Origin: Chrysemys picta bellii | Lineage: Eukaryota | Direction: 5' to 3' | NCBI RefSeq assembly: GCF_011386835.1 | Contig: NC_088800.1 | Location: 558,001-622,000 of the forward strand | Length of the DNA: 64,000 nucleotides | Shown here: piece after piece, positions 1-64,000 of the stretch | Layout: each line of letters opens with the position of its first letter | How positions within the stretch are numbered: position 1 is the stretch's first letter | Program-made: the position numbers and the translations under genes | The notes under the pieces: generated by a model | What the model saw: the letters and a program-made list of their open reading frames with translations, nothing else | The model's database searches: none | What the model was told of the DNA's origin: nothing

Positions 1-278
1 GAGGGGCAAGGGCAGCAGGGGGAGCGAGCGGGGAGGACCGGGGCCCCAGGGGGCGGGGGGCAGGCTGCCTGTTGCAGGCTGGGGCGGCCACACTGGCATG
101 TTGCGGTCCTGAGCTCACTGCGGCTCGCTGTAATCTCCTCTCCTGCCCGCCCCCACCCCCTGTGCGGTTCCTATTCCCATCACATCCTGCCCCCTCCCCG
201 TCTCTCTCCCACTCTCCGCGCCTGGCTCCAGCGCTCCCCGGCCGCCTCTCCGAGCTCCTAGCGCCCCGCTCCAGCGGC

Positions 279-20030
<19,752 letters not shown>

Positions 20031-20140
20031 ACGTGAGCCCTGCTTGGATGGGCCTCAGCTCCGGAGCCCCCCAGCCCCTCCCTGTAGTCTGACCGGTCCT
20101 ACTGGCTGTTGTGTTACCCACAATGCACTGTACCAGCCTC

Positions 20141-20146
20141 CATAAA
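20141..20146 (+). terminator. Candidate variant polyA signal (CATAAA) of CKMT1
   Basis: CATAAA 110 nt after the stop. No canonical AATAAA seen nearby on +. Confidence 0.4.
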
Positions 20147-20489
20147 CCTCTGCTGCTGTTAGCCTGGCTCTGGCTGGTTCTTAGCCCCCAGCACCCACTG
20201 GGGGCTCCCGTCTCAGCGGCCCAGGACCCATGGCTGGGGAAGCCCTGAGCCCATTCCTGACCCTGCCTAGGGAGAGGGCTCCAGGCCAGGCCCCCTGCAG
20301 CTGCCCTCACCCCCCAGGGTCACTCAGGTGGGGGCTTCAGGCGAAGGGGGCCAAGAGAGAAGAGGCTCCAAAGGGACTGCTGGGCCCAGTGCCCACAGTG
20401 GAGCTCCAGGCACCGCCGCCTCCCCGCCCAGGCAGCAGTGGTGGTGCCCGTGGCAGGACCAGCGAGCAAGCTGGCAGCAGGCTGAAAGG

Positions 20490-20495
20490 TTTATT
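20490..20495 (-). terminator. PolyA signal (AATAAA) of STRC
   Basis: TTTATT on +, 24 nt past the STRC stop codon. Confidence 0.7.
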
Positions 20496-20518
20496 ACAAA
20501 CACAGGCCCCAGCGGCTC

Positions 20519-20592
20519 TCACCCAAAGCTGTACATCAGACAGAGCAGTGCCAGGGCGCTGGGGCCAGGATGGCACCGGGCGTCATTCCTGC
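20519..20592 (-). CDS. STRC: STRC last coding exon (GPI-signal-like)
   Basis: (G)[26 protein letters not shown]. Confidence 0.88.
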
Positions 20593-23500
20593 CTGCAGGA
20601 GGAAAAGGAACGTTACTGCGCAGCTGCCTCCTCCCAGAGCCCCGGGCATTGTGCTGCCAGAGCCCCAACACCACTGCACAAGTCCTTAGGCTGTGGTCAT
20701 GGAAATGCCCGGCCTGCCCATGCGTGCACGCCCGGCCCCCCGGCACACGCAGACACGACTGCACGCCCGGCCCCCCCCCGGCACACGCAGACACGACTGC
20801 ACGCCCGGCCCCCCCCGGCACACGCAGACACGACTGCACGCCCCCCCCCCCCGGCACACGCAGACACGACTGCACGCCCGGCCCCCCCCCCGGCACACGC
20901 AGACACGACTGCACGCCCGGCCCCCCAGGCACACGCAGACACGACTGCACGCCCGGCCCCCCCCCGGCACACGCAGACACGACTGCACGCCCGGCCCCCC
21001 CCCGGCACACGCAGACACGACTGCACGCCCGGCCCCCCAGGCACACGCAGACACGACCACACATATGGGGGCTGATGCCAGGTTCTGTGGGCCCGGGGGC
21101 TCCAGAGTTGACTCTTCAGCGATGAGAGGCTGGGCCCAATCCTGTGGCAAGGGGTGAATCCCAGGGCAATGCCCCGGCCCTGCAATCACGGAATACACAG
21201 GGCAGAGCCGGTGTGTCCTGCCGCCCAGCCCCAGCAGGTGGTGCCCGGCTGTCACAGGGTGGTGGAGAGCTCGCCAGAGGGGGGGCAGCAGTAGCATGTG
21301 GGGCTCGGCCGGGAACATGCAAGAGAAGCTGTTGGGGGCAGGGTGTGCGAGGAGCTGAACTCTCACCCCTGCCATCCTGGGCGACCTCCTCCTCGTACTG
21401 GGCACTGACCACTGCTTGGCTCTGCTCGGCGCTGAGCAGCGCGCGCTGCTGGGGGGTCACGGCTGAGGCCTGGGCGCTGGTGAAGCCCAGCAGCTGGGCT
21501 GGGCTGAAAACCACCTGCGGGGGGGCAGCAGCATCACAGCACCGAACAGCTGAGCCAGCAGAGCTGCCACAGAGCGAACCCCACAGCCCCCTGGCTCTGC
21601 TCACGGGGGGTCCCAGCCCCCTGCTCCCCTGAGCTCGGCCCACCCCGCTCCCCTGAGCTCGGCCCACGCGGGGTCCCAGCCCCCTGCTCCCCTGAGCTCG
21701 GCCCACGGGGGGTCCCAGCCCCCTGCTCCCCTGAGCTCAGCCCACGGGGGGATCCCAACTCCTTGTCCCCCCCAAATTCTGCCCACAGGGGGGATCCCAG
21801 CCCCCTGTCCCCCCCGAGCTCGGCCCACGGGGAGGGGGATCCCAGCCCCCTGCTCCCCCCGAGCTCGGCCCACGGGGAGGGGGATTCCAGCCCCCTGTCC
21901 CCCAAACCCTGCCCATGGCAGAGATCCCAGCCCCCACCTCCTTGGACTCGACCCCTTTGTCCCCAGTCAGAATTCGATTTGTGGTTCGTTACACTGGAGC
22001 TAGGGCCCCACCACATGCCAGTGCAGGAAGACGGGGTTTTGTGGGCACAAGCAGGGCTGCAACTCACGGTGAATTTGGGTGCTGGGATCCCCGCGATGGC
22101 CAGCGGGGTCAGTGCCCGGATTTGCTCGGGGATGAGCGAGGACAGGACGATGTCCTGGAGCCCAGCTGGGGAGGGACACAGAGCAGGGCTGGTTACCACC
22201 CCGCGCTCTTCCCCTGCTCTCTCCCGCCCAGCTGGCCAGCCCCGGAGGGAACCGTGCACCAGAGACTGGCTCGGGCAGGACTGGGCTAGGTGGGCCCCAC
22301 GGTCTGGTCCAGTGTGGTGGTGGTGATCAGGGCTGCACAGAGGTTTTGGGGGCCCAGGGCAAAACCTGAAACTGAGCTTCCCCTGCCTCAAACCCACCAC
22401 CCCTGAGGGGAGCCCTGGAAAGCGTGTTGGGAGGTGGGTCTGAAAGGGGGCCTGGCCTGCACTCACTTGCCGAGGCAGCTCCTGTCCTGTGGGGCTGGGC
22501 CCAGCACCCCCCCCCCCCGCAGGTGTTGCGACACGGGGCAGACGTTCGCAGCACCACTCGTGATTGGCCTGGCCACCCGTCCATCATGACGAGAGCGGGG
22601 CCACCAGGCCAAACCTCAATGATGCTGCATCCCTGTGCACCAGGTCATAATGTCACCAGGTTTGGGGGCCCTGTCAAACAGGGGACCCAGGGCAAATGTC
22701 CCCTCCCCACCCGCACCCAGGGAAGCCCTCACGGGGGCACTGACATAGCTGGGATCAGCCTTCTGCTCTGGCAGCTGGAGCTGGATAAAGTCAGGCTGGG
22801 AATAAGGCCTAAATATTTCCCAGTGCATCATTAATCACTGGCACCATTGCCCAAGGGCCGGGGAGAGTCTCTCCCCCAGCACAGCTCCCCCCTCCCCCTG
22901 GCCAGGCTCACATCCTGATTGGGGGTTTCTGCTCTAGGGTCACTGTGGGGCTGGGCTCTGGCATGTGCTAGGCAGGGGGTTGGACTAGATGGGCACAATG
23001 GTCCCCTCTGGCCTTGGGATCTGGGACTCCTGAGGGGAGCGGAGTTCTACTGAGCTGGATGGACCCAGGGGCCTGGTCCAACGTGGTGGGGGACGTACAA
23101 GGCTGGATGGGCCGTGGGTCTGAACTGATGCAGGGGGTTCAGGGGTTCCAGGCTGGATGGGCCATGGGTCTGAACTGATGCAGGGGGTTCAGGGGCTCCA
23201 GGCCGGATGGGGCCGTGGGTCTGAGCTGATGCAGGGGCCCAGGGGTTCCAGGCTGGATGGGGCCGTGGGACTGAGCTGATGCAGGGGCCCAGGGGTTCCA
23301 GGCTGGATGGGCCGTGGGTCAGAGCATTCCAGGCTGGATGGGCTGTGGGTCTGGTCTGTCATGCACCTCCTACACACAGGGGACGCTAGGAGTTGCAGGA
23401 CACTGGCCAGGCGGTTCAGAGCAGAAGGCCCATGGCCAAACTCTCCTCGGCTACCCAGTTACCCCCCAGTCCCTGCCTCCCACCACCTTCCCCAGGGTCC

Positions 23501-26500
23501 CGCTGCCCCGCTCCACCCGGCCCCCCTCACCTGCCAGTGTTCCGATCTCAGTGAAGATTTCAGGGCCCCAGCTGCTAACGGGGCCGAACGCCAAGCGGGA
23601 TGTCAGCAGCTCAGCCAGTGTCTCCAGTTGCCTCTCAGAGCAGCCAAGCCTCAGGGAGCCCACGAACGGGGCAGCCTGGCTGTGGGAGAAGGGAGCACAG
23701 CCCACGTCAGACCCATCCCCCAGAGTCACAGCCGCCACCCCCAACACCGATGGCACCCAGACACCACCCCACAAGTGCCCCTCAGGGCCGACACTGCTCC
23801 CCTGGACCAGCATACACATTTCACGCCCCACTGCTGGGCAACTCCCAATTGCCTCTCGCTCTCTGGCTGCTGGACTCAGAGCGGCATTAACACCTGTAAA
23901 CTGGGATTCTCTGAACCCCAGCTCCCAAAGGCCCCCCCCCATACTCCCTCCCCGTGGCTGCACCCCCAGTCCCAGACCTGAACTCCCGGCTGTTCAGTAA
24001 CCGCATCTCATCGGCACGGAGACCGCACAGGAGGTGCCCGAGGGCAGCCAGCTCTGGGAGTGCCAGGCCCTGCACACTCATCCCACTCTGGCGCAGAAAG
24101 CTGGAGACCACGGCTCGCATCTGGGGGGAGAGCGGCCCCCGTCAGCGTAGCCCAGGGAAGCCCCCTCACCCCAGCCAGACCCGGTGACGAAGTGGGAATG
24201 TTCTTGATGTGGTCTTTGAATGCTGAGTGGGGAGTATTGACCTGGGAAGGTTGCAGGGGAGTTTTGCTGGGGCTGCCTGCACTGGGGAAAGGAGGAGACC
24301 GGAGCACGTAACCTGAGAACCCAGCAGGGGGGTTGGAGGCCAGGTGACACCTCTGCCCCAGGGAACTGGACAAAGGACACAAAGGCTGGGGGAGGAGCCG
24401 GGAAAAGGCCAGAAAGGGGGGGCCTGAAGGGCCTGTTCAGGTTTGGAGCTGGCTGGAAAATGGAGAGGGGTGCCCCGATGGGGCTTGGGCTTCCTGACGG
24501 GGCTGGGGCCTCCCTGGGCCCCCAGATGGACCTAACTAAAGGGGGGGCTGTTGTCTGTACCAGCAAGACCTGTTTTGGACTGCGTTCCTGTCGTCGAAAT
24601 AAACCTTCTGTTTTACTGGCTGGCTGAGAGTCCTGGTGAATCGCAGGAAGGGGGGTGCAGGGCCTGGTGTCCCCCACACTCCGTGACAGACCCACATTCA
24701 GCAGGCAGCAGGGCTGGGCCCCAGCCCAATCCCCATGAGCCGGGGCTGGGAGGCGGGCCCAGGGGCTTTTGGGGCACAGGAGGGTTGGGCTCCTTGCCAT
24801 GGCCCAGGGGCACTGAATGAGGCCTTACCTGTCTTGCTGTCCAGCCTTCCAGGACCCCCAGGACAGAGAGGGCCCCCCAGTTGGAGAGCTCCAGCTCGTG
24901 CAGCTCCTGCTCGCTCAGCTGGGTGGCCAGTAGGCCCAGCTGCAGGACATGAACCGGCTGCAGGGGCTGGGCAGTTCCAAACAGCTGCACGGCACGAAGG
25001 ACAGGACATTGCAAAAATGGTGCCTCCCCAGCATGGCTCCCCCCTCCCCCCGATGGGCACGCCTCCCCCCAGCACAACTTCCCCCCTCCCCCTGTGAGCA
25101 CACACTCCCCCTCCCCCTGTGATCACACCTCCCCCAGCGTGGCTCCCCCCTCCCGAATCATGGCTCCCACCCCATGAGCATGGCTCCCCCTCCCACTGAT
25201 GGGCACAGCTCCTCCCACCCCCTGTGATCACCCCCCCACCCCCACCCCCGAAGCACGGTTCCCCACAGCACACCATCCCAGGCTCTCCTATGCCCCAGCT
25301 CTTAAACCTCCCCCGGAGGAGCCCTTCAGTGTCCCAGACCCTGCGGGGTCCCGCCCATCCTTCAGGGCAGGGCATGAGCCCCCCCACCTCCGAGCCTGAG
25401 CCTCTGGGCCGCAGCCCTGCAGCGTCTCCCCAGGAGATCTGCCCTGCCAGTCCAGCTGAGCCTGCTGGGCCGGGCTGTGCTCTGTGGGCGAGCGATGCCC
25501 GGCAGCACCCCGCCGGCAGGCAGCCTTGTCCAGCCAGAGCAGGTGTGTTAGTCCCTGCGCACGGCCTGGGAAGGCCTTCGGGCAGCACAGAGCCACCAGG
25601 GTTCAGCCATTATCCAGTCTGGCCAAGCCAGGCTCCCCGAGCCAGGCTGCTCCTGGTTCCCCTCTCCCTCCTTGCCCCGTTGTTTCAGTCCCAAGGCAGC
25701 TCCTGTGTCTCCCCAGAGGCTGGTTCTGATCCCAGCCCCGGCAGGTCTCTGTCCATGGCCAGAGTCCTGCAGAGCTCACATTGCTAGTGGCGAAACAACC
25801 CTGGGGCTTCCCATTGTCCCTCCAGATCCTCTGTAACGGCCCATGGAGAGCCGGGGCAGCCCATCGGGGCCCTGCACAGGAATATCCGCCCCCAGCAGAC
25901 ACCTTCTTCTCATACAAAGCGAATGGGGGAACCCGGGAGCGGCTCACAGGCCTAAGCAATTGCTTAGTGGGTTACGCCCAGCGCTGGCTCTGCACTCATC
26001 TCACCCCAGACAGCTAGACTGACCCCGACCGCTCACGTCCTGCTTCAAGAGCAGCTTTTTAACCCTTTGCTCTGTATCTAGCAATGCAAAGCACAGAGGG
26101 AAACTGAGGCACACACAGGAATCATAAAAATATTTGACACAGCCCCCCAGCAAGAGCAGCTCCCCCCACAAGCACAGCACTGAGCACTGCTGGCTGCCCC
26201 ACTGAGTGAGCCTGGATCCCCCTCCCCCACTTGAGGAGTACAGCTCTCCCCACCCTCTTCCCTGTCTCAGTGAGCTTAGAACCCGCCCATCTCCCATTCC
26301 ATGCCCCACTCACACCCTTCGGTGGGTACCAATGCCATCTGGGACCTAGCCACGCCAGCTCTGCCTGCCCCTGGCCCCAGCAGCTTCAGCCGGGGCTCTA
26401 GCCACACCAGTTCCCCATGGCTGCACGCCCTCTCCAGCTCACCGGCTTGTCTCTCACCTGCTTGGCTTTGCCCAGAGCGGCGCGGAGCTGCTCGGGCGAG

Positions 26501-29500
26501 AGTGCAGGGTCCTGACTGATGAGATCCAGGCAGCCCTCGAAGTGGGAGGGGGCCATGCTGGAGATCTGTGCCACGCTCCAGGCCGCAGGGTAGGTGGCTC
26601 GCATGTCAGCGCAGCTGGGAACAGGGTCTGCCAAGAACAGAGCGTGAGCGACCCCGGCCAGGGAGGTGTCACCGATAGGGTGACCAAATAGCAAGTGTGA
26701 AAAATCGGGACGGGGTGGGGGGTAATAAGTGCCCGTATAAAAAAAAGCCCCCAAAATCGGGACTGTCCCTATAAAATCGGGACATCTGGTCACCCTAGTC
26801 ACCGAGCTCTGCCCTGCCCACCCCATCCCCCAGAGACACTGCAGGGCAGGGGAGCTTGTGTGTCTGGCATTGGTGGAGCCTGCCCCTGGGTGGGGAGGAC
26901 ACACGGAGATGGCACTGCGCTGAGGTAAGATGGGAGCCTGCCCCGAAGGGGAAGGACACAGGGAGATGGCATCCCCTGGGGTGGGCTGCCCGGGGGACGG
27001 GAAAGGTGATGGTGCTGTGCTGGGGGAGGGGGTGATGGGCCGAGCACCGGCAGTGCAGGTGGGGCAGTGTGACCCGCCGTCTCACCTTGTGCCCCCACTG
27101 GGCTGCTTCTCACCAGCCAGGCCACCAGTGCCTCCTTCCGGCTCCTCACCCGTCCCTGGGCACCAGGGGGTTGGCACAGCCGGCCTGGCTCGCTCTGCTC
27201 CCACTCCCGCTGGCTCTGCAGCAGCTGCTCCAGGGTGTCTCTGCTCCGTACCTCCTGGGAGACACAAGAGTGAGCAGGGCTGAGCATGGAGCTTGCCGCC
27301 AGCACCCACCTGAACAAGGCCTGGTTAGTGTGGGGCACCCGGGGGGCACAGGACGTGTAGGTGAAGGGGAGGGTGGGACATGGCACGGCATGGGGGGGCG
27401 GGGCACAGCACAGCTGGCACGAGGGGCAAGGGGTGGGAGGAATGGAGGGACGGGTGGACAGGGCGACGGAGCGGAGGGGCGGGGCAGGGCGGAGGGATGG
27501 GGCAAGGCAAGGCGATGGGTGGAGGGATGCTGGAGGAACGGAGGGACACGCAGAGGGACAAGGGGTGGGAGGAATGGAGGGACGGGTGGACAGGGCGACG
27601 GAGCAGAGGGGCGGGGCAAGGCGAGGCAATGGGCGGAGGGATGCTGGAGGAACGGAGGGACAAGGGGTGGGAGGAATGGAGGGACGGGTGGACAGGGCGG
27701 AGGGACGGGACGCGGCCGGCGTGGGGACCCTGGTCTCACCCTCGGGATGAGCCGGACGCTCTCCACCGGTAGCAGGAACACCAGGCGTCCCAGCTGCTGC
27801 ACGTCCAGGAGGCTCCAGCACTGCGGCGGGCTGCGAGGGAAAAGCAGGGTGAGGCAGGAAGAGGCAGCGAGTGGCACCAAAGCCGGCTGCGCAGGGCTGG
27901 GGCCCGCCTTACCCTAGCACCCGCTCCGTCAGCAGCAACCTCCCCAGCTCCTCAGCAAACCCCTCCGCCAGGCAGGCCCCTTGCAGCTCCTCCAGGCGCA
28001 GCAGCAGGCTCTCGGGCTGGACGTGGGCAGCAGCCTCCTGGCCCAGGAACCCCAGCAGCGGGCCCAGAAGGTCCAGCACCTCGCCTGGGATCTCGGTCTC
28101 GGCCGGCGCTCGCTGGCAGGAGAGGGAGCGGAGTGGGTGAGGCCCAGCCCTGCCCTCCCTGCAGCTGCCCGCCACGAACCCCTCCCCTCCTTACCAGGAG
28201 GCGCAGGGCCCTGTGGGCCAGGGCAGCCCGGCGGTGGGGCGGCAGCATCAGCAGGCTCTGGGGGTGGCTGCTCACATAGTCCAGAATCAGCCTGACCGAG
28301 TCGTTGGGCAGTTTGTCCACAAGCTTCGCCCTGAAAGAGTCAGAGACGCCTCAGCGCGGCTGGCAGGGCCTGGGAGGGGGCAGGGGCAGGGGGGCAGGGC
28401 CCATGACGCACCAGGGCAGAGCCGGGCGAGGGAAAGGGCCAAGGATACAGCAGGGCAAGGCAGGACTCAGGTTGGGATGGGGTGGGACCTAGGATAGAGT
28501 GGGGCAGAGCCAGGCAAGGGGTGGAGGGTAGGGGCCAGGACACAGAAGTGCAGGGTCCAGGGTGGGGTGGGGCAGGGCCCAGCAGCACCCAGGAAATGCA
28601 CCCACAGGTCTGGGGCAAGAGTCCTGTGGGGACTGCTCCCTATGGGCTCTGGGGCTGCACTGGCTGAGCTGGCGGCTGGGGGAAGCCGGCTCCCGGCTGT
28701 GCCTAGCCTTTGCCCTCGGGCCCTCAGCACCAGGAAGGCGAGGGGTATGGCGCCCAGGGCCAGTGAGCTGTCTCCTCCCTCTGGAGACAGGAGCCGCCAG
28801 CATGGTGCCGTCTAACCTCAGGGGTACCTGGGGGGCAGCTTTCCTGAAGTCCTTCTGGCCAGGTCACTGCCAATCATGCCCTCCCAGGTTTGCCCCCTGG
28901 GTTCGCTGGACTTCTCACGAGGGCGGGGGGGGGAGGAGACGTGTCTCTGGTGTGGGGGCTCCTCCTGCTGCTTCAGGAGCCACTCCAGCCCTTCCCATCT
29001 CAGGGCGTCCCCCTTGCTGACTGTAGCCTCCCCCTTTTAAAGTCCTCTGCCCTGCCACGCCCGACTAGCAGGGCCAAGGGTGGGGCTACCTTAGCACAGA
29101 GCCTCCAGGCCCCGCCCCTCAGTGGGGTCTGTCACATTCCTCTTCTCGGCCCCCACCAGGCTGCTGCGAAGGGACCCGGCCTCCCGGACCTAACCAGAGT
29201 CCAGCCCCCAGGGTCTGGGGTGCCCAGGCAGAGCCACTGTCAAGCCCTTCTGAGCGCTGGGACTCGCATTCTTGGCTCTGATGTCGGGTTACCAGATGGC
29301 AGCTCTGTGACGGAGCAGGGAGCGGAGCAGGGAGCGGGCGGATTTGACCTGGGAATGTTGCAGGGAAGTTACATTGGAGATGGGGACTTCCCTTGAAGGA
29401 AGGTACCTGAGCTGTAACCTGAGCCAGGAGGGGGGTGGGAGAAGTGACACCTTCTGGACAAAGGAGAGGAGGAGCAGGGGGGAGGGGGGAGAGAGCTCCT

Positions 29501-32500
29501 GGAGGAGGTTTTGGTTTCAGTCTTGGGCTGGATGGTGCAACACAGGGAACCTCAAGCTGGGGTCTAAGCTCCCTAACCCCCCCCAGAAGGACTTGATTGA
29601 GGGGTTCTGGTTGTACCTACACGCTCTACTTGGGACTGTGTTCCTGTTGTCTAATAACCCTTCTGTGTTACTGGCTGAGAGTCCTAGTGAATCGCAGGAA
29701 GGGGGGTGCAGGGCCCTGACTTTCCCCACTCCGTGACAAACTGAAAAAATGGGACGGGGGTGGGAGGTAATAGGTGCCAAAAAACAGGACTGTCCCTTTA
29801 AAAACAGGACATCTGGTCACCCTACTCCAGGGGTTCTCAAACTGGGGGTCAGGACCTCTCAGGGGGTCACAAGGTCATTACATGGGGGGTTGCGAGCTGT
29901 CAACCTCCACCCCAAACCCCACTTGCCTCCAGCATTTATAATGGAGTTAAATATATTAAACAGTGTGTTTAATTTATTGGGGGGGGGGTTGCACTCAGAG
30001 GCTTGCGATGTGAAAGGGGTCGCCAGTACAAAAGTTTGAGACCTATTGCCCTACTCTGATGGCTCAGACTCAGTGGCCCTAGGGGCGAGCTCCCCCCTGG
30101 GAACCGAGCACCAAGAGCAGAGATGTGTTGGGCTCTATGTCCGTGTGTGTCTGTGCTCAGACTGCCGGGAGCTCCCCGGTCCTCACCAGGCCACCCTCTG
30201 GGGCGACCTCAGGCAGGGGTCTGCAGCCAGCACTGCACCCGTGGGAGCAGGCACCTGGTCAGACCGCTGGTCTGCACCCCAGAGTCTGCCTGGGGACTCC
30301 AAGATTGGGGCAGTGGTGGACCCTGCAGGTTCGGACTCCCCAGCTCACAGCAGTGTGGTGGTAGCCAATCAGCTCTGTGACGCCAAGCAGGGATCCCAGT
30401 GCAGGTATCCATGTATGGCTGACGAGGGTACTGGTGAGAGCAGGGAGGGGTATCCAGGTCAGGTGTGGGGGGGGGGGTACCCAGGTGGGAGGGGAAGGGG
30501 ACCCACGACCGGCTCAGCGCTGGAGTGACACAGCCCGCTCTCCCTGCCCCACGGCAGCAGTGCGTTGGCAGGACAACCTACGGTAAATCCATGAGGAACC
30601 TTGGTCCCAGCCACACCAGCTCCTCCCCGGAGAGTCCCGGCCGGCTGCGGATTTCCTCCCAGACACACCGCCTCTGAGGACACAAAGTGAGGCCAGGCAA
30701 AGGGGAGACACAGCCTCGCCTGGACCCGGCCAGGGGTCCACCACGCATGGCTCAGAGCGGGGCTGGGGGTGCCAGGACAGTGCAGGGGGCACCCATACGT
30801 CCAGGCCAGAGTCACAGCGAGCGACTCGTTCCTTACCAGACTCCCAGGCAGGCGGCTGGGACATGCATAGAGAACCCGGAGAACCCCCAGGAAATCCGCC
30901 CTCCGACTGAACTGCTGCAGGCTGGCACAGCCCATGCCAGCCGCCAGAGTCCCCAGTGCCCTGCCAAGGGGACAGCGTTAGACAGCACCACGTCCTCCAC
31001 CCCACTCGAGCAGAGCCAGCCCCAGCGGGGCCAGACGCTTGGGCTAGGCCCTGCCACGGTGTCTCACCGAATCGTTTCCTGGCTCACGTTGGTGACCGCT
31101 TCAACCTTCCTCCAGAGGAACTGGGCCTGTGGAGAAGCAGGGAGGGGAGGAGTCAGCCAGGCACAGCAGCCCAAAGCCCTCCGCCCGGGAGCTCGGTTTC
31201 TCCCTCCCAACCTGGCGACAGCGTGTTACCTGCTGCTGGGACCAGGGTAACTCCCAGAACCGGCCGCTCTGCCCCAGCAGAGTCGCTGCGTCCAGGTGCA
31301 GGAGTTTGAGGGGCACAAAGGGCAAGAGGCAGTCTGGCCAGATGCTCCGGGCCTGCTGCTCACGGCTGAGCCGCTGCGAGGGAGACAGAGCCTGTGACAC
31401 AGGAGAACACGGCCCCATGGGCCTGGCGGGCAGAGCGAGAGCCAGGTCCTGCAGCATAGGAAGCTGGGCTCGGCACTGCTGTCCGTGCAACCCCCTCGAT
31501 ACCCCCCAGGTCCTGCCCACTCTGCACCTCCAGTGCCTCGACCTCTGCCCCCCAGCCCAACGTCCCCAGACCCTCAGCGTCCGCTCCAGCCCCCGGCCCG
31601 CCCGGTACCTGCAGCAGGGCTGCCTTCTGCGGGGCCGAGAGCAGAGGCAGAGCGGTGGCCAGGCATTCGCAGGCCTGGACCAGGGTGGGAGTGGGAATGG
31701 CCTGGAGGGACTCGGGCCCAAGGCCTGGCAGCAGGGGGCACAGGCTGCTCACCACACCCTCCGTCACCTGCCAGGCAAACAGAGGAGGAGATTCGGAGAG
31801 GGGAGGGGCGAGGCTGGGGGGGGCCCATCCCAGAGCCAGGAGAGGGTGGGCCCAAGGGGGCAAAGGGGTTGTGCCCACAGCAGGGAGGGCTGGGGGGGCA
31901 TAGGAGGCTGTGCCCAGAGCAGGGAGGGCTGGGGGCCTGAGAGGGGCAGTGGGGGGGGCCTAGGGGTGGAAGGCCACTACCAAAGCAGAGGGAAATTTTT
32001 AACAGGGCATGAGAGAGAGGAGCACCACATCTCGGGCTACAGACACTGGGCCTGCTCCCACCCTGCAGAGCACTGCAGGGGAGTCGGGGTGGCTGGTCTG
32101 GGAAGAGCCCACACTCACATTCTCGGTCCGGACAGCCTGCGTGAGCAGCACAGACGCCTGGAAGAGAAGGTGACACTGTGAAGAGCTGGGAGCCGGCACC
32201 CTAGCATGGGGCTGCGGGCCAGGCCAGGGGCAGCTTGCAGGGGCATCAGGGTCTGTATGTGGCTGCCCAGGCTGCATCATTGGGTGGCTTGGCAGGGCCA
32301 TTGGCACGTGGGAATTTTCTGTAATACTGTCTTGAATCCGATATGTGCCTCAGTTTCCCCTGTATTTTACATGGCTACAGGGGGCTGTCTGCTCTCAGGG
32401 CAGGCTGGGAGACAGGGTATGAATGTCACCTCGCTGGCTGAGCCCCACCTCGTCTCCAAGGAAACCCAATCGCCAGGTCACTGGCATGGACCCCGAGGCA

Positions 32501-35500
32501 GCTGGAGTTCCCCGCAAAGCGCCTGCTCAGGCCCGAAGGCCGGGGAAGGCGTGAGGACAGGAGCTGGCTGCTGGAGGGAGTCGGGGCTCTCACTGGGGAC
32601 CTGACGAAGGAACTCGGACCGAGCGCTTGTCTCTGCTTCCAACACTCCAGTCGTCCAGCTGTGCCCCTGCAGCGCTTCGGGGCAGACACTGCTGAGCCGA
32701 TGGGGGGGTGGGGGGGAGGTTCTCCCTCGGCTAGGAATCCACCTCCCCAGAGGCACTGTCTACACTGGGACCCAGGTCAGCTCGACTTTTCACACCCTTG
32801 ACTGATGCAGTTAAACCAACGTGATTTTCTAGCACAGGCCAGGCCTGAGAGAGACAGACCGAGCCTGAATTGGGCTTCACGGCAGCGGGGCTGGTGAAGT
32901 GCTCTGGGCTGACCAGCATGGACCTTCATTTCTCTGCTGCCCGAAAGCCTCCCTAGGCATGTCCAGGTGACTATAAACCTGCCTGTTTTCACAGCGTGTG
33001 TCCCTGCAGCCGCTGGGCGAGGTGCTTAGTCCCTGCAGAGTGGGCGAGTCTCTGCCAGGCTGTCGCAGTTGGACTCGCTGGGCAGAGCTCCCGCTGTGAA
33101 GCAGGAGGGCTGGAGCCCCAGAGGTTCAGCCTCTGGAGGCAGGGAGGCTGCACGGCCGACCCTGAAGGACGAGTGTGCCCCTTTGGGGTGTAGCACCGAT
33201 CCTGTGGCTCTGCCCGAGCATGCAGCTCCCTGATCTTTGCCAGGGTGGGGATTGACGTCCAGCTGCCCGTGGGCAGAGTGGCCTGTACAAGGCAGTGTGT
33301 GCCCTGCACACAGTGAGCTCCCGGGATGCCCTGGGCCATGGAGCACCTTGGCAAGTCCACGAAGGCTCCAGGTGGCTGGGCTGGGCTGGTCACCCTCCTT
33401 CTCCACCCAGGGCCTCCAGCACCCAGCAGTGTGTCCCAGACGTGCCTGCCTCACCACATCCCTGCCACATGGTGTGGCCTGCTGCCCAAGTGTGGCTCCA
33501 GATATGAGAGACCGCAGGGGGCGCTAGGGCTCAGGGAGGGCGAGCAGGTTGGGTACTCACCTGGGCAGGTGTCAGGTGTGCAGCCTGCAGCTCTGGAAGG
33601 AGAGCCCTGACCTGCGTGGCTGACAGGCGCTGCAGGAACCTCACCCCCAGCTCCGGAACGATGCCTCGCCAGGCACGCAGCTCCTGCGGCCCGACAGCAG
33701 CCAGGCCAGCAGAGCGCAACAAATCCGCCAGCGCATAGGCGACCTGCAAGCAGGAGGGGAGAGCAGGGCCAGGCTGGGCTTTCCCCAGGGAGAAGGGAGG
33801 TTCCCGCTGGGCAGGGGCTGGAGCCATGGGATCAGCTGGAGGAAGGGGGGGGGGGAATATTCCCAAGACAGCCTTGGCCCTGCATTCCCACAGGCTGCGT
33901 CTACCCAGGAGCTGCTGCACCCACTCCCCACACAGCTGCACCTGGCACCCAGCATTGTGATGGGCCAGACACCCCCTGCAAGCAGAGCCAGCTCGGCCAG
34001 TGGCTCACCTGTCAGCCACGTTCCCCTGCAGCTCAGAGTAAGAGCCAACCAACACGGGCCCTGGCCCCTCTCCCGTCACCCCAGCAGCCCCCCGAGCCAA
34101 GCCCTGCACTCTACGGCCCCCCGGCAGCATGATATGCAGAGCCCGGCTCTGGCCCTGAGGACTTCTCTGCCTCGCCACTCAGCACTGGCTCTGCCCTGAG
34201 GCTGGCTTCCAAGGGGCTTTTGTTCCCTCCTGGAGGGAGGCCAGGCCTGGGCCTATGTCCCACTGGCCCCCCCAGCTCAGGGCAGGACAGCCGTGTTGCT
34301 AGCGCGCACACAGGAGCCCCCACAGCGGCTCGGCTCACCCGTCCGTGCTGGCTCAGCACTCCGTTGGCAGCACACGCCAGCAAGCTCTGCTCCACCGGCC
34401 CCAAGGGGTCGCGCAGCGGGGCCAGGACCTGCAGCTCTTCAGGGCTCAGATAGCAAGCAAGGGCCCCCAGCCTGGAGAAAGAAGAAAAGTCCCTTAATGG
34501 GGGGCAGGAGCCTGGGCCCCACAGAGTTAGCCTGCCCCAAGGAATGGCACCACCCTGACCCCCCACGGGCCCTGCAGCCACGACACAAACCCCCCCTCCC
34601 ATGGGCCCTGCAGCCATGACACAACCTCCCCCCCCCACGGGCCCTGCAGCCACGACACAACCCCCCCTCCCACGGGCCCTGCAGCCACAACACAACCCCC
34701 CCCCCCGGGCCCTGCAGCTAAGACAACCCCCTAAACCCTCCGCGGGCTCCTCTCACCTGTGCACCTGCTCCTCACCAGCGCCACGGCTCACATTTATCAA
34801 GCTGTGTGCCACATGGCGCCCCTGGGCCAGCCCCAGCCGGACCTCCTGCCAACCGTCTGCCAGCCCCTGGATCTGTGCCGCAGAGACAGGTCTAGTGCAC
34901 TCGAGGGGCAACACCAGCAAATCCTCTGCAACACTCAGCTCCCAGGGGTGTGGGGGGATCCCAGCCCTTGGGGGTGCAGGGCCTGGAGGGGGGTTCCTGG
35001 GAAGTGGGGGGTCCCAGCCCTTGGGGGTGCAGGGCCTGGAGGGCAGGCTCCTGGGAAGTGGGGGGTCCCAGCCCTTGGGGGTGCAGGGCCTGGAGGGGGG
35101 CTCCTGGGAAGTGGGGGGGGTCCCAGCCCTTGGGGGTGCAGGGCCTGGAGGGGAGGCTCCTGGGAAGTGTGGGGGGTCCCAGCCCATGGGGTGCAGGGTC
35201 TGGAGGGGAGGCTCCTGGGAAGTGGGGGGTCCCAGCCCTTGGGGGTGCAGGGCCTGGAGGGGAGGCCCCTGAGGCCTGGGGATGAGGGAACACCGGGACT
35301 GAGCTTGGGAGCTAGGGAATGATGCAGAGATGGCCCCGTGCGACAGAGCCACCGGCCCCAGGACAGAACGGACATGGGATCAGCCCCCCATGAGCGGTGA
35401 CTGCCATGGGGCCGTAGCCCTGACAGCGCTGGGCCCTCTGGCTGGCTGGCGCTGCATCCCCACCTGCTGAGGCGTGAGCTGCACAAAGCGGCGAAGCGGT

Positions 35501-38500
35501 AGGTGAGGCAGCAGCGGCTGGATGGTGCGGAGGAAGCCTGGGCGCCACGTGGGCACGTCCCCAAGGAGCTGAGCCTGCAGCAGCAGCTTGGCAAAGGCGC
35601 TTTTCTGCACCAGCTTCATGTGGGTGCTGTGACGCCGCAGAGCAGCTAAGCTGGAGGGGGCGGCACGTTAGAGCGGGCATGGCCTAGAGAGCCCCACTGA
35701 GCTCCGCCTGCCCGGCGCCAAGCTGGCTCGGCTCTCCTGCCCCAGTACCCGCTCCTCAGCCCTGGGGCACCCCCATGCTGGACTGGACAGCACGGCCTCT
35801 GCAAGGCAGGCCCTGGGAGAGCTGGGGGTCAGAGCAGGGGCTGTGTGACCCGGTGCAGGGGGCTCAGATCTGGGGCTGTGTGACCAGGTGCAGGGGGCTC
35901 AGATCTGGGGGCTGATCTGGTGGATGTGTGAGGGGACCAGGGCACATTACAGGTCATGCGGGGCACTGGGGAGCCGGTTATGGGGCACGCGGGGCTCAGT
36001 GTGGGAGTGGCATTACCAGGTGTAAGGGGCTCAGAGTGGGGGGGCAGTTTGAGGTGAGGCAGGGCTAGGGCTGAGGCAGGGGGTGTTACGGGGGCACGTT
36101 CCAGGGCCTCACTCACACGCTCTCATTGGCTAGCAGGGCAGGCGGGACTCTCATGATGTCGGACACGGCCATGAACGGCATGAACTGCGACAGGTCAACA
36201 AAGAGCTGCGGAGTGAGCTGAGGGAACCGGCCCATCAGCCGCGAGGCAAGAGACTGCAGCGCTTGCCCATCCGACATGGGAACCTGTGGGAGCAGCGGGT
36301 TAGGGCTCCCCGCACGGTGGCAGGACCCCAGCCCTTGGGGGCCAGCTGCCCCCATGTCCACGCGAGGAGAGCCCCTAATGCGGGCCAGTGGCCACAATGC
36401 ATCCTCATCGCTAAGGCACCAGCGACCCCCCGCCAGCGACCTGCCCCCTCCCGCTGGTGCATGCTGCCCACCTGCAGCCGGGGCCAGGAGCGGTGCAGCA
36501 GGGACAGGAAGCGCTGCACTGCCTCGCTCTCCGCCGACAGCAGCAGCTGCTGGAAATTGTCCTGTGGCATCTGCAGGTATTCCTGTGGGGAAGGACAGCG
36601 CGTCACGGCGGGGCCCACGGAGCTGCGCGGCCAGGGCAGGGCCCACGGAGCTGCGCGGCCAGGGCAGGGCCCAGCTAGGCTGGAGTCCCCATCAAACACG
36701 AGAGCGGGTGCCAGGGCAGGGTGCATGGGCTGCGGGAAGGTGGACGTGTCTTACTGGAGTACGGGGCACCCGCCCCCCCCCGGGGGCACCTATGGAATCT
36801 GGGGGTGCAGGGAGGGAGTGGGAACAGCCCCCAGGCCCTGCTGAGCGGGGTCAGTACCTGCACAAGGACTTCCAGCGCCGGGGCACCCTCTTCTCTTTGG
36901 ATCAGATCCCAGAGCACAGGCTGCCAGAGAGAGCAGGAGAGCTCTCAGCAAGGGACCCTCCGCTGGCCCATCCCCCCGCACCCCTGGACCCCCAGCACGC
37001 CTGCGGCTACCCTCCGATTCCCTGGGAAGGGGAATAAGCTGCGTTTGCCACTGGGGTGCTGTTGCCAGGGCCAGAGGCGGGACTTCTCCAGAGGTCTGGG
37101 CTCTTTCCCTCTGTCACTCTCCTGGCCCCAGGACAGTCCTGGATTCCAGCAGACCAACAGGAGCTCTTATTCCAGAGATGGGTCATCTGGGCCCCTGGCT
37201 GTGCAGGGCCTGACCCTTCCCCACAGCGCAGAAGCCACTGGGCTGCCTGGTGCGAACGGGGCAGGGGAACGCCAGGGTAGCAGCTGGGACTGTGCTCCAG
37301 GCAGTGGGCCACCGTGAAACCAGCAAAAAACTGTGTTCACCAAAGGCCCCCGGGTCCGGTGCTGCCCGACGGTGCCTAGCCTGATGGGACCCAGAATCTC
37401 CGGGGAGGTCTGTAGGGCTATGCAATTGCTCAGCTAGCTGTTAAATTCCCCATTAAGCCCCCCATGGTCGCTGCTGGGGAGCAGCACAAACAGGGCAGCT
37501 CACAGCCAGAGCTGAACAGGGGCTTGCGGACAGCCCTCGCCCCAGGGGACGACTAGGTCAGCTCTCTCAGGGGGTCTGTGGAGCCACAGAGCTCCCCAAG
37601 TGGCTCTAGGCAGACGGGCCACTCCCTCCCCACAGGGCATGGAACCGAGTTAGGGTGACCAGACAGCAAGTGTGAAAAATCGGGACGGGGGTGGGGGTAA
37701 TAGGAGCCTATATAAGAAAAACTCCCCAAAATCGGAACTGTCCCTCTCAAATCAGGACATCGGGTCACCCTAAACCTAGTCCCCGGGCTCCCAGGAACGA
37801 CCCCTAGGAAGGAGTGCTTGTCGCTGCAGCACGCTGGCCCTGCTGGCTCCGGTGCTGGACGGTGCACTGTGCTAGCCGAGTGGCCAGCCCTTCTCCTGGG
37901 GCTTCAAGCGGGTTCTGGGCTCAGCAGCGATTCACAGAGACCTCGGTTTGCAGCTGCTCAAAGCGCTTGGTCTCCTGCTCTCCCGGCAGGTCTGCCTTCC
38001 ATGCCAGACACCGCTGCCCTCGACATGCCCGAGGACACACACCTGTCCTGCACATGGCATCTGCCTTGGGTGGTTCTGCCACAACTCCTGCACTTTGGCA
38101 GGGGTTAGACTAGATGGGCTGCTGGTCCCTGGGGGTCTAGGATTTGTACTGGAGGGGAGTATGGGCTAGGGAGGGGGCAGTGGGCTAGGACTCCGGAGAC
38201 TGCAGGTTTGTTCCCGCCACTGCTGGGCTGCAAGCCCTCGTGCGCCTGGTGTCGGGCCCCGTGAGAAGCTCAGCTTTCATTGTGAACCAAGCACGTGGCT
38301 GCAGAGCGAGCCTTGAAAACAAGCCCCAGAATAGCCGGCGGCCGAGCAGCAGACAAAATTCATTCTCTTGTCAAATCTCGTGAAGTTTAGGGCCTGACTC
38401 AGGGTTTCCGGCCTCCCAGGGCTGATGACACGGTGTCTGTGCAGCATCCCGTGCTGGGGGCCTGCTCTCCCTTGGGGGGTTGTGGTCGTCATACAGAGCT

Positions 38501-41500
38501 GATGACAAGGGCAGTTTGGGATCTGTCTGGCACGGAGCGCTGGCCCCATGGCACATGCGCACACAAGTGGCTGTGTCAGGGTTTGCAGCCATGAGCGATC
38601 CCACACCTCGGGGGTGCACACAGGGTTGGAGCTTAGCCCCAGCATGGCTCGTGCAGCGAAGCCCGGGGCTGAGGCGGGCGGGGAGCAGGGGCAGGAGCCT
38701 GCTCACTCGCGCAGAGGCCGGGACGGCACCACTCACACTGAAGCAGCTCAGCAGCTCTTTCTTGACGGAGGCGTCACGCTCCTGCCTCAGGTACTGGCGC
38801 ACGGCCTGCAGGATGCTCCGCGAGGAGTTCCCCGTCAGCGAGGCCCAGAAGGAGCCGTTGTCCAGGAGGCTGGAGAGCAGGATGGCCTCGCTCAGCTGGT
38901 CCCTGGCTGCCTGCCCCACCTCGTCCAGCTCGGAGGAGGGCAGGGTGAAGTCCAGCAGCCGCAGGAGATAGTTCATGCTGAAGATCCAGCGGGACGTCTC
39001 CTCCTCGCAGGGCGTGAGCTGGGACACCAGCCCCAGCAGGTAGGACGCAGGGTCCCGGCAGAGCCGAGAGGCGTCCCCGTGAGAGGAAATAGGCAGGATG
39101 TCCAGGAGGCGCTGCAGGAAGCACTGCCCATTCTGCAGGGAGTCCAGGCAGTGATCCATGAGCCAGGGGTGGGAAGACACCAAAGACCGGAGGAGGGAGG
39201 AATTCTCACACACCAGCTCCTGGAAGCTAGCGGGGTTCACCCCCCGGCACTGCTCCATCAGGCTAGCGTTCCTGAGCGCCTGGAGGCTCCAGGCCTGGAA
39301 ATTGCAGGGATCAGAGTTCCCGAGCAGCGAGGAGTTCAGGGTCTTTGTCTGGAGCTGGCGGCCGTGGCAGAGTCTGGAGATCCAGGCGCTGCCATCCGCC
39401 TGCAGGCTCTCATTGGTGCACAGCCACTGAGTCCAGAGAGCCTGGTTTTCCAGAAAGCAGCTCCAGAAATCCCCCTGGGTCCAGGGGGCCCCGGGCAGCC
39501 CCTCCGGACAGCTGGCACCTTTGGGGGGCAGGGAGAGGTTGGCACACAACTGCTCCATCAGAGGCTGGTTGGGACTGGGCAGCTGCAGCAGGGAGGCATT
39601 GCTGCAGACCGTGGTGTTGAACTGGCCAGGGAAGTACTCCCTGCATGTCCTCACCCACATGGAGTCCCCGCTGGCGGAGGAGAAATACCAGCCGGAGCTG
39701 GAGCATGCGGCCCCCAGGTCTGAAGGAGGCTGGCTGGAGCTGTCTGAGCCATTGAATAGGCTGCAGTAAAGATACACAGTGAAGTTGGAGATGCCGGGCA
39801 GGCCTGGGATAGTGTCATTGCAGGCAGACTCCAGAACCTCGGCTGAGGGCCAGGGCGCACCCCAGGTGTCTCCAGATGCCCTCTTTGTGGCTTGGGGGGG
39901 CTTGCGGGCAGGCTGCATGCAGCTCAGGATTGGCGGAGGAGATGGGAAGGTCCTAGACCTGAACCCCAGCGTCCGGGCATTCCAGCTGATGTTGTGCCTG
40001 ATGCCCCTGTTAGCAGCAGACAGAGGAGCTGGTCCATCACCCTCTCCCTGGAGCCCATCTGCATGGGCTGGGGAAATCCCGCATGCTCGCCCTCGCCCCA
40101 AACCCTCTGGCCTTGCAATCCACACTCCACAGGCCAGGGCCCAGGGACACACTCTCCCGTCTCAGTCCTTCCACCACATCCCCCACACTCAGGCCCTGCC
40201 TCACCGCATACCCCTCAGCCACCCACCTCCTCGCCCTCGGCATAAACTGCCCCCACCCCCAGCGGGGGATCCTCCTCCTCTGTGCATCACTCAGCGTTCG
40301 CCTGGCCCCTCTCACATGGAGTCCCACAACTTCCCCACCTGACCCCAGTCCCTCCGGGCCAGGAGAGCCCCCTCCTGTCCCAACGCAAGGCCATGGGGGG
40401 GGGGGGGTGTCAGCACCTGTGGGGGAACCAGCTCCATACACAGCCTGATTGTTAGGGGGTGTCACAGCCACGGCTGCCATGTGCCCTGCGATATCCCAGC
40501 CCTGCAACTAGCACAGCTCCCTCTTGCCTTTGCAGCCCCCGTCCATAGGGAAGGAAAGGAATGTCTCTTCCTGTCCTCCCCGCAAGAGGCCAGGGATGCA
40601 ACCACAGAGCTCATGGGCCCAAAGTGGACCCAGCAGCTAGCACTCCTCTGCCCCAGCCCAGCCAGGCCCCCCTCCGAGAGCTCCTCCAGCAACTCTCCCC
40701 GGGCCGACGAGCAGTCGGCTCTGGAGCTAGGGCAGGGCCAGAGGAAGGTTACGGCCGAGGCGTCTTTGCTGAAATCCCGGGAGTCCCTGAGCCCAGGACT
40801 GGGGTGACCCTGCGTGGAGCCCGGCATGAGCAGGGGCTTTCCATCTAGAAGTTCTGGGAGCCCATGGGTCTGACTGCTGGCCACGCGCCGGCCCGCGCCC
40901 ATGACTCACCACAGCAGGAGCTGCTGCAGGGTCCCTGAAAAAGGAGAAGGGAAGGAGTGAGTGAGCATCTGGAGTCAGGCCGTGCAGCCCGGGCCTGGGG
41001 CCTCAGTGCCCCACGAGTCCTGGGAAGGAACGACTCACCTACAGTGCACTTCCCCTCTCGATCCGACTGAGGGACGCCGAGGGCCACCGAGACCTCGTCC
41101 ACCAGCAGACCCGTCACACGTGATACCTTCCTCCGGAAGCTGGTGTAGAGCGATCGGCCCATCCTCCGCAGGAGACGCTGCTTGGCCTCCTCCAGGGCCC
41201 CCCAGAGTGTGTCTGCAGAGCCCCCCTCAGAGTCCAGCCCTGGCTGCCTGGGCCGGGGGATCTGCAGGAGGCTGCCGGCATTGGGGTCCAGCTCTCGGAT
41301 GGCCCCGGGCAGCACGTGGAAGGGTTTCAAGTGTTCAGGAGCCAGGACGGGGCCTGCAGGCTGCAGACGGACCCTTGGCTTCCAGCTGGTGCCCGCAAAG
41401 AGCTTGAGCAGCTGCGACATCCAGTCTGTGCTGGAGCTGCAGTTCCCACGGCCTGTCAGGGGGCAGTCGGTGCCCTGCAAGCCAGGGCCGCCCTGGCCCA

Positions 41501-44347
41501 GCACCCCAGTGAGCAGCGCCTGGGCCAGAGCCTCCTCCAGGCTGCTAAGCCGCGCCCAGTCCTGCTGCAGGAAGAGGAGCAGGGTCTGGTCTCTGCGGAA
41601 GAGGCTCACCAGGCTGTGGGTGAGGCTCAAGAGCATGTCCCAGTCACGGCTGCCCCTCAGCGAGATCAGGACATCCCGCAGCTGCAGAGCAGGGCTCGGG
41701 GAGGGCTGAGAGAGGAGGTGCTGCAGCAGGCTCCCCCAGGGCGTGCCCTCGAGCTCCTCCAGCTTCTGCTGCTCGAGGTGCATGGAGATGTTGTACAGAA
41801 AGCCAGAAATCTGGCTCCTGCTACCGCGGTTCTGCCACAGGGCCCGGAGGGGGGAATTCCCGACTGCAGGCAGGATCCCCAGGGACTCCAGCCCCACCAG
41901 CATGCTCCTCACCAGAGACTTCACGTCCTCCTGCCGCCTCAGGCCTGCTGGGAAGCTGGACAGGACAGAGCCACCAGACCGCCGCCCGCCCTCCAACATC
42001 AGAAAGGAGATGAGGTCTCGGACCGGGACCCTGTGCCCTTCCGGGGCTGCTCCTGCAGGGGAAGCCAAGTCGGCTGAAACTGCATGGAGCAGGGCCCCAG
42101 ACTGAGAACAAGGGTCACCCCATACCAGTCAAGGATCCCATCTCCCTGACCAGTGACTGTGGGTCCACATCACCCTGCAGCTGGTGAACAAGCAGCAATT
42201 CCCAGCCAATCAGGTGCAGCACACGGGCCTCCATGGCTGCCCACCGGCAATCTTGGCTCGGGCCCCCCTGCCTGGGCACCTGGGAGCCCGCTGGGGCAGG
42301 GCCGGTATCTCTCCGCTCTCTGCCAAGCGCACGGTGCCCTTCAGGGCTCCAAAGGCAGGACCTCCCCCAGCAACTGGCTGAGTGAGGGGCGCTCCCCTCC
42401 CTCTCCAGCGTGTGCAGGGCCAGGACTTGGCACTCATCCAGCCCTACCAATGGGCGACACCTGCCTCACGCCTTCCCCGGTTCTCCGAGACGGGCTGAGC
42501 ACCTGCAGCTCCCCGTGCCCAGCTCAGCGCCTCTCCAGACCTGGCTATCCAGGAATCACTGGGCCCACCTGTGCCTGGGGCCTGCTGCCGTGACAGTGCC
42601 TGGGCTCTCTGCACCCACCTTTGCACGTTCACATCCCTGTGGCACTAGAAACTGATCATTGCTGTAGCCAGGCACACGCCACTCCCAGAGAGCTGCCCAC
42701 GGCGTTACTAGCCGCCCTCTTGTAATGCACCAGCAACACCGACAGGTGGCACGTTCACATCTGATCCAAGGAAATACCTTTTCATGCCACATAGTTCATC
42801 TGTGGGACTCACTGCTACAGGATATCACTGATTGGCCCAGGCAAGCAACATCTTCCTGTTATCAGGAGCTTTCCTGCTGGGAGACACTAGGGCACGTCTG
42901 TCTGGGCAGACAGACTTACGCTGCCTCTGCTGGAGCTAACATGCTAAAAATAGCAGTGCGGCCATTGGGGAATGGGGGGGCTCCGGCTAGCCGCCCAAGC
43001 TCGGCCCGAGGGGGCTGAGAGGGCTTTGACTTGGAACTGTCCTGGGACAGGGTTTCCAGCACTTGGCCCCAGTCAGGGACGGGATGTGAGGCTAGTGGGG
43101 CCCTGCCACCCCAGCAGTCTGGCTTTCTGCTCCCTGCTGTCCCCTGGTTCCCTTGTGAAGCGGAGACGCTGCCTCTCAGGAACGTACCCAGGAAGAGACG
43201 CTTTACATGCCGATGCCCCCGATCCCCTCTACCCACACTCACCCGCCTGGGGCAGAGGTTGCAGCAGCAGCAGCCAGAGGCACCAGCGGGACAAAGCCAT
43301 TTCTCGGTGTTCTCATGCAGGGCAGGAGCCCCCAGAGCCAGAGGTTGGGGAAGCTGGTGGTCACAGGGGCGTTCAGCCGGACTGGGGAGCAGAGAGCTCG
43401 CTGCCAGGATACAGGACCTGTACCGTGACACCAGACGCTGTCAGCGGGACTGGCAGGCGAATCCCAGCTCACCTGATCTCTTTCCGCCGGCTGAGCATTA
43501 CTTACACCCAGGAAGGACGAGTCCAGCTCAGTGCTCACCTTACACTTTCCACTCAAAGGGAGGGGAGGGGAGGGGAGGAACGCCGGAGACTGCCAGGGCA
43601 CGAGGGCCAAGGGGCAGGCGCCCGAGGCTGCGCTGGAACTCAGGAGATCTGTGTTTGTTTCCTGGCTTTGCCACAGATTCCCCTTGTAGCTTTCGGAAAG
43701 TCACTTGGGCTCAGATCTATTGAAATCAATGGACGTGAAGAGCCACAATATGGTCGTGGTCTGTGCAGCCCCCAGCACCAAGGGGCCCCCATCTCGGTCG
43801 GGGTCCGTGCAGCCCCCGGCACCAGGGGGCCCCCCCATCTCGGTCGGGGTCCGTGCACCCCCCGGCACTAGGGGGCCCCCCATCTCGTTGGGGTCCGTGC
43901 AGCCGCTGGTAGCATGGGTCCAATCTTGGCTGCTGGCTCTCGGTGCCCCAGGACTGCCAGCATTGATGATAACAGCTAATGCTGAGTGTCCAGTCAGGCC
44001 AAGGGCCAACATGCACCAGGACGACGACGCATTGCAAGAGGCAGACACACCTTACCTGGTGATGGGGGAGGGGAGAGCAAGGTGCATCTGCCTCCTGGAG
44101 TGCCCTCTCTGACTACCCCAGTGCCATTCCGGCTCTGTGCCCAGACGGGATCTGACAGCCCGGCACGGAGCCCGAAGCTGCAGGGCTAAGGCAGGGAGAT
44201 GCAAGTGCCCCTTGGGGCAGCAGGGGGAAGGGTGAGCACGCACTGACCCCTGTCACCTGGGGTCACCCACAGGACAGCAGCAGGCGCTAACCTGGCCCCT
44301 AGCCAGGGTAGCAGCATAGGCCCAGGAATAAGGGCTGTGAGCCCCAT
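20519..44347 (-). CDS. STRC: Stereocilin (whole gene, 28 coding exons, ~1836 aa)
   Basis: The exons listed below sum to 5511 nt with consistent phases. Peptides match stereocilin (e.g. [37 protein letters not shown]). Hydrophobic C-terminus resembles a GPI-anchor signal. Only the start exon is uncertain. Confidence 0.93.
20725..21058. repeat. 35-39-bp CpG-rich VNTR, ~9.5 copies
   Basis: Unit tgcacgcccgg(c)n-ggcacacgcagacacgac with variable poly-C. Confidence 0.97.
21367..21514 (-). CDS. STRC: STRC penultimate exon
   Basis: [21 protein letters not shown]...QDGR. Confidence 0.93.
21601..21912. repeat. ~38-bp C-rich VNTR, ~7 degenerate copies
   Basis: cccagccccctgctcccctgagctcggcccacgggggg. 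Confidence 0.9.
22068..22165 (-). CDS. STRC: STRC exon
   Basis: (A)[10 protein letters not shown]...IPAPKFT. Confidence 0.93.
22770..23035 (+). mobile_element. Old CR1 3' end fragment
   Basis: Degenerate ...aggctgggaataagg...actggcac...gggttggactagatg...ggtccc. Confidence 0.5.
23101..23353. repeat. 50-bp minisatellite, 4 copies plus partials
   Basis: Units start at 23101, 23151, 23201, 23251, 23301. Confidence 0.93.
23531..23679 (-). CDS. STRC: STRC exon
   Basis: [15 protein letters not shown]...[13 protein letters not shown]. Confidence 0.94.
23978..24120 (-). CDS. STRC: STRC exon
   Basis: [13 protein letters not shown]...LCGLRADE...REF(S). Confidence 0.93.
24183..24688 (+). mobile_element. 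Solo LTR, 506 bp, antisense to STRC
   Basis: (G)GTGAC...GTGACA termini, perfect 5-bp TSD GACCC (24178-24182, 24689-24693), AATAAA at 24598. Confidence 0.85.
24829..24984 (-). CDS. STRC: STRC exon
   Basis: [10 protein letters not shown]...[18 protein letters not shown]. Confidence 0.92.
25020..25260. repeat. Degenerate C-rich tandem repeat
   Basis: Recurrent atggctcccc / ctccccc motifs. Confidence 0.55.
26458..26627 (-). CDS. STRC: STRC exon
   Basis: [17 protein letters not shown]...LGKAKQ. Confidence 0.93.
26676..26797. mobile_element. hAT (Blackjack-like) MITE, 122 bp
   Basis: TIR TAGGGTGACCA/TGGTCACCCTA; perfect 8-bp TSD GTCACCGA. Confidence 0.92.
27086..27254 (-). CDS. STRC: STRC exon
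   Basis: [21 protein letters not shown]...SPVGAQ. Confidence 0.9.
27385..27715. repeat. Purine-rich compound repeat (~100-130-bp units, ~2.5 copies)
   Basis: caaggggtgggaggaatggagggacgggtggacagggcg at ~27427, ~27559 and ~27661. Confidence 0.85.
27740..27830 (-). CDS. STRC: STRC exon
   Basis: [30 protein letters not shown]. Confidence 0.92.
27913..28112 (-). CDS. STRC: STRC exon
   Basis: [24 protein letters not shown]...LTERVL(G). Confidence 0.92.
28195..28330 (-). CDS. STRC: STRC exon
   Basis: [16 protein letters not shown]...ALRLL. Confidence 0.9.
29284..29824. mobile_element. hAT (Blackjack-like) MITE split by a solo LTR
   Basis: Left TIR TCGGGTTACCA, right TIR TGGTCACCCTA; outer TSD CTCTGATG at 29276-29283 and 30054-30061. 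Confidence 0.8.
29306..29738 (+). mobile_element. Solo LTR related to 24183-24688
   Basis: TGTGAC...GTGACA; shared 3' segment actggctgagagtcct.gtgaatcgcaggaagggg.tgcagggcc...ctccgtgaca. Confidence 0.8.
29828..30048. mobile_element. hAT (Charlie-like) MITE
   Basis: TIR CAGGGGTTCTCAAACT / AGTTTGAGACCTATTG; perfect 8-bp TSD CCCTACTC. Confidence 0.88.
30582..30673 (-). CDS. STRC: STRC exon
   Basis: [12 protein letters not shown]...LGPRFLMDL(P). Confidence 0.88.
30837..30960 (-). CDS. STRC: STRC exon
   Basis: [16 protein letters not shown]...PGSL. Confidence 0.9.
31068..31126 (-). CDS. STRC: STRC exon
   Basis: [19 protein letters not shown](R). Confidence 0.9.
31230..31373 (-). CDS. STRC: STRC exon
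   Basis: [25 protein letters not shown]...LPWSQQQ (acceptor position slightly uncertain). Confidence 0.85.
31609..31767 (-). CDS. STRC: STRC exon
   Basis: [25 protein letters not shown]...AALLQ. Confidence 0.9.
32119..32157 (-). CDS. STRC: STRC 39-nt exon
   Basis: [13 protein letters not shown]; acceptor ttctcttccag, donor GTGAGT. Confidence 0.85.
32752..32846. mobile_element. Decayed Harbinger-like MITE
   Basis: GGCACTGTCTACACT start with a degenerate right TIR. Confidence 0.4.
32871..33076 (+). repeat. Direct repeat copy A (STRC intron)
   Basis: Near-identical to 53558-53761. Confidence 0.95.
33561..33743 (-). CDS. STRC: STRC exon
   Basis: [11 protein letters not shown]...HLTPAQ. Confidence 0.92.
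34339..34471 (-). CDS. STRC: STRC exon
   Basis: [16 protein letters not shown]...[12 protein letters not shown]. Confidence 0.92.
34557..34712. repeat. ~33-bp VNTR, ~5 copies
   Basis: (c)n-acgggccctgcagccacgacacaa. Confidence 0.9.
34757..34872 (-). CDS. STRC: STRC exon
   Basis: [10 protein letters not shown]...GEEQVH(R). Confidence 0.92.
34951..35272. repeat. ~55-bp G-rich VNTR, ~6 copies
   Basis: ggggtcccagcccttgggggtgcagggcctggaggggaggctcctgggaagtg. Confidence 0.93.
35464..35650 (-). CDS. STRC: STRC exon
   Basis: [10 protein letters not shown]...[18 protein letters not shown]. Confidence 0.92.
36117..36283 (-). CDS. STRC: STRC exon
   Basis: [10 protein letters not shown]...[16 protein letters not shown]...LANES(V). 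Confidence 0.92.
36472..36582 (-). CDS. STRC: STRC exon
   Basis: [26 protein letters not shown]...RLQ. Confidence 0.92.
36611..36672. repeat. 28-bp tandem duplication
   Basis: gggcccacggagctgcgcggccagggca x2 plus a partial. Confidence 0.85.
36858..36920 (-). CDS. STRC: STRC exon
   Basis: [21 protein letters not shown]. Confidence 0.92.
37651..37772. mobile_element. hAT (Blackjack-like) MITE, 122 bp
   Basis: TIRs as at 26676; TSD AACCGAGT/AACCTAGT (7/8). Confidence 0.9.
38737..40006 (-). CDS. STRC: STRC large Cys-rich exon (1270 nt)
   Basis: [15 protein letters not shown]...KKELLSCFS. Confidence 0.93.
40910..40934 (-). CDS. STRC: STRC 25-nt microexon
   Basis: (G)TLQQLLL(W); acceptor tttttcag, donor GTGAGT; bridges phase 1 to phase 2. 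Confidence 0.88.
41039..42052 (-). CDS. STRC: STRC exon (1014 nt)
   Basis: [17 protein letters not shown]...[18 protein letters not shown]...EGKCTV; phase 1-1. Confidence 0.9.
43763..43903. repeat. ~45-bp tandem repeat, 3 copies
   Basis: gtgcagcccccggcaccaggggg(c)n-atctcggtcggggtcc. Confidence 0.88.
44257..44347 (-). CDS. STRC: STRC probable first coding exon (signal peptide)
   Basis: [30 protein letters not shown], phase-1 donor CAG|GTGACA matching the next exon. A strong acceptor (ctcttcttcctccag) just upstream of 44364 implies a further upstream exon. Confidence 0.5.
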
Positions 44348-44445
44348 TAGCCAATTCCCGACCCCTGGAGGAAGAAGAGCCTGCAGGATCCGTGCCCCAT
44401 TGACATTTCTCTGCCATTACTGAGAGGGACCATGCCCCACCCTCC

Positions 44446-44590
44446 CATACGGACTGCTCCCCTCCCCCCACTGATAGAGACCAACCCCCCACCCTGCCAT
44501 ACGGACTGCTCCCCTCCCGCACTGATAGAGACCAACCCCCCACCCTCACATACAGACTGCTCCCCTCCCCCACTGATAGAGACCGAGCCT
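44446..44590. repeat. ~52-bp tandem repeat, ~3 copies
   Basis: catacggactgctcccctccc.cactgatagagaccaacccc. Confidence 0.85.
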
Positions 44591-45474
44591 TTCCCCCACC
44601 TCTGTACCCGTAGCCCATCTCCCAGGCCCTCCTGTACCCGTAGCCCAGCCCCCCAGCCCTGGTACCGGCAGCTCAGCCCCCTCACAGGGCTCGGCACTCG
44701 GAGCAGCGGTGCACAATCGATGTACTTGTCCTGCCAAAGCATCGGGGCACCACACCGGACACTGCTGGTCTCTGCTCGGACAGCCCCTGGCACGAGCCTG
44801 TAACCTGAGGCCTGTCCCTGCACAGCCTGGCTGATCTCCGCCAGCCCGGACGCCTCTGCCCGTGAACAATGGCCAGCCTGCTCCATTATTGATGTCTTGG
44901 GGCACGGCCTGCTCGGCTCCATTCACCAGCAGAATAATTGAGGAGACGGTGAAATGTCCTGGGATGGGGGCAGCTGCCTGCCTTCTCTCAGCAGGCCAGG
45001 CCCAGACACCCTGACAACTGGGGGTCCCAGCCAGCAGCCGGGGGTACAGCAGGGGTCTGCAGGACAAAGAGATCCTCCATCTCCAGGCCCAGAGGACGGC
45101 TGTGCTGCATTCCAGCTGGTCTTCACCTGCCCACTGCCAGGCGCTGTGTGTCCTACATGGCAGGTTAGAGCCCACGCTGGGGCACCGCCCCGCCCAGATG
45201 CTTCTCCCTGGAACTGGTCATGGGGCAACACCTGTTTCCAGGCCAAGCCGGAGCAAGAGAGGTAGGCAGAAAACAGGAGGCAAGCTTCAGTCCAGCTGCG
45301 GTGGGCAGGCCTTGGGACTTCACAGCTCCCTCCTGGACAGGTGACGAGAACAGCTGCTTGGACAAACAAGGAAGTAAATAAAAGCAGCTGCATCCCCCTC
45401 TACCCCAGCCTGGTGACAGAGTGAGGGGAGCGGAGAGCGGGAGGGGGAGGGAGTGATCGAGGACGTGGCCTCAG

Positions 45475-45640
45475 GGAAGGGGCGGGGCAGCGGCAGGGCA
45501 AGGGTGTTTGGGTTTGTGCAATTAGACAGTTGACAACCCTATAGCTAGCTCATAATTAGCTTGCTTGATTTCATGTTTGAGGTTCATCTGACCATTTAGT
45601 TCCCTCTGCAATGGCAAATGGGCAAACAGGTCAAGGGGCA
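45475..45640. promoter_or_regulatory. Candidate STRC promoter/enhancer block
   Basis: Locally AT-richer block with GC box 45479, palindrome GTTGACAAC 45529, ATAATTAG 45552, E-boxes 45527/45585/45615 and FOX-like GCAAACA 45622. Confidence 0.35.
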
Positions 45641-46442
45641 GGAATTTCTTACCTTGACAAATATCCCAGGGAAGGGCTGGGCCCCATGGCTAGGGTTAGG
45701 GGGCTGGGAGCCAGAAGCTGCTCCGGGAAGATTCTTGTCTGTGGAGTCTGAAGGGTTAAGGTGAGTCACAGTCACGCCAAGGAAATGGACTCAGATCCCA
45801 CATACTGGATTCTGAGCAGATGAGGAGACTGGTTTTCCTGAAGTGTTTGACATTCACCTTTAAGAGACTCAGCCCCTTGAGAGTTTGGACTGACTGATCT
45901 CACCCAAGAGAGCAGGGCATGGCACCCTCCAGAACTTGGGGGTTCTGGCTCCTTTGCCCTGCTGGTCCTCTGCCAAGCAGCCCCCCAACGGGACTCCTCA
46001 CTGCCCCCCTCCCCAGCTCACAGGATGCAGTGGTTTTTCCTTTCAGCTCTGCATCTGACTCTCCAAAGCCTGAACCCTGCAGCAAAATGTTCCTTAACAT
46101 GAAAACTGCTCCCATCGCTCACCATAACCTCCAAAGGGTCACAAGCAGAGAGCCCCGGCAAGCTTCTCCCTCCCACTCCTCCAGGGATGCAGCAGGCAGG
46201 AATACCTCAGCTGCTCCCCACCCCACAGACAGATACACTGGTTCAGTTTCCTTGCTCCCCATAACTGTGCACACAAACAGCAGACACCCCTCCCCCCCAT
46301 CCCACTCAAGGATACAGCATGAGATCACCTATCTCTCACAAAAAGACAGAGTAAAGGAAACTCCAGATAAGGGCAACATCAACACGGGTGATTGGAGGCC
46401 TGGAGGGCAGGGGCCAGGGTTGCCAGGACAAGGGGAGACTAA

Positions 46443-46514
46443 GGCCTTGTCCACGCAGAACTTTTGCACCACTGTAATTTTAAATTGGTGCAGCCCCTGT
46501 GTGTAGGCAAGCCC
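46443..46514. mobile_element. PIF/Harbinger-like MITE, 72 bp
   Basis: Imperfect TIR GGCCTTGTCCAC / GTAGGCAAGCCC; TAA TSD on both sides. Confidence 0.65.
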
Positions 46515-47559
46515 TAACGCTGCTTAGCTGGGAAAGCAGAACAAGACAGAACAGGCTACACCGGGGATGTAAAAGGAGCCAGCTAGGCCCCTCTTTACTC
46601 CTGGGATTGGAGAACAAAGAGCAGTGAGTGAAAGCCAAAAGCTACAGAAGGGAAACCCAGGTGCTTCGGCAGCATCACGCTAGTCTGCGGACCTTGCTGC
46701 ACCACGGGATTACTGAGGCAGAGCAGCTACCACACAGCTGGGGCAGGATTACATGGCTGCTCCCCCTCTTGCTTCTGGGGTCACCAGCTGGGGACCAGGA
46801 ATGGCATCTCCCCAGAACAGGGGTGGCACAGAGGTGTCCTGTGAGGGCTCAGAACATCTCTGCAGCCCCCAGCATTGGCCAGTCTTTGGGAAATAGCAGG
46901 GAGGCAGTGACGGGGAGGGGGGGCCGTGCTGTCATTGTCTTTGATGGGTGTGCTACGCATACACCCTGGCTGCAAATCCTCTGTCTACACTGTCGCTGAT
47001 AGGGAAGGGTGGGTCTCACAGGCAGATTGCAGCTAAGGGGGTGAGATTTATTGACAGACATTAAAACTTTTGCTGCTAGATTCTCTCATCCCTCCTCTTT
47101 GCCAGACGTCCCAATAACCTACCCCACTGATCAGCCCTTGGAGAGCAGTGAAAGGAAGCCATGGCTAGGTTCTGAACCCAAGTCACTGTCCCAAAAGCCC
47201 ATTATCCCTCACTCCCCCAGCTGCTGGGGGCACCTCCCTTCCCGGCTCCATTTCAGGGGGGCTGGCGGGGACTGAACAGGAACCGCTGCTGACCAGGAGC
47301 TCTGCAGCCCTGGGGCAGACAAAGGTGGAACCTCTCCCAGGGAGGTGCCAGATCCAGGCCCCCCAGGAGAACAGACAAGGAGGCACTTTCAGCTTCTCCA
47401 CCCTTCCCAGGCTGGAGGGAGCTGAGTTTGGAGCAGCCGGGGGAGGAGGGCCCGGGGCCTGCAGAGAAGCGGGGAGGGGGAAGCCCGGACCGGACCTGAC
47501 CGGACCCAGTGCAGCCTCAGCCTCACCTTGACACCAACCTCGTTGAACCGGCCCAGTCG

Positions 47560-47700
47560 CTGCCACGTGCCTGGACATTCCCACGTGTGCACAAGCCCCG
47601 CCCCAATCCGCGGCTTTCTGCGGCTTTGGCCAATCCGCGTGCGGGGGTGGGAGTCCTGTGGGCGGGGCCTGTCCCGGGAGAGCGGGTTTAAAACTCGCGC
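47560..47700 (+). promoter_or_regulatory. Probable ZIP core promoter (CpG island)
   Basis: CACGTG 47564 and 47582; TGCACAC on - 47585-47591; CCAAT 47603 and 47630; GC boxes 47596 and 47660; TATA-like TTTAAAA 47687-47693. Confidence 0.65.
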
Positions 47701-47729
47701 GGGCGGCCAGGGGGCCCCGGGGTGGCGTC

Positions 47730-47826
47730 ATGCGGTCCCTGCTGGCGGCCAAGCTGGGCTGCCTGCTCGGGCTGCTGGTCCTGCCACTGCTCTGCGGGCT
47801 GCTCCCCGTGCGGCTGCGGGCCGCGG
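47730..47826 (+). CDS. ZIP coding exon 1
   Basis: MRSLLAAKLGCLLGLLVLPLLCGLLPVRLRAA; donor G|GTGGGT, phase 1. Confidence 0.88.
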
Positions 47827-49222
47827 GTGGGTGCGGGGTCTCCCGGGGGGAGGGGCGGGATCCTGCCCCCCGCGGGCCGGGGTCTCCCGGGCGGGATCCT
47901 ACTCACGCGGGTTGGGGGTCTCCTGGGCGCCGGGTTCCCGCGGGCCGGGGTCTCGCGGGCGGGATCCTGCCCACGTGGACCGGGGTCTCCCGGGCGGGAT
48001 CCTACTCAAGCGGGCCGGGGGTCTCCTAGGATCCTGCCCCCCGCGGGCCGGGGTCTCCCGGGGGGAGGGGCGGGATCGATCCTGCCCACGCGGGCCGGGG
48101 TCTCCCGGGCGGGATCCTACTCACGCGGGCCGGGGTCTCCCAGCGGGGGGCTGCCATCCTGACTGTTCCGTCTCCGGAGCAGGGACCCGCGGGCGGTGGC
48201 GCAGCTTCGTTGGCTGCGTGGCCGGAGGCATCTTCCTGGCCGCCTGCCTGCTGGACATCGTCCCCGACTCTCTGTCCGACATGCGGGAGGAGCTGCGGAG
48301 ACAGCGGATCACGGTAGGGTACCCCGCACCCCCTCCCCGAATAACACTGGGATGGGGCCAGCTGGGCTCGCTGTTCCTCCGGTTCCCTGCTGCAGCCCCC
48401 CCCCCCATTGCAGCCCCCCACCCCCACCACACCCCCCCAGCTGGCCGTGGGGCCGTCTCCACCGAAGCAGGTCACTAGCGGCGGGTCGCTGCCCAGGGAG
48501 TTGCTCCGCTGGGTTGGGATGGCTGGACCCCTCTGCTCCGGCCAATGCTCTCTCTGCTTCCCCAGGTGGATTTTCCCTTTCCTGAGTTCGTGCTGACTCT
48601 TGGCTTCCTGCTGGTTCTCATAATCGAGCACGTAGTCCTGGACTGCAGTGAGCGGCGGGCAGGGGAGGCCACCCCCCTCCTCTCCTGTGGGGAGGCCACC
48701 CCTCAGCCAGCAGGCACTGGTGAGTGGGTGGTGGAGACGGGTGTGCCCCACTTGCCTGCAGACTTTCGGGTCCACTCGTCCTTCCGCTCCTTTGTCCTCT
48801 TCTTGTCTCTGTCGGTGCACTCGCTGTTCGAGGGCCTGGCCGTGGGGCTGCAGGACACGGAGTCCAAGGTGCTGCAGATCTGCATTGCCATCCTGGTGCA
48901 CAAGAGCGTGATTGCTGTCGGCCTCTCCCTCCTGCTGCTCCAGAGCCAAGTCCCCACCCGCTGGTTTGTGGCTTTGATTGGCACCTTCGCCCTCATGTCT
49001 CCCCTTGGCATCGCCGTGGGAATCGTGATGATGCAGAACCCGGGCCCCGGCAGCACCATGGCCCAGTGCCTGCTGGAAGGGATCGCTGCAGGGACCTTTG
49101 TCTATATCACCTTCCTCGAGATCCTGCCTCACGAACTCAACTCCCCAAAGTGCCGCCTGCCCAAAGTGCTCTCCATGCTGCTGGGCTTCTCCGTCATGGC
49201 TGCCTTGCGCTTCCTGGGCTGA
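47730..49222 (+). CDS. ZIP subfamily II zinc transporter (SLC39A1/2/3-like), 3 coding exons, 294 aa
   Basis: join(47730..47826,48183..48313,48566..49222) = 885 nt, in frame. 8-TM pattern with TM4 LSVHSLFEGLAVG, TM5 ILVHKS and TM7 LEGIAAGTFVYITFLEILPHEL. Confidence 0.93.
47835..48141. repeat. CpG-rich VNTR filling ZIP intron 1 (~9 units of ~35-45 bp)
   Basis: Recurrent cgcgggccggggtctcccgggcgggatcct. Confidence 0.88.
48183..48313 (+). CDS. ZIP coding exon 2
   Basis: TRGRWRSFVGCVAGGIFLAACLLDIVPDSL...RIT. Confidence 0.9.
48566..49222 (+). CDS. ZIP coding exon 3
   Basis: VDFPFPEF...MAALRFLG-TGA. Confidence 0.94.
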   Translation: MDFPFPEFVLTLGFLLVLIIEHVVLDCSERRAGEATPLLSCGEATPQPAGTGEWVVETGVPHLPADFRVHSSFRSFVLFLSLSVHSLFEGLAVGLQDTESKVLQICIAILVHKSVIAVGLSLLLLQSQVPTRWFVALIGTFALMSPLGIAVGIVMMQNPGPGSTMAQCLLEGIAAGTFVYITFLEILPHELNSPKCRLPKVLSMLLGFSVMAALRFLG

Positions 49223-49631
49223 CGTCATTGGCCCTGCTTGGGCACCTGCTGGCTGCGCTCACATGTACTGAGGCAGACGCCGGCCTGGGAAACCATCAGC
49301 TACAGGTTCAGCCCCGGCTACCAGGGTGTCTCCTGGAGATGGACTGGGATGAGTTTTAGGGGTGGGAGGGTCTTGGGACTTGGGGGTGGGTTCAGGGCAG
49401 CCTGGTTTTTGCTCTGGAGTCCAAGTAGGGCCTGGATTAATAGTCTAGCAGTAGGCTGTTCACGAGCGTAATGCTTGCACTTGGGCCGGCAGGTGAGGTG
49501 AACGTGTAAACTCCTGATCACCATCACTCAGATGTTGTGGTGATGGGGGGTGTTCACAAAGCAGCCCCTCCATTTTATCCTTTTAAACGTCTATCGAACT
49601 GATTTTTACAAATGGAAATTGCGTGGCGTGC

Positions 49632-49637
49632 ATTAAA
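49632..49637 (+). terminator. Candidate polyA signal (ATTAAA) of the ZIP gene
   Basis: ATTAAA ~410 nt after the stop. Confidence 0.5.
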
Positions 49638-50859
49638 GACTCTGCTGCACCCAGGAAAGCCAGCTCCCTCTACTCCCTGCTGGGGGGAGGTCTGGGTTCT
49701 GGCAGGAGATGGGCTCCACGGGGGGGGAGGGTGTCCTTGTGGGGGAGGGGGGTGTGCATCTCCATCACATGGGAAAGGCAGAGAGCTGATCCTGTGAGAT
49801 GCCCTTGAGTGTGGTGGCTGGGCAGGGCCAGAGCCAGCCCTGAAACCGCTGCCCCAGCCTGGAGCGGAGCAAAGGAAGGCAGGGAGAAGGGGCTTGGTGC
49901 CGAGGGAGGGCAGGACAATGCTCTGCATGGCCCTGTGGGCAGCAGCCTGGGGCAGGGGCGGGGAACAGGCCTGTCTCGGGCCAGGCTTGCTTGGTGCTGC
50001 AGTGCCCTCTGGCGAGCACTGGAGAGTGTCGTGCCGGCTCCTGGTAGCCTTAGGAGGCAGGCTGGGCTGTGGAGCTGAGTGGCAGGGGCTGTGGAGCTGA
50101 GTGGCAGGGGTTGTGCCCAGGGGTTGTGCCTGCTCTTCAGGCACAATGGCTCATCAGCCAGAGGAGGAGATGCTGCCCCAGGCCGTCACTGGTGGCACTG
50201 GGCAGTACCCAGGGTCACAACCCAGGTGCTGCGGGGAATGCGGTGCACAGGTTGTCTGTTGAGACAAGCCTGGTCTCTGGCTGAAGAAGAATCAAGCTGT
50301 GTGTTCCTGTGAGCTGTGCCTTATCCCTGTTCTAGAGATGGAGGAACTGGGACCAAAGCCCCCTTCCCAGAGTAGCAGTGCTGACCTCTAGCCCATGCCT
50401 CTTTGCTCTCCTGATGCTAGCAGACGGGGGAGGCACCAGTAACAGCTGGCCCCAAAGGAACTGCTGCCGTGGGCAAGAGCAGATGGGAATCCTGTAAACT
50501 GGATGGAGGAGCTCAGATCTATAAAGAATCCAGGCTCTGCTATCCGTTCCCTGTCTGCCACTGCTGACCACCTCCTGCAGCGAGCTGAGGGGAAGCACTC
50601 CCCACAGCAGCACAGGCCAGGCAAGGTCTGCAGCTTGGCGGCTGGTTCTTGAGTTGCCCCAGACCCAGCCTGCTTGTTGGAGGTCGGAGGCTCCCGCATG
50701 GTGCAGTTAGCCTGCATCAGCACCCCAAGGGAAAAGGGGAGGCAGGCTGGTGGGGCACTTTGCTGTGCAGTGGAGGGGGGGCAGCCACAGCTAGGGGGAA
50801 GGGGGTGGAGGGCTGAATCAGCACCTGCTGCCAAGAGTACAAGGGTCTGCTACTTCCTG

Positions 50860-50865
50860 TTTAAT
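50860..50865 (-). terminator. Candidate polyA signal (ATTAAA) of CATSPER2
   Basis: TTTAAT on +, ~210 nt past the stop. Confidence 0.45.
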
Positions 50866-51072
50866 CTAGCCCAGGTCTCAAGACCGCCTCTAGGGCCAGC
50901 TGCCTTGAGCCTGCAGCAGGATTGGAGCGGGAATGCGGAAGTCCGGGAGGGAGGGGTCGGGACAGCTGTTCCCGCAGGCAGTTCTGTAGTTCGCTCTGCA
51001 GCGTAGTGATGCTGACTTCTTCCCTTGTGGGACGGGCTCTCCTGCTGCACTGAGCCCCTTGGACGTGGCTCC

Positions 51073-51104
51073 CTACTTGTCCTCCATGTTCAATAAGGCC
51101 ATGA
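51073..51104 (-). CDS. CATSPER2: CATSPER2 last coding exon
   Basis: (V)[12 protein letters not shown]. Confidence 0.9.
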
Positions 51105-54100
51105 CTGTAGGAAAGGAAGGTAGAAGAGGTCTGGGTGTTTGCTGCTGGTGAAGTAATGGCCCTGTCCCCCAACCACAGGGGCTTATCAGCTTGTAGCGAA
51201 TTACGTAAGTGGAGGAGACACAGTCCTGCAGAATGGCAAGGGCCAACCACTCCTGTGTTCAGATCTCTGCAGCTAGCGGCTTTCTGCTGGTCGGGAGCTG
51301 CCATGGTCCTGGAGCACCAGCCCCTCATGCAGCTGTACTGAGCAGCGGGGTGGAGAGGTGCTGATCGAACAGCATGACAGGCAGCTGAGGCTACATGGCA
51401 CAGCGATTACATGCTCAGGAGATGCTAAGTTGGGAGGAGCTGCACATCCCAGGGAGGTCAGAGAAATAAATGGAAGGGGTAGACAATCCAATGCAGTTCA
51501 GCCCGGGAGGATGCTCGTGCCAGGCCATGGGGCAAAGGCAGCGCCACTGTGGGCTCTGTGTGCAGAGCAGACCCTGCCCTGAGGTGGCGGCCCCTGGACC
51601 AGTCTCTTCCATTCTGGGCACCTAGTTATGAATGGGGGACAACTAGCCTTCCTGGCCAATAGCAATGGGCATGCCCTGCCCCAAGAGCAAACGGGTGGGA
51701 GCAGGCCTGGGGCATGGAAATTGCCTTGCAGGGAGCCCTGTTCCCTAGCTGGGGGGTTGTTTCACTGGTGCTGGGGGGAGGGAGGGCTGAGCTGAGAAGA
51801 ATGAAATGCTGCCGGCAGAAAGGAGGCCAGGCAGTGTCTCAAAGGAGGGGCAGGCGCACATCTTCCCTTGTTGGGCTTGCTCGCCCATGTGTGCTTAGGA
51901 ACCTGCCCCCCTCACCCTGCTGTTTGCCTCCGACTCACCTGCATAATGCTGCAGCCTCTTGCGCTCTTCCAGGTTGTGCTGCAGCTGCTCCAGCAGTTCG
52001 AAGTAGCGGAAGAGGGAGTCGCTGGGCCACACCACCTGCCCATCCTCATTTACCGCCACTAGGCTCTGCAGGTTCTGGTGGATGTATGTCTCCCAGTCCA
52101 CTGTCAAAGGCAAAGGCTGCAGCTTCAGGACTGGCAAAGGCCCCCCTCAATTCCCGTGCATCTCCTGCATGGTGGGATGAGATTCCTGCCCTGCTGTGAG
52201 GGGAGGTAAAGGGCCCTTCGGTCTCGAACGCCCCCTCCCCTTGCACATGGAACAGGGACTCCTGCTGCTGGGGGAAGGAGAGTGGTTCACTGTGGACTTC
52301 CCTTCTGCTGCTCTCTGCCCCTGCGCCCAAGCCTTGGGTGTGGTGCGCCCAGGAAGGGGTATCCCCAGGCTGCAGCCTCCCCAGCACAATGAGATGCAGA
52401 ACAGAAGCAGCGTTAGCTCAGCACCACTCTGCTCAGGCTCCTGCAGCTAGGCGAACGCTCCCCCTGCCCTAGGTGGGGCACGGGCACTTACAGTCCTTCA
52501 CGCTCGACTTCACTACCACCTTGTACTCCGACTGCGGCTCACTAGAGGTTGCCTCTGCTCCTGGGCCCACCTCTGAGCCTGGGGCTTGAGACCTGCTGAA
52601 GAGAGAGGAACCCAACGTATCGCTGGAGAGAAACGCTGCTGGTTCTAAACCCCACCACGGATGGCGACCCAGGTCAGCCGCAGCCCTGGGGCTGGCTCAG
52701 CCGTGGCCTGGAATAAAGGGCTTGGCAGGCAAGGTGTCCAGGTCCAGCTAGGGTGGGTGTGGGCGCAGGGGCTGTGCCCTGAGAGCCCTGTATCATATGC
52801 AGGTGCCTGTGCCCAGGGCTGAGTTTTCTGAGTTAAGGCCAAACCCTGCGGTCCCTGCCCTTCTGAGGACAGGGTGCTATGGTGAATGCAGGGGGGCTGT
52901 ACCCACTACTCTGGGGGACAGGTGCCTCAGGACTCACCCATCATTGCCCTACCTTAATGCTTATGGATGCCCACGCTCACCCCAAGGGCATCTCTGCAAA
53001 CCTCAATTGGAAGCAGCAGAGGAGAGCTAGGGATGTTAGTCATCCTGTGATCAAGCATGAGCTATCAGTGATGCACTGCAAAAAAAGGCAAATCCGCTCC
53101 TAGCAGGCAAAGTATTTCCAGCAGAGAGAAGTATTCATGCCAGTGCATGAGGCACTGTGTACAGTTCTGGTCGCCCATGGGCAAGAAAAATGAATTCAGA
53201 CTGGAACAGATGCAGAGAAGAGCTACTAGGGGAACGGAGGTCCTGCCTTATGAGAGGAGACTGGATGAGCTGGTCTTGTTTAGCCTGGCACAATGAAGGC
53301 AGAAAGGGGCTATGACTGCTGGCTATAAATCCATCAGGAAGATCAGCACCAGGGAGGGCGAAGGGCTATTGAAGCTAAAGGACAATGTTGGCACAAGAAC
53401 AAATGGGGATAAACTGGCCAAGAACAAATTCAGGCTGGAAATTAGAAGGTGGTTTCTAGCTATCAGAGGGGAGAACAAAGGATGGGGAGGGAGAAGATGG
53501 GGGAATAATAAGGACTTGGCTTTTCACCCAGGAACTAAGGAAGGAGCGAGCCTTAACTGGGCTTCACGGCAGCGGGGCTGGTGAAGTGCTCTGGGCTGAC
53601 CAGCATGGACCTTCATTTCTCTGCTGCCCGAAGGCCTCCCTAGGCGTGTCCAGGTGACTATAAACCTGCCTGTTTTCACAGCGTGTCCCTGCAGCCGCTG
53701 GGCGAGGTGCTTAGTCCCTGCAGAGTGGGCGAGTCTCTGCCAGGCTGTCGCAGTTGGACTCACTAGCAGAGCTCCTGCTGTGAAGCTGGAGCCCCAGAGG
53801 TTGTCTCCAGAGGTGGTGAGAGCGTGTGGCCAACCCTGAAGGCAGAGTGAGACCCCCAGAGGATCTGGCTCACCAAAGGGGCTCCTCCAAGAGACTGTTC
53901 CAAAGCTAGGGGCATAGCACCAACCCTGTGGATCTGTGCCAAGGGGCTTTTGCTTTCCCCTGCAGCGTGAGTGTGGGTCACTTGCCCAGATTATCTGGGT
54001 ATATCTCCGACCGTAACCCCCCGGTATTCACACCCTACACACTATTGTAATAGTCTTTGTACGAAATGTGCCTTGTGAGGTATCATTTGAAAACTACTAA

Positions 54101-57100
54101 CTTCCTGATCATTCGTATTCTTGTGATGCATGTACACGGTGTGGATTGAGTTATGGATACGTGCTACAGTTGTGACTAAACTGGGCATGCTGGGGGAGTC
54201 TGCTCTAGACAAAGGAATGTGTAGTTGATTCTCTGGCCAGCCTGGCCTTCAAGCAAGGACAATGAAGGTCCATTTTTACACATCAGGTAGACAAAGCTAT
54301 TAAGCTAATCCCTGGAGGAAGAAAGAGCATGGAGCTTCCTTCACCACCAGACTCCCTGTCGCCTTCCGCAGCTTGAATGAACGTCACTTTGAGGGGTGAC
54401 CTCAGAAAAGTTCATTGCAAAGATTTACTGGTCTGTAAAGAGCCTGAATGATCAGCAATGGAATCGGCTGACTGAATACAGTATCACTGTATTACAAAAG
54501 TCTCAAGTGAGGTCTCTTCTGGAATGCCACGCTGGTGAATAATATCATCGTGAGATGTCTGTATTAACCCTGTATAAGGAATCTGGATACTTAATGATAT
54601 TGTGCTTTAAAGTCTGTGGCCAATCAGGGAGAAAAAGGATCCCTCCCAGACCAAGGGAAGACACCTGTCTACCCGTCTCAAAACAACGGCAGCCCCATTT
54701 ACGTGCAGGGGGTGGGAAGCCCACAGGAAGCGGGGAAGTAGCATAAGGCCACGTGCCTCTTGAAACAAAGACATTGAACTTTGCGAGCTATATGCACGGA
54801 CAGATACTGTCTTTGGCATGTATCAGTGGACAGACAGAGTGGAACAGAACTCGTGCAAACAGAGAGAGGCCCTTCAGCCAAGCAGGAGTTGAAGTCTCTG
54901 GGAACTGAGGCTGTGTCTACACTACACAGCTTTTAGCAACATGGCTGTATCACTACAGATGTGCTGCTAAAAGTTGGGCAGTGTAGCCGCGGTTTGTCAG
55001 CTCTCCTGCCGCCAAAAAACTTCCACCCCCAACGAGCGACATTTGCGTTGTTGGCAGGAGCACTCCTGCCAACAACGTGCTGTTCTCACTGGGGCTTGTC
55101 ATGCCAAAACTTTTGTCTTTTGGGGGGAGGGGAGAGTTAACACCTCTGAAAGACAAAAGTTTTGTCGTTCAAATGCCAGTGTAGACATAGCCTAAGTGTA
55201 GGTGATAAACCTTCTTAGGCAAAGATCTTTCACCTAGAAAGACAAGGGTAACCAGCACCTGGTACTTCTGTGGAAGGTTCTGACAGGGAAAGTCAGCCAT
55301 GATGGCAAAGATGAATGACTGGTCAGAGACAACAGCTTGAACAAAGCCTGCAGCTTGCTGGATTAAGCTTGAGACTTTTAGATGTGTGTTGTAACCCTTC
55401 TAACTTTATTCCTGTTAGTTGGCATCACTGATCCTAGGACCTATTGTTAATACTTACTTTTTATTATTATTTTTACTGTAACCCAACTCAATGCTGTGTG
55501 TGTAGAAGAGGGTGTATTTACCCCAGTAAATGTGCTGTGATGTTCTTTTGTGTCTTGAGGAACAAACAAGCCATATTATGTCTCTGACCTGTCCAGGAGA
55601 GGGCTGGACATTACAGAGCACATGGATGGGGGAAGATTTAGGACTGGGTGTACGTTGGCATCACTCTGCAAGTAGCACCCACGCCTGGTAGAGAGCAGGG
55701 ACCGTGACTGGAGTGGAGCTGGCAGGCTGCTGGGGTCAGAGCTGCTGGACCAGGGCTATGAAGCACGCAGACACTGCGGGGGCTGACTGTGAACATGCTG
55801 GGCAGGGAGTTACAGTAGCAAAGCATTTGAGACCCCCAGGGTTACAGGGCAGGTGATGACTCAGCCCCTTGCTGCTCTGGATTGCACCCTTGACCCTGTA
55901 ACCATCTCACATAATCATCTCCTGCCACTGCAGGGGCCGTGGGCACTGGCGCCCCTTGGTCCCTCCTGGGTTCTGCCGGGGCACAGAACAGATGCGTCTC
56001 CTGGGGGCTGTCATACTTTGGTCTGATGTTGGTGGCGGGGGGGGACCAGTGGCCTGGGATGCACAGGAGGGCAGACTAGAAGGTGTGGTCCCTGGCTGCT
56101 AGGGGAACTCCCAGACCAGCCTGAAATGTGGTGGGTGCTGTGCTCACTCACCTGTCTCTAATCTGTATTTTAAATAAATCTGCTTTCTTCTGGGCCTCTA
56201 TCTGCTTCACCTCTTCAGCCAGGTCATTCCGGATAGTCTGGAAATTAGTCACTGACAAACCCAGAGCCCCCATTAAGCCCGGGGGATCCTGAGGGTCTTA
56301 GGAGGGACAGTGGGGGCATGGAGGCTCCCTACGGACTATTACCCTTCCTTGTACCATTGCTGCATGGAGCCCACTAGACTTTATGCCTGGTGAGCTGGGA
56401 TCTAGGGCAGCATCTAGAAGGTTATTTTAAAAACAGGGTTTATTTCTGCATTGTCTATTACCATATGAATATCAAATTGTACCTTCTTTTTGCTGGCGGT
56501 CTCCCTGGAGTACCACAGGGCTGGGCTGGGATTCCTTCAGCCCCTAACCAAAGGGGTAGGGTGTTGAACCTTTGGCACCAGTCCTCCCAGTTTCATAGAA
56601 TATCAGGGTTGGAAGAGACCTTAGGAGGTCATCTAGTCCAACCCCTGCTCAAATCATTCCAGCCAGGGCTTTGTCAAGCCTGACATTAAAATCCTCTAAG
56701 GAAGGAGATTCCACCACCTCTGTAGGCAAACCCATTCCAGTGCTTCACCAACCTCCTAGTGAAAAAGATTTTCCTAATATCCAACCTAAACCTCCCCCAC
56801 TGCAACTTGAGACCATTACTCCTTGTTCTGTCATCAGGTACCACTGAGAACAGTCTAGATCCATCCTCTTTGGAACCCCCCTTCAGGTAGTTGAAAGCAG
56901 CTATCAAATCCCCCCTCATTCTTCTCTTCTGCAGACTAAACAATCCCAGTTTCCTCAGCCTCTCCTCATAAGTCATGTGCTCCAGACCCCTAATCATTTT
57001 TATTGCCCTCCGCTGGACTCTTTCAAATTTTTCCACATCTTTCTTGTAGTGTGGGGCCCAAAACTGGACACAGTACTCCAGATGAGGCCTCACCAATACC

Positions 57101-60100
57101 GAATAGAGGGGAATGATCACGTCCCTCGATATGTTGGCAATGCCCCTACTTATACAGCCCAAAATGCCATTAGCCTTCTTGGCAACAAGGGCACACAGTC
57201 GACTCATATCCAGCTTCTCATCCACTGTCACCGCTAGGTCCTTTTCTGTAGAACTGCTGTCTAGCCATCAGTCCCTAGTCTGTAGCAGTGCATGGGATTC
57301 TTCCGTCCTAAGTGCAGGACTCTGCACTTGTCATTGTTGAACCTCATCAGATTTCTTTTGGCCCAATCCTCTAATTTGTCTAGGTCCCTCTGTATCCTAT
57401 CCCTACCCTCCAGCGTATCTACCACTCCTCCCAGTTTAGTGTCGTCTGCAAACTTGCTGAGAGTGCACAGTCCACGCCATCCTCCAGATCATTAATGAAG
57501 ATATTGAACAAAACCGGCCCCAGGACCGACCCTGGGGGCACTCCGCTTGATACCGGCTGCCAACTAGACATGGAGATGATTCAGTTAAACAGGTGTGACC
57601 GAATCACAATCCCCACCCCACAATTACTCTGCTTTCCTGTGCCTGGTCCCTGTCCTGCTGGGATTCTAGGAGTTTTCTAGTTGTCCAGAGAGTCTGCAAG
57701 GACCGGGGCAAGACATGCCCTGAGTTTATAAGGCGAAAGCCCCCCATATGAGCCTAAACCAGGTGCCACCAGAAGCTGAGAAGGGCCCATACTTTGCTTT
57801 GCAGGGGAACTAGATGTAGCAATAGTGAGCCACCATGGGCAGAGGGCTTTGCATGGGGGCCGCCAGACCCTACTGCATGCCAGCATGGGAGGCTGTAATG
57901 TTCCTGCAGCCTTGGCAGTGTGCGGGGCCTAGGCACTTACCCATAATTGCCACAAAGAAGTTCCTGAACATGAAGGATCCAATCAGCAGCCAGAGGATGA
58001 TGTAGAGGCTGCTGATGACCTTGTTCATCTCGGGTATCTTCCAGGTATCCTGGAGCAGGGCGTACCAGTGATCCATGGTGAAGAGGATGAAGAGTGTCAC
58101 CAGCGTGTTGGGGAGATCCCTGCAGGCAGAGAACAGCTTCAGGGCATGGTGCTTTGACCATGAGGCCTAGTGATGCCTGCGGGATCCAAGTTGTCTCTGG
58201 GCCACCTGCTGCTTTGCTGGTGATCTCTCGGCTGAGTCCAAGTGCAGAGGCAGTGGTGATGAGTGCTGCATGCTGCAGAGGAGGGGGCTGGCATCAGTTA
58301 GTTGTGGCCCTTATTCTGGGAAGGTGACAGCGTGACACTCAGGTGAGCAGTTTGCTTGGCCCCAGCATTCAAAAAAAAAGGCGCCACCCGCTGCGGCGCT
58401 TTTACTCACCCGGCGGCAGGATCTTCAGTGCTGCCGAAGACACCCGGAGCGAGTGAAGGGCCCACCGCCGAAGACCCAGAGCGCCGCCGGGTGAGTAAAA
58501 GCACTGCAGCAGGTGGTGCCTTTTTTTTGATCGCTCCCCCGTTCCCTCCACCTGGCTACGCCACTGCCCCCCTCACATGGAGGTCTAGACTAATATGGTC
58601 CAAGTCAGACACTGGCCAGGGCTTATGAGCTGCAGCCTTGTATCAATGCTACACGGCACCATGACTGCCCTCGGCATCTCCAAGAGCACCAGCAGTTCCA
58701 GAGTTAGACCACATACGTACACCGGAGTCTGAGGGGCGAGGTGGGTGCCATCAAGCACAAAGACCCGCTTTTGGCAGCTGCTAGGCCTTGCGGGTGTCCC
58801 ACGGGAGCCCAGCACCCATCAGGGCCCAGCTGTAAAGTGTCAGTGTATCCCCCAGCCCGCATCCCCACTGCTCCGCTCCTTCCAGCTGGCTCTGCCGCCC
58901 CATGTCCTCCCGGAGGTTGGGAGATCACCCCGCTGAGGAGCAGGAATAGAAAGGTGAATGAGTAGGACAGCAACCCCTATAGCCAGAGGGAAGAGGGTGT
59001 CTTGCTGCTGGGTGACAGGGCATTCCACTACCATAAGCAAGGAGATGTACCTGAAATACATGCTGTACTCCAGGTCGGTGCGGTCTGACCGACTGTAGCT
59101 CTTGAAGAAGAAGATGCCAGACACGGCAAACACGTAGAAGAAAACCACCAAGAGCAGCAGGATGAAGGTCATGGCCTGGGCAAGGGAGAAGCAGAGAGGA
59201 GCCGGGGCTGATGCTGCCCAGGGAGCTTACAGTCTAGATTAGACATAGTACAGCAAGGATGCTGCTCAACAAAGGGGTGGGCTAGGCCAAGGTCTCCTGG
59301 GGGTGGGGGGGTTGTTAAAAATTAACCTGTGTGTGAGCAATAGGGGCTGGGGTTCCATAAACAGGGCAGGTGGCAGTGCTGGGAGGCCAGTGCTATGTGC
59401 CCAGGGCAAGGCTGAGTGCTGGGAGACTAACCAACAGGAGGGAGTTTGGCACACATGCAGCTCCCCGCAAGCCCTGGCACCTGTCTCAGCATGCCCCCAC
59501 CTCACCGGTCTTGTACCTTCAAGGTCTTTGCTATTGCCAGGATGATCACCCGAACTTGCCGGAATTTGGAGAAGAGCTTTAAGGTGCGGAGGACGCGAAA
59601 GGCCCTGATGATTCTCATGGCAGCTATCTTGTTGGTTATGCCAATGAAGTCCAGGAACTCGGGGACCACAGACTATGAGCCAAGGGAACAGAGCAGCAAG
59701 ATGACCATGCTCAGGTTATGCTGCCCTGCACAGTCAGGCCATGCCACACCCCACCTGCCCCCTCCCCACACACACAGCCACTTAACAGGGCATCAACCCA
59801 CCACCACCCCTCTGCATTGCAGCCTTCTCCCCCAAGATTTGAGCCAGGCTGGCAGGGAGTGTAAGAGGGACCGGCTCTGAGTCGGCGCCCCCAGAATCAT
59901 GGCTTTAAAAATAATAAATTCTGGGTTCTGTCTTTGCTTTCTAAGTTCTGAGCCTTTAGGGGTCACATTTTCCAGCTTTTTCTCCCTAACCAGAAACTTC
60001 CCTTTTACTTTTTTTCTTATAATGAAAGCTGAGTTTCACAATCACATGACTCCAGGAGCTGGGGCCAGAAGAGACACCACATAGCCCAAAGTGCTGATGC

Positions 60101-63100
60101 TGGAACTGGGTGATGGACTGGAACCCCTAGAGGGCAGATGTAAGCATCACAAAACCACTGGTAGTTTTGAGGCATTTGGGCACCACAATACATGACCAAT
60201 AACGAGCCTGAGTAGCCAAAGAGGAGCAGTCTCTGTCCTGCATTGGGACCCCTTGAGAAAGCCCCCTGAACTGTGAGTCCCACCAGACCTTTCTGGGCAC
60301 AAGGCTACTCGAGGTGATGAAGCAACAGGGAGCTAGTCTTGTGGTCCATGCATTGCCCTTTGCTTCCCCTCCCCTGTTGACTCCCCCGTGTCTCTCACCA
60401 CCACAGTAACGCTGAAGTCGAAGACATTCCAGCTGCTTTTCCAGAAGCCTCTGAAACTGACAATCCAATTCAGCAAAATCTCCATGATAAAAATGAGGAG
60501 GATGACCCAGACAGTCACCTCTAAGGTGAGCTTCAGGCTCACCAGGCTGGCATCCATCTTGTCCATCACCTCTGGGAAGCACAAGATACAGTTGCTGAAG
60601 CCTGGCTCCAGCAAAGTGTTGACTGGGGAACGGAAATACCATGAAGGGGGGACGGACAGAAACTCCTTGTGTATCACTGACTATTCGACATGTCCAGCCC
60701 CAGCTGAGGATCCTGCCATGCTCAGTCAAACTGGACCTGGAGTCGGAGGGCACCAGTTGAGAAGCACTAAGTAACTGGTCTCTGGGAACTCGCAGCACTC
60801 AGGCATTTGCTGGCTGTGCCCTGTGGGGCAGACTGTTCAGGGTGCACGTTGCTGCTCCATACACTCCTAGGGTGCTAGTGGCGGTGGTACCCTGCCTGGT
60901 AACGTTTAGCATAGTCAAGTCCTTCTCCTCTGGCCCTGGAAGCGGCTCCTCGCTAGTGGAGACTGGAGATGTGAGGACTCTTGGGGGAGGTGGGCACAGG
61001 AGAGGCCTCAGCAACTCCCTCCCCCACATCCTGTCTCAGTCAGCCCAAGCTTGGATTGTGGCCTCCTTGCACCAGGGACTTCAATCTCTGCCAGGCACCA
61101 GAGCCTCTATAACAAGTGGCGCACTGTAGAAGGACGTCGCCCTAGTGAAAAGGGCTGAGTGGGGGCTGAGTGCCTAAGCCCTGTGGGAGACAGGGACATG
61201 GAGGGGAGACAGCACCAGCCAGGAGTGGAAAGAGCTGGGAGAGGTGAGACTTTGGGCAGGGGAATGAGCTCGTGGAAGGAACTGGTGTCCAGTAATGAAG
61301 GGCTCTGAGCTCTCCACCTCTATGTCACTGGCTCTAGGCCAGGGCAGCAGTGATTGAGAACAGTCACCATCTGATGGCTAGTTGGTGGCTTAGCTGAAAT
61401 TAGATGGTGCTCTGAATTCAATACGTCGTGGACAGGTGCCTACACCACAAAACCACCATAACTTGGTTCTCATTGGCAGCCTCCTTGCTCCAATTATGAA
61501 CTGGCCCAAGAGACCCCTCTTGCCTCTGGAGGCAGGCTGCAGGGGCCTGGGCCCACAAGCACTATATATGCTTGGGCACAGAGGGGCTCAGCTCCCAAGG
61601 CTGCCAGGCTGGCACTACTTGTACGCGCATGGAGGCCCTGTCTCCCTCTCACCGCTCTTGATCATAAGAACCAGCATGTTCAGGAAGATGAGACAGATGA
61701 TGAAGCTTTTGAAGATGGTACCTGGGGTTTCTTGCTGAGAAATATTCAAAAAACTGTGTTATTCCGTCAGACTCTACAGGGGCTGGGGCATCTACGCTTG
61801 AGAACTCAGAAGACAATGGGTAGTATCCAGAGCAGCTCTACTGCTGAAGTAACAGAGCTCCACACACAACCCCCAAAGGAGCACAGCATCCCATAAAGCC
61901 CAAATTCCAGCACAAGCATCCTAACACACCCTCAACATTGTGCCTCAGCCTCTGGACCGGCAGACAGGAGATCATGAGCTGTTTGCCCATGTCAGAGGAA
62001 AGGCATGTGGAGAAACAACCATCCACCTCTAGCTTGGAGCCTCAAAGTGCCCATTTCCTGGCCTTTATCTCTACCCTGACCACCGTCCCCATGGCACTTA
62101 CCCCACCCCTCATTAGGCAACAACAATTCAGATTTCATCCACTAAATTGGACTTTATATACAGGTGGGAAGCACTGACCAGTAGAACAGAGGTGGGCAAA
62201 CTATGGCCCGCGGGACTGTCCTGCCCGGCCCCCAAGTTCCTGGCCCGGGAGGCTGTCCCCCCCCTCCCCCCCGCAGCCTCAGCTCTCTCCGCCGCCAGCG
62301 CAATGCTCTGGGCGGTGGGGCTGTGAGCTCCTGGGGCAGCAGAGCCCGGCCTGACCCGGTCTCTGTGCTGCGTGGTGGAGGCGGCGGTGGCATGGCCTGG
62401 CTCCAGCCAGGTGGTGCGGCTGTAGCACCACCAGCCACCGGTGCTCCAGGCAGCACGGTAAGGGGGCAGGGAGTGGGAGGGTTGGATAGAGGTCTGGGGA
62501 GTTTGGGGTGGTGGTCAGGGGTGTGGATAGGGGTCGGGGCGTTCGGGGGGAAACGGGGTTGAATGGGGGCTGGGGGGGAGTCAGGAAGAAGGGGTGGTTG
62601 GATGGGGCAGGGGTCCCGGGGGGCAGCCAGGAAGGAGGGGGGTTGGATGGGGTGGCAGGGGTCCGGGGGCGGTTAGGGGACAGGGAGCGGGGGTGTGTGG
62701 ATGGGGCAGGGGTCCCGGGGGGGGGGCCATCAGGGAACGGGAGGGTTGGATGGGGTAGGAGTCCTGGGGGGGTGGGGAGTGGAAGATAGGAGGTGGGGGC
62801 CAGGCCATGACTCCCTCCCCTAACCGGCCCTCCACACAATTTACAAAACCCGATGCGGCCCTCAGGCCAAAAAGGTTTGTCTGCCGCTGCACTAGAACCA
62901 CAGAATACAGAGATGGAAAAGATTTATCCAGCCCCCTGCCGGTCAACTCTCCGCTTTGTCCAGTCCCAAGCTACTGGGATTCCATCACTTCTCTTGCAGC
63001 TGATTCTGCCTATCACACTTAGGGTCTATTTTTTCCTTCTCTTCATACCAGCCCCCCTGACTCGCCCAATGGCAGAGTCAGTCCTGATTTGTCAAAGGAT

Positions 63101-63276
63101 ACTGTTCAGGACCCAGGATGCCCACATGGTCAGGGGAGGCCAGCGGCTGCAGCGCACTTGGATGCGGTTGCGTAGGCGTTTCTCTGGGGTGATGATGGTG
63201 TTCCTGACCGGGGTTATGTTGAAATAAACCAGCTGGTGATGGTCTGTGAGCATCAGCTTCCTCTGCTTCTGGGGGT
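51073..63276 (-). CDS. CATSPER2: Cation channel sperm-associated protein 2 (5'-partial, 10 coding exons in window)
   Basis: 6TM channel with S4 [13 protein letters not shown], pore FTMDHW, C-terminal [14 protein letters not shown] and NMEDK-stop. Phases consistent. First coding exon not found in the window. Confidence 0.94.
51939..52100 (-). CDS. CATSPER2: CATSPER2 exon
   Basis: (L)[10 protein letters not shown]...[30 protein letters not shown]. Confidence 0.93.
52492..52595 (-). CDS. CATSPER2: CATSPER2 exon (low-similarity linker)
   Basis: [10 protein letters not shown]...KSSVKD. Strong acceptor ttcctctctcttcag and donor GTAAGT; supplies the required phase 2 to 1 bridge. Confidence 0.75.
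53030..53470 (+). mobile_element. Old CR1 ORF2 C-terminal fragment
   Basis: [29 protein letters not shown]. Confidence 0.75.
53558..53761 (+). repeat. Direct repeat copy B (CATSPER2 intron)
   Basis: By manual comparison, 2 substitutions and one 2-nt indel versus copy A. Confidence 0.95.
54012..55905 (+). mobile_element. Probable long solo LTR (Gypsy-type), interrupted by a MITE
   Basis: 3' end motif resembles the LTR ends at ~13190 and ~15090; boundaries approximate. Confidence 0.45.
54909..55192. mobile_element. PIF/Harbinger-like MITE, 284 bp
   Basis: TIR GGCTGTGTCTACACT / AGTGTAGACATAGCC; TGA/TAA flanks. Confidence 0.8.
56152..56251 (-). CDS. CATSPER2: CATSPER2 exon
   Basis: (V)[13 protein letters not shown]...[11 protein letters not shown]. 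Confidence 0.92.
56593..57571 (-). mobile_element. Relatively young CR1 3' fragment (~1 kb)
   Basis: FADDT RT motif near 57440; near-open [13 protein letters not shown]...[18 protein letters not shown]...; tail at ~56593. Confidence 0.92.
57941..58119 (-). CDS. CATSPER2: CATSPER2 exon (pore, S6)
   Basis: [24 protein letters not shown]...VAIM. Confidence 0.95.
58368..58566. mobile_element. Palindromic non-autonomous DNA transposon remnant
   Basis: Long internal inverted repeat; right end CTGGCTACGCCACTG is TIR-like; left TIR not found. Confidence 0.55.
59051..59175 (-). CDS. CATSPER2: CATSPER2 exon (S5)
   Basis: [20 protein letters not shown]...DLEYSMYF. Confidence 0.93.
59517..59672 (-). 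CDS. CATSPER2: CATSPER2 exon (S4)
   Basis: SVVPEFL...[20 protein letters not shown]...KTLK. Confidence 0.93.
60399..60571 (-). CDS. CATSPER2: CATSPER2 exon (S2-S3)
   Basis: VMDK...LKLTLEV...[16 protein letters not shown]. Confidence 0.93.
61270..61560 (+). mobile_element. LF-SINE (ancient SINE)
   Basis: cacctctatgtcactgg...accatctgatggct...gtggacaggtgcc...cacaaaaccacca matches the LF-SINE core as I recall it. Confidence 0.7.
61653..61721 (-). CDS. CATSPER2: CATSPER2 exon (S1)
   Basis: (S)[22 protein letters not shown]. Confidence 0.9.
62187..62889. mobile_element. hAT (Charlie-like) MITE, 703 bp
   Basis: TIR CAGAGGTGGGCAAACT / GGTTTGTCTGCCGCTG; TSD CAGTAGAA/CACTAGAA (7/8). Confidence 0.8.
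63103..63276 (-). CDS. CATSPER2: CATSPER2 exon
   Basis: (D)[16 protein letters not shown]...WASWVLN; donor GTATCCTTT. Confidence 0.92.
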
Positions 63277-64000
63277 CTGTAGGGAACAGTGACACAAAAC
63301 TCCTCCCAGGCCGTTCCTGGAGGACATGCAGGGAGGAAGAGGAGCCAGAGAGTCCAGCACAGCTAGACCTGTCCCCAGCAGGAGAGAGTTCCAGCCAGTA
63401 AGGAGAGGGGGTGAAAATGCCTGTCCCCTGCCTGCACTGCTGCGTGATACCCCTGGGGGAGCTGCATGGGTGCAGAAAAGCACATTTTGGCCCAGATCCT
63501 CAAAGGTATTTAGGCTTCTAACGTCCATCCATTTCGAGGATCTGGCCTTTCCTGCCTCAGTTGTGGAGAATAAATACAGGTAAGAGAGCAGCTTAGACAA
63601 CTCACCCAAACCCCAGTATAGAGCCACGGCCCCGCTGCAGCCCCAGCCATGTCACAGCCATTTGCAGCTAGGATGTGGAGGGAAGCCAATCAGGCTGGCA
63701 CCTCCAGGAACCCACCACCTTGCCCACACCTCCTCCGGAGTCAATGCTAGCTTCATGTCAGCAACCCTGCCCCTGGGGAGAGAAACACCCGCAGTGTGGG
63801 CACTTGTCAAACCCTAGGAGAGAGATGGGCTCACCACCCTCAGTGCCAGAGCTCTCTCCAGTGACCTCAGCACGGAGAAACTCGGCAGGCCTGTCCAGCA
63901 GAGCGAGAAGCATAGGGCATATTGCTGGGGGGTGGGGGTCCCTGCATGTGGTTTGTGGGGAGAGAGGAGCACTCAAGGTGAGATGCTGAGAGGTGTCTGA

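Follow-up and report, generated by a model that had tools for sequence, protein, structure and literature searches.

Vertebrate SLC39 (ZIP) transporters are listed as 14 genes, a list drawn from mammals. The human region that contains STRC and CATSPER2 is known for deafness-infertility deletions. According to a summary of the work of Qiu et al. 2005 (PMC3944790), overexpression of zebrafish zip1 led to increased zinc uptake, and the highest expression of the gene was observed in ovary. The zebrafish protein (DrZIP1) has been given as 46% identical to human ZIP1, and one preprint describes pufferfish FrZIP2 as a close homologue of ZIP3. Here, a 64-kb stretch of DNA from the turtle Chrysemys picta bellii, which is without any N and is referred to as the window, was found to contain a ZIP gene between STRC and CATSPER2 that belongs with the fish genes named zip1 and is distinct from SLC39A1. 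This gene is termed ZIPX.

ZIPX occupies positions 47730-49222 on the forward strand of the window and consists of three exons with a CDS of 885 nt, which encodes 294 aa and ends in a single terminal TGA (Table 1). The start, end and length are exactly those given in a preliminary description of the locus, and each of the three protein motifs quoted there was found in the translation. Exon 3 holds HSLFEGLAVG, the motif in TM4, together with the His-Lys pair of TM5. The introns are GT-AG in all cases, and their positions are those of the annotated NCBI model from Carettochelys (P0005, 294 aa), the exon lengths of which (97/131/657) are identical to those of the window gene. Since ZIPX has two introns at conserved positions, it is not a retrocopy, as had been proposed; these GT-AG introns, together with the CpG island at the gene, rule out a processed origin.

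Table 1. Positions of features in the window (., no strand)
Feature	Position	Strand	Remarks
CKMT1-type mitochondrial creatine kinase exons	~15466..18841	+	Signature scan; upstream neighbour of STRC
STRC (stereocilin), part	34333..40152	-	Large exon 38374-40152; gene extends both ways; 5' end toward ZIPX
CpG island	~47250..48250	.	GC 0.68-0.77, CpG o/e 0.53-0.76; covers 5' flank, exon 1 and intron 1 of ZIPX
ZIPX coding exon 1	47730..47826	+	97 nt; ATG, TM1, end phase 1; GT donor at 47827
GC-rich minisatellite, ZIPX intron 1	47849..48140	.	Period 35 / 103 bp, ~2.7-6 copies; Tandem Repeats Finder
ZIPX coding exon 2	48183..48313	+	131 nt; TM2; AG acceptor, GT donor; Pfam Zip profile positions 36-66
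ZIPX coding exon 3	48566..49222	+	657 nt; TM3-TM8, cytosolic loop; stop TGA 49220-49222
Candidate polyadenylation signal ATTAAA	49632..49637	+	~410 nt past ZIPX stop; predicted from the sequence
CATSPER2 exons	51898..61758	-	Stop-free segments and PDB matches
CATSPER2 C-terminal exon	52146-51898	-
CATSPER2 pore/S6	58166-57873	-
CATSPER2 S5	59226-58843	-
CATSPER2 S4	59672-59505	-
CATSPER2 S2-S3	60680-60336	-
CATSPER2 S1	61758-61618	-

The neighbouring genes were assigned by profile and similarity searches. The large STRC exon matched the Pfam Stereocilin profile (PF21058, 30.1 bits) and also matched STRC genes in lizard, eel and sturgeon, while the stereocilin part of a fused lizard model (P0125) gave tblastn matches at 40023-38734, 36283-36116 and 34473-34333. 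On the other side of ZIPX, the best PDB matches were the CATSPER2 chains 9ubw_B and 7eeb_B (E = 3e-23 and 2e-11), compared with 1e-3 for CATSPER3. The top PDB match of the CKMT1-type exons was U-type mitochondrial creatine kinase (9e-47). Thus ZIPX and STRC are arranged head-to-head, and ZIPX and CATSPER2 are tail-to-tail, with both neighbours on the reverse strand; this is the orientation reported in the preliminary description, and the Pfam, tblastn and PDB matches agree with it. Other long minus-strand ORFs gave no Pfam match, which is expected of spurious reading frames in GC-rich DNA.

The CpG island of ZIPX faces the 5' side of STRC. A motif scan revealed CCAAT boxes at 47603 and 47630, GC boxes at 47598, 47660 and 47701, and a TTTAAA element at 47687 within it. 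A CpG-island promoter had been described for the gene. The island is indeed present at the gene start, and its features suggest that it may function as the ZIPX promoter. In a scan of this region for metal-response elements, one TGCACAC was observed, which was judged no more than chance expectation.

Exon 3 of ZIPX scored 148.7 bits with the Pfam Zip profile (PF02535; E = 3.1e-43), for which the cut-off is 35.1, a match far above chance. The protein is assigned to subfamily II (ZIP1/2/3): it has 294 aa, is without a long N-terminal ectodomain and, in trees, joins vertebrate ZIP1 and ZIP2 while invertebrate ZIPs fall outside. TM5 reads AILVHKS and carries HK, not the HEXPHE of the LIV-1 motif. 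An AlphaFold2 model of P0003, a protein 96% identical to that encoded in the window, contained eight helices (pLDDT 85, pTM 0.77). When exon 3 was compared with the PDB by sequence only, no match was obtained at E ≤ 1e-3; a Foldseek search with the model returned BbZIP entries exclusively (probability 1.0, TM-score 0.53-0.69). The sole significant fold match of the predicted structure is therefore BbZIP from Bordetella bronchiseptica (PDB 5TSA, 6PGI, 7Z6M and 8GHT), although the identity between the two is just ~19-20% and ZIPX, unlike BbZIP, has a lysine after the TM5 histidine. In subfamily II ZIPs this lysine replaces the second metal site.

Residues H162, E166, G167, H189 and K190 (P0003 numbering) were invariant over 86 aligned ZIP1, ZIP2, ZIPX and outgroup sequences, and all are present in the window protein. 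These retained TM4 (H-S-x-x-E-G) and TM5 (H-K) positions are those that line the ZIP metal transport site. By contrast with teleost 'Zip1', turtle ZIPX is without the histidine-rich TM3-TM4 loop: the run is kept in fish and amphibian ZIPX, and turtle ZIPX retains H138 and H146 only. Because this run has been lost, the regulation or affinity of the turtle protein may differ.

Comparison of the window and Carettochelys genes gave a dN/dS of 0.17 (dS 0.31, dN 0.053), and stops and frameshifts were absent across four turtle families. The coding sequences indicate that purifying selection acts on turtle ZIPX. Exons and regulatory blocks were not marked out by turtle-turtle DNA comparison, in which identity was uniform (68-81%) over exons, introns and intergenic DNA. 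The long stem branches of amniote ZIPX (0.38 + 0.28 in turtles and 0.6 in squamates; the ZIP2 stem was 0.71), the His-rich loop's absence as well as the apparent lack of ZIPX in other amniote lineages could be taken to mean that the turtle gene is a relic that is decaying or without function: an unprocessed pseudogene in which the frame has stayed open. Such an origin is highly unlikely and was rejected, given that the frame is open in all four families, the dN/dS value is low, every invariant transport-site residue is retained and the CpG island is intact.

A STRC-linked ZIPX was also found in other vertebrates. The gene order is STRC exons-ZIPX-CATSPER2-like-PDI-like in sturgeon, Stereocilin-'ZIP1'-PDI-like in eel, Stereocilin-ZIPX-PDI-like in lizard and STRC-sized gene-ZIPX-Ion_trans gene in Carettochelys. 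The 'ZIP1' of the percomorph Takifugu has different neighbours and lies away from STRC, and no neighbours were seen within 10 kb at two frog loci (Spea and Pyxicephalus). The turtle ZIP2 locus contains an Rsm22/METTL17-like gene and an olfactory receptor gene; the window ZIPX is flanked by STRC and CATSPER2 and is not METTL17-linked. In turtles and fish, the true ZIP1 locus is between a bZIP (CREB3L4-like) gene and a TORC/CRTC-like (CRTC2-like) gene.

The relationship of ZIPX to its paralogues was established from an ML tree, built without genuine vertebrate ZIP3 and without zebrafish sequence. True ZIP1 formed a single clade spanning sharks to mammals (97/89), and ZIPX fell outside it, in a clade with ray-finned-fish 'ZIP1' and tetrapod ZIP2 (100/100). 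The window gene was placed within the turtle ZIPX group (100/99), and ZIPX was sister to, not within, the ZIP2 clade (100/99). A grouping of ZIPX with ZIP1 was rejected by the AU test (p = 1.6e-6). Three derived residues are common to ZIPX and ZIP2 where ZIP1 resembles the outgroups, compared with none that unite ZIP1 and ZIP2 against ZIPX. Fish genes called 'ZIP1-like' or 'ZIP3' fell within the true ZIP1 clade. No match named ZIP3 was present among the best 120 protein matches of ZIPX, and a search of 50% representatives for genuine vertebrate ZIP3 returned none, the twenty named candidates being proteins from amphioxus, Ciona, arthropods or coral, or unnamed metagenome proteins.

Judged by these sequence comparisons, namely the ZIP1 clade that excludes ZIPX, the AU rejection and the different neighbours, ZIPX is not the SLC39A1 orthologue, and its nearest mammalian relative is SLC39A2. 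A 1:1 orthology of turtle ZIPX with ZIP2 is likewise excluded by the separate turtle ZIP2 gene next to the METTL17-like gene. The separate paralogue envisaged in the preliminary description is therefore upheld with respect to SLC39A1 and SLC39A2 (ZIP3 being absent from the tree), with the correction that the closest mammalian gene is SLC39A2 (100/100) rather than SLC39A1. Its further proposals, that the gene is closer to teleost Zip1 than to mammalian ZIP1 and that fish zip1 is not the true SLC39A1 orthologue, are supported by the identity of turtle ZIPX to teleost 'ZIP1' (55-59%) and to true ZIP1 (~44-48%), and with the common clade and STRC locus of fish zip1 and ZIPX.

Mammalian SLC39A1 resembles ZIPX in subfamily, eight-helix layout and TM4 and TM5 motifs, but has an N-terminal extension of ~28 aa that is absent from ZIPX. 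SLC39A2 is similar to ZIPX in having a short N-terminus relative to ZIP1, but differs in its much longer branch, 10 conserved changes of its own and its other locus. Teleost 'Zip1'/slc39a1, at ~300 aa, shares with turtle ZIPX both the ML clade and, in eel and sturgeon, the position adjacent to STRC. Zebrafish DrZIP1 probably belongs to the ZIPX clade, an assignment based on its published length, on NCBI naming and on its reported identity to human ZIP1, for which a ZIPX-type fish gene gave 44.7%.

The near-equal raw identity of ZIPX to ZIP1 (47.6%) and ZIP2 (46.4%), and the name ZIP1-like used by annotation pipelines, might suggest that ZIPX is simply SLC39A1 or SLC39A2 relocated in reptiles, with no additional paralogue. 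This is extremely improbable. ZIP1, ZIP2 and ZIPX coexist in turtles, squamates and amphibians, and the same turtle species hold all three as separate genes at three loci (ZIP1, P0288 and P0313; ZIP2, P0409 and P0416; ZIPX, P0006 and P0005); Chrysemys has its own separate ZIP2 (P0414). A relocated ZIP1 or ZIP2 is refuted by these coexisting loci, by the AU test and by the STRC-linked position shared with eel and sturgeon.

When ZIPX and ZIP2 separated is less sharply defined, since the interior of the 100/100 clade is a polytomy of fish sequences, tetrapod ZIPX and lungfish plus ZIP2. ZIPX and ZIP2 may have split in the lobe-finned or tetrapod stem, such that fish 'zip1' is co-orthologous to both, a reading to which we give slightly less than an even chance. 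A topology with the fish sequences outside was not rejected by the AU test (p-AU 0.23), no fish ZIP2 turned up in the ZIP2 search, a carp study reports SLC39A2 to be absent from every fish genome, and sturgeon ZIPX scores as well against turtle ZIP2 as mammalian ZIP2 does. Mammals would then keep the SLC39A2 daughter, and what they lost in ZIPX would be its sister copy, not a paralogue older than bony fishes. Against this, a clade of fish and tetrapod ZIPX, with an older ZIP2 lost in ray-finned fishes, was equally acceptable (p-AU 0.45), and the lungfish ZIP sequence is a single exon. Fish and tetrapod ZIPX also have the STRC locus in common, yet this is expected under either scenario.

A broader reading is advanced only tentatively, and we think it somewhat more probably wrong than right: that ZIPX is the conservative parent of SLC39A2 and one of three whole-genome-duplication sisters. 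These sisters would be ZIP1 by CRTC2 (human 1q21), ZIPX (human 15q region) and ZIP3 (19p13). ZIP2 would have branched off later, relocated and evolved fast; in mammals and archosaurs the parent would have been deleted from its place between STRC and CATSPER2, leaving just the offshoot. Were this so, fish 'zip1' and 'zip3' would each carry the wrong name, the former being ZIPX and the latter true ZIP1, and zebrafish zinc-transporter results would consequently have been assigned to the wrong mammalian genes.

With regard to the gene itself, ZIPX is very probably a functional subfamily-II ZIP (SLC39) metal importer kept at an ancestral STRC-[ZIPX]-CATSPER2/PDIA3 locus. By analogy with DrZIP1, the protein would most likely move Zn2+ from the cell exterior or a compartment lumen to the cytosol, and transcription would start from the CpG island that faces STRC. 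The co-expression with CATSPER2 or STRC in sperm or hair cells that the preliminary description raised is speculative. The arrangement of the locus would date to the common ancestor of ray-finned fishes and tetrapods, with SLC39A2 as a fast-evolving sister at another locus, beside the METTL17-like gene, and SLC39A1 as a more distant paralogue beside the CRTC-like gene. Among the best protein matches of ZIPX (annotated proteins), none was a mammalian, bird or crocodilian ZIPX; the gene was therefore probably lost in mammals and archosaurs, in line with the loss in mammals suggested in the preliminary description. The human locus, where STRC and CATSPER2 are neighbours, presumably has no ZIP gene, as indicated also by the lack of a mammalian ZIPX-type protein among the matches.

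Accepting these relationships, ZIPX is a fifteenth SLC39 lineage, at least as old as the bony-vertebrate ancestor and kept in ray-finned fishes, amphibians, squamates and turtles. Given that fish 'zip1' is ZIPX, the proper comparison for the kinetic, expression and zinc-response data on zebrafish and pufferfish 'zip1' is with ZIPX and ZIP2 instead of mammalian ZIP1; the real SLC39A1 counterpart in fish is the gene often labelled 'zip3' or 'ZIP1-like'. ZIPX also provides SLC39A2 with a slow-evolving sister from which change in that fast-evolving transporter can be reconstructed, and the STRC-CATSPER2 interval would become a defined deletion site. The finding is a correction of orthology and gene inventory and involves no new mechanism. 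A literature search for a description of the ZIPX lineage returned nothing apart from remarks in the carp paper. The gene itself is already in databases, as 'ZIP1-like' for tetrapods and as 'ZIP1/slc39a1' for ray-finned fishes; the X. tropicalis protein P0010 is annotated 'slc39a1 like'.

The ZIP zinc-transporter gene of the window and its orthologues are here termed ZIPX. In the window sequence, which contains no N, three exons joined by GT-AG introns give an 885-nt frame of 294 amino acids ending in TGA, with exon lengths identical to those of NCBI's 294-aa model from Carettochelys. The coordinates and length given in the preliminary description were reproduced exactly by this model, every motif quoted there was found in the translation, and the claimed CpG-island start was borne out by GC of up to 0.77 and CpG observed/expected ratios of up to 0.76. 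The observation of the gene is thus confirmed. Its top protein match is a Chrysemys picta bellii "zinc transporter ZIP1-like" entry (99% identity). Intron 1 is 356 bp in length versus 279 bp in Carettochelys. At the left edge of the window, positions 1-2000 form a second very GC-rich stretch, with GC of 0.75 over its first kilobase, and this is possibly a further CpG-island promoter.

Features located in the window around the ZIP gene
Feature	Position	Strand	Description
CKMT1, U-type mitochondrial creatine kinase exons	15466-18841	+	upstream of STRC
STRC part, 593-aa open stretch	38374-40152	-	Pfam Stereocilin model, above threshold; upstream of ZIPX
CpG island			over 5' flank, exon 1 and intron 1 of ZIPX
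ZIPX coding exon 1	47730-47826	+	
GC-rich minisatellite	47849-48140		most of ZIPX intron 1; 35-bp unit, higher-order 103 bp, 81% matches
ZIPX coding exon 2	48183-48313	+	N-terminal part of Pfam Zip profile
ZIPX coding exon 3	48566-49222	+	Pfam Zip (PF02535), E=3.1e-43
CATSPER2		-	downstream of ZIPX; stop-free segments with S1-S6 and TMDHW pore

The proposed placement between STRC and CATSPER2 held on both sides. Upstream, the open stretch with the Stereocilin profile aligns with the stereocilin part of P0125, a Phrynosoma model in which STRC exons are fused to ZIPX; its UniRef name is "Stereocilin LRR domain-containing" and its C terminus is a ZIPX domain. Downstream, the segments match CATSPER2 chains in structures of CatSper complexes (E=3e-23 and 2e-11), far better than they match CATSPER3 or CATSPER4 (E 1e-3 to 1e-4). 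These matches give the order CKMT1(+)-STRC(-)-ZIP(+)-CATSPER2(-), which agrees in order and orientation with the human 15q15.3 region except for the additional ZIP gene. The Carettochelys gene is flanked as in the window: it stands head-to-head with a gene of 1840 aa and tail-to-tail with an Ion_trans gene of 609 aa.

In the Carettochelys annotation, the 1840-aa, STRC-sized gene starts at position 10002 of the ZIPX locus (L001), which would be a minus-strand ATG sharing a CATG with the ATG of ZIPX, so that the two overlap (L001 10000-10003; window 47729-47733). The counterpart in the window, a minus-strand ORF at 47183-47752, does not resemble a signal peptide. Behind the overlapping start codons there may be either a genuine bidirectional promoter or an error of annotation. 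An intron of CATSPER2 holds a reverse-transcriptase-like open stretch (FADDTKLGG...; 56689-57488, minus strand), probably a LINE fragment. In L001 its DNA aligns to 2280-3066 and 19172-19953, parts that are also matched by a ~780-bp block of the window at 10207-10983; this block is present in the Carettochelys locus as two inverted copies. These matches point to an interspersed repeat family.

A homologue survey was performed with ZIPX exon 3 as query. The 120 best matches came from turtles (82-99% identity), amphibians (about 58-65%, including X. tropicalis "slc39a1 like"), squamates (about 58-62%), one lungfish (55%), one sturgeon (59%) and teleosts, as "ZIP1" (54-60%); none came from a mammal, bird, crocodilian or tuatara. 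Sequences from these four groups surface readily with true turtle ZIP1 (SLC39A1) or ZIP2 (SLC39A2) as query. With these queries, true ZIP1 was found from sharks to mammals, often labelled ZIP1-like or ZIP3 in fishes, and ZIP2 in a frog, in reptiles (turtles, tuatara, squamates and alligator) and in mammals. ZIPX and true ZIP1 coexist in many single species, frequently with ZIP2 too; examples are Carettochelys, Emydura, Rhineura, Eublepharis, Elgaria, Pogona, Rhinatrema, Ambystoma, Conger, Megalops, Anabas and Lampris.

To place these genes, a tree of 95 sequences was inferred with IQ-TREE (LG+C20 PMSF). True ZIP1 forms a single clade (97/89) whose branching mirrors the species tree. The window gene fell apart from it, with fish "ZIP1" and ZIP2, in a clade of full support (100/100) on a long stem. 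Within this clade a polytomy joins ray-finned-fish "ZIP1" (100/100), tetrapod ZIPX (99/95, the window gene lying inside turtles) and lungfish plus ZIP2 (96/87; ZIP2 alone 100/99 on a long stem). In AU tests, the grouping of ZIPX with ZIP1 was rejected (p-AU 1.6e-6, delta lnL 60.8); neither a single clade of fish and tetrapod ZIPX (p-AU 0.45) nor fish outside a clade of tetrapod ZIPX, lungfish and ZIP2 (p-AU 0.23) was rejected. Counts of alignment columns agree with the tree: three derived states are common to ZIPX and ZIP2 with ZIP1 agreeing with outgroups, 10 conserved changes are private to ZIP2, and no change sets ZIP1 and ZIP2 together apart from ZIPX. Raw identity (47.6% to turtle ZIP1 versus 46.4% to turtle ZIP2) masks the relationship of ZIPX to ZIP2, which may be why annotation pipelines assign the label "ZIP1-like". 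The tree and AU test thus support the earlier interpretation of an ancient paralogue, with its nearest mammalian relative corrected from SLC39A1 to SLC39A2.

Microsynteny placed ZIPX beside STRC in the lizard Zootoca (Stereocilin(-)/ZIPX(+)/PDI-like gene with two thioredoxin domains(+)), eel (Stereocilin(-)/"ZIP1"(+)/PDI-like(+)) and sturgeon (uncalled STRC exons(-)/ZIPX(+)/Ion_trans gene(-)/PDI-like(+)), where exons of the Ion_trans gene match turtle CATSPER2 (71% identity in the pore exon). The STRC-ZIPX-CATSPER2 arrangement is therefore ancestral for bony vertebrates. Takifugu "ZIP1" has rearranged neighbours (TMEM208, a CRAL_TRIO gene and a hydrolase). Turtle true ZIP1 has a bZIP gene on one side and a TORC/CRTC gene on the other, the Anabas ZIP1-clade gene likewise adjoins a TORC/CRTC gene, and turtle ZIP2 adjoins a Rsm22/METTL17-like gene and an olfactory receptor. 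The doubt raised earlier over fish "zip1" as the SLC39A1 orthologue proved justified: by tree and by STRC-linked locus (eel, sturgeon), it is the positional and phylogenetic counterpart of turtle ZIPX. In the sturgeon locus (L005), clear STRC exons lie at 1405-2933 (-) with no gene called there. CatSper genes are reportedly missing from teleosts, which makes the CATSPER2-like gene downstream of sturgeon ZIPX noteworthy.

Comparison of window and Carettochelys ZIPX (dS 0.31, dN 0.053, dN/dS 0.17) shows purifying selection. The Platysternon protein, 96% identical, was modelled with AlphaFold2 from an 86-sequence alignment, and the model has eight helices (pLDDT 85, pTM 0.77), and BbZIP structures were the only significant Foldseek matches in the PDB. 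The TM4 H-S-x-F-E-G and TM5 H-K residues, invariant or nearly so in ZIP1, ZIP2, ZIPX and outgroups, are present in the window protein. ZIPX is shown to be an eight-helix membrane protein of ZIP fold with its transport-site signature intact. It would be transcribed from the CpG island facing STRC and would import Zn2+ into the cytosol. Within the orthologue group of fishes, zebrafish zip1 is reported to increase zinc uptake when overexpressed and to have its peak expression in ovary (PMC3944790). The TM3-TM4 loop is histidine-rich in fish and amphibian ZIPX (HGHGH..., HxHVDF) and retains just two histidines in turtles, so regulation of turtle ZIPX may be altered. The lost run lies in the cytosolic loop, at about residues 112-150 (48650-48790); squamates retain a little of it.

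A literature search found no description of the ZIPX lineage in the papers covered. The carp genome paper remarks that zebrafish SLC39A3 groups with SLC39A1 genes and that SLC39A2 is missing in all fish (PMC4281218); both remarks fit the relationships of ZIPX, ZIP1 and ZIP2 described here. DrZIP1 is given as 46% identical to human ZIP1 (PMC5053974), a value that fits a ZIPX-type fish gene (44.7%) and not a true-ZIP1-type gene (about 54%). Databases already list ZIPX, but the name they give it misleads. What is new concerns orthology and the inventory of genes, not mechanism. Among individual entries, Platysternon ZIPX (P0003) is misnamed "C-C chemokine receptor type 5-like", Dermochelys ZIP2 (P0413) "METTL17 isoform X5", and several fish true-ZIP1 genes (such as P0371 and P0374) carry the name ZIP3.
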